Below, piece by piece: positions 1-64,000 of a stretch of 64,000 nucleotides of DNA. The notes under the pieces are model-generated. The model did not search any database. It saw only the letters and a program-made list of their open reading frames with translations, and was not told where the DNA came from. The stretch is from Escherichia coli (lineage in GTDB: Bacteria > Pseudomonadota > Gammaproteobacteria > Enterobacterales > Enterobacteriaceae): the NCBI RefSeq assembly GCF_003018255.1, contig NZ_CP027440.1. One strand, 5' to 3'. The stretch's first letter is position 1. Each line of letters starts with the position of its first letter. The position numbers were made by a program, and so were the translations under genes.

Positions 1-225
1 GACAGTAATACTGCCTGGTTCAGCGTTGTCATCTCCAGTATCTAACCAACTCTGAACCAGCAATGGGTTATTGCCTTTATTTTCCAGACGCACATTGACG
101 CTTTTTTGTTCGCTTTTATAAACTACGCGTGTACCTGAAATTACGATGTCTGCAATAGCTGATGAGCTAAAAGCCATACAGCTCGCTAAGCACAATGCTG
201 CGGTATGTTTAGTATTAAAAAACAT
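1..225 (-). CDS. yadV: Fimbrial periplasmic chaperone (PapD-like), N-terminal 75 codons only; gene continues beyond the window start
   Basis: Hand translation of minus strand from ATG at 223-225: MFFNTKHTAALCLASCMAFSSSAIADIVISGTRVVYKSEQKSVNVRLENKGNNPLLVQSWLD...; signal peptide plus chaperone N-domain. Absent from ORF track because truncated by window edge. Confidence 0.8.
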   Translation of the reverse strand, partial: MFFNTKHTAALCLASCMAFSSSAIADIVISGTRVVYKSEQKSVNVRLENKGNNPLLVQSWLDTGDDNAEPGSITV

Positions 226-333
226 AAACCGTTCCTCACAGAGTTAATTAAAACAGGGAATAACGTTCAAAAATAAATATGTTTGATGTTATTCCCTATA
301 TATATTCACCCAATCAATTTAGGTGGCTGATAT

Positions 334-924
334 TTACTGGTAAGTAATGGTATATGCTGAGTTAGTTTTTACATAACCGGCAGTTGCTGCTTTGCTTGCA
401 TCAGCACGAACATAGGATGCTTTAAAATCGTAGGTTGCAGTTTTAGACGTTGCATCCAGAGTTTTGCTGTAAACATCACCCGGATTATTAACCTGAACCT
501 GCTTAATAGTGGAACCTTCAATATTATGCAGGGCAATATTCACACCATCAGATGGATTATTGATAGACATATCGTTATTCAGAGTACCTTTGCTATTGCT
601 AAAGAACACGGAACCGAAAGTCATTTTTGCAGTAGTACCCGGAGCCGGGTTAGCTTTGCTGCAGTCAATAGTAATGCTGAATGGCTTAGCTTTAGCACCT
701 ACGGTGGTATCCAGTACACCATCGGTGATTTCAGCAACAGTAGCGGTTTGCAGCAGGATCAAACCATCTTTGTTACCGCCATCAACACGAGCTTCACAGG
801 TGTTATCAACGACCAGGCCGCTAATATTTAACTGACCACCGTCCATATCGTTAGCAGCAAATGCAGTACCAGCAGCCATTGCCAACATAATACCAGACAG
901 CGCAAAACCTAATTTTTTAGACAT
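334..924 (-). CDS. yadN: Fimbrial major subunit-like protein (chaperone-usher pilin)
   Basis: ORF track 334..990 (-); start placed at internal ATG 922-924, giving signal peptide [23 protein letters not shown]; pilin-like C-terminus ...YTITYQ; first gene of the yad fimbrial operon. Confidence 0.85.
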
Positions 925-1099
925 AAAAATCCTTGAATAATATTCCATAGAGAGATAACCGCACCGCATGACGATAAGAGTCTGCTGCAATGCTGCGTAA
1001 CAAAATCGTTACTGTGTTAATGATGTTTGTCTGTTGTTTACCAACTATTACATTCATTCATCATCGGGATGGCTATTTTGCATAATGTGATAGCATATG

Positions 1100-1142
1100 C
1101 AATTTAATTTTACTAAAAATAAAAGTTAGTAAAATTAAATTT
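1100..1142. promoter_or_regulatory. Perfect 17-bp inverted repeat (caatttaattttactaa / ttagtaaaattaaattg, 9-nt spacer) in the AT-rich yadN upstream region; candidate regulator-binding site or hairpin
   Basis: Read directly from sequence; about 180 bp upstream of yadN start codon and about 145 bp downstream of folK stop. Confidence 0.35.
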
Positions 1143-1285
1143 GAAAGCTAAGAGGGATAGTGTATGGCGTGAGAATTACGGGAAGGTATATTATATTTTC
1201 TAAAATTTTATTTATCTTAATGATATTGTTTTGGCAATAACTTGAGGTTGTTTTCAGAATATATTTATATTCACACGAATAATAA

Positions 1286-1765
1286 TTACCACTTATCTAA
1301 TTCATTAAAGCCTTTTGCCTGTAGAGCTTCAACTAATGATAAGCCATCAGGAAATAGCAATTCCGGCGCAATTTCAAACAGTGGCCACAGCATAAAGCCG
1401 CGATTTTTCATATCGTAGTGCGGAACGGTCAGACGTTCGGTATTTATTACTTCATTACCAAACAGCATGATGTCGAGATCCAGCGTGCGCGGTCCCCAGC
1501 GTTCAGCTTTACGGACGCGACCTTGCTGCAATTCGATACGCTGTGTGTGATTGAGTAGCTCTTCAGGGGCAAGAGTGGTTTTCAGCGCGACGGCTGCATT
1601 TAAGTAATCGGGTTGATCTTGCGGCCCCAGCGGTGGGGTGCGGTAAAACGAAGAAACAGCAAGAATGCGGCTTTCTGGAATATCGCCTAATGCTTTCAGG
1701 GCAGCATTGACCTGCTCCAGCGGAGAGGCCAGATTGCTGCCGATGGCAATATACGCCACTGTCAT
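1286..1765 (-). CDS. folK: 2-amino-4-hydroxy-6-hydroxymethyldihydropteridine pyrophosphokinase (HPPK)
   Basis: ORF track 1286..1765 (-), 159 aa, [12 protein letters not shown]...; recognised HPPK sequence; start overlaps pcnB stop by 4 nt. Confidence 0.95.
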
Positions 1766-3159
1766 GCGGTACCCTCACGACGCGGTGCGCGTTTGCGTGG
1801 ACGACGAGTACGGCGACGCGGTGACGGTTCTTCATCCAGTTCGTTAAGCATCCCTTTTTGGTCTGGTGGCGCGGAAACCTGGAACTCACCCCACCATTTC
1901 ACCAGACGTTGCAGTTCAGCGTTACGCTCAACTTCGGCTCGTAAGGCCAACAGGTCGTATGCCGCACGGAACTTAGGATGCTCCAGCAGTTTCCAGGCGC
2001 GTTTACCCTGACGTCGGGACATACGCAACTGCAACTGCCAGATATCGCGGGTTAACGTCGTCAGACGTTTCGGGATCGCCAGTGAACGACAGGCTTCGTC
2101 CAGCACGTCGTTCATCGCCAGCGCGAAAGCGTCGTGATAGGTCAGGCCGCTTTCCTGGGCGATCTTCTGTGCCGTCTCCAGCAGTGGGTACCAGAACATG
2201 GCGGCAAACAGGAACGCCGGGTTCACGCGCATATCGTTATGGATACGCGTATCGGTATTCTTCAGCACCTGTTCAATGATCCGCTCCATCGGGCTGTCGC
2301 CATTTTCCGTGAAGTAGCGGGTAATGGTCGGGAACAGCGGCTGGAACAGGTGATATTCACACAGCAGCTTATAGGTTTCGTAACCGTAGCCCGCTTGCAG
2401 CAGTTTCAAAGATTCTTCAAACAGACGTGCCGGTGGAATATCGTTCAGCAGGGTAGCCAGGCGAGGGATCGGTTCTGCGGTTTCAGGACTGATACGCATA
2501 CCCAATTTGGCGGCAAAACGTACCGCGCGCAGCATCCGTACCGGATCTTCACGGTAGCGCGTTTCCGGGTTACCAATCAGACGGATAACGCCGTCCTTCA
2601 GATCCTTCATGCCGCCAACGTAATCACGGACGGTAAAATCTGCCACGCTGTAATACAGGCTGTTGATAGTGAAATCGCGGCGCTGGGCGTCTTCTTCGAT
2701 GGAGCCGAAAATGTTGTCGCGCAGCAACATGCCGTTTTGCCCGCGTTGGGAGGTCGTGCGGTCGCTGACGTTACCTTCGTGATGTCCACGGAAGGTCGCA
2801 ACTTCGATAATCTCCGGGCCAAACATCACATGAGCCAGACGGAAACGGCGACCCACCAGGCGGCAGTTACGGAACAGTTTACGTACCTGTTCAGGCGTGG
2901 CGTTAGTGGTTACGTCAAAATCTTTCGGCTTTTTGCCAAGTAACAGGTCGCGCACGCCACCGCCAACCAGCCAGGCTTCGTATCCCGCTTTATTGAGCCT
3001 GTACATTACCTTCAGGGCATTTTCACTGATATCTTTGCGGGAAATAGCATGCTGCTCACGCGGGATCACCGTCACCTGTGGACGGGCGACTGCCTGTTCA
3101 GCCTCGCTTTCCTCGCGGCTTAGCACCTTGCGGCAAAAATTAGCGACTCGGGTAAAAAT
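1762..3159 (-). CDS. pcnB: Poly(A) polymerase I
   Basis: ORF track 1762..3180 (-). Nucleotidyltransferase motifs ([10 protein letters not shown]...DFD). Start placed at the ATT codon 3157-3159 (IFTRVANF...), known to be the initiation codon in E. coli, giving 465 aa; the upstream TTG at 3178-3180 is the ORF-track alternative. Confidence 0.9.
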
Positions 3160-3218
3160 AGTACACCTCGGTAGTGTCAAACATCATTCAGGACAAAAAA
3201 ATAGCGGCTAATCATAGC

Positions 3219-4145
3219 TCAGCATGACGCATTTGAGAATGTTGAATTTACAATTGCCGACTCAGGCACGGCGGTAAGCCGCCAGTTTTTGACGGCTGAC
3301 TGAAGGATTTGCTCGACGCTGAAATCCTGCCAGTGTGCTTCTGCCTGCTGACCCAGAAATTGAAGTGCCGCGATTAGTACCGGGCGCGGATCGCCTTTCG
3401 GCAACGCAGGCGCATGATTCTGCTTGGAAAGTTTAGCGCCTTGTGTGTTAAGCGCCAGCGGTAAATGAATGTAATCTGGCACTTTCCAGCCAAAAAGCTG
3501 GTACAGCGAGATTTGCCGCACTGTCGGTTCGATCAAATCTGCCCCGCGGACAATTTCGCTCACGCCCTGGAAGTGATCATCCACCACCACCGCCAGGTTA
3601 TAGGCAAACAAACCATCACGGCGATGAATAATAAAATCTTCCCGCGCCAGTTTTTCGTTGGCGTGAATAATGCCGCGCAGCTGATCAGTAAATAGCGTGA
3701 CCGGATGCTGCTGGCGGATACGTACTGCGGCGTTGTCTGGTCCATGATGCAATTCCCGGCAATGACCGTCGTAAATACCGCCAATGCTTTGAATACGCGC
3801 GCGCGTGCAGGTGCAGTAATAACTTAGTCCTTGCTCATGTAACCAGGCGAGTGCTTCGCGATAGGCATCGTGACGTTGCGATTGCCAGAGAACGTCGCCG
3901 TCCCAGTGCAGACCGTAATGTTCCAGCTGGCGCAGGATAGTCTCTGCGGCACCGGGAACTTCACGAGGCGGGTCGATATCTTCAATGCGTACCAGCCAGC
4001 GACCTTGCCGGGCGCGAGCCTGTAAATAGCTGCCAAGCGCGGCAATCAGAGAGCCAAAATGAAGCTCGCCGGAAGGAGAGGGGGCAAAGCGGCCAATATA
4101 GTGTGTGTCTGTCATCTCGTTGAACAAAAAATAAGGCGGGAGCAT
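3219..4145 (-). CDS. gluQ: Glutamyl-queuosine tRNA(Asp) synthetase (truncated GluRS paralog)
   Basis: ORF track 3219..4145 (-), 308 aa; class I aaRS HIGH-type motif ([10 protein letters not shown]). Sits immediately downstream of dksA, as in E. coli. Confidence 0.88.
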
Positions 4146-4181
4146 TTCCCGCCTGTGGTAAACGTGATGGAACGGCTGTAT

Positions 4182-4637
4182 TTAGCCAGCCATTTGTTTT
4201 TCGCGAATTTCAGCCAGCGTTTTGCAGTCGATGCACAGATCGGCTGTCGGGCGCGCTTCCAGACGGCGAATACCAATTTCAACACCGCAGGATTCGCAGT
4301 AGCCGAAATCTTCGTCTTCCACTTTTTTCAGCGTCTTCTCGATCTTTTTGATCAGCTTACGCTCGCGATCGCGGTTACGCAGTTCGAGGCTGAACTCTTC
4401 TTCCTGGGCTGCACGGTCTACCGGGTCCGGGAAGTTGGCTGCTTCATCCTGCATATGTGTAACGGTGCGATCGACTTCATCCCTGAGTTGATTACGCCAT
4501 GCTTCCAGAATACGACGGAAGTGCGCCAGCTGGGCTTCATTCATATACTCTTCGCCCGGCTTCTCCTGATATGGTTCCACCCCAGCGATGGCGAGAATAC
4601 TCAGGGACGATGTTTTACGGTTTTGCCCTTCTTGCAT
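4182..4637 (-). CDS. dksA: RNA polymerase-binding transcription factor DksA
   Basis: ORF track 4182..4655 (-); start placed at ATG giving [19 protein letters not shown]... (151 aa); C4 zinc finger CESCGVEI...CIDC. Confidence 0.95.
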
Positions 4638-4814
4638 GTTGCTTCTCCTTAACACGCACTATCGATCCCCATGTTCGGGGGAAAAATGAGGCCGCTATAA
4701 ATAGCAGATGCTTTTCCGGATAGCAATTATCTAAACGTAACACTTGACAACTGTGTGAGGAAAAGCGTATTTGCGCACGCGACCAGAATGTAAATTAACC
4801 AGTTACATACTTTA

Positions 4815-6064
<1,250 letters not shown>

Positions 6065-6137
6065 GTGAGGCACTCGGTTATGAATTACCGCGATGCTACA
6101 ATGTGGCGCGAAGAATGTTAACCCACTGGAGCGTTTT

Positions 6138-8567
6138 GTGTCGTCGTTGCCCGTTGCTGCCGTCTTACCTGAGTTACTTGCTGCTCTCGATTGTGCATCG
6201 CAGGTGTTATTAAGTGCGCCGACCGGGGCCGGGAAATCAACCTGGCTGCCGCTGCAACTGCTGGCGCATCCCGGCATTAACGGGAAAATTATCCTGCTGG
6301 AGCCGCGTCGTCTGGCGGCGCGTAACGTTGCGCAACGACTGGCGGAGCTGCTTAACGAAAAGCCAGGCGATACCGTTGGCTACCGGATGCGTGCGCAAAA
6401 CTGCGTCGGGCCGAATACCCGCCTGGAAGTGGTTACCGAAGGCGTGCTGACGCGGATGATCCAGCGTGACCCGGAACTGAGCGGTGTTGGATTGGTGATC
6501 CTTGATGAATTTCATGAGCGCAGCTTGCAGGCGGATTTGGCGTTGGCGCTGTTACTCGATGTGCAACAAGGTCTGCGTGATGACCTTAAACTGCTGATTA
6601 TGTCGGCTACGCTGGACAACGACCGCTTGCAGCAAATGCTGCCAGAAGCGCCCGTCGTCATCTCAGAAGGGCGCTCGTTTCCGGTTGAACGCCGTTATTT
6701 GCCGCTGCCCGCTCATCAGCGTTTTGACGAAGCCGTCGCGGTTGCCACCGCCGAAATGCTGCGTCAGGAAAGTGGATCATTACTGTTATTTTTACCTGGC
6801 GTCGGAGAAATTCAGCGTGTGCAGGAACAACTGGCTTCACGCATCGGCAGTGATGTGTTGCTCTGCCCGCTGTATGGCGCGTTGTCGCTGAACGATCAGC
6901 GAAAAGCGATCCTCCCGGCACCGCAAGGGATACGTAAAGTGGTGCTGGCGACCAATATTGCTGAAACCAGTTTAACCATCGAAGGTATTCGTCTGGTGGT
7001 GGATTGTGCCCAGGAGCGTGTGGCGCATTTTGATCCGCGTACAGGGCTTACGCGGCTGGTTACTCAACGCGTTAGTCAGGCGTCGATGACGCAACGTGCC
7101 GGGCGTGCCGGGCGTCTGGAGCCGGGTATCTGCCTGCATTTAATCGCCAAAGAACAAGCAGAACGCGCTGCCGCGCAAAGTGAACCGGAGATCTTACAAA
7201 GCGATCTTTCCGGTTTGCTGATGGAATTACTGCAATGGGGATGCAGCGATACGGCGCAGATGAGCTGGCTGGATCAACCGCCAACGGTGAATCTACAGGC
7301 CGCGAAACGGCTGTTACAAATGCTGGGGGCGCTGGAGGGTGAACGGCTTAGCGCACAAGGGCAAAAAATGGCAGTGCTGGGTAGCGATCCGCGTTTAGCG
7401 GCAATGCTGGTTAGCGCGAAGAACGACGACGAAGCTGCTACCGCGGCAAAAATTGCCGCCATTCTCGAAGAGCCGCCACGGATGGGCAATAGTGACCTGG
7501 GCGTGGCGTTTTCGCGCAATCAACCCGCCTGGCAGCAACGTAGTCAGCAACTGTTAAAACGCTTAAACGTACGCGGCGGTGAGGCAGACAGTTCGCTTAT
7601 CGCGCCGCTACTTGCCGGGGCGTATGCCGATCGCATTGCTTGTCGCCGTGGGCAAGATGGACGCTATCAACTGGCAAACGGCATGGGGGCGATGCTCGAT
7701 GCCGACGATGCGCTAAGCCGCTACGAATGGTTGATCGCACCGTTATTATTGCAGGGCAGCGCCTCGCCGGATGCGCGGATTTTACTGGCGCTACCGGTCG
7801 ATATCGATGAATTAGTACAACGCTGTCCGCAGCTGGTACAGCAGTCGGACACCGTGGAATGGGATGACGCGCAAGGCACGCTGAAAGCCTGGCGTCGGCT
7901 GCAAATCGGTCAGTTGACGGTGAAAGTGCAGCCACTGGCGAAACCCTCGGAAGACGAGTTGCATCAGGCGATGCTTAACGGCATCCGTGATAAAGGTTTA
8001 AGCGTGCTCAACTGGACGGCGGAAGCGGAACAGCTACGCTTGCGTTTGTTATTCGCCGCAAAGTGGTTGCCGGAATATGACTGGCCAGCGGTTGATGATG
8101 AGAGTTTGTTGGCGACGCTGGAAACGTGGCTACTGCCGCATATGAGCGGCGTGCATTCACTACGCGGCCTGAAATCACTCGACATTTATCAGGCGCTACG
8201 CGGATTACTTGATTGGGGAATGCAGCAACGTCTGGATAGTGAATTGCCTGCGCATTACACTGTGCCGACGGGAAGCCGGATCGCCATTCGTTATCATGAA
8301 GATAAACCGCCCGCGCTGGCGGTGAGAATGCAGGAGATGTTTGGTGAGGCCACCAATCCGACGATCGCCCAGGGGCGCGTGCCGCTGGTGCTGGAGTTGC
8401 TTTCCCCTGCCCAAAGGCCATTACAAATCACACGAGATTTGAGCGCCTTCTGGAAAGGAGCGTACCGTGAGGTGCAAAAAGAGATGAAAGGGCGTTATCC
8501 CAAACATGTCTGGCCGGACGACCCGGCAAATACTGCACCGACGCGACGGACGAAAAAGTATTCGTGA
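6138..8567 (+). CDS. hrpB: ATP-dependent RNA helicase HrpB (DEAH-box)
   Basis: ORF track 6093..8567 (+). Walker A APTGAGKST and DEFHER motif. Start placed at GTG 6138 (MSSLPVAAVLPELL..., 809 aa); the upstream ATG at 6093 is the alternative. Confidence 0.88.
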   Translation: MSSLPVAAVLPELLAALDCASQVLLSAPTGAGKSTWLPLQLLAHPGINGKIILLEPRRLAARNVAQRLAELLNEKPGDTVGYRMRAQNCVGPNTRLEVVTEGVLTRMIQRDPELSGVGLVILDEFHERSLQADLALALLLDVQQGLRDDLKLLIMSATLDNDRLQQMLPEAPVVISEGRSFPVERRYLPLPAHQRFDEAVAVATAEMLRQESGSLLLFLPGVGEIQRVQEQLASRIGSDVLLCPLYGALSLNDQRKAILPAPQGIRKVVLATNIAETSLTIEGIRLVVDCAQERVAHFDPRTGLTRLVTQRVSQASMTQRAGRAGRLEPGICLHLIAKEQAERAAAQSEPEILQSDLSGLLMELLQWGCSDTAQMSWLDQPPTVNLQAAKRLLQMLGALEGERLSAQGQKMAVLGSDPRLAAMLVSAKNDDEAATAAKIAAILEEPPRMGNSDLGVAFSRNQPAWQQRSQQLLKRLNVRGGEADSSLIAPLLAGAYADRIACRRGQDGRYQLANGMGAMLDADDALSRYEWLIAPLLLQGSASPDARILLALPVDIDELVQRCPQLVQQSDTVEWDDAQGTLKAWRRLQIGQLTVKVQPLAKPSEDELHQAMLNGIRDKGLSVLNWTAEAEQLRLRLLFAAKWLPEYDWPAVDDESLLATLETWLLPHMSGVHSLRGLKSLDIYQALRGLLDWGMQQRLDSELPAHYTVPTGSRIAIRYHEDKPPALAVRMQEMFGEATNPTIAQGRVPLVLELLSPAQRPLQITRDLSAFWKGAYREVQKEMKGRYPKHVWPDDPANTAPTRRTKKYS

Positions 8568-8660
8568 AGACCAAAGCAAATTTGAGAGATATCTTCTTCT
8601 GTCTTGCAACAGAAGAACAGAAAATCGGGCTTTTGCGCCTGAATATTGCGGAGAAAAAGC

Positions 8661-11192
8661 ATGGCCGGGAATGACCGCGAGCCAATTGGACGCAAAGGGA
8701 AACCGACGCGTCCGGTCAAACAAAAGGTAAGCCGTCGTCGTTACGAAGATGACGATTACGACGATTATGATGACTATGAGGATGAAGAACCGATGCCGCG
8801 CAAAGGTAAGGGCAAAGGCAAAGGGCGTAAGCCTCGTGGCAAACGCGGCTGGCTATGGCTGCTGCTAAAACTGGCTATCGTTTTTGCCGTGCTGATCGCC
8901 ATTTACGGCGTTTATCTCGATCAAAAAATTCGCAGCCGTATTGATGGCAAGGTCTGGCAATTGCCCGCGGCAGTTTATGGCCGAATGGTCAACCTTGAGC
9001 CAGACATGACCATCAGCAAGAACGAAATGGTGAAGCTGCTGGAGGCGACCCAGTATCGTCAGGTGTCGAAAATGACCCGTCCTGGCGAATTTACCGTGCA
9101 GGCCAACAGCATTGAGATGATCCGCCGTCCGTTTGATTTCCCGGACAGTAAAGAAGGGCAGGTGCGTGCGCGTCTGACCTTTGATGGCGATCATCTGGCG
9201 ACGATCGTCAATATGGAGAACAACCGTCAGTTTGGTTTCTTCCGTCTTGATCCGCGCCTGATCACCATGATCTCCTCGCCAAACGGTGAGCAGCGTTTGT
9301 TTGTGCCGCGCAGTGGTTTCCCGGATTTGCTGGTGGATACTTTGCTGGCGACAGAAGACCGCCATTTCTACGAGCATGATGGGATCAGTCTCTACTCCAT
9401 CGGACGTGCGGTGCTGGCAAACCTGACCGCCGGACGCACGGTGCAGGGTGCGAGTACGCTGACGCAACAGCTGGTGAAAAACCTGTTCCTCTCCAGCGAG
9501 CGCTCTTACTGGCGTAAAGCGAACGAAGCTTACATGGCGCTGATCATGGACGCGCGTTACAGCAAAGACCGTATTCTTGAGCTGTATATGAACGAGGTGT
9601 ATCTCGGTCAGAGCGGCGACAACGAAATCCGCGGCTTCCCGCTGGCGAGCTTGTATTACTTTGGTCGCCCAGTAGAAGAATTGAGCCTCGACCAGCAGGC
9701 GCTGTTGGTGGGTATGGTGAAAGGGGCGTCCATCTACAATCCGTGGCGTAACCCGAAACTGGCGTTGGAGCGACGTAATCTGGTACTGCGTCTGCTGCAA
9801 CAGCAACAGATTATTGATCAAGAACTCTATGACATGTTGAGTGCACGTCCGCTGGGGGTTCAGCCGCGCGGTGGGGTGATCTCTCCACAGCCAGCCTTTA
9901 TGCAACTGGTGCGTCAGGAGCTGCAGGCAAAACTGGGCGATAAGGTAAAAGATCTCTCCGGCGTGAAGATCTTCACTACCTTTGACTCGGTGGCCCAGGA
10001 CGCGGCAGAAAAAGCCGCCGTGGAAGGCATTCCGGCACTGAAGAAACAGCGTAAGTTGAGCGATCTTGAAACCGCGATTGTGGTCGTCGACCGCTTTAGT
10101 GGTGAAGTTCGTGCGATGGTTGGAGGTTCTGAGCCGCAGTTTGCGGGCTACAACCGTGCGATGCAGGCGCGTCGTTCGATTGGTTCCCTTGCAAAACCAG
10201 CGACTTATCTGACGGCCTTAAGCCAGCCGAAAATCTATCGCCTGAACACGTGGATTGCGGATGCGCCAATCGCGCTACGTCAGCCGAATGGCCAGGTCTG
10301 GTCACCGCAGAACGATGACCGTCGTTATAGCGAAAGCGGCAGAGTGATGCTGGTAGATGCGTTGACCCGTTCGATGAACGTGCCGACGGTGAATCTGGGC
10401 ATGGCGTTGGGGCTGCCTGCGGTTACGGAGACCTGGATTAAACTGGGTGTGCCGAAAGATCAACTGAATCCAGTTCCAGCAATGTTGTTGGGGGCGTTGA
10501 ACTTAACGCCAATCGAAGTGGCGCAGGCGTTCCAGACCATCGCCAGCGGTGGTAACCGTGCTCCGCTTTCTGCACTGCGTTCGGTAATCGCGGAAGATGG
10601 CAAGGTGCTGTATCAGAGCTTCCCGCAGGCGGAACGCGCTGTTCCGGCGCAGGCGGCGTATCTGACACTATGGACCATGCAGCAGGTGGTACAACGTGGT
10701 ACGGGGCGTCAGCTTGGGGCGAAATACCCGAACCTGCATCTGGCAGGGAAAACAGGGACTACCAACAATAACGTAGATACCTGGTTTGCGGGCATTGACG
10801 GCAGTACGGTGACCATCACCTGGGTAGGCCGTGATAACAACCAACCGACCAAATTGTATGGAGCCAGCGGGGCAATGTCGATTTATCAGCGTTATCTGGC
10901 TAACCAGACGCCAACACCGCTGAATCTTGTTCCGCCAGAAGATATTGCAGATATGGGCGTGGACTATGACGGCAACTTTGTTTGCAGCGGTGGCATGCGT
11001 GTCTTGCCGGTCTGGACCAGCGATCCGCAATCGCTGTGCCAGCAGAGTGAGATGCAGCAGCAGCCGTCAGGCAATCCGTTTGATCAGTCTTCTCAGCCGC
11101 AGCAACAGCCGCAACAGCAACCTGCTCAGCAAGAGCAGAAAGACAGCGACGGTGTAGCCGGTTGGATCAAGGATATGTTTGGTAGTAATTAA
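8661..11192 (+). CDS. mrcB: Penicillin-binding protein 1B (bifunctional glycosyltransferase/transpeptidase)
   Basis: ORF track 8646..11192 (+); start at [13 protein letters not shown]...; acidic [14 protein letters not shown] tract, TM helix [29 protein letters not shown] and SxxK motifs, Q/P-rich C-terminus. Confidence 0.93.
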
Positions 11193-11208
11193 CGTCTAAG
11201 CGTGACAT

Positions 11209-11233
11209 ACCGGATGGCGAGTAGCCATCCGGT
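11209..11233 (+). terminator. Perfect 10-bp stem hairpin (accggatggc-gagta-gccatccggt) just downstream of mrcB stop; no U-tract
   Basis: Read from sequence; followed by A-rich not T-rich sequence, so function as intrinsic terminator is uncertain. Confidence 0.3.
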
Positions 11234-11340
11234 AAAATAACATCCCACCCAAAGTATTAACCCTTTCTTTTCATCTGGTTGTTTATTAACCCTTCAGGAA
11301 CGCTCAGATTGCGTACCGCTTGCGAACCCGCCAGCGTTTC

Positions 11341-11390
11341 GAATATTATCTTATCTTTATAATAATCATTCTCGTTTACGTTATCATTCA
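11341..11390 (+). promoter_or_regulatory. Fur-box-like AT-rich repeats (gaatattatcttatc / tttataataatcattctcg / ttatcattc) in the fhuA promoter region
   Basis: About 14/19 match to the GATAATGATAATCATTATC consensus, 20-70 bp upstream of fhuA start; fhuA is a classical Fur-repressed gene. Confidence 0.5.
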
Positions 11391-11411
11391 CTTTATATCA
11401 GAGATATACCA

Positions 11412-13601
11412 ATGGCGCGTTCCAAAACTGCTCAGCCAAAACACTCACTGCGTAAAATCGCAGTTGTAGTAGCCACAGCGGTTAGCGGCATGTCTGTTTA
11501 TGCACAGGCAGCGGTTGAACCGAAAGAAGACACTATCACCGTTACCGCTGCACCTGCGCCGCAAGAAAGCGCATGGGGACCGGCTGCAACTATTGCGGCG
11601 AAGCACTCTGCTACTGCGACTAAAACGGATACACCAATTGAAAAAACGCCGCAGTCTATTTCGGTTGTGACAAATGAAGAGATGCAGATGCATCAATTTC
11701 AGTCTGTAAAAGAAGCATTAGGTTATACACCTGGCGTTACGGTTAGCAGTCGTGGTGCTTCTAATACATATGATTTTGTTATTATTCGTGGTTTCTCATC
11801 TGTTGGTCTGAATCAAAATAATTACCTTGATGGACTAAAACTTCAGGGCAACTTTTATAACGATGCTGTGATTGATCCTTACATGCTCGAGAGGGTTGAA
11901 CTGATGCGCGGGCCGACGTCTGTTCTCTATGGGAAAAGTAATCCTGGTGGGATTATTTCTATGGTGAGTAAGCGTCCGACAACTGAACCCCTGAAAGAAA
12001 TTCAGTTTAAAATGGGGACGGATAATCTGTTTCAGACCGGATTCGATTTCAGTGATGCGCTGGATGATAACGGTGAGTTCTCCTACCGTTTGACTGGCCT
12101 CGCACGCTCAACAAACGAACAGCAGAAAAACTCTGAATCTCAGCGTTATACCATTGCTCCATCATTCTCATGGCGTCCAGACGACAAAACCAATTTTACT
12201 TTCCTGTCCTATTTTCAGAACGAACCAGAAACGGGTTATTACGGTTGGTTGCCGAAAGAGGGGACCGTTGAGCCATTGCCTAATGGTAAGCGTCTACCGA
12301 CTGACTTCAATGAAGGTGCATCGAATAATACATACTCCCGTAACCAGAAAATGGTGGGATATAGTTTTGAACATGGTTTTAATGACACCTTCACCGTGCG
12401 TCAGAATCTGCGTTTCAGTGAAATGAAAACCTCACAGAAAAGTGTTTATGGCACAGGGATTGCCAGCGATGGTCATACCCTAAACCGCGGGACAGTGGTG
12501 GATAATGAGCGTCTGCAAAACTTTAGCGTTGATACCCAACTTGAAAGTAAATTTGCTACAGGTGAAGTCGAGCATACTTTGCTGACAGGGGTAGACTTCA
12601 TGCGTATGCGCAATGATATCAATGCCAGCTTTGGATCTGCACCATCCATCGATCTTTATAACAAATATCATCCTGAATACTTTGCATTTGGTAACGCAGA
12701 GCCATACCAAATGAATGAAAGCAAACAAACAGGTATTTATGTTCAGGATCAGGCGGAATGGAATAAATGGGTATTCACTCTGGGGGGACGCTACGATTGG
12801 TCTAAGCAAGCGACCACTGTTCGTGAAAACTCTTATACGCCGACTGAAGGTTATATTGAGCGTAATGATCATCAGTTCACCTGGCGCGGTGGTGTAAACT
12901 ACTTATTCGATAATGGTATTTCACCTTACTTTAGTTATAGCCAGTCCTTTGAACCGAGTGCTTTCGATCTGTGGAGCAACCCGCGCGTTTCCTATAAGCC
13001 ATCGAAAGGTGAACAGTATGAAGCTGGCGTAAAATATGTTCCGAATGATATGCCGGTCGTTGTTACGGGCGCAGTCTATCAATTGACGAAAACAAATAAC
13101 CTGACAGCAGACCCAACAAACCCGTTAGCGCAAGTCCCAGCAGGTGAGATTCGCGCTCGTGGTGTGGAACTTGAAGCAAAAGCGGCGTTAAATGCCAATA
13201 TTAACTTGACGGCTTCTTATACCTACACAGATGCGGAATACACCAAAGACACCAATCTCAAAGGTAAAACTCCAGAACAAGTACCGGAGCATATGGCATC
13301 TCTCTGGGGGGATTATACCTTCAATGAAGGGCCGCTTTCTGGTTTAACATTGGGAACAGGTGGTCGTTTTATTGGTTCCAGCTATGGTGATCCGGCGAAC
13401 ACTTTTAAAGTGGGTAGCGCAGCTGTAATGGATGCTGTTGTAAAATATGATCTGGCACGCTTTGGTATGGCGGGATCCAGCCTTGCTGTGAACGTCAACA
13501 ATTTGCTCGATCGTGAGTATGTTGCCAGTTGCTTCCAGACCTATGGCTGCTTCTGGGGCGCAGAACGTCAGGTCGTTGCAACCGCAACCTTCCGTTTCTA
13601 A
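11412..13601 (+). CDS. fhuA: Ferrichrome outer-membrane transporter / phage receptor FhuA (TonB-dependent), divergent allele
   Basis: ORF track 11412..13601 (+), 729 aa; signal peptide MARSKTAQPKHSLRKIAVVVATAVSGMSVYAQA, TonB box DTITVTA, C-terminal ...CFWGAERQVVATATFRF. Confidence 0.93.
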   Translation: MARSKTAQPKHSLRKIAVVVATAVSGMSVYAQAAVEPKEDTITVTAAPAPQESAWGPAATIAAKHSATATKTDTPIEKTPQSISVVTNEEMQMHQFQSVKEALGYTPGVTVSSRGASNTYDFVIIRGFSSVGLNQNNYLDGLKLQGNFYNDAVIDPYMLERVELMRGPTSVLYGKSNPGGIISMVSKRPTTEPLKEIQFKMGTDNLFQTGFDFSDALDDNGEFSYRLTGLARSTNEQQKNSESQRYTIAPSFSWRPDDKTNFTFLSYFQNEPETGYYGWLPKEGTVEPLPNGKRLPTDFNEGASNNTYSRNQKMVGYSFEHGFNDTFTVRQNLRFSEMKTSQKSVYGTGIASDGHTLNRGTVVDNERLQNFSVDTQLESKFATGEVEHTLLTGVDFMRMRNDINASFGSAPSIDLYNKYHPEYFAFGNAEPYQMNESKQTGIYVQDQAEWNKWVFTLGGRYDWSKQATTVRENSYTPTEGYIERNDHQFTWRGGVNYLFDNGISPYFSYSQSFEPSAFDLWSNPRVSYKPSKGEQYEAGVKYVPNDMPVVVTGAVYQLTKTNNLTADPTNPLAQVPAGEIRARGVELEAKAALNANINLTASYTYTDAEYTKDTNLKGKTPEQVPEHMASLWGDYTFNEGPLSGLTLGTGGRFIGSSYGDPANTFKVGSAAVMDAVVKYDLARFGMAGSSLAVNVNNLLDREYVASCFQTYGCFWGAERQVVATATFRF

Positions 13602-13651
13602 TTTTTTCTTTGGGGCACGGATTTCCGTGCCCGCTTCACAAGTTGGCTGTT

Positions 13652-14449
13652 ATGCAGGAATACACGAATCATTCCGATACCACTTTTGCACTGCGTAATA
13701 TCTCCTTTCGTGTGCCAGGGCGCACGCTTTTGCATCCGCTGTCGTTAACCTTTCCTGCCGGGAAAGTGACTGGTTTGATTGGTCACAACGGTTCTGGTAA
13801 ATCCACTCTGCTCAAAATGCTTGGCCGTCATCAGCCACCGTCGGAAGGCGAAATTCTTCTTGATGCCCAGCCGCTGGAAAGCTGGAGCAGCAAAGCGTTC
13901 GCCCGCAAAGTGGCTTATTTGCCGCAGCAGCTTCCTCCGGCAGAAGGGATGACCGTGCGTGAACTGGTGGCGATTGGTCGTTACCCGTGGCATGGCGCAC
14001 TGGGGCGCTTTGGTGCGGCAGATCGCGAAAAGGTCGAAGAGGCGATTTCGCTGGTTGGCTTAAAACCGCTGGCGCATCGGCTGGTCGATAGTCTCTCTGG
14101 CGGCGAACGTCAGCGGGCGTGGATCGCTATGCTGGTGGCGCAGGATAGCCGTTGTCTGTTGCTCGACGAACCGACCTCGGCGCTGGATATCGCCCACCAG
14201 GTTGATGTGCTGGCGCTGGTGCATCGTTTAAGTCAGGAACGTGGTCTGACGGTCATTGCCGTGCTGCACGATATTAATATGGCTGCGCGCTACTGTGATT
14301 ATCTGGTCGCCCTGCGCGGTGGTGAAATGATTGCTCAGGGAACGCCTGCGGAAATTATGCGCGGCGAAACCCTCGAAATGATTTATGGCATCCCGATGGG
14401 TATTCTGCCGCATCCGGCGGGTGCTGCACCTGTGAGTTTTGTTTATTGA
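13652..14449 (+). CDS. fhuC: Iron(III)-hydroxamate ABC transporter ATP-binding protein
   Basis: ORF track 13529..14449 (+); start at ATG 13652 (MQEYTNHSDTTFALRN..., 265 aa); Walker A GHNGSGKST, signature LSGGERQRA. Confidence 0.93.
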   Translation: MQEYTNHSDTTFALRNISFRVPGRTLLHPLSLTFPAGKVTGLIGHNGSGKSTLLKMLGRHQPPSEGEILLDAQPLESWSSKAFARKVAYLPQQLPPAEGMTVRELVAIGRYPWHGALGRFGAADREKVEEAISLVGLKPLAHRLVDSLSGGERQRAWIAMLVAQDSRCLLLDEPTSALDIAHQVDVLALVHRLSQERGLTVIAVLHDINMAARYCDYLVALRGGEMIAQGTPAEIMRGETLEMIYGIPMGILPHPAGAAPVSFVY

Positions 14450-15339
14450 TGAGCGGCTTACCTCTTATTTCGCGCCGCCGACTGTTAACGGCGATGGCGC
14501 TTTCTCCGTTGTTATGGCAGATGAATACCGCCCACGCGGCGATTATTGATCCCAATCGTATTGTGGCGCTGGAGTGGTTGCCGGTGGAATTACTGCTGGC
14601 GCTCGGCATCGTGCCTTACGGCGTGGCGGACACCATCAACTATCGCCTGTGGGTCAGCGAACCGCCATTGCCGGACTCAGTGATTGACGTTGGTTTGCGT
14701 ACAGAACCCAACCTTGAACTGCTGACCGAAATGAAACCGTCGTTTATGATCTGGTCGGCAGGATATGGCCCTTCACCAGAAATGCTGGCACGTATTGCGC
14801 CGGGGCGCGGATTTAACTTCAGCGACGGCAAACAGCCGCTGGCGATGGCGCGTAAATCACTGACGGAAATGGCAGATTTACTTAACCTGCAAAGCGCAGC
14901 AGAAACGCATTTAGCGCAATATGAAGACTTTATCCGCAGCATGAAACCCCGCTTTGTGAAGCGTGGTGCACGCCCGTTATTGCTGACGACGCTTATCGAT
15001 CCGCGCCATATGTTGGTCTTCGGTCCAAACAGCTTGTTCCAGGAAATTCTTGATGAGTACGGCATCCCAAATGCCTGGCAAGGGGAAACCAACTTCTGGG
15101 GCAGTACCGCCGTCAGTATCGATCGTCTGGCGGCGTATAAAGACGTTGATGTGCTCTGTTTTGATCACGACAACAGCAAAGACATGGATGCGCTAATGGC
15201 AACCCCGCTGTGGCAGGCCATGCCGTTTGTCCGTGCAGGACGTTTTCAGCGCGTTCCGGCGGTCTGGTTCTATGGCGCGACGCTTTCGGCAATGCACTTT
15301 GTGCGTATTCTGGATAACGCCATCGGAGGTAAAGCGTGA
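14449..15339 (+). CDS. fhuD: Iron(III)-hydroxamate periplasmic binding protein
   Basis: ORF track 14446..15339 (+); ATG 14449 overlaps fhuC stop by 1 nt; MSGLPLISRRRLLTAMALSPLLWQ (Tat-like signal). Confidence 0.92.
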   Translation: MSGLPLISRRRLLTAMALSPLLWQMNTAHAAIIDPNRIVALEWLPVELLLALGIVPYGVADTINYRLWVSEPPLPDSVIDVGLRTEPNLELLTEMKPSFMIWSAGYGPSPEMLARIAPGRGFNFSDGKQPLAMARKSLTEMADLLNLQSAAETHLAQYEDFIRSMKPRFVKRGARPLLLTTLIDPRHMLVFGPNSLFQEILDEYGIPNAWQGETNFWGSTAVSIDRLAAYKDVDVLCFDHDNSKDMDALMATPLWQAMPFVRAGRFQRVPAVWFYGATLSAMHFVRILDNAIGGKA

Positions 15340-17318
15340 GTAAACGAATTGCGCTTTTTCCGGCGTTATTGCTGGCGCTGCTGGTGATTGTCGCTACGGC
15401 GCTCACCTGGATGAACTTCTCGCAGGCGTTGCCGCGCAGCCAGTGGGCGCAGGCCGCCTGGTCGCCGGATATTGACGTCATCGAGCAGATGATTTTTCAC
15501 TACAGCTTGTTGCCGCGTCTGGCGATTTCGCTGCTGGTGGGCGCGGGCCTGGGGCTGGTGGGCGTGCTGTTTCAGCAAGTGCTGCGTAACCCGCTGGCGG
15601 AACCGACGACGTTGGGCGTTGCAACAGGCGCGCAACTGGGGATTACCGTCACTACGCTCTGGGCGATCCCAGGTGCTATGGCGAGCCAGTTTGCTGCGCT
15701 GGCAGGGGCTTGCGTTGTTGGCTTAATTGTCTTTGGCGTCGCGTGGGGGAAACGGCTGTCGCCGGTAACGCTGATCCTCGCGGGGCTGGTAGTGAGCCTT
15801 TATTGTGGGGCAATCAATCAGTTACTGGTTATCTTCCATCACGACCAGCTACAAAGCATGTTCCTGTGGAGCACCGGAACGCTGACGCAAACCGACTGGG
15901 GCGGCGTTGAGCGTTTATGGCCGCAGCTGCTGGGCGGCGTGATGCTGACGTTATTGCTACTTCGCCCGTTAACCCTGATGGGGCTTGATGATGGCGTGGC
16001 GCGCAATCTCGGTCTGGCCTTGTCGCTGGCGCGTCTGGCGGCGCTGTCGCTGGCGATAGTCATCAGTGCGCTGCTGGTGAATGCAGTGGGGATTATCGGC
16101 TTTATCGGGTTGTTCGCGCCGCTGCTGGCAAAAATGCTGGGGGCGCGGCGTCTGCTGCCACGGTTAATGCTGGCGTCGCTGATTGGTGCGTTAATTCTGT
16201 GGCTTTCTGATCAAATCATCCTCTGGCTGACTCGCGTGTGGATGGAAGTTTCCACCGGTTCGGTCACTGCGTTGATCGGTGCGCCGCTGCTACTGTGGCT
16301 GCTGCCGCGTTTACGCAGCATTAGCGCGCCGGATATGAAGGTCAACGATCGTGTCGCGGCTGAACGCCAACATGTGCTGGCGTTTGCCCTCGCGGGCGGC
16401 GTGCTGCTGTTGATGGCTGTGGTAGTGGCGCTGTCGTTTGGTCGTGATGCGCACGGCTGGACGTGGGCGAGCGGGGCGTTGCTCGAGGATTTAATGCCCT
16501 GGCGCTGGCCGCGAATTATGGCGGCGCTGTTTGCGGGCGTCATGCTGGCGGTGGCGGGCTGTATTATTCAGCGGCTGACCGGAAACCCGATGGCAAGCCC
16601 GGAAGTGCTGGGGATTAGCTCCGGCGCGGCGTTTGGCGTGGTGTTGATGCTGTTTCTGGTGCCGGGTAATGCCTTTGGCTGGCTGTTACCTGCAGGCAGT
16701 CTCGGCGCGGCGGTGACGCTGTTGATCATTATGATCGCCGCCGGACGCGGTGGATTTTCCCCACACCGCATGTTACTGGCGGGGATGGCGTTAAGTACCG
16801 CGTTCACCATGCTTTTGATGATGTTGCAGGCAAGTGGTGACCCGCGAATGGCGCAAGTGCTGACCTGGATCTCCGGTTCGACCTACAACGCGACCGATGC
16901 GCAGGTCTGGCGCACGGGAATTGTGATGGTAATTTTGCTGGCGATTAACCCGCTGTGCCGCCGCTGGCTGACCATTTTACCGCTGGGCGGTGATACCGCA
17001 CGAGCCGTAGGAATGGCGCTGACGCCGACGCGAATTGCGCTGCTGCTATTAGCGGCTTGCCTGACGGCGACCGCGACGATGACTATTGGACCGTTGAGTT
17101 TTGTTGGTTTAATGGCACCGCATATTGCGCGGATGATGGGTTTTCGACGGACGATGCCACACATCGTAATTTCGGCGCTGGTGGGTGGTTTACTGCTGGT
17201 GTTCGCTGACTGGTGTGGGCGGATGGTATTGTTTCCATTCCAGATCCCGGCGGGGCTGCTGTCAACCTTTATCGGCGCGCCATATTTTATCTATTTGTTG
17301 AGAAAGCAGAGCCGTTAA
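15336..17318 (+). CDS. fhuB: Iron(III)-hydroxamate ABC transporter permease (fused duplicated domains)
   Basis: ORF track 15336..17318 (+), 660 aa; GTG start overlapping fhuD stop by 4 nt; two homologous halves, highly hydrophobic. Confidence 0.93.
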   Translation: MSKRIALFPALLLALLVIVATALTWMNFSQALPRSQWAQAAWSPDIDVIEQMIFHYSLLPRLAISLLVGAGLGLVGVLFQQVLRNPLAEPTTLGVATGAQLGITVTTLWAIPGAMASQFAALAGACVVGLIVFGVAWGKRLSPVTLILAGLVVSLYCGAINQLLVIFHHDQLQSMFLWSTGTLTQTDWGGVERLWPQLLGGVMLTLLLLRPLTLMGLDDGVARNLGLALSLARLAALSLAIVISALLVNAVGIIGFIGLFAPLLAKMLGARRLLPRLMLASLIGALILWLSDQIILWLTRVWMEVSTGSVTALIGAPLLLWLLPRLRSISAPDMKVNDRVAAERQHVLAFALAGGVLLLMAVVVALSFGRDAHGWTWASGALLEDLMPWRWPRIMAALFAGVMLAVAGCIIQRLTGNPMASPEVLGISSGAAFGVVLMLFLVPGNAFGWLLPAGSLGAAVTLLIIMIAAGRGGFSPHRMLLAGMALSTAFTMLLMMLQASGDPRMAQVLTWISGSTYNATDAQVWRTGIVMVILLAINPLCRRWLTILPLGGDTARAVGMALTPTRIALLLLAACLTATATMTIGPLSFVGLMAPHIARMMGFRRTMPHIVISALVGGLLLVFADWCGRMVLFPFQIPAGLLSTFIGAPYFIYLLRKQSR

Positions 17319-17324
17319 TAGAAT

Positions 17325-17345
17325 GCCTCGCCCGGTGGGCGAGGC
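17325..17345. terminator. Hairpin gcctcgcc-cggtg-ggcgaggc between convergent fhuB and hemL (candidate bidirectional terminator)
   Basis: Read from sequence; occupies most of the 34-nt fhuB-hemL spacer. Confidence 0.4.
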
Positions 17346-17352
17346 AAAATCA

Positions 17353-18633
17353 TCACAACTTCGCAAACACCCGACGTGCAGCATCGATGGTGTTATTGAT
17401 ATCTTCCATGCTGTGCGCCACGGACATAAAGCCCGCTTCAAACGCTGACGGTGCCAGATAAACACCTTCGTCCAGCATCATATGGAAGAAACGCTTAAAG
17501 CGTTCCACGTCACAGGCCATCACATCCTGATAGCACGTCACGGACTCGGCGTCGGTAAAGAAAATACCGAACATGCCGCCAACGTGGTTTACCACCAGCG
17601 GAATTCCGGCTTCTTCTGCCGCTTCCAGCAGACCTTCTGCCAGACGTGTTGTCAGCTCATCCAGCGTCTCGTGAACGCCCGGCTGTGCGACTTCATTCAG
17701 ACAGGCGAAACCAGCTGCCATCGCAATCGGGTTACCGGAAAGCGTACCCGCCTGATAGACCGGACCAGTCGGGGCCAGCGCATCCATTACATCACGACGA
17801 CCACCGAATGCGCCTACCGGCATTCCACCGCCGATGATTTTGCCGAGGCAGGTTAAATCTGGCACTACGCCGTAATAATCCTGTGCGCCAGCTAGCGCTA
17901 CGCGGAAACCGGTCATCACTTCATCGATGATCAGCAACGCGCCAAATTCGTCACACAGCGCACGCAGACCTGGCAGGAACTCTGGCAGCGGTGGAACGCA
18001 GTTCATATTGCCTGCCACCGGCTCGACGATAATACAGGCAATCTCATGCGGGTACTGTTCGAACGCGGCGCGTACAGAGGCCAGATCGTTATAAGTACAG
18101 GTTAAGGTATGTTTGGCGAAATCTGCCGGAACACCCGGCGAGTTTGGCTGGCCTAACGTGAGTGCGCCAGAACCGGCTTTCACCAGCAGGCAGTCAGCGT
18201 GACCGTGGTAACAACCTTCAAATTTAATGATTTTGTCGCGACCGGTAAAACCACGGGCCAGGCGGATTGCGCTCATGGTCGCTTCAGTGCCGGAGTTCAC
18301 CATGCGCACCATATCCATGGTCGGGACCAGTTCGGTCACCAGTTGCGCCATTTTCACTTCCATTTCGGTCGGTGCACCAAAGCTTAAACCACGCTCGGCG
18401 GCTTCAATCACGGCATTGCGGATCGCCGGATGGTTATGGCCCAGCACCATCGGCCCCCAGGAACCGACATAATCGATATAGGCTTTGCCATCAACATCGT
18501 ACAGATAAGCGCCGTCCGCTTTTTCGATAAACAGTGGAGTGCCGCCCACGCCAGTAAAGGCGCGAACAGGGGAGTTCACACCGCCAGGGATCAGCTCGCG
18601 CGCTGCGCTGTAAAGATTTTCAGACTTACTCAT
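17353..18633 (-). CDS. hemL: Glutamate-1-semialdehyde 2,1-aminomutase
   Basis: ORF track 17353..18633 (-), 426 aa, [26 protein letters not shown]...; class III aminotransferase. Confidence 0.96.
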
Positions 18634-18839
18634 GGAGGGTTCCTGATTCGTAGAAAAAGTGAATGGCTGCTATTCTATGTTATTCATAACAAGTTAAATA
18701 CTCGTCAAACATCAGGCTGCTTGTACTGGTGCAATCCTGATTTCTTAGAGTATAAAAGTTTTGTGCATTTGAAACATTACGCTTTGCAAAGGATTTTCAT
18801 GGAACGTGCGAGTAAAATGCCGTCATCTTATTTGTATGA

Positions 18840-20279
<1,440 letters not shown>

Positions 20280-20360
20280 ACGAAATACCAGGGTATTAGA
20301 TAATGGCGATTATTATTGGGTTAGAATTTGCCCAATTGCCGATGTCGTTTGGAGCAAAAT

Positions 20361-20705
20361 ATGAGTGATGACGTAGCACTGCCGCTGGAGTTTACCGACG
20401 CAGCAGCCAACAAAGTTAAAAGCCTGATCGCTGACGAAGATAACCCGAATCTGAAATTACGCGTGTATATTACCGGTGGCGGTTGCAGCGGCTTCCAGTA
20501 TGGTTTCACCTTTGATGATCAGGTGAACGAAGGCGATATGACCATCGAAAAACAGGGCGTTGGCCTGGTGGTTGATCCGATGAGCCTGCAATATCTGGTC
20601 GGCGGTTCCGTTGACTATACCGAAGGTCTGGAAGGTTCTCGTTTCATCGTGACCAACCCGAACGCGAAAAGCACCTGCGGTTGCGGTTCTTCCTTTAGCA
20701 TCTAA
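20361..20705 (+). CDS. erpA: Fe-S cluster insertion protein ErpA (A-type carrier)
   Basis: ORF track 20328..20705 (+); start at ATG 20361 ([13 protein letters not shown]..., 114 aa); C-terminal CGCGSSF. Confidence 0.92.
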
Positions 20706-20717
20706 TCTGTTGTTCAT

Positions 20718-20740
20718 GTGCCGGATAAACTATCCGGCAC
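20718..20740. terminator. Hairpin gtgccggata-aac-tatccggcac between convergent erpA and yadS
   Basis: Perfect 10-bp stem read from sequence; T-rich tract follows on plus strand. Confidence 0.45.
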
Positions 20741-20751
20741 ATCTTCTCTCT

Positions 20752-21375
20752 TCAACGCCCATTCTCATCCAGCGCAAACGTCGGTAGCTTAAGATGCCAA
20801 CGAATAGCCGCCAGCCGAATCAATAGCGTCACGACCATGCCCATCATACTGGCTGTTTCCAGTGGTACGGAAAATGTGTAATAAGCCGTAGCGTGGACAA
20901 TACCGCCGATAATACAGGCTGTTGCGTAGATTTCTGTACGTAAAATCATGGGGATCTCGCGGGCAAGTACATCACGAATGATCCCGCCGCCAACGCCAGT
21001 AATGACGCCCATACAAACCGCGATTAACGGACCGGCTTCCGCATTAAAGGCTTTATTCACGCCAATGCCGACAAACACTGCCAGACCAACGGCGTCCAGC
21101 ACCGGCAACATCCATTTTGGTAAGCGTCTTGGCTGGCGCACCAGCACGATGGTCAGCATGCTGGTGACCATTGCAACGACCAGATCGGTGGGATCTTTCA
21201 CCCAAAATACCGGGCCGTGATCCAGCGCCATGTCGCGAATTGTTCCGCCGCCTACTGCGGTAACCACGCCCAATACCAGAACACCAAAAGGGTCCATACG
21301 CAATTTTCCGGCTAACAAAACGCCAGAGATAGCAAATACCGCTGTGCCGACTATATCCAGCCAATAGACGAGCAT
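20752..21375 (-). CDS. yadS: UPF0126 family inner-membrane protein
   Basis: ORF track 20752..21375 (-), 207 aa; duplicated glycine-rich membrane repeats (GGGTIRD, GGGIIRD). Confidence 0.88.
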   Translation of the reverse strand: MLVYWLDIVGTAVFAISGVLLAGKLRMDPFGVLVLGVVTAVGGGTIRDMALDHGPVFWVKDPTDLVVAMVTSMLTIVLVRQPRRLPKWMLPVLDAVGLAVFVGIGVNKAFNAEAGPLIAVCMGVITGVGGGIIRDVLAREIPMILRTEIYATACIIGGIVHATAYYTFSVPLETASMMGMVVTLLIRLAAIRWHLKLPTFALDENGR

Positions 21376-21412
21376 TGTTCAATCCCCACTGAGCACCTGA
21401 AAAGGTCAGGCA

Positions 21413-22213
21413 TTAATCTACCTGTGAAAGCGCATTACAGAGCTGTTGTGCAGCGAGGATAATACGTGGGCTTGCACGTTCAAACCAGTCACTCGTGAGA
21501 GGAATAACGGGAATTTTGAGCTGTTCACCCCAGTATTGTTTGATTTTAGGAATTTGGTCCGGTCCGCCTGTAATGACAATCGCCTGTGGCGCGCGTGCTA
21601 ACACCTGTTCGCGGCTAACTTGCGGCCAGGGAACCCGGCTGTCTTTAAAGATGTTTTCTCCGCCACAAACTTCGAGTACCTGGTTTTGAATCGACTCTTT
21701 TCCACTAGTAAATGGCGGATTAATGCCGAATTGCAGAAAAACACGTTTTTTAGGTTTATCAGCATATTGCGCTTTCAATTGCGCGTACTGGTCCAGCAGG
21801 GATTGCGCGGCTTGTTCGGCCTTATCCGGTTGCGGACTCCAGGGGACCAGTTGACGTAACGCATTGGCAATTTGTTCAATGCTTGTCGCATCGACCCACA
21901 TCACTTTTATTCCCAGAGAAGCCAGCTGGTCAACCTGCCGCTCGGCATTACCTCCACGCCAGGCAATCACCAGATCGGGTTTCAGCGCCACAATGCGTTC
22001 CAGATTCATCCCCTGCCAGGTGGAAACCTGCTCAATTTTTTGCGCTTGTGGAGGATAGTCGGAATAGCTGCTGACCCCAACCGGCGTGATCCCGGCGGCA
22101 AAGGCAAGTTCAGTGTTGGCGGGAGAAAGCGTGATGACGCGCGGCGCGGCGTTGAGCCACAGCGGCGCGAGAAAAGACAGGGCGACCAGCGCCCTGAACA
22201 GTGACTTAGCCAT
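21413..22213 (-). CDS. btuF: Vitamin B12 periplasmic binding protein
   Basis: ORF track 21413..22240 (-); start at ATG 22211-22213 ([22 protein letters not shown] signal peptide, 266 aa). Confidence 0.9.
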
Positions 22214-22904
22214 GTGCCAGTTTCTGCACCAGTGACTCAACCATCAGGCTGGACTGTTTAGCGGCAACAGCCAGGAACTCATCGAAGCTAAGATGAGACT
22301 GTTGATCGGCCACGTCGGAAATGGCGCGTACGACAACAAACGGGACGTTGAAATTGTGGCAGACATGGGCGATTGCCGTCGCTTCCATCTCTACAGCAAT
22401 GGCCTGTGGGAAGTTGTGGCGGATTTTCGCCAGACCAACAGAACCATTGATGAAAGCGTCGCCGCTGACAATCAGGCCACGTACAGCGTTTAGATTCAGT
22501 TCGGCAATGCAGGCCTCAGCGGCAGCGATCAGTTTATCGTCAGCTTTAAAGCCTGCCGGGCAGCCTGGTAACTGGCCGTATTCATAACCAAATGCCGTGA
22601 CATCCGCGTCGTGATAACGCGCTTCGTCCGAGACAACGATATCGCCCACTTTCAGTGTTGGTGCCAGGCCACCGGCAGAACCGGTGTTAATAATCACATC
22701 TGGCTTGCAGTGTTCCAACAGCAAAGTGGCACCCAGCGCCGCAGCGACTTTACCGATGCCCGATTTCAGAAGCGCAACCTCGGTTCCATTCAGTTGGCCG
22801 GTATAGATTTCGCAACCGCCGAGACTGATAGTTTGACGGTTTTCGATTTTGTCACGCAGTAGCGTAACTTCTTCTTCCATTGCACCAATGATGCCGATTT
22901 TCAT
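22206..22904 (-). CDS. mtnN: 5'-methylthioadenosine/S-adenosylhomocysteine nucleosidase
   Basis: ORF track 22206..22904 (-), 232 aa, [13 protein letters not shown]...; 8-nt overlap with btuF start. Confidence 0.95.
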
Positions 22905-22987
22905 AGATTTACTCGCGATAAGCCCGATTTGAAGGCATAGTTTACCATGCGCTTACGGGGAAGCGTATTTCTCACGCGGGAGAGGAC

Positions 22988-37292: not shown

Positions 37293-38489
37293 ATGAAGCA
37301 ACTCACCATTCTGGGCTCGACCGGCTCGATTGGTTGCAGCACGCTGGACGTGGTGCGCCATAATCCCGAACACTTCCGCGTAGTTGCGCTGGTGGCAGGC
37401 AAAAATGTCACTCGCATGGTAGAACAGTGCCTGGAATTCTCTCCCCGCTATGCTGTAATGGATGATGAAGCGAGTGCGAAACTTCTTAAAACGATGCTAC
37501 AGCAACAGGGTAGCCGCACCGAAGTCTTAAGTGGGCAACAAGCCGCTTGCGATATGGCAGCGCTTGAGGATGTTGATCAGGTGATGGCAGCCATTGTTGG
37601 CGCTGCTGGGCTGTTACCTACGCTTGCTGCGATCCGCGCGGGTAAAACCATTTTGCTGGCCAATAAAGAATCACTGGTTACCTGCGGACGTCTGTTTATG
37701 GACGCCGTAAAGCAGAGCAAAGCGCAATTGTTACCGGTCGATAGCGAACATAACGCCATTTTTCAGAGTTTACCGCAACCTATCCAGCATAATCTGGGAT
37801 ACGCTGACCTTGAGCAAAATGGCGTGGTGTCCATTTTACTTACCGGGTCTGGTGGCCCTTTCCGTGAGACGCCATTGCGCGATTTGGCAACAATGACGCC
37901 CGATCAAGCCTGCCGTCATCCGAACTGGTCGATGGGACGTAAAATTTCTGTCGATTCGGCTACCATGATGAACAAAGGTCTGGAATACATTGAAGCGCGT
38001 TGGCTGTTTAACGCCAGCGCCAGCCAGATGGAAGTGCTGATTCACCCGCAGTCAGTGATTCACTCAATGGTGCGCTATCAGGACGGCAGTGTTCTGGCGC
38101 AGCTGGGGGAACCGGATATGCGTACGCCAATTGCCCACACCATGGCATGGCCGAATCGCGTGAACTCTGGCGTGAAGCCGCTCGATTTTTGCAAACTAAG
38201 TGCGTTGACATTTGCCGCACCGGATTATGATCGTTATCCATGCCTGAAACTGGCGATGGAGGCGTTCGAACAAGGCCAGGCAGCGACGACAGCATTGAAT
38301 GCCGCAAACGAAATCACCGTAGCTGCTTTTCTTGCGCAACAAATCCGCTTTACGGATATCGCCGCGTTGAATTTATCCGTACTGGAAAAAATGGATATGC
38401 GCGAACCACAATGTGTGGACGATGTGTTATCTGTTGATGCGAACGCGCGTGAAGTCGCCAGAAAAGAGGTGATGCGTCTCGCAAGCTGA
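37293..38489 (+). CDS. dxr: 1-deoxy-D-xylulose 5-phosphate reductoisomerase
   Basis: ORF track 37293..38489 (+), 398 aa; NADPH motif ILGSTGSIG. Confidence 0.96.
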
Positions 38490-38593
38490 GGATAATCCGG
38501 CTACAGAGAGTCGCGCTATTTGTTAGCGTAGGGCTTCAGTGATATAGTCTGCGCCATCTGATCGTAAGTAGTTGGCTTTATAAGGTCAGGTAT

Positions 38594-38619
38594 GCCGTGG
38601 TTTTACACGGCTTTTTTTT
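38594..38619 (+). terminator. Intrinsic terminator after dxr (gccgtg-gtttta-cacggc + TTTTTTTT)
   Basis: Read from sequence in the dxr-ispU spacer. Confidence 0.6.
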
Positions 38620-38674
38620 GTATAGGCTTCAGTATTCCTGAGTACCGTAAACCCTGTCAGGGAATAAGAAACGC

Positions 38675-39436
38675 GTGATGTTGTCTGCTACTCAACCACT
38701 TAGCGAAAAATTGCCAGCGCATGGCTGTCGTCATGTTGCGATCATTATGGACGGCAATGGTCGCTGGGCAAAAAAGCAAGGGAAGATTCGTGCCTTTGGG
38801 CATAAAGCCGGGGCAAAATCCGTCCGCCGGGCTGTCTCTTTTGCGGCCAACAACGGTATTGAGGCGTTAACGCTGTATGCCTTTAGTAGTGAAAACTGGA
38901 ACCGACCAGCGCAGGAAGTCAGTGCGTTAATGGAACTGTTTGTGTGGGCGCTCGATAGCGAAGTAAAAAGTCTGCACCGACATAACGTGCGTCTGCGTAT
39001 TATTGGCGATACCAGTCGCTTTAACTCGCGTTTGCAAGAACGTATTCGTAAATCTGAAGCGCTAACAGCCGGGAATACCGGTCTGACGCTGAATATTGCG
39101 GCGAACTACGGTGGACGTTGGGATATAGTCCAGGGAGTCAGGCAACTGGCTGAAAAGGTGCAGCAAGGAAACCTGCAACCAGATCAGATAGATGAAGAGA
39201 TGCTAAACCAGCATGTCTGTATGCATGAACTGGCCCCTGTAGATTTAGTAATTAGGACTGGGGGGGAGCATCGCATTAGTAACTTTTTGCTTTGGCAAAT
39301 TGCCTATGCCGAACTTTACTTTACAGATGTTCTCTGGCCCGATTTCGATGAACAAGACTTTGAAGGGGCGTTAAATGCCTTTGCTAATCGAGAGCGTCGT
39401 TTCGGCGGCACCGAGCCCGGTGATGAAACAGCCTGA
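38675..39436 (+). CDS. ispU: Undecaprenyl diphosphate synthase
   Basis: ORF track 38675..39436 (+), 253 aa; GTG start; cis-prenyltransferase motif IIMDGNGRWA. Confidence 0.93.
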   Translation: MMLSATQPLSEKLPAHGCRHVAIIMDGNGRWAKKQGKIRAFGHKAGAKSVRRAVSFAANNGIEALTLYAFSSENWNRPAQEVSALMELFVWALDSEVKSLHRHNVRLRIIGDTSRFNSRLQERIRKSEALTAGNTGLTLNIAANYGGRWDIVQGVRQLAEKVQQGNLQPDQIDEEMLNQHVCMHELAPVDLVIRTGGEHRISNFLLWQIAYAELYFTDVLWPDFDEQDFEGALNAFANRERRFGGTEPGDETA

Positions 39437-39448
39437 TGGGGGTCGCTT

Positions 39449-40306
39449 TTGCTGAAGTATCGCCTGATATCTGCTTTTGTGTTAATACCCGTTGTCATCG
39501 CGGCGTTGTTTCTGTTGCCGCCGGTGGGGTTCGCCATTGTAACGCTGGTGGTCTGCATGCTGGCAGCGTGGGAATGGGGACAGCTTAGCGGTTTTACCAC
39601 TCGTTCGCAGCGAGTATGGTTGGCGGTGTTATGCGGGTTATTGTTGGCGCTGATGCTTTTTCTGTTGCCGGAATATCACCGAAATATTCATCAACCGCTG
39701 GTTGAAATCTCACTTTGGGCTTCGCTGGGTTGGTGGATTGTCGCGCTATTGCTGGTGCTGTTTTACCCTGGTTCCGCAGCAATCTGGCGTAACTCTAAAA
39801 CATTGCGCCTTATTTTTGGCGTGCTAACCATTGTTCCCTTCTTCTGGGGCATGCTGGCGTTACGGGCCTGGCACTACGACGAGAATCATTACAGTGGCGC
39901 AATATGGCTGCTCTATGTCATGATCCTGGTATGGGGCGCTGACTCTGGCGCATATATGTTTGGCAAATTGTTTGGTAAACATAAGCTGGCACCGAAGGTT
40001 TCTCCGGGTAAAACCTGGCAAGGCTTTATAGGTGGACTCGCGACCGCAGCGGTAATCTCATGGGGTTATGGCATGTGGGCGAATCTCGACGTCGCTCCCG
40101 TCACCTTACTCATTTGCTCTATTGTCGCAGCGTTAGCCTCAGTGCTCGGCGATCTGACCGAGAGTATGTTTAAGCGTGAAGCAGGAATTAAGGACAGCGG
40201 TCATTTAATTCCAGGACACGGTGGTATTTTAGATCGTATTGATAGCCTGACGGCTGCGGTACCGGTCTTTGCTTGCTTGTTGTTACTGGTATTCAGGACG
40301 CTTTAA
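39449..40306 (+). CDS. cdsA: CDP-diglyceride synthase (phosphatidate cytidylyltransferase)
   Basis: ORF track 39449..40306 (+), 285 aa; TTG start ([16 protein letters not shown]...); polytopic membrane protein. Confidence 0.9.
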
Positions 40307-40317
40307 CGGAAGGTAAT

Positions 40318-41670
40318 ATGCTGAGTTTTCTCTGGGATTTGGCTTCGTTCATCGTTGCACTGGGTGTACTTATCACCGTGCATGAATTTGGTCATTTCTG
40401 GGTTGCCCGGCGTTGTGGTGTTCGCGTTGAGCGTTTCTCAATAGGGTTTGGTAAGGCGCTCTGGCGGCGAACTGATAAGCTCGGCACCGAATATGTTATC
40501 GCCCTGATCCCGCTGGGCGGTTATGTCAAAATGCTGGATGAGCGCGCAGAACCGGTCGTTCCGGAACTCCGCCACCATGCCTTCAATAATAAATCTGTCG
40601 GCCAACGAGCGGCGATTATTGCCGCAGGTCCGGTTGCAAACTTCATTTTTGCTATCTTTGCCTACTGGCTGGTTTTTATTATTGGTGTGCCTGGCGTACG
40701 TCCGGTGGTTGGCGAAATAGCAGCCAATTCGATAGCTGCGGAAGCACAAATTGCACCAGGTACGGAACTAAAAGCCGTAGATGGTATCGAAACGCCTGAT
40801 TGGGATGCCGTGCGTTTGCAGTTGGTCGATAAAATTGGCGATGAAAGCACCACCATTACGGTAGCGCCATTTGGCAGCGACCAACGGCGGGATGTAAAGC
40901 TCGATTTACGTCACTGGGCGTTTGAGCCTGATAAAGAAGATCCGGTAACTTCGCTGGGGATTCGTCCTCGTGGGCCGCAAATTGAACCTGTACTGGAAAA
41001 TGTGCAGCCAAACTCGGCGGCAAGCAAGGCAGGTTTGCAAGCAGGCGACAGGATCGTTAAAGTCGATGGTCAGCCCTTAACGCAGTGGGTGACCTTTGTG
41101 ATGCTTGTCCGGGATAACCCGGGTAAATCCTTAGCGTTAGAAATCGAAAGGCAGGGGAGTCCCTTGTCTTTGACATTAATCCCGGAGAGTAAACCGGGTA
41201 ATGGTAAAGCGATTGGTTTTGTCGGTATTGAGCCGAAAGTCATTCCTTTGCCAGATGAGTATAAAGTTGTACGCCAGTATGGGCCGTTCAACGCCATCGT
41301 CGAAGCCACGGACAAAACGTGGCAGCTGATGAAGCTGACGGTCAGTATGCTGGGAAAATTGATCACCGGTGATGTGAAACTGAACAACCTCAGTGGGCCG
41401 ATCTCTATCGCCAAGGGGGCTGGGATGACAGCGGAACTCGGGGTTGTTTATTACCTGCCGTTTCTTGCGCTTATTAGCGTGAACTTAGGGATAATTAACC
41501 TGTTTCCGTTGCCCGTACTTGACGGGGGGCATCTGCTGTTCCTTGCGATCGAAAAGATCAAGGGCGGACCGGTATCCGAGCGGGTTCAAGACTTTTGTTA
41601 TCGCATTGGCTCGATTTTGCTGGTGCTGTTAATGGGGCTTGCACTTTTCAATGATTTCTCTCGGTTATGA
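40318..41670 (+). CDS. rseP: Site-2 intramembrane zinc metalloprotease RseP (sigma-E pathway)
   Basis: ORF track 40273..41670 (+); start at ATG 40318 ([16 protein letters not shown]..., 450 aa); HEFGH zinc motif, PDZ region, LDGG motif. Confidence 0.93.
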
Positions 41671-41681
41671 GAGTTAGTTAG

Positions 41682-44132
<2,451 letters not shown>

Positions 44133-44253
44133 GTGTTCTCCACAAAGGAATGTAGTGGTAGTGTAGCGATGACTTTAGGCGATCAATATAAGATCGCCGG
44201 GCCACGCAAAGAACTGCACCCTCCGGTGCAAATGGGATGGTAAGGAGTTTATT

Positions 44254-44739
44254 GTGAAAAAGTGGTTATTAGCTGCAGGTCTCGGTTTAGCACTGGCAAC
44301 TTCTGCTCAGGCGGCTGACAAAATTGCAATCGTCAATATGGGCAGCCTGTTCCAGCAGGTAGCGCAGAAAACCGGAGTTTCTAACACGCTGGAAAATGAG
44401 TTCAAAGGCCGTGCCAGCGAACTGCAGCGTATGGAAACCGATCTGCAGGCTAAAATGAAAAAGCTGCAGTCCATGAAAGCGGGCAGCGATCGCACCAAAC
44501 TGGAAAAAGACGTGATGGCCCAGCGCCAGACTTTTGCTCAGAAAGCGCAGGCTTTTGAGCAGGATCGCGCACGTCGTTCCAACGAAGAACGCGGCAAACT
44601 GGTTACTCGTATCCAGACTGCTGTGAAATCCGTTGCCAACAGCCAGGATATCGATCTGGTTGTTGATGCAAACGCCGTTGCTTACAACAGCAGCGATGTA
44701 AAAGACATCACTGCCGACGTACTGAAACAGGTTAAATAA
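44254..44739 (+). CDS. skp: Periplasmic chaperone Skp
   Basis: ORF track 44254..44739 (+), 161 aa; GTG start; signal peptide [20 protein letters not shown]. Confidence 0.95.
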
Positions 44740-44742
44740 GTA

Positions 44743-45768
44743 ATGCCTTCAATTCGACTGGCTGATTTAGCGCAGCAGTTGGATGCAGAACTACACGGTG
44801 ATGGCGATATCGTCATCACCGGCGTTGCGTCCATGCAATCTGCACAAACAGGTCACATCACGTTCATGGTTAACCCAAAATACCGTGAGCATTTAGGCTT
44901 GTGCCAGGCGTCCGCGGTTGTCATGACCCAGGACGATCTTCCTTTCGCGAAAAGTGCCGCGCTGGTAGTGAAGAATCCCTACCTGACTTACGCGCGCATG
45001 GCGCAAATTTTAGATACCACGCCGCAGCCCGCGCAGAACATTGCACCCAGTGCGGTGATTGACGCGACGGCGAAGCTGGGTAACAACGTATCGATTGGCG
45101 CTAACGCGGTGATTGAGTCCGGCGTTGAACTGGGCGATAACGTGATTATCGGTGCCGGTTGCTTCGTAGGTAAAAACAGCAAAATCGGTGCAGGTTCGCG
45201 TCTCTGGGCGAACGTAACCATTTACCATGAGATCCAGATCGGTCAGAATTGCCTGATCCAGTCCGGAACAGTGGTAGGCGCAGACGGCTTTGGTTATGCC
45301 AACGATCGTGGTAACTGGGTGAAGATCCCACAGATTGGTCGCGTAATTATTGGCGATCGCGTGGAGATCGGTGCCTGCACTACCATTGATCGTGGCGCGC
45401 TGGATGACACTGTTATTGGCAATGGTGTGATCATTGATAACCAGTGCCAGATTGCACATAACGTCGTGATTGGCGACAATACGGCAGTTGCCGGTGGCGT
45501 CATTATGGCGGGCAGCCTGAAAATTGGTCGTTACTGCATGATCGGCGGAGCCAGCGTAATCAACGGGCATATGGAAATATGCGACAAAGTGACGGTTACG
45601 GGCATGGGTATGGTGATGCGTCCCATCACTGAACCAGGCGTCTATTCCTCAGGCATTCCGCTGCAACCCAACAAAGTCTGGCGCAAAACCGCTGCACTGG
45701 TGATGAACATTGATGACATGAGCAAGCGTCTGAAATCGCTTGAGCGCAAGGTTAATCAACAAGACTAA
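44743..45768 (+). CDS. lpxD: UDP-3-O-(3-hydroxymyristoyl)glucosamine N-acyltransferase
   Basis: ORF track 44743..45768 (+), 341 aa; left-handed beta-helix hexapeptide repeats. Confidence 0.96.
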
Positions 45769-45872
45769 CGTTCCATCTTTTGTTCGCCAAACTTTACGGC
45801 CTGTCTCATTCTTACGATTGCGGCAGGCCGTGTTATTATTGTCGTTTCTTATATTTTGACAGGAAGAGTATC

Positions 45873-46328
45873 TTGACTACTAACACTCATACTCTGCAGA
45901 TTGAAGAGATTTTAGAACTTCTGCCGCACCGTTTCCCGTTCTTACTGGTGGATCGCGTGCTGGATTTTGAAGAAGGTCGTTTTCTGCGCGCAGTAAAAAA
46001 TGTCTCTGTCAATGAGCCATTCTTCCAGGGCCATTTCCCTGGAAAACCGATTTTCCCGGGTGTGCTGATTCTGGAAGCAATGGCACAGGCAACAGGTATT
46101 CTGGCGTTTAAAAGCGTAGGAAAACTGGAACCGGGTGAGCTGTACTACTTCGCCGGTATTGACGAAGCGCGCTTTAAGCGCCCGGTCGTGCCTGGCGATC
46201 AAATGATCATGGAAGTCACTTTCGAAAAAACGCGCCGCGGCCTGACCCGTTTTAAAGGGGTTGCTCTGGTCGACGGTAAAGTAGTTTGCGAAGCAACGAT
46301 GATGTGTGCTCGTAGCCGGGAGGCCTGA
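45873..46328 (+). CDS. fabZ: 3-hydroxyacyl-ACP dehydratase FabZ
   Basis: ORF track 45780..46328 (+); start placed at TTG 45873 ([27 protein letters not shown]..., 151 aa), matching the known non-AUG start. Confidence 0.9.
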
Positions 46329-46331
46329 TAC

Positions 46332-47120
46332 GTGATTGATAAATCCGCCTTTGTGCATCCAACCGCCATTGTGGAAGAGGGCGCGTCGATTGGCGCGAAC
46401 GCTCACATTGGTCCTTTTTGTATCGTTGGACCCCATGTCGAAATTGGTGAGGGTACCGTACTGAAATCTCACGTTGTCGTGAATGGTCATACTAAAATTG
46501 GCCGCGACAATGAGATTTATCAGTTCGCCTCCATCGGCGAAGTCAACCAGGATCTTAAATATGCTGGCGAACCGACCCGTGTGGAAATCGGCGATCGTAA
46601 CCGCATTCGCGAAAGCGTCACCATTCATCGTGGCACAGTCCAGGGCGGTGGATTGACGAAGGTGGGCAGCGACAACTTACTGATGATCAACGCGCACATT
46701 GCGCACGATTGTACGGTAGGTAACCGCTGTATTCTCGCCAACAACGCAACGCTGGCGGGTCACGTATCGGTTGACGACTTCGCGATCATCGGCGGCATGA
46801 CCGCAGTCCATCAGTTCTGCATCATTGGTGCGCACGTGATGGTTGGCGGCTGCTCCGGTGTGGCGCAGGACGTCCCTCCTTATGTCATTGCGCAGGGTAA
46901 CCACGCAACGCCGTTCGGTGTCAATATCGAAGGGCTGAAGCGCCGCGGATTCAGCCGTGAGGCGATTACCGCTATCCGCAATGCGTATAAGCTGATTTAT
47001 CGTAGCGGTAAAACGCTCGATGAAGTGAAACCGGAAATTGCTGAACTGGCGGAAACATATCCGGAAGTGAAAGCCTTTACCGATTTCTTTGCACGCTCAA
47101 CGCGCGGTCTGATTCGTTAA
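46332..47120 (+). CDS. lpxA: UDP-N-acetylglucosamine O-acyltransferase
   Basis: ORF track 46332..47120 (+), 262 aa; GTG start; hexapeptide repeats. Confidence 0.96.
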
Positions 47121-48268
47121 TGACTGAACAGCGTCCATTAACGATTGCCCTGGTCGCCGGAGAAACCTCCGGCGATATCCTGGGGGCCGGTTTAATCCGC
47201 GCTCTGAAAGAACGTGTGCCCAACGCCCGCTTTGTTGGTGTTGCCGGGCCACGAATGCAGGCTGAAGGCTGCGAAGCCTGGTACGAAATGGAAGAACTGG
47301 CGGTGATGGGCATTGTTGAAGTGCTCGGTCGTCTGCGTCGCTTACTGCATATTCGTGCCGATCTGACAACGCGTTTTGGCGAACTGAAGCCAGATGTTTT
47401 TGTCGGTATTGATGCGCCTGACTTCAATATTACCCTTGAAGGTAACCTTAAAAAGCAGGGTATCAAAACCATTCATTATGTCAGTCCGTCCGTCTGGGCG
47501 TGGCGACAGAAACGCGTTTTCAAAATAGGCAGAGCCACCGATCTGGTGCTCGCATTTCTGCCTTTCGAAAAAGCGTTTTATGACAAATATAACGTGCCGT
47601 GCCGTTTTATCGGTCACACCATGGCTGATGCCATGCCGTTAGATCCAGATAAAAACGCCGCGCGTGATGTGCTGGGGATCCCTCACGATGCCCACTGTCT
47701 GGCATTGTTGCCGGGAAGCCGTGGCGCGGAAGTGGAGATGCTTAGCGCCGATTTCCTGAAAACGGCCCAGCTTTTGCGCCAGACGTATCCTGATCTGGAG
47801 ATCGTGGTGCCGCTGGTAAATGCCAAACGCCGTGAGCAATTTGAACGCATCAAAGCTGAAGTCGCGCCAGACCTTTCGGTTCATATGCTGGATGGAATGG
47901 GCCGTGAGGCGATGGTCGCCAGCGATGCGGCGCTATTGGCGTCGGGTACGGCTGCACTGGAGTGCATGCTGGCGAAATGCCCGATGGTGGTGGGGTATCG
48001 CATGAAGCCTTTCACCTTCTGGTTGGCGAAGCGGCTGGTGAAAACCGATTATGTCTCGCTGCCAAACCTGCTGGCGGGCAGAGAGTTAGTTAAAGAATTA
48101 TTGCAGGAAGAGTGTGAGCCGCAAAAACTGGCTGCGGCGCTGTTACCGCTGTTGGCGAACGGGAAAACCAGCCACGCGATGCACGATACCTTCCGTGAAC
48201 TGCATCAGCAGATCCGCTGCAATGCCGATGAGCAGGCGGCACAAGCCGTTCTGGAGTTAGCACAATGA
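47120..48268 (+). CDS. lpxB: Lipid-A-disaccharide synthase
   Basis: ORF track 47120..48268 (+), 382 aa; 1-nt overlap with lpxA stop. Confidence 0.96.
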
Positions 48269-48861
48269 TCGAATTTGTTTATCCGCACACGCACCTGGTT
48301 GCGGGTGTGGATGAAGTCGGACGCGGGCCGTTAGTTGGCGCGGTCGTCACCGCTGCGGTGATCCTCGACCCGGCGCGCCCGATTGCCGGGCTGAATGATT
48401 CCAAAAAGCTGAGCGAAAAACGCCGTCTGGCGCTCTGCGAAGAGATCAAAGAGAAAGCGTTGAGCTGGAGTCTGGGCCGAGCGGAACCTCACGAAATCGA
48501 CGAACTGAATATTTTACACGCGACCATGCTGGCGATGCAGCGTGCCGTCGCTGGGCTGCATATTGCGCCGGAATATGTGTTGATTGATGGTAACCGCTGC
48601 CCGAAATTACCGATGCCTGCGATGGCTGTGGTGAAAGGCGATAGCCGCGTACCGGAAATCAGTGCCGCGTCTATCCTGGCGAAAGTGACGCGTGACGCCG
48701 AAATGGCGGCGCTGGATATTGTTTTCCCGCAATATGGTTTTGCCCAACATAAAGGGTATCCAACCGCTTTTCATCTGGAAAAACTGGCTGAATATGGCGC
48801 GACTGAACATCATCGTCGCAGCTTTGGGCCTGTCAAACGCGTACTGGGACTTGCGTCCTGA
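48265..48861 (+). CDS. rnhB: Ribonuclease HII
   Basis: ORF track 48265..48861 (+), 198 aa; [11 protein letters not shown] motif; 4-nt overlap with lpxB. Confidence 0.95.
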
Positions 48862-48897
48862 TTCTTGTGTCGAGATTAAGTAAACCGGAATCTGAAG

Positions 48898-51800
48898 ATG
48901 TCTGAACCACGTTTCGTACACCTGCGGGTGCACAGCGACTACTCGATGATCGATGGTCTGGCCAAAACCGCACCGCTGGTAAAAAAGGCGGCGGCGTTGG
49001 GTATGCCAGCACTGGCGATCACCGATTTCACCAACCTTTGCGGTCTGGTGAAGTTCTACGGAGCGGGACATGGCGCAGGGATTAAGCCTATCGTCGGGGC
49101 AGATTTTAATGTCCAGTGCGACCTGCTGGGTGATGAGTTAACCCACCTGACGGTGCTGGCGGCGAACAATACCGGCTATCAGAATCTGACGTTGCTGATC
49201 TCAAAAGCGTATCAGCGCGGGTACGGTGCAGCTGGGCCGATCATCGATCGCGACTGGCTTATCGAATTAAACGAAGGGTTGATCCTTCTTTCCGGCGGGC
49301 GCATGGGCGACGTCGGACGCAGTCTTTTGCGTGGTAACAGCGCGCTGGTAGATGAGTGTGTCGCGTTTTATGAAGAACACTTCCCGGATCGCTATTTTCT
49401 CGAGCTGATCCGCACTGGAAGGCCGGACGAAGAAAGCTATCTGCACGCTGCGGTGGAACTGGCGGAAGCGCGCGGTTTGCCCGTCGTGGCGACCAACGAC
49501 GTGCGCTTTATCGACAGCAGCGACTTTGACGCACACGAAATCCGCGTCGCGATCCACGACGGCTTTACCCTAGATGATCCTAAACGCCCGCGTAACTATT
49601 CGCCGCAGCAATATATGCGTAGCGAAGAGGAGATGTGCGAGCTGTTTGCCGACATCCCCGAAGCCCTTGCCAACACCGTTGAGATCGCCAAACGCTGTAA
49701 CGTAACTGTGCGTCTTGGTGAATACTTCCTGCCGCAGTTCCCGACCGGGGACATGAGTACCGAAGATTATCTGGTCAAGCGTGCAAAAGAGGGCCTGGAA
49801 GAGCGTCTGGCATTTTTATTCCCTGACGAGGAAGAACGTCTTAAGCGTCGTCCGGAGTATGACGAACGTCTGGATACTGAACTTCAGGTTATCAACCAGA
49901 TGGGCTTCCCGGGCTACTTCCTCATCGTTATGGAATTTATCCAGTGGTCGAAAGATAACGGCGTACCGGTAGGGCCAGGCCGTGGCTCCGGTGCGGGTTC
50001 ACTGGTGGCCTACGCGCTGAAAATCACCGACCTTGATCCGCTGGAATTTGACCTGCTGTTCGAACGTTTCCTTAACCCGGAACGTGTCTCCATGCCTGAC
50101 TTTGACGTTGACTTCTGTATGGAGAAACGCGATCAGGTTATCGAACACGTGGCGGACATGTACGGTCGTGATGCGGTATCGCAGATCATCACCTTCGGTA
50201 CGATGGCGGCGAAAGCGGTGATCCGCGACGTAGGTCGCGTGCTGGGGCATCCGTACGGCTTTGTCGATCGTATCTCGAAACTGATCCCGCCCGATCCGGG
50301 GATGACGCTGGCGAAAGCGTTTGAAGCCGAGCCGCAGCTGCCGGAAATCTACGAAGCGGATGAAGAAGTTAAGGCGCTGATCGACATGGCGCGCAAACTG
50401 GAAGGGGTCACCCGTAACGCCGGTAAGCACGCCGGTGGGGTGGTTATCGCGCCGACCAAAATTACCGATTTTGCGCCGCTTTACTGCGATGAAGAGGGCA
50501 AACATCCGGTCACCCAGTTTGATAAAAGCGACGTTGAATACGCCGGACTGGTGAAGTTCGACTTCCTTGGTTTGCGTACGCTCACCATCATCAACTGGGC
50601 GCTGGAGATGATCAACAAGCGGCGGGCGAAGAATGGCGAGCCGCCGCTGGATATCGCCGCGATCCCGCTGGATGATAAGAAAAGCTTCGACATGCTGCAA
50701 CGCTCGGAAACCACTGCGGTATTCCAGCTTGAATCGCGCGGCATGAAGGACCTGATCAAGCGTCTGCAACCTGACTGCTTCGAAGATATGATCGCACTGG
50801 TGGCACTGTTCCGCCCCGGTCCGTTGCAATCAGGGATGGTGGATAACTTTATCGACCGTAAACATGGTCGCGAAGAGATCTCCTATCCGGACGTGCAGTG
50901 GCAGCATGAAAGCCTGAAACCGGTACTGGAGCCAACCTACGGCATCATCCTGTATCAGGAACAGGTCATGCAGATTGCCCAGGTGCTTTCTGGTTATACC
51001 CTCGGTGGCGCAGATATGCTGCGTCGTGCGATGGGTAAGAAAAAGCCGGAAGAGATGGCTAAGCAGCGTTCTGTATTTGCTGAAGGTGCAGAAAAGAACG
51101 GAATCAACGCCGAACTGGCGATGAAAATCTTCGACCTGGTGGAGAAATTCGCGGGTTACGGATTTAACAAATCGCACTCTGCGGCCTATGCTTTGGTGTC
51201 ATATCAAACGTTATGGCTGAAAGCGCACTATCCGGCAGAGTTTATGGCGGCGGTAATGACCGCCGATATGGACAATACCGAGAAGGTGGTGGGCCTGGTG
51301 GATGAGTGCTGGCGGATGGGGCTGAAAATCCTGCCACCAGATATAAACTCCGGTCTTTACCATTTCCACGTCAACGACGACGGCGAAATCGTGTATGGTA
51401 TTGGCGCGATCAAAGGGGTAGGTGAAGGTCCGATTGAGGCCATCATCGAAGCCCGTAATAAAGGCGGCTACTTCCGCGAACTGTTTGATCTCTGCGCCCG
51501 AACCGACACCAAAAAGTTAAACCGGCGGGTGCTGGAAAAACTGATCATGTCCGGGGCGTTTGACCGTCTTGGGCCACACCGTGCGGCGCTGATGAACTCG
51601 CTGGGCGATGCGTTAAAAGCGGCAGATCAACACGCGAAAGCGGAAGCTATCGGTCAGGCCGATATGTTCGGCGTGCTGGCCGAAGAACCGGAACAAATTG
51701 AACAATCCTACGCCAGCTGCCAACCGTGGCCGGAGCAGGTGGTATTAGATGGGGAACGTGAAACGTTAGGTCTGTACCTGACGGGACACCCTATCAACCA

Positions 51801-52380
51801 GTATCTAAAAGAGATTGAGCGTTATGTCGGAGGCGTAAGGCTGAAAGACATGCACCCGACAGAACGTGGTAAAGTCATCACGGCTGCGGGGCTCGTTGTT
51901 GCCGCGCGGGTTATGGTCACCAAGCGCGGCAATCGTATCGGTATCTGCACGCTGGATGACCGTTCCGGGCGGCTGGAAGTGATGTTGTTTACTGACGCCC
52001 TGGATAAATACCAGCAATTGCTGGAAAAAGACCGCATACTTATCGTCAGCGGACAGGTCAGCTTTGATGACTTCAGCGGTGGGCTTAAAATGACCGCTCG
52101 CGAAGTGATGGATATTGACGAAGCCCGGGAAAAATATGCTCGCGGGCTTGCTATCTCGCTGACGGACAGGCAAATTGATGACCAGCTTTTAAACCGACTC
52201 CGTCAGTCTCTGGAACCCCACCGCTCTGGGACAATTCCAGTACATCTCTACTATCAGAGGGCGGATGCACGCGCGCGGTTGCGTTTTGGCGCGACGTGGC
52301 GTGTCTCTCCGAGCGATCGTTTATTAAACGATCTCCGTGGCCTCATTGGTTCGGAGCAGGTGGAACTGGAGTTTGACTAA
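48898..52380 (+). CDS. dnaE: DNA polymerase III alpha subunit
   Basis: ORF track 48898..52380 (+), 1160 aa; PHP domain [20 protein letters not shown]..., polymerase core. Confidence 0.97.
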
Positions 52381-52392
52381 TACAGGAATACT

Positions 52393-53352
52393 ATGAGTCT
52401 GAATTTCCTTGATTTTGAACAGCCGATTGCAGAGCTGGAAGCGAAAATCGATTCTCTGACTGCGGTTAGCCGTCAGGATGAGAAACTGGATATTAACATC
52501 GATGAAGAAGTGCATCGTCTGCGTGAAAAAAGCGTAGAACTGACGCGTAAAATCTTCGCCGATCTCGGTGCATGGCAGATTGCGCAACTGGCACGCCATC
52601 CACAGCGTCCTTATACCCTGGATTACGTTCGCCTGGCATTTGATGAATTTGACGAACTGGCTGGCGACCGCGCGTATGCAGACGATAAAGCTATCGTCGG
52701 TGGTATCGCCCGTCTCGATGGTCGTCCGGTGATGATCATTGGTCATCAAAAAGGTCGTGAAACCAAAGAAAAAATTCGCCGTAACTTTGGTATGCCAGCG
52801 CCAGAAGGTTACCGTAAAGCACTGCGTCTGATGCAAATGGCTGAACGCTTTAAGATGCCTATCATCACCTTTATCGACACCCCGGGGGCTTATCCTGGCG
52901 TGGGCGCAGAAGAGCGTGGTCAGTCTGAAGCCATTGCACGCAACCTGCGTGAAATGTCTCGCCTCGGCGTACCGGTAGTTTGTACGGTTATCGGTGAAGG
53001 TGGTTCTGGCGGTGCGCTGGCGATTGGCGTGGGCGATAAAGTGAATATGCTGCAATACAGCACCTATTCCGTTATCTCGCCGGAAGGTTGTGCGTCCATT
53101 CTGTGGAAGAGCGCCGACAAAGCGCCGCTGGCGGCTGAAGCGATGGGTATCATCGCTCCGCGTCTGAAAGAGCTGAAACTGATCGACTCCATCATCCCGG
53201 AACCGCTGGGCGGCGCTCATCGTAACCCGGAAGCGATGGCGGCATCGTTGAAAGCGCAACTGCTGGCGGATCTGGCCGATCTCGACGTGTTAAGCACTGA
53301 AGATTTAAAAAATCGTCGTTATCAGCGCCTGATGAGCTACGGTTACGCGTAA
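52393..53352 (+). CDS. accA: Acetyl-CoA carboxylase carboxyltransferase alpha subunit
   Basis: ORF track 52393..53352 (+), 319 aa. Confidence 0.97.
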
Positions 53353-53368
53353 TTCGCAAAAGTTCTGA

Positions 53369-53397
53369 AAAAGGGTCACTTCGGTGGCCCTTTTTTA
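53369..53397 (+). terminator. Intrinsic terminator after accA (gggtcac-UUCG loop-gtggccc + TTTTTT)
   Basis: Read from sequence; UUCG tetraloop and U-tract. Confidence 0.65.
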
Positions 53398-53450
53398 TCG
53401 CCACGGTTTGAGCAGGCTATGATTAAGGAAGGATTTTCCAGGAGGAACAC

Positions 53451-55592
53451 ATGAACATCATTGCCATTATGGGACCGCATGGCGTCTTTTATAAAGATGA
53501 GCCCATCAAAGAACTGGAGTCGGCGCTGGTGGCGCAAGGCTTTCAGATTATCTGGCCACAAAACAGCGTTGATTTGCTGAAATTTATCGAACATAACCCT
53601 CGAATTTGCGGCGTGATTTTTGACTGGGATGAGTACAGTCTCGATTTATGTAGCGATATCAATCAGCTTAATGAATATCTCCCGCTTTATGCCTTCATCA
53701 ACACCCACTCGACGATGGATGTCAGCGTGCAGGATATGCGGATGGCGCTCTGGTTTTTTGAATATGCGCTGGGGCAGGCGGAAGATATCGCCATTCGTAT
53801 GCGTCAGTACACCGACGAATATCTTGATAACATTACACCGCCGTTCACGAAAGCCTTGTTTACCTACGTCAAAGAGCGGAAGTACACCTTTTGTACGCCG
53901 GGTCATATGGGCGGCACCGCATATCAAAAAAGCCCGGTTGGCTGTCTGTTTTATGATTTTTTCGGCGGGAATACTCTTAAGGCTGATGTCTCTATTTCGG
54001 TTACCGAGCTTGGTTCGTTGCTCGACCACACCGGGCCACACCTGGAAGCGGAAGAGTACATCGCGCGGACTTTTGGCGCGGAACAGAGTTATATCGTTAC
54101 CAACGGAACATCGACATCGAACAAAATTGTGGGTATGTACGCCGCGCCATCCGGCAGTACGCTGTTAATTGACCGCAATTGTCATAAATCGCTGGCGCAT
54201 CTGTTGATGATGAACGATGTAGTGCCAGTCTGGCTGAAACCGACGCGTAATGCGTTGGGGATTCTTGGTGGGATCCCGCGCCGTGAATTTACTCGCGACA
54301 GCATCGAAGAGAAAGTCGCTGCTACCACGCAAGCACAATGGCCGGTTCATGCGGTGATTACCAACTCCACTTATGATGGCTTGCTCTACAACACCGACTG
54401 GATCAAACAGACGCTGGATGTCCCGTCGATTCACTTCGATTCTGCCTGGGTGCCGTACACCCATTTTCATCCGATCTACCAGGGTAAAAGTGGTATGAGC
54501 GGCGAGCGTGTTGCGGGAAAAGTGATCTTCGAAACGCAATCGACCCACAAAATGCTGGCGGCGTTATCGCAGGCTTCGCTGATCCACATTAAAGGCGAGT
54601 ATGACGAAGAGGCGTTTAACGAAGCCTTTATGATGCATACCACCACCTCGCCCAGTTATCCCATTGTTGCTTCGGTTGAGACGGCAGCGGCGATGCTGCG
54701 TGGTAATCCGGGCAAACGGCTGATTAACCGTTCAGTAGAACGAGCGCTGCATTTTCGCAAAGAGGTCCAGCGGCTGCGGGAAGAGTCTGACGGCTGGTTT
54801 TTCGATATCTGGCAACCGCCGCAGGTGGATGAAGCCGAATGCTGGCCCGTTGCGCCAGGCGAACGATGGCACGGCTTTAACGATGCGGATGCCGATCATA
54901 TGTTTCTCGATCCGGTTAAAGTCACTATTCTGACACCGGGGATGGACGAGCAGGGCAATATGAGCGAGGAGGGGATCCCGGCGGCGCTGGTGGCAAAATT
55001 CCTCGACGAACGTGGGATCGTAGTAGAGAAAACCGGCCCGTATAACCTGCTGTTTCTTTTTAGTATTGGCATCGATAAAACCAAGGCAATGGGATTATTG
55101 CGTGGGTTGACGGAATTCAAACGCTCTTACGATCTCAACCTGCGGATCAAAAATATGCTACCCGATCTCTATGCTGAAGATCCCGATTTCTACCGCAATA
55201 TGCGTATTCAGGATCTGGCGCAAGGGATCCATAAGCTGATTCGTAAACACGATCTTTCCGGTTTGATGTTGCGGGCATTTGATACCTTGCCGGAGATGAT
55301 CATGACGCCACATCAGGCATGGCAGAGACAGATTAAAGGCGAAGTGGAAACCATTGCGCTGGAACAACTGGTCGGTAGAGTATCGGCAAATATGATCCTG
55401 CCTTATCCACCTGGCGTACCGCTGCTGATGCCAGGAGAAATGCTGACCAAAGAGAGCCGCACGGTACTCGATTTTCTACTGATGCTTTGTTCCGTAGGGC
55501 AACATTACCCCGGTTTTGAAACGGATATTCACGGCGCGAAACAGGACGAAGACGGCGTTTACCGCGTACGAGTCCTAAAAATGGCGGGATAA
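53451..55592 (+). CDS. ldcC: Constitutive lysine decarboxylase
   Basis: ORF track 53451..55592 (+), 713 aa; Orn/Lys/Arg decarboxylase fold-type I PLP enzyme; location after accA identifies it as ldcC rather than cadA. Confidence 0.95.
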   Translation: MNIIAIMGPHGVFYKDEPIKELESALVAQGFQIIWPQNSVDLLKFIEHNPRICGVIFDWDEYSLDLCSDINQLNEYLPLYAFINTHSTMDVSVQDMRMALWFFEYALGQAEDIAIRMRQYTDEYLDNITPPFTKALFTYVKERKYTFCTPGHMGGTAYQKSPVGCLFYDFFGGNTLKADVSISVTELGSLLDHTGPHLEAEEYIARTFGAEQSYIVTNGTSTSNKIVGMYAAPSGSTLLIDRNCHKSLAHLLMMNDVVPVWLKPTRNALGILGGIPRREFTRDSIEEKVAATTQAQWPVHAVITNSTYDGLLYNTDWIKQTLDVPSIHFDSAWVPYTHFHPIYQGKSGMSGERVAGKVIFETQSTHKMLAALSQASLIHIKGEYDEEAFNEAFMMHTTTSPSYPIVASVETAAAMLRGNPGKRLINRSVERALHFRKEVQRLREESDGWFFDIWQPPQVDEAECWPVAPGERWHGFNDADADHMFLDPVKVTILTPGMDEQGNMSEEGIPAALVAKFLDERGIVVEKTGPYNLLFLFSIGIDKTKAMGLLRGLTEFKRSYDLNLRIKNMLPDLYAEDPDFYRNMRIQDLAQGIHKLIRKHDLSGLMLRAFDTLPEMIMTPHQAWQRQIKGEVETIALEQLVGRVSANMILPYPPGVPLLMPGEMLTKESRTVLDFLLMLCSVGQHYPGFETDIHGAKQDEDGVYRVRVLKMAG

Positions 55593-55648
55593 CTTGCCAG
55601 AGCGGCTTCCGGGCGAGTAACGTGCTGTTAACAAATAAAGGAGACGTT

Positions 55649-56038
55649 ATGCTGGGTTTAAAACAGGTTCACCATATTGCGATTATTGCGACGGATTATG
55701 CGGTGAGCAAAGCGTTTTACTGCGATATTCTTGGTTTCACGCTGCAAAGCGAAGTCTATCGCGAAGCGCGCGACTCGTGGAAAGGGGATTTGGCGCTTAA
55801 TGGGCAATATGTGATTGAGCTTTTCTCATTTCCGTTCCCGCCGGAGCGCCCCAGCCGACCGGAAGCTTGCGGCCTGCGTCATCTGGCTTTTAGCGTTGAT
55901 GATATCGATGCGGCAGTGGCGCACCTTGAAAGCCATAACGTGAAGTGTGAAGCCATCCGTGTCGATCCATACACGCAAAAACGCTTCACGTTCTTTAACG
56001 ATCCGGACGGGCTGCCGTTGGAACTGTATGAGCAGTAA
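55649..56038 (+). CDS. yaeR: VOC (glyoxalase/bleomycin resistance) family protein
   Basis: ORF track 55622..56038 (+); start at ATG 55649 (MLGLKQVHHIAIIATDY..., 129 aa). Confidence 0.85.
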   Translation: MLGLKQVHHIAIIATDYAVSKAFYCDILGFTLQSEVYREARDSWKGDLALNGQYVIELFSFPFPPERPSRPEACGLRHLAFSVDDIDAAVAHLESHNVKCEAIRVDPYTQKRFTFFNDPDGLPLELYEQ

Positions 56039-56102
56039 GGCTTGTCATCGCCGCATTTGCCCGGTAACGTGCCGGGCATTGCTACTGTAAAATCGCATCA
56101 TC

Positions 56103-57401
56103 ATGACACTCACGCTCAATAGACAACTTCTCTCCTCACGCCAGATTCTGGTGGCCTTTAGCGGCGGGCTTGACTCCACCGTTCTGCTGCATCAGTTGGT
56201 GCAGTGGCGGATGGAAAATCCGGGCGTCACTCTGCGCGCTATCCATGTGCATCACGGTTTAAGTGCTAATGCCGATGCCTGGGTTAGGCATTGCGAGAAC
56301 ATCTGCCAACAGTGGCAGGTGCCGCTGGTGGTCGAGCGCGTGCAACTTGCGCAAGAAGGACTGGGCATTGAGGCCCAGGCGCGGCAGGCACGTTATCAGG
56401 CATTTGCCCGCACCTTGTTACCCGGTGAAGTGCTGGTCACCGCGCAACATCTCGACGATCAATGTGAAACCTTTCTGCTGGCGCTAAAACGCGGTAGCGG
56501 CCCTGCCGGGCTTTCGGCTATGGGGGAAGTTTCGGAGTTTGCCGGAACACGGCTTATCCGCCCGTTGCTCGCCCGCACGCGGGGAGAACTGGTGCAGTGG
56601 GCGCGTCAGTATGATTTACGCTGGATTGAAGACGAAAGTAATCAGGATGATAGCTACGATCGTAACTTCCTGCGCCTGCGCGTGGTGCCGTTATTGCAGC
56701 AGCGTTGGCCGCATTTTGCCGAAGCAACGGCCCGCAGCGCTGCGCTTTGCGCTGAACAAGAGAGCCTGTTGGATGAACTGCTGGCGGATGATATAGCACA
56801 CTGTCAAACGTCGCAGGGGACGCTGCAGATTGCGCCAATGCTGGCGATGAGTGATGCCCGCCGCGCGGCGATTATCCGCCGCTGGCTGGCAGGGAAGAAT
56901 GCACCGATGCCTTCCCGCGACGCGTTGGTGAGGATCTGGCAGGAAGTGGCGCTGGCGCGGGAAGATGCTTCCCCCTGTTTACGCCTGGGCGCGTTTGAAA
57001 TCCGCCGCTATCAGTCGCAACTGTGGTGGATTAAATCCGTCACTGGGCAAAGCGAAACCATTGTGCCGTGGCAGACGTGGCTACAACCGCTGGAATTACC
57101 GGCGGGACTGGGAAGTGTACAGCTTACTGCGGGAGGCGATATTCGCCCTCCGCGTGCAGACGAAGCGGTCAGCGTGCGTTTCAAAGCGCCAGGATTGCTG
57201 CATATTATCGGGCGCAACGGCGGACGTAAGCTGAAGAAAATCTGGCAAGAGCTGGGTGTGCCGCCGTGGCTACGTGACACCACGCCACTGCTGTTTTATG
57301 GCGAAACGTTGATTGCGGCGGCAGGGGTATTTGTGACGCAAGAAGGTGTGGCTGAAGGTGAGAATGGCGTCAGTTTTGTCTGGCAGAAAACGCTTAGTTA
57401 A
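56103..57401 (+). CDS. tilS: tRNA(Ile)-lysidine synthetase
   Basis: ORF track 56103..57401 (+), 432 aa; PP-loop SGGLDS. Confidence 0.93.
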
Positions 57402-57407
57402 GTGAAA

Positions 57408-57440
57408 GCCGGATAAGACGCTTCAAACGTCGCATCCGGC
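57408..57440. repeat. REP-like palindromic unit (minus-strand reading gccggatgcgacg-tttgaag-cgtcttatccggc) between convergent tilS and rof
   Basis: Read from sequence; matches the general REP pattern GCCGGATG...CTTATCCGGC. Confidence 0.5.
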
Positions 57441-57449
57441 GAAAGTCAA

Positions 57450-57704
57450 TCAGGACTCGCTCACCACCACCGTACCGATTTCCGGGTGGCTAAAGCTGGT
57501 AATTTTATCCAGACGCAGCTCGCGGGTTGTACCAGCGGCCTCGACGACCAGATACTCCACATTTTTGCGGGAGACTAAATCGCTGGCCTTCGCCTGCAAT
57601 TTTTCGCCATCTTTCAGCTCAAGTGTCAGCATTAAATGATGCTGGCAGGCGAGCTCAAGATTATCGTAATCATCACAATTGATTGGTTGATACGTATCAT
57701 TCAT
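57450..57704 (-). CDS. rof: Rho-specific inhibitor of transcription termination (Rof/YaeO)
   Basis: ORF track 57450..57710 (-); start at second ATG ([23 protein letters not shown]..., 84 aa). Confidence 0.88.
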
Positions 57705-57897
57705 TGACATAATCGCTCACCAGTAAGTTTGCCGCAGCGTATGCTGCTTTTTCCCTGACAGCCTCAGAAAGGGCGTCGTCGGCAGCCATTTCATTCAGCA
57801 CTTTCAAAACGCAGCCCAGCGCGTCCGGAACGTATCCTAAGTCTCCGCTGGCGATTTCCGCGTACCGCTTGCGTATTAACTCACAATATTTTTCCAC
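57697..57897 (-). CDS. yaeP: Small conserved protein of unknown function (UPF0253 family)
   Basis: ORF track 57697..57915 (-); start tentatively at the GTG giving [24 protein letters not shown]... (66 aa); 8-nt overlap with rof start. Confidence 0.75.
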
Positions 57898-58062
57898 ATG
57901 CCCTCCTGTCAGCACTCTGACTTAACCGTGGATGCAAGTCTAAGCCTACGAAGATAAACTCTGTTTCGCAAGGTGACTATACCACACTCATTTCTGCAAT
58001 ATCAGCGCCGCAACTGCACGTATTCCGTTACAATGGCCTCCTGATTCGAAAGGAGTTTTCTT

Positions 58063-58608
58063 ATGGCGCTTAAAGCGACAATTTATAAAGCGACGGTTAA
58101 TGTGGCCGATCTCGACCGCAACCAGTTTCTCGATGCCTCTCTGACGCTGGCGCGCCACCCTTCAGAAACCCAGGAGCGCATGATGCTGCGCCTGCTGGCG
58201 TGGCTGAAATATGCTGATGAACGTCTGCAATTTACCCGCGGTTTGTGTGCCGATGATGAGCCGGAAGCGTGGCTGCGTAACGATCATTTGGGCATTGATT
58301 TGTGGATTGAACTGGGGCTGCCGGATGAGCGGCGGATTAAGAAAGCCTGCACCCAGGCCGCAGATGTGGCACTGTTTGCCTATAATAGTCGGGCGGCGCA
58401 AATCTGGTGGCAGCAAAATCAGAGCAAATGTGCGCAGTTTGCCAATCTTTCCATCTGGTATCTGGACGATGAACAACTGGCGAAAGTAAGCGCCTTTGCC
58501 GATCGTACCATGACGCTGCAGGCAACGATTCAGGATGGCGTGATCTGGTTATCGGATGATAAGAATAATCTGGAAGTGAACTTAACCGCCTGGCAACAAC
58601 CTTCATGA
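58063..58608 (+). CDS. yaeQ: YaeQ family protein (function unknown)
   Basis: ORF track 58063..58608 (+), 181 aa. Confidence 0.88.
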
Positions 58609-59027
58609 TTGTGATTTCCCGACATGTTGCTATTCCCGATGCTGAGCTTGAGATCACCGCCATTCGTGCGCAGGGCGCGGGCGGGCAGCATGTTAATAAG
58701 ACCTCAACGGCTATTCATCTGCGTTTTGACATTCGGGCGTCCAGCCTGCCAGAGTATTACAAAGAGCGTCTGCTCGCCGCCAGCCATCATTTGATCAGCA
58801 GTGACGGAGTGATTGTCATTAAGGCACAGGAATACCGCAGTCAGGAACTGAACCGCGAAGCGGCTCTGGCCCGGCTGGTGGCAGTGATTAAAGATTTAAC
58901 AACAGAACAAAAAGCCCGACGACCCACGCGCCCCACCCGTGCATCGAAAGAGCGCAGGCTGGCATCGAAAGCACAAAAATCAAGCGTGAAGGCGATGCGC
59001 GGCAAAGTGCGCAGCGGTCGGGAATAA
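58605..59027 (+). CDS. arfB: Alternative ribosome-rescue factor B (peptidyl-tRNA hydrolase, RF-like)
   Basis: ORF track 58605..59027 (+), 140 aa; GGQ motif ([12 protein letters not shown]), basic C-terminal tail; 4-nt overlap with yaeQ. Confidence 0.92.
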
Positions 59028-59040
59028 AAAGAAGGAATGG

Positions 59041-59751
59041 ATGGTGAAAAAAGCGATAGTGACAGCGATGGCTGTAATCAGCCTCTTTACTCTGATGGGT
59101 TGTAATAATCGGGCCGAAGTCGATACGCTTTCTCCGGCGCAGGCTGCCGAACTGAAACCGATGCCGCAAAGTTGGCGCGGCGTGCTGCCGTGTGCTGATT
59201 GCGAAGGAATCGAAACCTCTCTGTTCCTCGAAAAAGACGGAACATGGGTGATGAATGAGCGTTATCTCGGTGCTCGTGAAGAACCTTCCTCCTTCGCTTC
59301 CTACGGTACATGGGCGCGAACCGCTGACAAGCTAGTATTAACCGACAGCAAAGGTGAAAAGTCATATTATCGGGCGAAAGGCGATGCGCTGGAGATGCTC
59401 GATCGTGAAGGCAATCCGATTGAATCGCAGTTCAACTATACGCTAGAACCGGCACAATCCAGTTTACCTATGACGCCGATGACCCTGCGGGGCATGTATT
59501 TTTATATGGCTGATGCGGCGACCTTCACTGATTGCGCGACCGGAAAACGTTTCATGGTAGCGAATAACGCAGAGCTGGAGCGTAGCTACCTGGCTGCGCG
59601 CGGTCACAGTGAAAAACCGGTGTTATTGTCAGTAGAAGGTCACTTTACGCTTGAGGGTAATCCGGATACCGGTGCGCCGACTAAAGTATTGGCACCCGAT
59701 ACGGCGGGTAAATTTTATCCGAACCAGGATTGCAGTAGTTTGGGGCAGTAA
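59041..59751 (+). CDS. nlpE: Outer-membrane lipoprotein NlpE (Cpx-pathway sensor)
   Basis: ORF track 59041..59751 (+), 236 aa; lipobox LMGC, CxxC motif PCADCEG. Confidence 0.93.
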   Translation: MVKKAIVTAMAVISLFTLMGCNNRAEVDTLSPAQAAELKPMPQSWRGVLPCADCEGIETSLFLEKDGTWVMNERYLGAREEPSSFASYGTWARTADKLVLTDSKGEKSYYRAKGDALEMLDREGNPIESQFNYTLEPAQSSLPMTPMTLRGMYFYMADAATFTDCATGKRFMVANNAELERSYLAARGHSEKPVLLSVEGHFTLEGNPDTGAPTKVLAPDTAGKFYPNQDCSSLGQ

Positions 59752-59754
59752 TTG

Positions 59755-59778
59755 AAAGCCGGAGCATTCTCCGGCTTT
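59755..59778. terminator. Bidirectional terminator hairpin (aaagccgga-gcattc-tccggcttt) between convergent nlpE and yaeF
   Basis: Read from sequence; A-tract before and T-tract after the stem. Confidence 0.55.
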
Positions 59779-59780
59779 TA

Positions 59781-60605
59781 TCACTGAGTCAGCCCAACAA
59801 AGCGACCCGCCTTGATATAAATCCCTGGCTTCAGGTGCCCAACATACTGTAACTGCGTTTCTGGCTTAAACGCAGAGACATCACCAATACGCATATGCAT
59901 CAGATCGGCAGGGCTAATCCAGCCCGATTGCGCCAGTGTAAGCGGATGCCCGGCTTTGGCAAATGCATCAGTGACAAATTCCGAACAAAACCACGACTTT
60001 TTGTCTCCTTCGCCCACACTGCTTAACTGCGCTTTCGCCAGGCCGCTGACGCACTGTTGACGAAAATCCTCGGAGAACGGATTCAGTGAGCACACCTGGC
60101 GAGTCACCATAAAGGGAATAAATTCGACAATGCCGCGATAGTTATAACCGCTATCTTTGATTTTATTAGCAAACGCGGTGATATCTGTGGCTTGTTGCGG
60201 GGTAAGATCCGGGACTCGTAAGACGAAAAGCTTATCACTGTGCTTCATCGCTTTTTTAAGGGAAACGATCTGGACGCCAGCGCCTGTCGCTTCTGCAACG
60301 TTATTATCACCCAGAAAGATTGCAACGTGACTCACAGAGGAAGTGCTGAAGACGCGGATTCCAAATGAGGTTACCCCAAGGCTTGAGGAGAACAGCAAAT
60401 CGCCGGGTTTGAGATCAGGTGCCGTTATTTCTTTTATTGATTGTTCGGTGAAAGAGCTTTGATGCTGGAATTTGACTACCCATGTTTTTGCCTCGACATC
60501 TACCGCTGTGGCAGAGGAGTCTGGCTGGCTGATATCAACGGTACAGGCCGAAAGTAAAAGAAAGCAGGGGAGAAGCAGGCGGTAGTACGCCTTTGGTTTA
60601 TCCAT
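59781..60605 (-). CDS. yaeF: Predicted lipoprotein, permuted papain-fold (NlpC/P60-like) peptidase family
   Basis: ORF track 59781..60614 (-); start at ATG 60603-60605 (MDKPKAYYRLLLPCFLLLSAC lipobox, 274 aa). Confidence 0.85.
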   Translation of the reverse strand: MDKPKAYYRLLLPCFLLLSACTVDISQPDSSATAVDVEAKTWVVKFQHQSSFTEQSIKEITAPDLKPGDLLFSSSLGVTSFGIRVFSTSSVSHVAIFLGDNNVAEATGAGVQIVSLKKAMKHSDKLFVLRVPDLTPQQATDITAFANKIKDSGYNYRGIVEFIPFMVTRQVCSLNPFSEDFRQQCVSGLAKAQLSSVGEGDKKSWFCSEFVTDAFAKAGHPLTLAQSGWISPADLMHMRIGDVSAFKPETQLQYVGHLKPGIYIKAGRFVGLTQ

Positions 60606-60621
60606 TTTATACAATCCATGT

Positions 60622-60650
60622 AAAAAAGGGCCCTGAAATTCAGGACCCTT
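60622..60650 (-). terminator. Intrinsic terminator after proS (minus-strand stem gggtcctg/cagggccc, one mismatch, + TTTTTT)
   Basis: Read from sequence between proS stop (60658) and yaeF start (60605). Confidence 0.6.
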
Positions 60651-60657
60651 TCTGGCA

Positions 60658-62376
60658 TCAGCCTTTAATCTGTTTCACCAGATATTCGACGATGTCACCA
60701 GTCTTAATTAACTGTTTCTCGCCGTTGCGACGATATTTATATTCGATATCGTCGTTGTCGAGGTTACGGTCGCCCAGCACAATAGTGTGCGGAATACCGA
60801 TCAGTTCCATATCAGCAAACATCACGCCCGGACGCTCTTTGCGGTCATCCAGCAGCACTTCGATACCTTGTGCACGCAGTGCGCTGTACAGTTTCTCAGC
60901 AAGCTCCTGTACGCGGAAGGATTTGTGCATGTTCATCGGCAGAATCGCCACCTGGAACGGCGCGATAGCGTCAGGCCATACGATGCCGCGCTCGTCATAG
61001 TTCTGCTCAATCGCCGCAGCTACTACACGCGTTACCCCGATACCGTAGCAACCCATCGTCAGGATTTGGTTACGGCCATCTTCACCCTGTACGGAGGCTT
61101 TCAGTGCTTCGGAGTACTTGGTACCCAGCTGGAAGATGTGACCAACTTCGATACCACGTTTGATCAGCAGCGTACCCTGACCATCCGGGCTTGGATCGCC
61201 AGCCACCACGTTGCGGATATCAGCAATTTCCGGGGTAGCGACATCGCGATCCCAGTTGATACCGAAGTAGTGTTTACCATCGATGTTAGCACCAGCAGCG
61301 AAATCACTCATCGCCGCAACGGTACGGTCAATCACCACCGGAATTGGCATGTTTACCGGACCCAGTGAGCCAGGGCCGGCTTTAACCACGGCACGAATTT
61401 CTTCTTCGGTCGCGAAAGTCAGCGGGCTTGCAACCTGCGGCAGTTTTTCTGCTTTAACTTCGTTCAGCTCGTGGTCACCGCGCACCAGCAGCGCAACCAG
61501 CGGGAAGCTACTGCCTTCAACCGCTTTAACCAGCAGGGTCTTAACCGTTTTCTCAATCGGCAGATTGAACTGTTCAACCAGTTCCGCGATGGTCTTCGCG
61601 TTCGGCGTATCAACCAGCGTCATTTCCTGGGTAGCAGCAGCGCGCGGTTCTTTCGGCGCGATAGCTTCTGCCAGTTCAATGTTCGCTGCATAGTCAGAGG
61701 TGTCGGAGAAGACCACATCGTCTTCACCGCTTTGCGCCAGCACCTGGAATTCGTGAGAGGCGCTACCGCCGATAGAACCGGTATCGGCCTGTACGGCGCG
61801 GAAATCCAGCCCCATGCGGCTGAAGATTTTGCTGTAGGCCGCATACATTGCATCGTAGGTTTCCTGCAGGGATTCCTGAGAGGTATGGAAAGAGTAAGCA
61901 TCTTTCATCAGGAATTCGCGGGAACGCATGACGCCGAAACGCGGGCGCACTTCATCACGGAACTTAGTCTGGATCTGATAGAAGTTCAGCGGCAGCTGTT
62001 TGTAAGAGCTCAGCTCGTTACGAATCAGGTCGGTAATCACTTCTTCATGAGTTGGGCCAAGTACGAACGGACGGTCACCACGGTCAGCAATACGCAGCAA
62101 TTCCGGGCCATACTGTTCCCAACGACCACTCTCTTGCCACAGTTCAGATGGCTGAACCACCGGCATTAACACCTCAATCGCACCGGCGTTGTTCATCTCT
62201 TCACGCACGATGTTTTCGACTTTTTTCAGAACGCGCACGCCGGTCGGCAGCCAGGTGTATAACCCGGAGGCCAGCTTGCGGATCATCCCGGCGCGCAGCA
62301 TCAGCTGATGGCTGATCACCTCGGCGTCGGCAGGTGTCTCCTTGAGAGTGGAGAGCAGGTATTGGCTAGTACGCAT
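60658..62376 (-). CDS. proS: Prolyl-tRNA synthetase
   Basis: ORF track 60658..62430 (-); start at ATG giving [20 protein letters not shown]... (572 aa). Confidence 0.96.
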
Positions 62377-62486
62377 GTTGTTACGGTTCCAGTTGGAAGG
62401 TAGAACAGGCTCAAGGTGAGCCTGGGACAAAAAAAGTGATTTAGTTTACCAGTGCAAAAGAAATGTCAAAAGAGAAGGGCGTGAAT

Positions 62487-63194
62487 TTAACGCGGTTCCA
62501 GCGCAAAGACTTCAAAACCTGCGTCGGTGACGCGCCAGCGAACGTTAAAATCATGCAGCCAGACGGCATAGGTTTTGCCCGTTTCCTCACCTTTACGATA
62601 GGCCGGGCGCGGGTCCTGCGCTAGTACTTCGCGGATAAACAGCGTTAACTGCGGATAACGCTTCTCCAGCGTCAAAAGCTGCTTTTCGACCTCTGCGGTA
62701 AAACTCACCGCCATCTCTGCAGCTGGCGCACTTTGCGCATAGCTGGCACTGGCATTTGGAAGCGATTCGGCAAAGGGGAGATACGGTTTGATATCCACTA
62801 CCGGCGTACCATCGACCAGATCCAGACTGCCGAGCTTCAGAATCACGCTGTCTTTATGGCAAACAACCTCTTTCAGCTCTACCAGCGACATACCAATTGG
62901 GTTAGGGCGAAAAGTGGAGCGTGTTGCGAAAACCCCCATTCTGGCATTACCGCCAAGACGAGGCGGACGCACAGTCGGACGCCAGCCGCCTTCCATCGTT
63001 TGATGAAAGACGAAAAGTATCCATAAATGGCTGAACGCTTCCAGGCCGCGAACGGCGTCGGCTTGGTTGTAGGGAGCAATGAGATGCAGTTCGCCGTTGG
63101 CGCTTTTTACCAGACCTGGTTGGCGCGGAACGGCGAATTTTTCTTTATAGGGCGAGCGAATAACGCCTATTTGCTCGAACTGGAAACTGCTCAT
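62487..63194 (-). CDS. tsaA: tRNA (adenine37-N6)-methyltransferase TsaA (YaeB)
   Basis: ORF track 62487..63194 (-), 235 aa. Confidence 0.92.
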   Translation of the reverse strand: MSSFQFEQIGVIRSPYKEKFAVPRQPGLVKSANGELHLIAPYNQADAVRGLEAFSHLWILFVFHQTMEGGWRPTVRPPRLGGNARMGVFATRSTFRPNPIGMSLVELKEVVCHKDSVILKLGSLDLVDGTPVVDIKPYLPFAESLPNASASYAQSAPAAEMAVSFTAEVEKQLLTLEKRYPQLTLFIREVLAQDPRPAYRKGEETGKTYAVWLHDFNVRWRVTDAGFEVFALEPR

Positions 63195-63595
63195 TTCGCC
63201 GTAATGTTAAGCGCAGAACCGATACATACAGCCTGACGATAGCAGCCTGGCGTACCGCTGGTGACTTCGCAGCTATGCAGTAATACCGCATTGGCTTTCA
63301 TTTTCGAGGCGTTGATTTGCATCCGCTTACGCGCGGTTGGAATGCTCGGCGGAGAGTCCTGATTAGAGGCCTGGCAAGAGTCGCCACTGACTTCACCGAG
63401 ATCGCGGAACGGTTTGCCGACTAATTCTTCTGCATTGGTATAAATTCGGACCGGCGTGGCGCGCGGCACTTTCGGTTTTGCAGACTCCGCTTTCGGCTGG
63501 GGTGCAGTGCTTTGAACGGGTTCGACAGGGGATCTGCTTAACATGGAACAGCCGCTTAGCATGAGTGCTACTAAACAGATCGGTAAAGCACGCAT
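63191..63595 (-). CDS. rcsF: Outer-membrane lipoprotein RcsF (Rcs phosphorelay sensor)
   Basis: ORF track 63191..63595 (-), 134 aa; lipobox LSGC, Pro-rich linker, four conserved Cys; 4-nt overlap with tsaA. Confidence 0.93.
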   Translation of the reverse strand: MRALPICLVALMLSGCSMLSRSPVEPVQSTAPQPKAESAKPKVPRATPVRIYTNAEELVGKPFRDLGEVSGDSCQASNQDSPPSIPTARKRMQINASKMKANAVLLHSCEVTSGTPGCYRQAVCIGSALNITAK

Positions 63596-63644
63596 AGTAT
63601 TTCCTCAATGTATGATCAAAACGTCAATATTGAATCAGGAGCTT

Positions 63645-63675
63645 GTAAAAATGACAAGACGGGCAAGCGCCCGTC
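63645..63675 (-). terminator. Intrinsic terminator after metQ (minus strand: gacgggc-gctt-gcccgtc + TTGTCATTTTT)
   Basis: Read from sequence between metQ stop (63713) and rcsF start (63595). Confidence 0.55.
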
Positions 63676-63712
63676 CTGAATGATATTACAAATTGTGGAA
63701 ACAGCCTAAAAA

Positions 63713-64000
63713 TTACCAGCCTTTAACAGCGCCGCCGTTAAACACTTTGTTTGCTGCTTCGTAAACTTCGTCAGACTGATAAGCCTGGACGAATTTCTTC
63801 ACGTTCTCGGCGTCTTTGTTATCTTCACGCGTTACGATCAGGTTTACGTACGGGGACTCTTTATCTTCGACAAAGATACCGTCTTTCGCCGGAGTCAGGC
63901 CAATCTGGCTGGCATAGGTGGTATTGATAACTGCCAGAGCGATTTGCGCGTCGTCCAGAGAACGCGGCAGCTGCGGTGCTTCCAGCTCAACAATTTTCAG
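63713..64000 (-). CDS. metQ: D-methionine ABC transporter substrate-binding lipoprotein, C-terminal 95 codons only; gene continues beyond window end
   Basis: Hand translation of minus strand: ...LKIVELEAPQLPRSLDDAQIALAVINTTYASQIGLTPAKDGIFVEDKESPYVNLIVTREDNKDAENVKKFVQAYQSDEVYEAANKVFNGGAVKGW*; stop TAA at 63713-63715. Confidence 0.9.
   Translation of the reverse strand: MKIVELEAPQLPRSLDDAQIALAVINTTYASQIGLTPAKDGIFVEDKESPYVNLIVTREDNKDAENVKKFVQAYQSDEVYEAANKVFNGGAVKGW

Follow-up and report, generated by a model that had tools for sequence, protein, structure and literature searches.

Stop/start overlaps at ten gene junctions in a 64-kb segment of the Escherichia coli chromosome: a common operon layout with plausible translational coupling

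Overlapping gene junctions in a core chromosome segment

The stretch of DNA analysed here over its full length of 64 kb (from here: the window) is a core segment of the E. coli chromosome reaching from folK to rcsF. It carries a yadV/yadN-type fimbrial locus, folK, pcnB, fhuACDB, the rpsB-tsf region, the string bamA-skp-lpxD-fabZ-lpxA-lpxB-rnhB-dnaE and rcsF. A 3.5-kb probe from the window matched 5423 of 5426 complete E. coli genomes, with at least 99% identity in 9 only. The closest reference was NZ_AP045072.1 (99.8-99.98% identity), which is collinear with the window except for one 1-nt indel. Its 57 annotated genes were transferred onto the window, where all 57 form intact open reading frames (ORFs). 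The overall identity between K-12 and the window is 96.9%.

Ten co-directional neighbour pairs in the window have a stop/start overlap of 1 to 14 bases (Table 1). In each of them both genes are intact and on the same strand, and the upstream stop codon shares bases with the downstream start codon or lies 3′ of it. At the lpxA/lpxB junction, the final base of the lpxA stop codon TAA (47118-47120) is also the first base of the lpxB ATG, while at the other end of lpxB, a gene annotated in 5423 E. coli genomes, the rnhB ATG at 48265 and the lpxB TGA together form ATGA. For rof there are two candidate starts, ATG 57710 chosen by PGAP, giving an overlap of 14 nt with yaeP, and ATG 57704 used in K-12, two codons downstream, giving 8 nt; the two genes overlap with either. 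The stop/start overlaps of this window are thus real and of the classic -4, -1 and -8 kinds.

A preliminary description of this DNA had listed nine of these overlaps. All nine were found in the sequence, and the lengths quoted there also hold in the K-12 annotation, including 8 nt for rof/yaeP, which becomes 14 nt with the PGAP start. The pairs themselves were right, although four minus-strand pairs had been named opposite to the direction of translation. The list lacked the tenth overlap, yadW>erpA (8 nt), and the range 47117-48268 assigned to all nine brackets lpxB and its two junctions, whereas the other seven lie elsewhere.

Table 1. Overlapping junctions, the lpxB gene and predicted hairpins in the window. 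Ratios are medians of downstream/upstream values over 12 conditions, computed from K-12 RNA-seq and ribosome-profiling tables (PMC9624429).
Feature	Position	Strand	Sequence or description	Basis or remark	Footprint ratio	mRNA ratio
pcnB stop / folK start	1762-1765	-	ATGA, 4 nt	junction table	0.38	0.19
fhuC stop / fhuD start	14447-14451	+	TGATG, 1 nt at base 14449		0.30	0.79
fhuD stop / fhuB start	15336-15339	+	GTGA, 4 nt		0.90	1.57
yadW (21-aa small protein) stop / erpA start	20361-20368	+	8 nt			
Terminator-like hairpin in btuF	22172-22196	-	7-bp stem (6 G-C), then UCUUUUCUC	consensus scan		
mtnN stop / btuF start	22206-22213	-	ATGGCTAA, 8 nt		0.07	0.14
Predicted stem 1	47114-47144	+	11 bp with one bulge	folding		
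lpxA stop / lpxB start	47118-47122	+	TAATG, 1 nt at base 47120	identical in K-12	0.15	0.32
lpxB coding sequence	47120-48268	+	lipid-A-disaccharide synthase, 382 aa	intact ORF		
Predicted stem 2	47153-47176	+	perfect 10-bp GC-rich hairpin, GUCGCCGGAG AAAC CUCCGGCGAU	folding		
lpxB stop / rnhB start	48265-48268	+	ATGA, 4 nt		1.26	0.47
yaeP stop / rof start	57697-57710	-	8 or 14 nt	start-codon choice	0.71	0.84
yaeQ stop / arfB start	58605-58608	+	ATGA, 4 nt		0.25	1.44
rcsF stop / tsaA (trmO) start	63191-63194	-	ATGA, 4 nt		0.11	0.47

Overlaps occur at 10 of the 46 same-strand junctions of the window (22%), a frequency that is normal for E. coli, in which reported shares of overlapping pairs range from 15% to >30% (PMC5318159; PMC7538156). 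Seven of the 18 junctions spaced within -14 to +14 nt lie exactly at -4 or -1, an excess over a uniform spread (binomial P = 1.2e-4). The spacings -4, -1 and -8 are those enriched across all prokaryotes, and -4 overlaps arise easily (review PMC12548453). The overlap pattern is therefore above chance and a real structure, and it is also the norm. In strand, spacings, frequency and embedded Shine-Dalgarno sequences the window is a typical sample of the overlaps of bacterial and archaeal operons (-4 NTGA, -1 TRATG and -8), from which it shows no difference.

All five breaks caused by large indels between the window and K-12 lie in non-overlapping intergenic DNA or within fhuA. The earlier argument that overlaps speak against insertions at these junctions is true but trivial. 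Rfam matches in the window were limited to t44, CssrA and the HtrA thermometer, with none at any junction. Consensus scans of positions 41500-53500 returned 8 promoter sites (9.0 in shuffled sequences) and 14 terminator sites (12.8 in shuffled sequences), in neither case an excess; the scans therefore provide no evidence for or against internal promoters.

Initiation signals and published K-12 expression

A usable Shine-Dalgarno sequence embedded in the upstream gene was found for fhuB, folK, rnhB and erpA. That of fhuB, GGAGGU within fhuD, is strong (-10.8 kcal/mol), and that of rnhB, GGAG, is located within lpxB 7 nt upstream of the start. For fhuD, btuF, lpxB, rof, arfB and tsaA (6/10) it is weaker than -3 kcal/mol, i.e. 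essentially none. The overlapped starts had a median of -2.8 kcal/mol, versus -5.5 kcal/mol for genes that lead a unit or are separated from the gene upstream by more than 30 nt (one-sided P = 0.04). Compared with the other genes of the window, predicted start accessibility was lower (0.345 versus 0.51; P = 0.012) and hairpins in the first 110 nt were stronger (-16.3 versus -11.9 kcal/mol; P = 0.026), these contrasts being several related tests of 10 genes against 45-47 and confounded by the coding sequence upstream of overlapped starts, which is G+C-richer than intergenic DNA. All three contrasts agree and point the same way, suggesting that overlapped starts are poor stand-alone initiation sites. 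Weak Shine-Dalgarno sequences and less accessible starts are what would be expected of starts that depend on upstream ribosomes.

Since the ten junction sequences carry only 0-2 mismatches per 60 nt relative to K-12, published data for K-12, a strain different from that of the window, were applied to them by inference. The footprint ratio is below 1 in 8 of the 9 overlapping pairs with data (Table 1), while it spans 0.05 to 11.5 in short-gap pairs. At five junctions mRNA drops 2- to 7-fold (ratios 0.14-0.47), so that the low downstream output is explained in part by mRNA abundance stepping down right after the junction. The overlaps do not equalise expression, and the downstream gene usually runs at 7-40% of the upstream rate. 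The spread of translation-efficiency (TE) ratios in overlapping pairs equals that in ten short-gap pairs (Mann-Whitney P = 0.9), and the TEs of the two genes of a pair correlate weakly over the 12 conditions (median Spearman 0.21). Genome-wide, too, overlapping pairs vary as much as others (Burkhardt et al. 2017, PMC5318159).

The string rseP-bamA-skp-lpxD-fabZ-lpxA-lpxB-rnhB-dnaE, which is regulated by sigma-E, has been described as one regulon unit, with lpxA-lpxB-rnhB listed as one unit (PMC2731931), and the same genes stand in the same order in the window. Its mRNA is uneven, at about 1000 units from skp to lpxA versus about 170 for lpxB and rnhB (PMC5318159). The supplement of that study gives an mRNA level of 1241 and a TE of 0.185 for lpxA, 186 and 0.205 for lpxB, and 163 and 0.435 for rnhB. 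From lpxA to lpxB, mRNA thus falls 6.7-fold (PMC5318159) or 3.1-fold (PMC9624429), with a TE ratio lpxB/lpxA of 1.1 or 0.46, respectively; the fall from mtnN to btuF is 7-fold (PMC9624429). Per mRNA, the ribosome load of rnhB is about double that of lpxB; rnhB is therefore not fed solely by ribosomes terminating on lpxB and must initiate independently.

Cross-species conservation, hairpins and RNA 3′ ends

An LpxB alignment built from 41 diverse relatives led to the loci of 80 species, ranging from Escherichia albertii to Pseudomonas, Xanthomonas and Betaproteobacteria. Long LpxB fusion proteins were present among the database representatives. LpxA is encoded directly upstream of LpxB in 75 of the 80 species and RnhB directly downstream in 71. 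Among the 75 lpxA>lpxB loci, the genes overlap for every plausible start in 14 and are ambiguous in 6, while 55 have a gap between them. In the six closest Enterobacteriaceae the spacing is exactly -1; other distances are 0 (a Klebsiella), +2 (Acerihabitans), +1/+2 (Pseudomonas) or 59-133 nt (Pasteurellaceae, Vibrio, Shewanella). Nine loci with LpxB identity of at least 80% allowed the lpxB>rnhB spacing to be measured, and all of them have -4; the 71 loci divide into 27 unambiguous overlaps, 22 ambiguous cases and 22 gaps, the overlaps taking the forms -1, -4, -8 and -11. Judged from these sequences, the operons are conserved and the overlap geometry is labile, in agreement with the easy origin of -4 overlaps. 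The earlier characterisation of the overlaps as typical of conserved operons therefore holds for gene order, whereas the exact overlaps vary across species; the comparison of junctions across genomes that had been proposed as a check, here run on 80 species, went against it at lpxA/lpxB, with an unambiguous overlap in only 14 of 75 loci.

The 86 nt at positions 47100-47185 are predicted to fold with a minimum free energy of -35.1 kcal/mol (z = -3.83). In the predicted stem 1, lpxB codons 5-8 would pair with a stretch made up of the final codons of lpxA, its UAA stop and the AUG of lpxB. This pairing is kept in E. albertii, in Superficieibacter (with one A-U to G-C change) and in one Enterobacter, has one mismatch in Citrobacter and is broken in three other Enterobacteriaceae. 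The in vivo DMS Gini index of the lpxB head is 0.57-0.60, high for its table (PMC5318159 supplement). Stem 2 occupies lpxB codons 12-19, where the AGE-SGD motif, invariant in LpxB, is encoded. Eight Enterobacteriaceae share the stem unchanged while their flanking synonymous sites vary, some loci of Shewanella, Aeromonas and Rheinheimera have it in perfect form, and it is also found where lpxA and lpxB lie 59-133 nt apart. Under a synonymous-codon null, 7.8 pairs were observed versus 6.8 expected, with P < 0.05 in 16 of 79 loci, and codon identity exceeded the gene-wide background, a comparison that is circular because loci had been chosen for having the hairpin. Among 71 distinct sequences, covariation was absent: 75.5% of cells were paired versus 75.1% after shuffling, 79 of 500 shuffles reached the observed value and one pair had changed on both sides. 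Stem 2 was therefore dropped as a candidate conserved or selected RNA element, since codon composition and the protein motif account for its pairing. Within E. coli, positions 47100-47185 are identical in 4942 of 5423 genomes versus 22 for a single mid-gene control segment, which is suggestive of conservation.

From the fold and the mRNA step we had derived an expected K-12 3′ end at 203400-203415 before consulting the Term-seq catalogue of Adams et al. 2021 (PMC7815308). In this catalogue a 3′ end is recorded in two conditions at 203409 (+), 61 nt into lpxB; this corresponds to window position 47181, 5 nt past stem 2. The same entries place very strong ends at 178423/178421 (-), 39 nt into btuF, and class them as the primary 3′ end of mtn, internal to btuF (PMC7815308). 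They correspond to window positions 22174 and 22172, and the RNA ends 4 nt after the stem of the btuF hairpin. The hairpin proper (22196-22178) begins 10 nt after the mtnN stop, and the whole feature (22172-22196) lies in btuF codons 6-15. In these entries, both ends are Rho-independent by the test with the Rho inhibitor bicyclomycin (BCM), with Rho scores of 1.08 for lpxB and 1.37 for btuF, and their intrinsic-terminator scores of 1.83 and 2.32 lie below the authors' threshold of 3.0 (PMC7815308). The catalogue lists no comparable 3′ ends for the other eight pairs (PMC7815308). A terminator-like site at 47375-47394 in lpxB was rejected as the cause of the mRNA drop, as its hairpin alone reaches only -9.1 kcal/mol and the catalogue lists no mapped 3′ end there.

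While the lpxB end at 203409 and the btuF ends at 178423/178421 are thus entries of the catalogue, their placement right after an overlapping junction and their link to the mRNA step-down are drawn by the present analysis. On these entries, the upstream transcript would largely end within the first codons of btuF or lpxB, which fits the 7-fold and 3-fold mRNA drops. With mapped 3′ ends 39-61 nt past two junctions, these pairs would not be simple uniform transcripts. The listing of lpxA-lpxB-rnhB as one unit contrasts with mRNA ratios of 0.14-0.47 at five junctions and with these mapped 3′ ends.

Plausible translational coupling and alternative explanations

We consider it probable (roughly 0.8) that the ten overlaps are of the ordinary, short stop/start kind (NTGA, TRATG and 8-nt forms) between co-directional core-genome genes, that no special element is involved and that linked translation is possible. 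An overlap would place the downstream start codon within the footprint of the ribosome terminating on the upstream gene. Such a ribosome is able to unfold mRNA structure nearby and perhaps to re-initiate, and upstream translation would thereby help that of the downstream gene. Such dependence is likely for lpxB, fhuD, btuF, arfB, tsaA and rof, with their weak Shine-Dalgarno sequences and structured starts, and would be clearest for lpxB, whose AUG, together with the end of lpxA, is tied up in a predicted stem; fhuB, folK, rnhB and erpA can also initiate alone from their embedded Shine-Dalgarno sequences, as rnhB demonstrably does. The best indirect argument for coupling is that lpxB, with a near-zero Shine-Dalgarno and a predicted paired AUG, nevertheless reaches 0.5-1.1 times the TE of lpxA. 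Coupling is plausible at about six junctions and, if present, far from one-to-one. The pervasive translational coupling claimed in the preliminary description agrees with six weak, structured starts, but is not supported as such by footprint ratios of 0.07-1.26 and TE ratios that spread as widely as those of short-gap pairs. An overlap by itself does not imply coupling. In addition, rnhB carries more ribosomes than lpxB, and mapped 3′ ends lie inside lpxB and btuF.

The coupled E. coli pairs trpB-trpA, galT-galK, prfA-prmC, hyfHI, astDB and menDH overlap or are in near contact, as do the pairs described here, and some of their downstream starts likewise have weak initiation signals. Their coupling was established by experiment. 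For the pairs described here, overlap geometry, signal strengths and the cross-species pattern were determined in this analysis, expression ratios and 3′ ends come from published K-12 data, and the coupling itself is an inference. A literature search returned no coupling experiment on any of the ten pairs and no study of a fhu or mtn-btuF terminator. The literature on the mechanism is divided. Reporter assays showed coupling for 4 of 5 native E. coli pairs with an overlap, and the authors ascribed it to termination-reinitiation (Huber et al., PMC6728339). Upon depletion of RRF, ribosome-density ratios of overlapping pairs were unchanged, and unfolding with de novo initiation was favoured (Saito et al., PMC7538156); the lack of an effect argues against re-initiation as the main route.

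It is also conceivable, if somewhat improbable, that the overlaps are a neutral by-product of compact genomes without regulatory meaning, and that each gene's own start region and mRNA structure set its expression. Their neutral origin would be easy: any NTG start that is followed by A reads NTGA, and a gene that loses its stop codon runs on to its neighbour. The lability of the exact lpxA/lpxB and lpxB/rnhB overlaps under a preserved gene order points in this direction, as do TE ratios that are no tighter than those of non-overlapping neighbours. Against it, six downstream starts lacking initiation signals of their own are still translated, lpxB and rnhB overlap, or could do so, in 49 of 71 species that span several orders, and direct tests found coupling in 4 of 5 other E. 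coli pairs (PMC6728339). That some overlaps are annotation artefacts caused by a wrong downstream start codon is very unlikely. The two in-frame ATGs of rof, 6 nt apart and annotated differently (8 versus 14 nt), would allow it, as would the 22 of 71 lpxB/rnhB junctions that are ambiguous between an overlapping and a later start; however, apart from rof and yadW/erpA, K-12 and PGAP agree on all eight -1/-4/-8 junctions, the closest relatives have a single candidate start for both lpxB and rnhB, and the BtuF N-terminus, judged from its sequence, would be a signal peptide beginning at the annotated Met.

For lpxA>lpxB and mtnN>btuF, the key feature might instead be a hairpin inside the downstream gene that makes the upstream 3′ end and acts as a step-down valve. 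By weak termination or by blocking an exonuclease, it would let a fraction of transcripts continue, and ribosomes crossing it could modulate read-through. Several observations are consistent with such a valve: Rho-independent ends are mapped 61 nt (lpxB) and 39 nt (btuF) inside the downstream gene, 4-5 nt past GC stems; the lpxB position had been predicted from the fold ahead of the look-up; the mRNA drop is 6.7- or 3.1-fold at lpxA>lpxB and 7-fold at mtnN>btuF; the btuF hairpin fits the terminator consensus; and positions 47100-47185 are identical in most E. coli genomes (4942 of 5423 versus 22 for the single control segment). However, the intrinsic-terminator scores of 1.83 and 2.32 given in these entries remain below 3.0, covariation in stem 2 was negative and the AGE-SGD motif with codon composition accounts for its pairing, the stem is also present where lpxA and lpxB are 59-133 nt apart, no such 3′ ends are catalogued for the other eight pairs, and the mRNA step is placed only approximately, from per-gene ratios. 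On balance this explanation is unlikely, and we regard as more doubtful still the full version, in which hairpins in the first 40-60 nt of btuF and lpxB make the upstream 3′ end and, combined with the overlap, form a step-down valve with ribosome-dependent read-through.

The layout of ordinary overlaps with plausible coupling, which we prefer, is already known and common in bacteria, a textbook feature of operons. The one point that is more than trivial is a modest, testable lead, namely that at two junctions a hairpin and a 3′ end lie shortly after the start of the downstream gene. The same pairs in K-12, with a downstream output of 7-126% of the upstream rate, caution against reading equal expression, or one uniform transcript, from an overlap alone. 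If the valve exists, it would offer cells a simple way to set the LpxA:LpxB and MtnN:BtuF ratios, and translational coupling would be tied to transcript completion in an essential lipid A gene and in a gene for vitamin B12 uptake.

Lineage of the window and differences from its relatives

The E. coli lineage of the window is uncommon. Among the 5423 E. coli genomes matched by the 3.5-kb probe from the lpxB region, only 9 reached an identity of at least 99% over these 3.5 kb (window 46000-49500), and an exact copy of an 86-mer from the middle of lpxB (window 47600-47685) was present in only 22 genomes. The large length differences between the window and strain K-12 were all located within fhuA or in non-overlapping intergenic DNA, with approximately 100-170 nt extra in K-12 3′ of hrpB and in the fhuB-hemL and nlpE-yaeF intervals. 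FhuA comprises 729 aa in the window compared to 747 aa in K-12, and the identity of the mrcB-fhuACDB block to K-12 is only 92%. The yadN-type gene of the window, which shares only 82% identity with yadN of K-12, is intact, while in the closest reference genome (NZ_AP045072.1) it contains a 1-nt insertion (window position 615) and is annotated as a frameshifted pseudogene.

For pcnB, an AUU start codon has been reported before. According to K-12 data, the translation efficiency of folK, which overlaps the pcnB stop codon, is twice that of pcnB.

Features of the window discussed in the text
Feature	Window position	K-12 position	Strand	Basis
yadN-type fimbrial subunit gene, intact	334-990		-	
pcnB start codon ATT	3157-3159		-	also in reference annotation
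Large length differences from K-12	8570-8576, 12452-12860, 17320-17351, 27373-27484, 59752-59776			
Terminator-like hairpin with U tract, btuF codons 6-15	22172-22196	178421-178445	-	sequence and published 3′ ends
HtrA (degP) 5′ UTR thermometer	24595-24640		+	Rfam
t44 (tff) RNA, upstream of rpsB	33532-33618		+	Rfam
CssrA, between rpsB and tsf	34457-34566		+	Rfam
skp>lpxD, gap only 3 nt	44739-44743		+	
fabZ>lpxA, gap only 3 nt	46328-46332		+	
Perfect 10-bp hairpin in lpxB codons 12-19, and RNA 3′ end	47153-47181	203381-203409	+	prediction and published Term-seq
Strong predicted hairpin, rnhB codons 5-17, -19.0 kcal/mol	48279-48314		+	folding

RNA elements and LpxB-domain proteins

Besides the elements recognized by Rfam, the K-12 annotation contains the small RNA IspZ in the ispC (dxr)-ispU interval (window ~38490-38677, + strand), where Rfam did not recognize any element in the window. 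Adams et al. (PMC7815308) describe the 5′ UTR of ispU as containing a strong intrinsic terminator.

Among the database representatives, P0045, P0052, P0072, P0099, P0121 and P0129 are proteins of 616-1174 aa with an N-terminal LpxB domain. Their length may reflect fusion to genes lying downstream, or run-through in gene calling.

Hairpins and unequal output at closely spaced genes

When 55 genes of the window were scored for early-ORF hairpins, the top three were those of rnhB, lpxB and btuF. The terminator-like hairpin within btuF begins 10 nt 3′ of the mtnN stop codon; strong published RNA 3′ ends are located at it, and the mRNA level of btuF is ~14% of that of mtnN. At lpxA>lpxB, the published Term-seq RNA 3′ end lies 5 nt beyond the hairpin, and this coincides with lpxB mRNA being 3- to 7-fold less abundant than lpxA mRNA in two data sets for K-12. 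A covariation test for selected structure at this hairpin was negative. The skp>lpxD pair is a further example of close spacing without equal output, with lpxD being translated in K-12 at ~5% of the rate of skp.

Follow-up and report, generated by a model that had tools for sequence, protein, structure and literature searches.

The tilS/rof convergent junction

The window, by which we mean the whole 64-kb stretch of Escherichia coli DNA that was analysed, contains a tight junction between two convergent genes, tilS (tRNA-Ile lysidine synthetase) and rof (Rho-binding antiterminator). According to the annotation of NZ_CP116067.1, the gene order is yadV ... dnaE-accA-ldcC-yaeR-tilS, followed by rof-yaeP on the opposite strand and then by yaeQ-arfB-nlpE ... 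metQ. Around the site, a stretch of 1 kb is 100% identical to strain DETEC-S792 (NZ_CP116067.1). The spacer between the two genes reads GTGAAA GCCGGATAAGACGCTTCAAACGTCGCATCCGGC GAAAGTCAA.

The original prediction had placed a single palindromic REP-like unit in this 48-nt spacer. This is borne out, with the two stop codons bounding positions 57402-57449 exactly, and the minus strand of the palindrome reads GCCGGATGCGACGTTTGAAGCGTCTTATCCGGC, as had been proposed. The unit lies wholly inside the spacer and is thus extragenic, in a transcribed 3′ region. Its stem starts 6 nt after the stop codon of tilS and 9 nt after that of rof. A repeat finder reports one inverted repeat in the spacer, with position 57408-57423 pairing with 57425-57440. 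The features of the junction are collected in Table 1.

Table 1 Features of the tilS/rof junction and structured RNAs elsewhere in the window (window coordinates).
Feature	Position	Strand	Basis or remark
tilS CDS	56103..57401	+	stop TAA 57399-57401; ORF list and NZ_CP116067.1 annotation
rof CDS	57450..57710	-	stop TGA 57452-57450; ORF list and annotation
tilS/rof convergent spacer, 48 nt, holding the REP unit	57402..57449	unstranded	
REP palindromic unit, z2-like, REP orientation on +	57408..57440	+	sequence, fold, repeat finder, covariance model; anatomy per PMC8266576
Lower stem GCCGGAT/ATCCGGC	57408-57414 / 57434-57440	+	
AA/GC bulge (two-by-two mismatch)	57415-57416 / 57432-57433	+	
Upper stem GACG/CGTC	57417-57420 / 57428-57431	+	
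C.A mismatch (fifth upper-stem pair)	57421/57427	+	
Five-base loop	57422-57426	+	
GAAA where canonical REPs have GTAG	57404..57407	+	model alignment
Dominant rof mRNA 3′ end, 5 nt past stem	57403 (K-12 213631)	-	Term-seq, PMC7815308
Probable 3′ end of tilS-side transcripts, 5 nt past stem	57445	+	Table S16, bioRxiv 10.64898/2026.03.23.713779, carried over from K-12
Stretch downstream of REP on rof transcript, antisense to tilS 3′ end	57267..57407	-	composition; Rho peak PMC7815308
t44 RNA upstream of rpsB	33532-33618	+	Rfam, above gathering score
CssrA in rpsB-tsf spacer	34457-34566	+	Rfam, above gathering score
HtrA (degP) 5′-UTR thermometer	24595-24640	+	Rfam, above gathering score

Membership in the REP family

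REPs of E. coli are imperfect palindromes of the types y, z1 and z2, which have GTAG in front and are interrupted by a conserved AA-GC bulge. They occur in several hundred copies per genome and are often paired into BIMEs (PMC8266576). A REP covariance model, R1, was built from 13 aligned K-12 units, the tilS/rof copy being excluded; units were harvested from two arbitrary 50-kb K-12 pieces and from the K-12 nlpE-yaeF spacer, and two more were taken from a published table. The scan with R1 covered the whole 64-kb window with filters off. It returned a match at 57404-57441 (+) with 35.3 bits, and with an E-value of 2.8e-8 over the whole window this match is far beyond chance. Thus the search with REP models that had been proposed confirms the identity of the element. 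Member units of R1 score 44-60 bits and the background reaches at most 10 bits. The upper stem of the tilS/rof unit belongs to the z2 type (GACGC...GCGTC), but the unit scores lower than the canonical copies because of the C.A mismatch at the fifth upper-stem pair and a loop that is longer by one base.

Independent of the model, the REP lower-stem pattern GCCKGAT/ATCMGGC is found together with the AA/GC bulge at 57408-57440. The element also behaves as a dispersed repeat: with the 48-nt spacer as query, 5-22 similar places per E. coli genome (median 15) were found at a strict threshold. Rfam gave no match at the tilS/rof site at gathering thresholds. That database has no REP family proper, and of its only REP-derived family, naRNA4, one of the two hairpins matches the site with 25 bits, which is below threshold.

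The RefSeq annotation of K-12 (NC_000913.3) is uninformative with respect to missing REPs because that record appears to carry no REP features. The yaaX-yaaA spacer, which we take to be a K-12 site with an annotated REP, has no feature in this record; nor has the tilS/rof spacer, and no REP feature occurs in the stretches viewed.

The unit deviates from canonical REPs in its flank and in its organisation. GTAG precedes all 11 of the 11 canonical K-12 units that were harvested, while GAAA is found here; some annotated K-12 REPs deviate from GTAG too, with GTAC or GTTG. The missing GTAG marks a degenerate, probably immobile copy rather than a non-member of the family. Only one unit is present, so that the two or more alternating units with linker that make up a BIME are not found in the spacer.

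The REP transposase TnpA(REP) is reported to need GTAG both to bind and to cleave (PMC8266576). We infer that the transposase cannot mobilise the tilS/rof unit because GTAG is replaced by GAAA, and the unit is probably no longer a substrate of this enzyme. This bears on a possible role at the level of DNA, where gyrase, IHF, HU or DNA polymerase I would bind to the element, or the REP transposase would still use it as a substrate. Such activities have been reported for REP clusters (BIMEs), including in PMC8266576, but they go with BIMEs, in which two or more units are joined by a linker, and the single unit at this site also lacks the tetranucleotide that transposase binding and cleavage require. 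In addition, a 2026 preprint found no role of REPs in chromosome compaction (bioRxiv 10.64898/2026.03.23.713779). We consider a function at the DNA level highly improbable.

The K-12 counterpart of the element has been named. Table S16 of the same preprint (bioRxiv 10.64898/2026.03.23.713779) designates the REP between tilS and rof of K-12 as REP15 and lists it among the bidirectional terminators that overlap REPs. In a 2024 study on Rof (PMC11018626), the yae locus of K-12 is drawn with "insulating" REP elements on either side, beginning at 213,630. The tilS/rof element is a single, diverged z2-type REP unit, it is the orthologue of K-12 REP15, and it is already known.

Other hairpins and structured RNAs in the window

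The tilS/rof unit had been described as the only clear REP in 64 kb, and this description stands. By strict pattern there is one GCCKGAT...ATCMGGC pair in the window, and the next R1 match, with 16.1 bits and E = 0.017, is to a truncated hairpin of REP type at 20718-20739. The strict pattern scan required at least 8 nt between the arms and thus missed this hairpin, which was found by R1. Beyond these two matches and their reverse-strand readings, R1 gave none with E < 1 in the 64 kb. For comparison, 9 canonical REP units at about 6 loci were counted in a 100-kb sample of K-12, while the 64-kb window has 1.

The truncated hairpin is located in the erpA-yadS convergent spacer. At 20716-20744 the sequence is ATGTGCCGGATAAACTATCCGGCACAT, a short and near-perfect hairpin in which only the REP lower stem has been kept. 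The K-12 orthologue is annotated as REP14 and appears, for stationary phase, among the listed bidirectional terminators. On the minus strand, a Rho termination region follows just past the REP14 hairpin (K-12 176852).

The nlpE-yaeF spacer (59752-59780) has only 29 nt in the window strain and contains a plain terminator hairpin, AAAGCCGGAGCATTCTCCGGCTTTT. In K-12 this spacer has 200 nt and contains REP16, a BIME of two units (y and an inverted z2, both with GTAG), without a hairpin of the AAAGCCGGAGCATTCTCCGGCTTTT type. The site is polymorphic across E. coli, with at least three length classes. It represents a second case where a REP or BIME and a simple terminator replace each other at a convergent junction. 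In K-12, REPs flank the yae locus on both sides; in the window strain they do not.

A further hairpin, ACCGGATGGCGAGTAGCCATCCGGT followed by AAAA, occurs in the mrcB-fhuA spacer (11209-11233). It has REP-like arms (CCGGATG/CATCCGG) and is unscored by R1; probably it is the terminator of mrcB. Structured RNAs that Rfam recognises elsewhere in the window are included in Table 1.

Distribution and history of the element

The comparison of the spacer across strains, which had been suggested along with the prediction, showed that the element is present nearly throughout the species. The spacer query was matched over at least 80% of its 48 nt in 5424 of 5426 complete E. coli genomes, and most of the 1-kb region around the site was found in 5417 of them. 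The allele of the window, with T at 57422, is in the minority: identity to it is 99% or higher in 445 of the 5442 matching records.

One natural variant is found in E. coli WEM25, where an IS5-like element (ISKpn26 family) is integrated into the tilS-rof spacer at a TTAA that contains the tilS stop codon. The insertion separates tilS from the REP by about 1.2 kb, and this strain thus has a tilS without the REP at its 3′ end. We considered whether the REP itself had been the target of the IS element and rejected this, since integration at TTAA with duplication of TTAA is the usual targeting of IS5.

For comparison across genera, the Rof protein was scanned for with one genome per species, and rof-tilS spacers from 80 enterobacterial loci were kept; these 80 loci did not include Salmonella, E. 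fergusonii or E. coli itself. E. albertii and two other Escherichia species also have this REP as a single unit, preceded by GAAA or AAAA, GAAA being found in E. albertii and in Escherichia sp. E1V33. A hairpin of the form CGGGCAGC...GCTGCCCG, which is unrelated to the REP, occupies the spacer in Enterobacter, Klebsiella, Raoultella, Kluyvera, Kosakonia, Phytobacter, Lelliottia, Trabulsiella, Yokenella, Buttiauxella, Cedecea and Franconibacter. With A's usually before it and a T run after it, it has the appearance of a conventional intrinsic terminator that works in both directions. In several Citrobacter species, the site is occupied by a REP BIME of two units, CTAC...GTAG. From this comparison we conclude that a REP has taken the place of the conventional terminator in Escherichia, and that a BIME has done so in Citrobacter, in one event or two. 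Fixation of the REP at the tilS/rof junction likely predates the divergence of the Escherichia species.

The distance from rof to tilS is about 350-370 bp in Buttiauxella, Cedecea, Franconibacter and others (about 2262-2630 of the loci). There, a canonical terminator with a T run is found directly 3′ of rof, followed by sequence that may be a small gene.

The stems of the element have been conserved. Among seven Escherichia sequences, only 1 of 22 stem columns varies as compared to 6 of 11 other columns (p = 0.0025). Covariation within the stem is not significant (425 of 500 shuffles reach the observed score), and it is uninformative because 10 of the 12 pairs never vary. At one pair only, the C.A mismatch, closure has occurred in two ways: by exchange of A to G in O157:H7, which results in C-G, and by exchange of C to T in E. 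albertii, which results in U-A. Conservation of the stems could also stem from gene conversion among REP copies.

It may be asked whether the element is just what a selfish mobile repeat has left behind, neutral and without use to the cell, and persists only because nothing removes it. REPs are thought to spread through the REP transposase, and the tilS/rof copy has lost GTAG and has a degenerate upper stem. REP sites also turn over between strains, as illustrated by the K-12 BIME of the nlpE-yaeF spacer that is missing from the window. Against this, hardly any E. coli genome lacks the tilS/rof unit, three sister species carry it too, and its stems are nearly invariant while loop and bulge vary. 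Also, the 48-nt spacer offers no other hairpin to end two converging transcripts, and the 3′ ends of both mRNAs map to the REP (see below). We thus consider it quite unlikely that the element is only a relic.

Transcript 3′ ends and Rho dependence

The 3′ ends at the tilS/rof junction and their Rho dependence are taken from published K-12 data. Window coordinates are obtained by subtracting 156,228 from K-12 coordinates, and the spacer of the window strain differs from that of the strain used for all expression evidence by one loop base, 57422.

In both log and stationary phase, a convergent 3′-end overlap between rof:yaeP and ldcC:tilS:yaeR has been reported for K-12 213630-213673 (window 57402-57445) in bioRxiv 10.64898/2026.03.23.713779, a preprint which credits its terminator list to an earlier study, its reference 47. 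We infer that the limits of this overlap region are the two mRNA 3′ ends. Reference 47 is presumably Ju et al. 2019.

The rof-side end is also seen by Term-seq, where 213631 on the minus strand is classed as the primary 3′ end of rof (PMC7815308), within 1 nt of the limit in the overlap table. These 3′-end maps do not distinguish termination from trimming.

On the rof strand, a Rho termination region peaks at K-12 213495 (window 57267), with a Rho score of 30.65 (p = 9e-38). Reads upstream and downstream numbered 194 and 8 in untreated cells versus 125 and 158 with bicyclomycin (PMC7815308). We reproduced the score of 30.65 from these four published read counts. The score uses 800-nt windows, so that the share of termination that occurs at the hairpin itself is not separable. 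In the first 80 nt of RNA past the hairpin on the rof strand there are 26 C and 9 G. This C-rich and G-poor composition is that expected of a Rho loading site.

The hairpin is stable as RNA. Its folding energy is -19.0 kcal/mol on the plus strand (z = -4.0) and -21.5 kcal/mol on the minus strand (z = -5.4), and 0 of 200 shuffles fold as stably. On the rof transcript, the complement of GAAA (57404-57407), UUUC, opens a U-rich tail 3′ of the hairpin. This tail, UUUCACUU, contains 5 U in 8 nt, while that on the tilS side, GAAAGUCA, contains 1 U in 8. A consensus terminator scan calls the hairpin on neither strand.

These data bear on one interpretation of the published label, bidirectional terminator, namely that hairpin and flanking tracts form a self-sufficient two-way intrinsic terminator which releases the polymerase from either side independent of Rho. 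The label itself, the U content of the rof-side tail and the stability of the hairpin (-19 to -21.5 kcal/mol) are in accord with this, and the same place is held by an intrinsic terminator in other genera. However, inhibition of Rho lifts the downstream reads on the rof strand from 8 to 158, equal to the upstream reads, and this Rho dependence is reflected in the Rho score. The tail on the tilS side is poor in U, and the scan is negative for both strands. A GC-rich hairpin with an immediate U run that acts independent of Rho is thus not what is found at this site: tails, scan and the Rho-dependent read-through on the K-12 rof strand all differ from it. We consider it unlikely that the element works as an intrinsic terminator on its own.

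Term-seq of K-12 also revealed strong 3′ ends inside yaeP, upstream of rof, at 214055 and 214116 (window 57827 and 57888, minus strand). They outscore the primary 3′ end of rof; that at 214055 has a Rho score of 0.33 and an intrinsic-terminator score of 1.06. These ends could bear on the control of rof expression. How Rof expression is controlled has been stated to be an open question (PMC11018626).

A model for the function of the element

We consider it likely that the tilS/rof element, a diverged but fixed orthologue of REP15 which has replaced a terminator, acts at the RNA level as a two-way 3′-end hairpin and insulator, with Rho stopping the polymerase on the rof side. The element would be active as RNA, being part of both transcripts and forming a stable hairpin on each. 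It may serve as a two-way 3′-end element and insulator because both transcripts include the REP, fold, and end 5 nt past the stem.

Intrinsic termination at the hairpin would be inefficient on the rof side, and RNA polymerase would continue into the C-rich antisense of tilS. The stop would depend largely on Rho, which would halt the polymerase just downstream of the hairpin, and exonucleases may trim the rof RNA back to the hairpin. According to the Term-seq authors, Rho-terminated transcripts are generally trimmed back (PMC7815308). The hairpin would mark, and probably protect, both 3′ ends. This resembles the description of REPs as local 3′-UTR elements that act as partly Rho-dependent terminators and as blocks to decay; the same preprint reports no general gain in half-life for genes that end in REPs, which calls for caution (bioRxiv 10.64898/2026.03.23.713779).

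The element may also affect translation. A terminating ribosome would have to open the base of the stem because the stem starts so close to the stop codons. REPs that start within 15 nt of a stop codon are reported to stall terminating ribosomes, upon which tmRNA acts and translation falls (described in PMC12306157). Both distances at this site, 6 nt for tilS and 9 nt for rof, are shorter than these 15 nt. By extrapolation from these other REPs, the tilS/rof unit may lower translation.

A more speculative consequence concerns Rof itself. If the REP that replaced the intrinsic terminator of rof in Escherichia also made the end of its transcript Rho-dependent, a feedback loop could close, since Rof inhibits Rho. 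We give this idea slim chances. If it were true, a rise in Rof would let more polymerases run past the hairpin into the antisense of tilS, an essential gene, and would change the 3′ end of rof. A single hairpin would in this way link the activity of Rho, the level of Rof and the output of TilS.

As a discovery the tilS/rof REP matters little, since it is annotated as REP15 and already shown both in work on Rof and in published tables of terminators. Its modest value is that of a clean example. Where two convergent genes lie close together, a dispersed repeat can supplant a conventional terminator; a REP copy can lose its GTAG transposase signal yet keep its stems across the genus; and formation of the 3′ end of rof, which encodes an inhibitor of Rho, depends on Rho in turn.

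Comparison with known systems

The closest counterpart is K-12 REP15 (about 213,636-213,668). It is found at the orthologous position in the same 48-nt spacer, and its sequence is equal but for one loop base, with A in K-12 and T in the window at 57422. Otherwise the two differ in nothing of substance.

With the canonical z2 unit (GTAG GCCKGATAAGACGC-N4-GCGTCGCATCMGGC), the tilS/rof copy shares the lower stem, the AA/GC bulge, the GACG/CGTC upper stem and the extragenic 3′ location. Unlike the canonical unit, it has GAAA for GTAG, a C.A fifth pair and one additional loop base, and it stands alone rather than in a BIME. This is reflected in its score of 35 bits as compared to 44-60 bits for canonical z2 units.

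REP325 (yjdM-yjdN), described as a terminator that depends partly on Rho and as a stabiliser of mRNA, is similar in being a hairpin element of the 3′-UTR at which the transcript ends and in depending partly on Rho. REP325, however, consists of 12 units between tandem genes, while at tilS/rof one unit between convergent genes serves both strands.

The ancestral rof terminator of other Enterobacteriaceae (AACGGGCAGC...GCTGCCCGTTTT) occupies the same place immediately 3′ of the rof stop codon, where it abuts or overlaps the tilS end; like the REP, it is a two-way hairpin. It differs from the REP in its unrelated sequence, in not being a dispersed repeat, and in having a proper T run.

Follow-up and report, generated by a model that had tools for sequence, protein, structure and literature searches.

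The genes yaeP and rof (yaeO) of Escherichia coli overlap on the minus strand, and the nucleotides at their junction are almost invariant among species. From the conservation of the overlap and of this junction, it is quite probable that the two genes form a two-gene Enterobacterales operon, in which both would be carried by a single transcript and the synthesis of Rof would be tied to the translation of yaeP by re-initiation. The initial annotation had already claimed co-transcription and translational coupling from the overlap. The anatomy of the locus fits this claim, to which can now be added one conserved putative extended -10 promoter, no internal promoter-like site, no canonical SD for rof and the near-invariant junction. 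The conserved overlap and junction therefore support, as far as sequence comparison can, co-transcription and coupled translation. The overlap and the likely coupled translation of yaeP-rof are already published (PMC11018626, Fig. 1e/8e; PMC9765468). Although correctly observed, the overlap is an ordinary trait of a textbook genome, and the coupling proposed from it appears reasonable and is common to the literature.

The window (the whole stretch of 64,000 nucleotides that was analysed) is 100% identical, from 57300 to 58100, to the chromosome of E. coli strain 7/2, and the yaeP-rof region was found in 5424 of the 5426 complete E. coli genomes. According to the RefSeq annotation of the identical stretch, the gene order is tilS (+), then rof and yaeP (-), then yaeQ, arfB and nlpE (+), with 261 nt for rof, 201 nt for yaeP and 14 nt for their overlap. 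The features of the locus are listed in Table 1. Two minus-strand ORFs can be read directly from the letters: 57450..57710 (86 aa, MSMNDTY...) and 57697..57915 (72 aa when counted from its first in-frame GTG). The end coordinate 57915 that had been proposed for the yaeP-rof pair has to be abandoned: it is merely an upstream in-frame GTG of the mechanical ORF and lies upstream of the SD, the actual start being the GTG at 57897-57895. The length of 66 aa given earlier for YaeP is right, from the GTG at 57897 to the TGA at 57699-57697. This start codon is GTG in 85/87 loci and ATG in the other two (2/87). An out-of-frame mini-ORF of 7 codons, MWKNIVS*, begins at the AUG of the AUGUG sequence (57895-57899, minus strand). 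The AUGUG start of yaeP has been tabulated, without being predicted as ambiguous, in a study that gives an abundance of 94.5 ppm for YaeP (PMC9841429).

Table 1. Coordinates of the features of the yaeP-rof locus (positions in the window)
Feature	Position	Strand	Description
rof CDS, 86-aa form	57450..57710	-	ATG 57710-57708; alternative 84-aa start ATG 57704-57702
yaeP CDS	57697..57897	-	66 aa; GTG start within AUGUG; TGA stop 57699-57697; Pfam/NCBIfam and RefSeq
Near-invariant 30-nt junction block	57697..57726	-	TTACTGGTGAGCGATTATGTCAATGAATGA; SD-like GGTGA 57721-57717, both rof ATGs, yaeP stop
Weak predicted hairpin	57684..57722	-	SD-like element and ATG1 paired with codons 4-9 of rof; ATG2 in loop
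yaeP 5' leader	57898..57970	-	Motif AGAGTTTATCTTCGTAGGCTTA 57962-57941; SD AGGAGG 57907-57902
Putative yaeP-rof promoter	57976..58005	-	-35-like CTGATA 58005-58000; 18-nt spacer; extended -10 TGgTATAGT 57984-57976; consensus scan
REP-type palindrome	57408..57440	.	Between convergent rof and tilS; -21.5 kcal/mol, z -5.2; sub-threshold Rfam naRNA4/REP match

Both gene products are clear members of their families. YaeP matches PF06786 (UPF0253) with 116.3 bits for a cut-off of 27, over residues 1-65 of 65, and the NCBIfam equivalog NF003436 with 137.4 bits (cut-off 99). Rof (YaeO) matches PF07073 (98.7 bits, cut-off 27.6) and the equivalog NF008636 (181 bits, cut-off 117, positions 1-86 of 86). 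It aligns over its full length, with one substitution, with the solved structures 1SG5, 8W8D and 8PTM, and keeps the four Rho-contacting residues of the N-terminal helix (C10, Y13, D14 and E17 in the 84-aa numbering; 4/4). The substitution affects residue 61 of the 86-aa form (57528-57530, minus strand), which is Thr (AAGTTREL) here versus Glu (AAGETREL) in K-12 and all PDB entries; it is located in a variable loop, near a site that tolerates an HA tag. The locus, gene order, overlap and REP elements are the same as those of the K-12 yaeP-rof (yaeO) operon (PMC11018626, PMC9765468, Pichoff et al. 1998). In this non-K-12 strain, YaeP is identical to that of K-12 and Rof differs by one residue, and nothing is different in kind.

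The length of the overlap depends on the start codon of rof. It is 8 nt (ATGAATGA, 57704-57697) with the ATG at 57704, which gives the 84-aa protein of the K-12 annotation (MNDTY...), and 14 nt with the ATG at 57710, which gives the 86-aa protein called by RefSeq/PGAP and described by NF008636 (86 positions). Hence, the overlap of 8 nt on the minus strand that had been claimed does exist, but this length holds only for the 84-aa start, the overlap from 57710 being 14 nt. RefSeq calls the 86-aa form here (14 nt), whereas K-12/UniProt and Fig. 1e of PMC11018626 use the 84-aa form (8 nt). Two possible rof starts are mentioned by Said et al. (PMC11018626), and solved Rof structures correspond to both forms, with 86 residues for 1SG5 and 8PTM and 84 for 8W8D. 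Both start codons fall within the last five codons of yaeP.

A scan in which each species was represented by one genome retrieved at least 518 loci encoding YaeP relatives, the best 80 being all from Enterobacteriaceae. In these best 80 loci and the window, i.e. in 81/81 Enterobacteriaceae sequences, rof follows yaeP with the same geometry, which was also found in Serratia, Yersinia, Pectobacterium, Pantoea and Lonsdalea. The same stop-start geometry is thus present in 87/87 loci from four Enterobacterales families: both genes lie on the same strand, with an overlap of 8 or 14 nt that places the downstream start inside or abutting the upstream stop. The overlap of Lonsdalea reaches 17 nt because its YaeP is one residue longer. 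The ATG equivalent to 57710 (ATG1) is present in 87/87 loci, whereas the one equivalent to 57704 (ATG2) is present in 84/87, being replaced by ACG in two Enterobacteriaceae (L012 and L020) and by ATA in Pantoea. Therefore, the conserved start is that of the 86-aa form and the conserved overlap is 14 nt. Judging from these codons, the 84-aa start cannot be the sole start, although it may also be in use.

Short same-strand overlaps are common; for instance, yaeQ and arfB, 900 bp away, overlap by 4 nt. Therefore, the yaeP/rof overlap alone is not beyond chance, but its conservation is. The yaeQ/arfB overlap (ATGA, 58605-58608, plus strand), also mentioned by Said et al. (PMC11018626), belongs to the same divergent locus, on the other strand. 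Since arfB is virtually devoid of an SD (dG -1.5 kcal/mol), these two genes constitute a second putative coupled pair.

Conservation at the yaeP/rof junction extends well beyond the amino acid level. In a 79-species alignment, each column of the 30-nt block is at least 90% conserved, synonymous sites included, and two runs are fully invariant, 57726-57706 (21 nt) and 57702-57697 (6 nt). The entropy at the third codon position is 0 bits for eight of the last nine sense codons of yaeP and 0.17 bits for the other in these 79 species. By comparison, this entropy averages 0.92 bits over codons 2-55 of yaeP and 1.06 bits over codons 6-86 of rof, and only 3% of the other third positions show no variation. 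According to this alignment, the junction is under strong selection at the nucleotide level. Dual coding accounts for the last 14 nt of the block only. The 16 nt upstream of ATG1 cannot code for rof, because a TGA is present in the rof frame 6 nt before ATG1 (9 nt start-to-start). Furthermore, the antisense frames contain stops, and dual coding was rejected as the cause of the invariance of 57726-57711.

This upstream part of the block includes GGUGA (57721-57717), located 6 nt from ATG1, that pairs with UCACC of the 3' tail of 16S rRNA. In the study of Said et al. 2024 (PMC11018626), rof is described as devoid of an SD and as overlapping yaeP by 8 nt. The absence of an SD is true for the canonical core only, since an invariant non-canonical SD-like element is present. 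The calculated SD strength of rof is -2.8 kcal/mol with the 9-nt anti-SD versus -7.6 kcal/mol with the 13-nt 16S tail via GGUGA; for comparison, the values are -10.8 kcal/mol for yaeP, whose AGGAGG is located 4 nt before the GTG start, and -8.2 kcal/mol for yaeQ (AAGGAG), arfB being the weakest. A promoter-like site found on the other strand (57672-57700, plus) was discarded, as its -10 overlaps variable rof codons and is probably a chance match.

Upstream of yaeP, the extended -10 of the putative promoter (TGnTATAGT) is kept in six genera from four Enterobacterales families: E. coli, Serratia, Yersinia, Pectobacterium, Pantoea and Lonsdalea. From the start of yaeP to that of rof (57897-57710), the consensus scan revealed no minus-strand promoter-like site; it returned a weak terminator-like site inside yaeP (57829-57815) that is probably a chance match. 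The versions of the -10 found in Yersinia, Pectobacterium and Lonsdalea are TGCTATAGT. They resemble the sigma-S -10 consensus with a C at -13; such a sigma-S-like -10 would fit the reported stationary-phase expression of rof. About 10-30 nt downstream of the predicted TSS (near 57969), the leader carries the motif AGAGTTTATCTTCGTAGGCTTA, which is common to E. coli, Yersinia and Pectobacterium and partly kept in Lonsdalea. The leader does not fold better than shuffled sequences (z 0.14), and comparison with Yersinia and Pectobacterium revealed no conserved pairing partner for the motif. An 8-bp stem of the E. coli leader (CUUGCGAA/UUCGUAGG) is not kept in Yersinia and Pectobacterium; therefore, the conservation of the leader is at the level of sequence and not of structure. 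The motif may be an operator or an RNA-binding site. The Rfam scan of 57300-58150 returned only sub-threshold REP/naRNA4 matches and miRNA noise, and no family for the leader or the junction. At the other end of the locus, the REP-type palindrome likely constitutes the 3' end or a stabiliser of the yaeP-rof transcript. Said et al. (PMC11018626) described REP elements on both sides of the locus.

Classical coupled pairs, such as trpE-trpD, trpB-trpA and galT-galK, use termination-reinitiation at overlapping stop and start codons. Like them, yaeP and rof show a same-strand overlap, a weak or absent downstream SD and an SD-like element in the upstream ORF, and the downstream output would be expected to be a set fraction of the upstream output. 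Unlike them, yaeP-rof has an overlap of 8-14 nt instead of the usual 1 or 4 nt and two in-frame starts, and its coupling is putative. On this basis, we infer that yaeP and rof are transcribed from the single extended -10 promoter, the transcript probably ending at the REP hairpin before tilS. Translation of yaeP would be efficiently initiated, owing to its AGGAGG SD and GTG start. Ribosomes translating yaeP to its UGA would open the junction, and the same ribosomes or their 30S subunits would then re-initiate 8-14 nt upstream, by termination-reinitiation or facilitated initiation. This would occur most likely at the AUG at 57710 (86-aa Rof), possibly also at 57704, with the help of the invariant GGUGA 6 nt upstream. 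Through such re-initiation, Rof synthesis would be tied to yaeP translation and Rof output would be a small, fixed fraction of it. The low and fixed Rof:YaeP ratio would keep a growth-inhibiting Rho antagonist scarce.

Several published data bear on this scheme. Overproduction of Rof is toxic, and the level of Rof in the cell is low (PMC11018626, PMC9765468). In Enterobacteriaceae, according to Said et al., rof "always overlaps" yaeP; Morita et al. 2022 (PMC9765468) suggested that yaeP may modulate rof expression. The source data of PMC11018626 include a Western blot of yaeP+rof, yaeP-deltaATG+rof, rof[84aa] and rof[86aa], the outcome of which is not described in the text. In line with the scheme, our comparison also provides a contrasting case: a stand-alone rof paralogue carried by plasmids, separated from the preceding gene by 66 nt, has a purine-rich SD of its own (-9.0 kcal/mol).

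Alternatively, the overlap might be an incidental result of genome compaction, rof being initiated independently at GGUGA and its AUG and the translation of yaeP being irrelevant. The pairing of GGUGA with 16S rRNA is comparable to that of a working SD and about as strong as that of the canonical yaeQ SD (-7.6 vs -8.2 kcal/mol), so that rof could initiate on its own; this speaks against the coupling scheme. Moreover, overlaps such as that of yaeQ/arfB are common, and functional Rof is obtained from vector signals in the absence of yaeP (PMC9765468, PMC11018626). However, an incidental overlap would be expected to drift, whereas the stop-start geometry is fixed over four families and the invariance spans the yaeP stop and both AUGs, beyond the SD-like element. 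Furthermore, the rof start lies within the footprint of a terminating ribosome, which makes independence mechanically unlikely. We therefore consider incidental compaction unlikely. The main role of the 30-nt junction might also be to bind, or to act as a structural switch for, a trans-acting regulator (sRNA, RNA-binding protein or conserved hairpin) that gates rof under stress, the overlap being secondary; this would be compatible with coupled translation. The invariance that continues for 16 nt ahead of ATG1, beyond the dual-coding part, points in this direction, as do a hairpin able to sequester GGUGA and ATG1 and the reported rise of rof expression in slow growth or stationary phase (PMC11018626, PMC9765468). 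However, this hairpin is weak: its MFE is -9.6 kcal/mol in E. coli (54-nt segment) and ranges from -3.7 to -9.6 kcal/mol between species, its register shifts, and it is not conserved across families, since it is not the MFE fold in Serratia, Yersinia and Lonsdalea. Its two arms are near-invariant, so covariation is uninformative, and we did not adopt it as a mechanism. In addition, the Rfam scan gave no match and no candidate regulator was found, all of which makes a regulator site quite unlikely as the primary role of the junction.

The initial annotation had also put forward that YaeP acts in Rho regulation. This could be imagined in several ways, YaeP binding Rof or Rho, neutralising or chaperoning Rof as an antitoxin would, or tuning termination. 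The linkage with rof is tight and invariant across Enterobacterales, and a small upstream gene that overlaps a downstream gene, the product of which inhibits growth when overproduced, resembles a type II toxin-antitoxin pair. Furthermore, the published tests cover overexpression, one terminator and standard media only (PMC9765468). In these tests, however, IPTG-driven YaeP alone changed neither the colony phenotype nor readthrough of the SgrS terminator, whereas Rof did (PMC9765468), and rof alone gives the antitermination phenotype (Morita et al., PMC9765468). Rof phenotypes persist with plasmids that carry both yaeP and rof (including those of PMC9765468); therefore, YaeP does not neutralise Rof. 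We also modelled a YaeP-(GGGGS)6-Rof fusion with AlphaFold2 from a 42-row paired alignment. This crude model (single chain, no PAE, shallow alignment) showed no sign of docking, with a pTM of 0.40 and a mean pLDDT of 66. The confidence of YaeP fell below that of YaeP modelled alone instead of rising, and the linker and the N-terminus of Rof had a pLDDT below 50.

The comparison with type II toxin-antitoxin operons does not go further than gene arrangement: neither the fusion model, crude as it is, nor the yaeP+rof plasmids give any sign of YaeP binding to Rof or neutralising it, co-inheritance of the two genes stops at Enterobacterales, and Rof is a regulator with a defined target and not a member of a toxin family. 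Joint inheritance is indeed contradicted on both sides, by YaeP without rof at loci L082, L085 and L087-L092 and by rof without yaeP on IncHI2 plasmids and in Vibrio (PMC11018626). In V. cholerae, yaeP and rof are on different chromosomes (PMC11018626). Psu of phage P4 and the kinase YihE are, like Rof, direct protein antagonists of Rho, but they have unrelated folds and binding modes and neither is linked to a YaeP-like gene. A full-text literature search for yaeP and UPF0253 returned no function assigned to YaeP, and a 2025 review of Rho regulators, which covers Rof, did not appear among the papers that this search retrieved for yaeP. Hence, the proposed role of YaeP in Rho regulation is unsupported and, as a partner in the Rof-Rho pathway, YaeP is very unlikely, although this negative evidence is weak and stress-specific conditions are outside its reach.

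A further scheme brings together the junction (57726-57697) and the leader motif (57962-57941) as a stress-specific translational or transcriptional switch that would release Rof, the translation of yaeP or YaeP itself being the sensor. For instance, if translation of yaeP were stalled or absent, Rho could gain access to the operon, with a feedback between Rof and Rho via polarity on the rof mRNA. Such a switch would explain the extreme synonymous constraint better than simple coupling, but it seems very unlikely to us. Coupled translation of a single yaeP-rof transcript remains the preferred reading.

YaeP itself is best viewed as an independent small dimeric three-helix protein with no demonstrated part in the Rof-Rho pathway. 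Its AlphaFold2 model (pLDDT 91) has three helices and fits the fold of PDB 5H1N, i.e. the structure of the Shigella flexneri YaeP protein SF173, reported to be a dimer that forms a helical bundle. A fold search with this model retrieved only this crystal structure, the other matches being generic helices. The family is very small, with 36 clusters at 50% identity among 1.84 billion representatives. In the contexts examined and in PMC11018626, the yaeP-rof linkage is confined to Enterobacterales; elsewhere, YaeP homologues adjoin unrelated genes. In a Vibrio-like sequence (L082:3001-3398, near proS), a YaeP homologue with 57% identity overlaps, via TAATG, a 63-aa DUF4250 gene and not rof. Therefore, in this sequence YaeP is the first partner of another overlapping pair. 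No structure has been solved for DUF4250, which gives no functional lead for YaeP by association. Other distant yaeP genes are located after sulA, an M20 peptidase gene or an ABC transporter gene, or before a MatE gene. For instance, in a 2.39-Mb genome (CP133959.1, L085:3001-3210), a homologue with 52% identity and no adjacent rof starts 3 nt after an ABC-2 transporter permease gene.

Conversely, rof paralogues without yaeP are carried by large conjugative IncHI2A plasmids of Enterobacter and Citrobacter, and 59 plasmid records have a match with less than 60% identity. The one located on an IncHI2A plasmid of Enterobacter hormaechei (NZ_AP025868.1, L097:3001-3285) encodes a 94-aa protein with 37% identity to Rof (PF07073, 101 bits). 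It lies downstream of a gene encoding a glutaredoxin domain and has its own SD, and Y13 of the Rho-contact helix is replaced by His. A plasmid-borne Rho antagonist could counter the silencing of foreign DNA by Rho.

The overlap with yaeP is an obvious control point for Rof, already described and under study by the groups that solved the Rho-Rof structures. Our analysis brings useful, minor refinements: the 86-aa start and 14-nt overlap are universally conserved, an invariant non-canonical SD-like element precedes rof, and the junction is under strong nucleotide-level selection. These three refinements point experimenters to the bases worth mutating. Few cellular proteins can switch off Rho, which is essential, and Rof is one of them. 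Therefore, the control of Rof output matters for stress survival and for the virulence of Salmonella.

Follow-up and report, generated by a model that had tools for sequence, protein, structure and literature searches.

The gene pair yaeQ-arfB of Escherichia coli lies in a locus that has been described before. In their paper on Rof, Said et al. (bioRxiv 10.1101/2023.08.30.555460, also PMC11018626) report a five-gene yae locus flanked by REP elements, in which yaeQ and arfB overlap by 4 nt, and in which arfB and rof both lack Shine-Dalgarno (SD) elements and both overlap their upstream open reading frames (ORFs). A functional reading of this context has likewise been published: GeCoViz (2022, PMC9252766) took Salmonella yaeQ (STM0239) as a worked example and proposed from its neighbourhood a role for YaeQ in translation. 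Since the first of these sources describes the junction and the second the proposed role, both the observation and its functional interpretation are already in print.

The junction belongs to a common class. Among unidirectional gene pairs of E. coli, -4 (ATGA) is the commonest spacing, and 24% of pairs are spaced between -8 and +6 nt (PMC10666635). When native E. coli overlaps were placed in reporters, coupling was strict in all pairs tested and was abolished by a spacer of ~20 nt. In the same study, pairs whose products are subunits of a heteromeric complex made up 30.4% of those at spacings of -8 to +10 nt, an enrichment of 4.5-fold (PMC10666635).

ArfB itself is well characterised, and it works alone. 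It releases peptides without help in vitro and in vivo (review PMC8012679), its ribosome-bound structures contain no partner protein, and it hydrolyses peptidyl-tRNA by itself in vitro (PMC8012679). Across genomes, ArfB has no conserved neighbour besides a pseudouridine synthase (Burroughs & Aravind 2019, PMC6514570). It is known from 11 of 21 phyla as well as from mitochondria (Feaga et al.), whereas YaeQ is confined in the literature to Proteobacteria, so ArfB clearly has no need of YaeQ. The chromosomal arfB of E. coli does not rescue an ssrA arfA double mutant, whereas the Caulobacter gene can substitute (PMC8012679; Feaga et al.). Feaga et al. ascribe the failure of the E. coli gene to low expression, given that the proteins of the two species have equal activity in vitro.

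Here we examine the yaeQ-arfB junction in a 64,000-nt stretch of E. coli contig NZ_CP027440.1 (hereafter the window), and follow it across other genomes. The original prediction, made from the letters of the window, held that the two genes are co-translated and that YaeQ may act in the same stress or quality-control context as ArfB. The reading that we favour, with a probability of about 0.65, is that the overlap is an expression architecture in which arfB is coupled to yaeQ by reinitiation and the ArfB level is kept low, with no obligate partnership between YaeQ and ArfB.

The yaeQ-arfB junction and its locus

Both direct reading and the ORF list place yaeQ at 58063-58608 (+), encoding 181 aa and ending in a TGA stop at 58606-58608, and arfB at 58605-59027 (+), encoding 140 aa from an ATG start at 58605-58607. 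The tetranucleotide ATGA at 58605-58608 (+) is common to the yaeQ stop and the arfB start, reading CCT TCA TGA in the first frame and ATG ATT GTG in the second. The 4-nt overlap that had been predicted here is thus borne out.

Gene identities are firm. YaeQ matches Pfam PF07152 over profile positions 1-172 of 173 (E 2.6e-71, 239 bits against a cut-off of 25) and is a PD-(D/E)XK-fold protein. ArfB, the release-factor-independent peptidyl-tRNA hydrolase of ribosome rescue, matches the NCBIfam equivalog NF006718 over residues 1-136 of 140 (201 bits against a cut-off of 100) and also Pfam RF-1. The translation contains both features that mark the family, a Lys/Arg-rich C-terminal tail and the GGQ catalytic motif, which forms residues 26-28 within AGGQHVNK and is encoded in frame by GGC GGG CAG at 58680-58688 (+). 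The third gene of the same-strand run is nlpE at 59041-59751 (+), which starts 13 nt past the arfB stop (NCBIfam NF007814, 398 bits; Pfam NlpE and NlpE_C).

What sets arfB apart within this run is the lack of a ribosome binding site of its own. Upstream of yaeQ, an AAGGAG at 58050-58055 (+) lies 7 nt 5' of the ATG and forms an anti-SD duplex of -8.2 kcal/mol. In the 13-nt arfB-nlpE spacer, the SD of nlpE (AAGAAGGAA, 59029-59037, +) forms one of -5.7 kcal/mol. The 25 bases upstream of arfB, at 58580-58604 (+) and wholly within yaeQ, hold no SD when paired with the 16S 3' end, the best duplex reaching -1.5 kcal/mol. RNA at the junction folds no more strongly than its shuffled controls do (z = 0.25), so the arfB AUG should be accessible; in the junction and the leader we found no Rfam family match and no unusual folding. 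A search between yaeQ, arfB and nlpE recovered neither a terminator-like site nor a strong promoter, and a sigma-70 consensus scan upstream of yaeQ gave no convincing candidate.

The run appears to close at a GC-rich hairpin (AAAGCCGGAG-CATT-CTCCGGCTTT) at 59755-59778, between the convergent genes nlpE and yaeF. This putative terminator is the likely end of the yaeQ-arfB-nlpE transcript. On the other side, divergent from yaeQ, lies the yaeP-rof pair. Its first gene, yaeP (57697-57897, -), matches NCBIfam NF003436 at equivalog level. Its true start is probably the GTG at 57897, behind an AGGAGG, and not the longest-ORF start at 57915; the NF003436 alignment begins at residue 6 of the long ORF. 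The second gene, rof (57450-57710, -), matches NF008636 at equivalog level and shares 14 nt with the end of yaeP, or 8 nt if counted from an alternative start at 57704. Like arfB, rof has no SD (-2.8 kcal/mol), and the yaeP/rof overlap mirrors the yaeQ-arfB junction. At the left edge of the five-gene yae locus, between tilS and rof, a REP-like palindrome (57407-57451) gives a sub-threshold match of 25 bits to the REP-derived naRNA4 model. A 2.4-kb block with genes annotated yaeQ, arfB and nlpE occurs in 5422 of 5426 complete E. coli genomes, and the locus is therefore part of the core genome.

As a sequence pattern, the ATGA overlap is ordinary. Start and stop codons overlap by 4 nt in about 5-6 of the ~40 co-directional neighbouring frames of the window, and by itself the overlap says no more than chance. 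Two features carry information beyond it: the missing SD of arfB, and the retention of the tight junction in 35 Enterobacterales genomes, as described below. The spacing of -4 nt falls inside the -8 to +10 nt range of same-strand coupling. Together, the 4-nt overlap, the missing SD of arfB, the lack of an intergenic terminator and the conserved junction support co-translation well at the level of sequence, and this part of the original prediction stands.

A missing SD combined with an ATGA overlap makes termination-reinitiation the likely form of coupling. In this model, ribosomes would finish yaeQ at the UGA and re-start at the overlapping AUG, 1 nt upstream. ArfB synthesis would then depend on yaeQ translation and could not exceed a fraction of yaeQ output, and the overlap would act as an expression device that sets a low ArfB level. 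A gene without an SD that is fed only by reinitiation is expected to yield a modest fraction of upstream output, which fits the weak expression of chromosomal arfB. If arfB is translated only in this way, there would be a simple structural reason why the E. coli gene cannot replace tmRNA and ArfA while the Caulobacter gene can.

Conservation within and beyond Enterobacterales

To collect yaeQ loci, we scanned GTDB genomes, one for each species, with degenerate peptides derived from a 13-sequence YaeQ alignment (a subset of the 52 sequences described below). The scan yielded 80 loci, which we translated in all frames and searched with ArfB, YaeQ and NlpE. Of these, 39 came from Enterobacterales (L001-L039); one was truncated, leaving 38 informative.

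Within the order, the junction is widely kept. arfB lies directly 3' of yaeQ in 35 of the 38 informative loci, across six enterobacterial families that include Enterobacteriaceae, Erwiniaceae, Yersiniaceae, Hafniaceae and Budviciaceae. Spacing is -4 nt in 23 of these 35 loci and -1 to +7 nt in the others, mostly again without an SD. The exceptions are Brenneria and two Pectobacterium species, in which nlpE comes directly after an intact yaeQ and the locus lacks arfB; there, yaeQ has been retained without its supposed partner.

The variation in spacing bears on a different account of the overlap, in which it is incidental. The genes would share only a transcript, and arfB would be initiated independently, by an S1-dependent or standby route, on an unstructured start without an SD. 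Such starts sometimes do initiate alone, the junction RNA is indeed unstructured (z = 0.25), and in ten Enterobacterales the two genes do not overlap at all, being spaced +1 to +7 nt. However, reinitiation operates from -8 to +10 nt and native E. coli overlaps are strictly coupled (PMC10666635), the absence of an SD at arfB is conserved, and low ArfB expression agrees with reinitiation. We consider independent initiation improbable, and reinitiation the better account of arfB translation.

Does conservation of the junction within the order signal a shared function? The original prediction read the tight linkage that way, and the rest of the locus undercuts this reading. Around the 39 Enterobacterales yaeQ genes, tilS is found in 38, rof in 38, yaeP in 35 and proS in 30. 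These genes are functionally unrelated and as conserved as arfB, which indicates that the yaeQ-arfB adjacency reflects block synteny. The block tilS-rof-yaeP-yaeQ-arfB-nlpE-proS is equally syntenic throughout. With tilS, rof and proS kept as faithfully as arfB, and with arfB missing from the locus in Pectobacterium and Brenneria, linkage inside the order does not serve as a functional signal. The arrangement may well have arisen once, in the ancestor of Enterobacterales, and have been inherited within this strongly syntenic block.

Outside the order, the linkage largely disappears. The other 41 loci came from Vibrionales, Aeromonadales, Alteromonadales, Oceanospirillales-type genera, Cellvibrionales, Chromatiales, several Betaproteobacteria and Desulfuromonadales, and in only one of them does arfB lie within 5 kb of yaeQ. 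We extended the survey to ~12 further lineages, by exact-protein look-up (Mariprofundus, Imhoffiella, Litoribacillus, Hahellaceae, Sulfurimicrobium-like MAGs and others) and from annotated chromids and megaplasmids (Acinetobacter, Palleronia, Phaeobacter, Ralstonia, Vibrio). None of these showed yaeQ next to arfB, apart from relatives of the one exception. A protein search that started from a very divergent YaeQ (P0263) gave 5 proteins and contributed little. Adjacency of the two genes thus does not exceed background synteny across distant lineages (35/38 inside the order, 1/41 outside). The original prediction was to fall if yaeQ and arfB proved not to be co-conserved across genomes and no rescue-related phenotype emerged; the first is largely what we find.

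No other partner takes the place of ArfB. The neighbours of non-enterobacterial yaeQ are heterogeneous: 66 flanking proteins fall into 58 Pfam families, none seen more than three times, and among these 66 we found no conserved partner, the largest family being LrgA with 3 members. Glyoxalase and GNAT proteins, reported as YaeQ neighbours in 2012, did not stand out in this set.

Several candidates for fused or mobile forms of YaeQ were also set aside. The only fusions of YaeQ to ArfB that we saw were a deletion fusion in E. albertii and one chimeric fragment, and the long N-terminal extensions of some YaeQ representatives, checked for hidden ArfB sequence, contained none. We discarded a YaeQ-like ORF on the E. 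coli plasmid pC27A-3, which proved to be a copy of the chromosomal region riddled with frameshifts. YaeQ matches labelled as plasmid or phage are mostly chromids, megaplasmids and mis-binned pieces of chromosome. YaeQ gave no PADLOC match as a component of a defence system.

The single exception deserves a closer look. In gammaproteobacterial endosymbionts of vestimentiferan tubeworms (Lamellibrachia, Seepiophila, Escarpia and a Chromatiales MAG), the genes are joined in the reverse order, arfB->yaeQ, and the yaeQ ATG lies 11 nt inside arfB (an 11-nt overlap). The endosymbiont YaeQ shares only 49% identity with its E. coli counterpart and clusters with those of other marine Gammaproteobacteria, and its nearest relatives (74% and 69% identity) lack the arrangement. 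This grouping, together with the absence of the pair in the closest relatives, argues that the pairing arose independently and not by transfer of the enterobacterial cluster. For a pre-specified partner, the chance expectation of such a pairing is ~0.02-0.03 (~35-40 genus-level lineages, two adjacent slots, ~3500 genes). The re-creation is suggestive of some selective link between the genes, but it is a single event.

The YaeQ fold and a possible shared pathway

YaeQ is a divergent PD-(D/E)XK-fold protein. As PMC3424549 cites Guzzo et al. (2007), the family belongs to the PD-(D/E)XK phosphodiesterase superfamily (PDB 3c0u, 2g3w, 2ot9, 7tcb), and the protein encoded here has both the compact fold of the YaeQ crystal structures and the restriction-endonuclease-like alpha/beta core. 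The canonical D ... (D/E)-X-K signature is absent: at beta-3, glycine stands in place of lysine (E83-L-G85). The literature describes the YaeQ motif, in the wording of a title, as "a variation of the motif". In an alignment of 52 diverse sequences, E35, R39, G85 and W115 are invariant and H32, P33, S34, R43, E66, W70, W81 and P87 are at least 90% conserved, while some members have D or S at the position of E83. Given the glycine for lysine and the variable E83, the predicted nuclease activity of YaeQ is plausible and not assured.

A nuclease next to a ribosome-rescue factor invites the idea of a partnership, in which YaeQ would be an RNA-acting PD-(D/E)XK nuclease co-expressed with ArfB in one stress or quality-control pathway. 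YaeQ might, for example, cut back the mRNA on stalled ribosomes, leaving the short 3' ends favoured by ArfB, or might clear released non-stop mRNA or tRNA. The overlap-coupled pair is retained across Enterobacterales and is joined again, in opposite order and overlapping, in the tubeworm endosymbionts. The protein has a restriction-endonuclease-like fold, some of whose structural neighbours are RNA or tRNA nucleases such as CdiA-CT toxins, and its polar or charged residues H32, E35, R39, R43 and E66 are invariant or nearly so, with E83 mostly acidic. ArfB picks out ribosomes that sit on a short, truncated mRNA (PMC7427801). Some 30% of E. coli gene pairs with tight spacing code for subunits of a complex (PMC10666635), and a P. 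aeruginosa yaeQ mutant shows altered biofilm tolerance to tobramycin, a ribosome-targeting aminoglycoside. In three other lineages a DEAD-box RNA helicase gene lies beside yaeQ, in one case overlapping by 4 nt, but this recurrence was noticed post hoc and would fail correction for the number of families able to recur.

Set against this are the distribution and the chemistry. The linkage is absent in about 40 other lineages, Pectobacterium and Brenneria keep an intact yaeQ with no arfB at the locus, and ArfB occurs in 11 phyla and mitochondria while YaeQ is found only in Proteobacteria. ArfB is active without a partner in purified systems (PMC8012679). In YaeQ, the catalytic lysine of (D/E)XK is a glycine and E83 is not invariant, and nuclease activity of YaeQ is unreported in the literature. 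We therefore hold a shared pathway to be unlikely, though if correct, it would bring a nuclease step into release-factor-independent ribosome rescue.

More specific forms of this idea fare slightly worse, and we rate them as distinctly unlikely. YaeQ could be an RNA-directed PD-(D/E)XK enzyme that acts with ArfB for instance by cutting mRNA on or behind stalled ribosomes, and so either generating the truncated-mRNA complexes that ArfB resolves or cleaning up after them. It could also belong to a wider RNA-stress module with Rho antagonists (rof, srkA/yihE) and DEAD-box helicases. Either way, the two overlap-coupled pairings would have been selected, and chromosomal arfB would show little activity in E. 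coli because a signal inducing the yaeQ promoter is missing.

A physical YaeQ-ArfB heteromer, for which the overlap would secure fixed stoichiometry and co-translational assembly, seems very improbable. In its favour, heteromeric subunits are encoded by 30.4% of E. coli pairs at -8 to +10 nt (PMC10666635), and an overlap is present in both independent yaeQ/arfB pairings. However, when we modelled YaeQ-(GGGGS)6-ArfB as a linked chain in AlphaFold2 with 23 genome-paired sequences, both halves folded and no confident joint model emerged (pTM 0.52), a weak test given the shallow alignment and no PAE. ArfB also hydrolyses peptidyl-tRNA alone, its bound structures contain no partner (PMC8012679), and the phyletic patterns of the two proteins do not match.

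Reinitiation-coupled expression without partnership remains our preferred reading: reinitiation is probably the mechanism, it probably limits the ArfB level, and a functional partnership is probably lacking, all of which we infer from what the sequences show directly, namely the overlap, the missing SD, the pattern of conservation and the fold. The overlap by itself does not demonstrate a role for YaeQ in ribosome rescue. Placing YaeQ in rescue is guilt by association, drawn from one evolutionary event and one independent recurrence, and is reasonable but weak; both the separation of the two genes elsewhere and the autonomy of ArfB contradict it. The proposal that YaeQ shares the rescue or quality-control context of ArfB thus divides in two, with its premise of coupling supported by the sequence and its expectation of co-conservation largely failing. 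The context argument goes back to what is in essence a single evolutionary event, and is therefore no basis for annotating the YaeQ family as translation-related.

If arfB depends on yaeQ translation, genetics at this locus calls for care. An insertion, transposon or nonsense mutation in yaeQ would be expected to silence arfB and probably to lower nlpE, and phenotypes assigned to yaeQ may as a consequence belong to ArfB or NlpE. The phenotype literature is thin. A yaeQ::kan mutant of E. coli K1 colonises the small intestine more poorly, a P. aeruginosa yaeQ transposon mutant has a biofilm-specific advantage under tobramycin, and YaeQ is present in inclusion-body proteomes. Suppression of rfaH defects by multicopy yaeQ, as first claimed, has since been contested. 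None of the reported phenotypes separates yaeQ from polar effects on arfB or nlpE. The polarity caveat applies to the colonisation defect of K1 yaeQ::kan and to multicopy clones that carry yaeQ with part of arfB.

Comparison with described systems

YaeQ agrees with the PD-(D/E)XK superfamily in fold and family membership and departs from it in its motif, which is non-canonical and reads E83-L-G85 where (D/E)-X-K is expected.

The junction resembles the termination-reinitiation ATGA pairs of Huber et al. (2019, PMC6728339; 2023, PMC10666635) in its -4 spacing and in having the downstream start inside the upstream coding sequence. Many of those pairs keep an internal SD and encode complex subunits, whereas arfB has no SD, the linked-chain model lent no support to a complex, and the coupling of arfB to yaeQ is predicted.

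For a genetic link between a release-factor paralogue and an RNA enzyme, the precedent is prfH-rtcB (PMC6514570), in which a GGQ release-factor paralogue is linked to an RNA repair ligase. That linkage is widely conserved, whereas ArfB has no conserved neighbour but pseudouridine synthase (PMC6514570).

The GeCoViz case (PMC9252766) displayed Enterobacteriaceae only. With the wider sampling used here, the linkage ends at the boundary of the order, with one independent exception.

The closest system is the yae locus of E. coli K-12 (Said et al.). At the right edge of the locus, where the published REP element would be expected, the window has a plain hairpin. In all else the two are alike: the genes and their order (yaeP-rof <-> yaeQ-arfB-nlpE), the 4-nt overlap and the absence of an SD are shared, and both have the mirror-image yaeP/rof overlap and a REP-like element at the left edge. 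The window comes from another Escherichia chromosome, is 95-99.6% identical to E. coli genomes and shows no material difference from the K-12 locus.

Limits of the locus and the yaeP-rof pair

The five-gene locus is bounded on one side by a REP-like palindrome and on the other by a GC hairpin. The palindrome (GCCGGATAAG...CATCCGGC, window 57407-57451) lies between the convergent genes tilS and rof, and the model for the REP-derived naRNA4 gave a sub-threshold match there. At the opposite end, between the convergent nlpE and yaeF, is a plain GC hairpin flanked on either side by T/A runs (window 59755-59778).

Within these limits, yaeP-rof (window 57450-57915, minus strand) has the same design as yaeQ-arfB and is divergent from it. 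The first 14 nt of rof, or 8 nt if the alternative start at 57704 is used, are shared with the end of yaeP, and rof lacks a Shine-Dalgarno sequence (-2.8 kcal/mol). The longest yaeP ORF, from GTG 57915, is probably over-extended at its start; the yaeP family profile begins near GTG 57897, which has AGGAGG upstream.

Loss, fusion and reversal of the yaeQ/arfB pair

In Pectobacteriaceae, arfB has been cleanly lost at the locus from the yaeQ-nlpE interval in two Pectobacterium genomes (L030, L033) and one Brenneria (L035), leaving yaeQ and nlpE almost contiguous at about 5549-5670.

We also found two hybrid proteins. In P0012, a 231-aa protein from a single Escherichia albertii record, YaeQ residues 1-166 are fused in frame to ArfB residues 69-140, and the ArfB GGQ domain is missing. 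This fusion apparently arose by deletion between short repeats, found in both genes, that encode D-G-V-I; both genes are intact in the E. albertii type strain (L001). The second hybrid, P0237 (96 aa), joins ArfB 1-35 to the YaeQ C-terminus and looks like an assembly chimera.

Endosymbionts of the tubeworms Lamellibrachia, Seepiophila and Escarpia carry the pair as arfB followed by yaeQ, the reverse of the window order (L053 2049-3009; L083-L085 2092-3052). Here the yaeQ ATG lies 11 nt inside arfB, and the pair is divergent from a srkA/yihE kinase gene.

Cobalamin context and doubtful records

Cobalamin-biosynthesis genes (cbiC, TP_methylase, cbiA and cbiG) surround yaeQ in Imhoffiella purpurea (L087 1-5552). 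Cobalamin gene expression is reportedly reduced in a P. aeruginosa yaeQ mutant (PMC3197603); that the two agree is probably coincidence.

E. coli record CP044308.1, which is labelled as a plasmid of 134 kb and has just 35 annotated features, holds a copy of the yaeQ...nlpE region full of frameshifts (L100 3356-4858). This looks like the product of an error-rich assembly rather than a genuine paralogue carried on a plasmid. In the phage collection, two Acinetobacter phage MD-2021a records of about 115 kb (H25, H26) have an annotated yaeQ with 41.9% identity to the query, the same identity as the A. baumannii copy; these records may represent the border of a prophage or bacterial DNA that was binned wrongly.

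RNA helicase and anti-termination neighbours

A DEAD-box RNA helicase gene adjoins yaeQ in three unrelated lineages (L088 2501-4302; L086 910-3040; L061 2092-5564). It lies directly downstream of yaeQ with a 4-nt overlap in Mariprofundus ferrooxydans (L088), precedes a small QSregVF_b gene and then yaeQ in a gammaproteobacterial MAG, and is divergent from yaeQ with one gene between them in Chitinibacter. This adjacency may hint at an RNA-related role for YaeQ; the recurrence was noticed post hoc and is not significant given the many families able to recur.

In the tubeworm symbionts, as in a Sulfurimicrobium-like clade of Betaproteobacteria, a gene no more than two away from yaeQ encodes an orthologue of SrkA/YihE, a stress kinase (NCBIfam NF008738; L053 895-1953, minus strand; L092 3506-4501; L093 3061-4056; L096 3442-4512). 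YihE and Rof have been classed together as Rho-silencing anti-termination factors (Said et al., bioRxiv 10.1101/2023.08.30.555460; PMC11018626), and in E. coli the divergent neighbour of yaeQ is rof. YaeQ was first found as a multicopy suppressor of rfaH, a claim since disputed. We regard these possible ties of yaeQ to SrkA/YihE, rof and rfaH as a curious coincidence.
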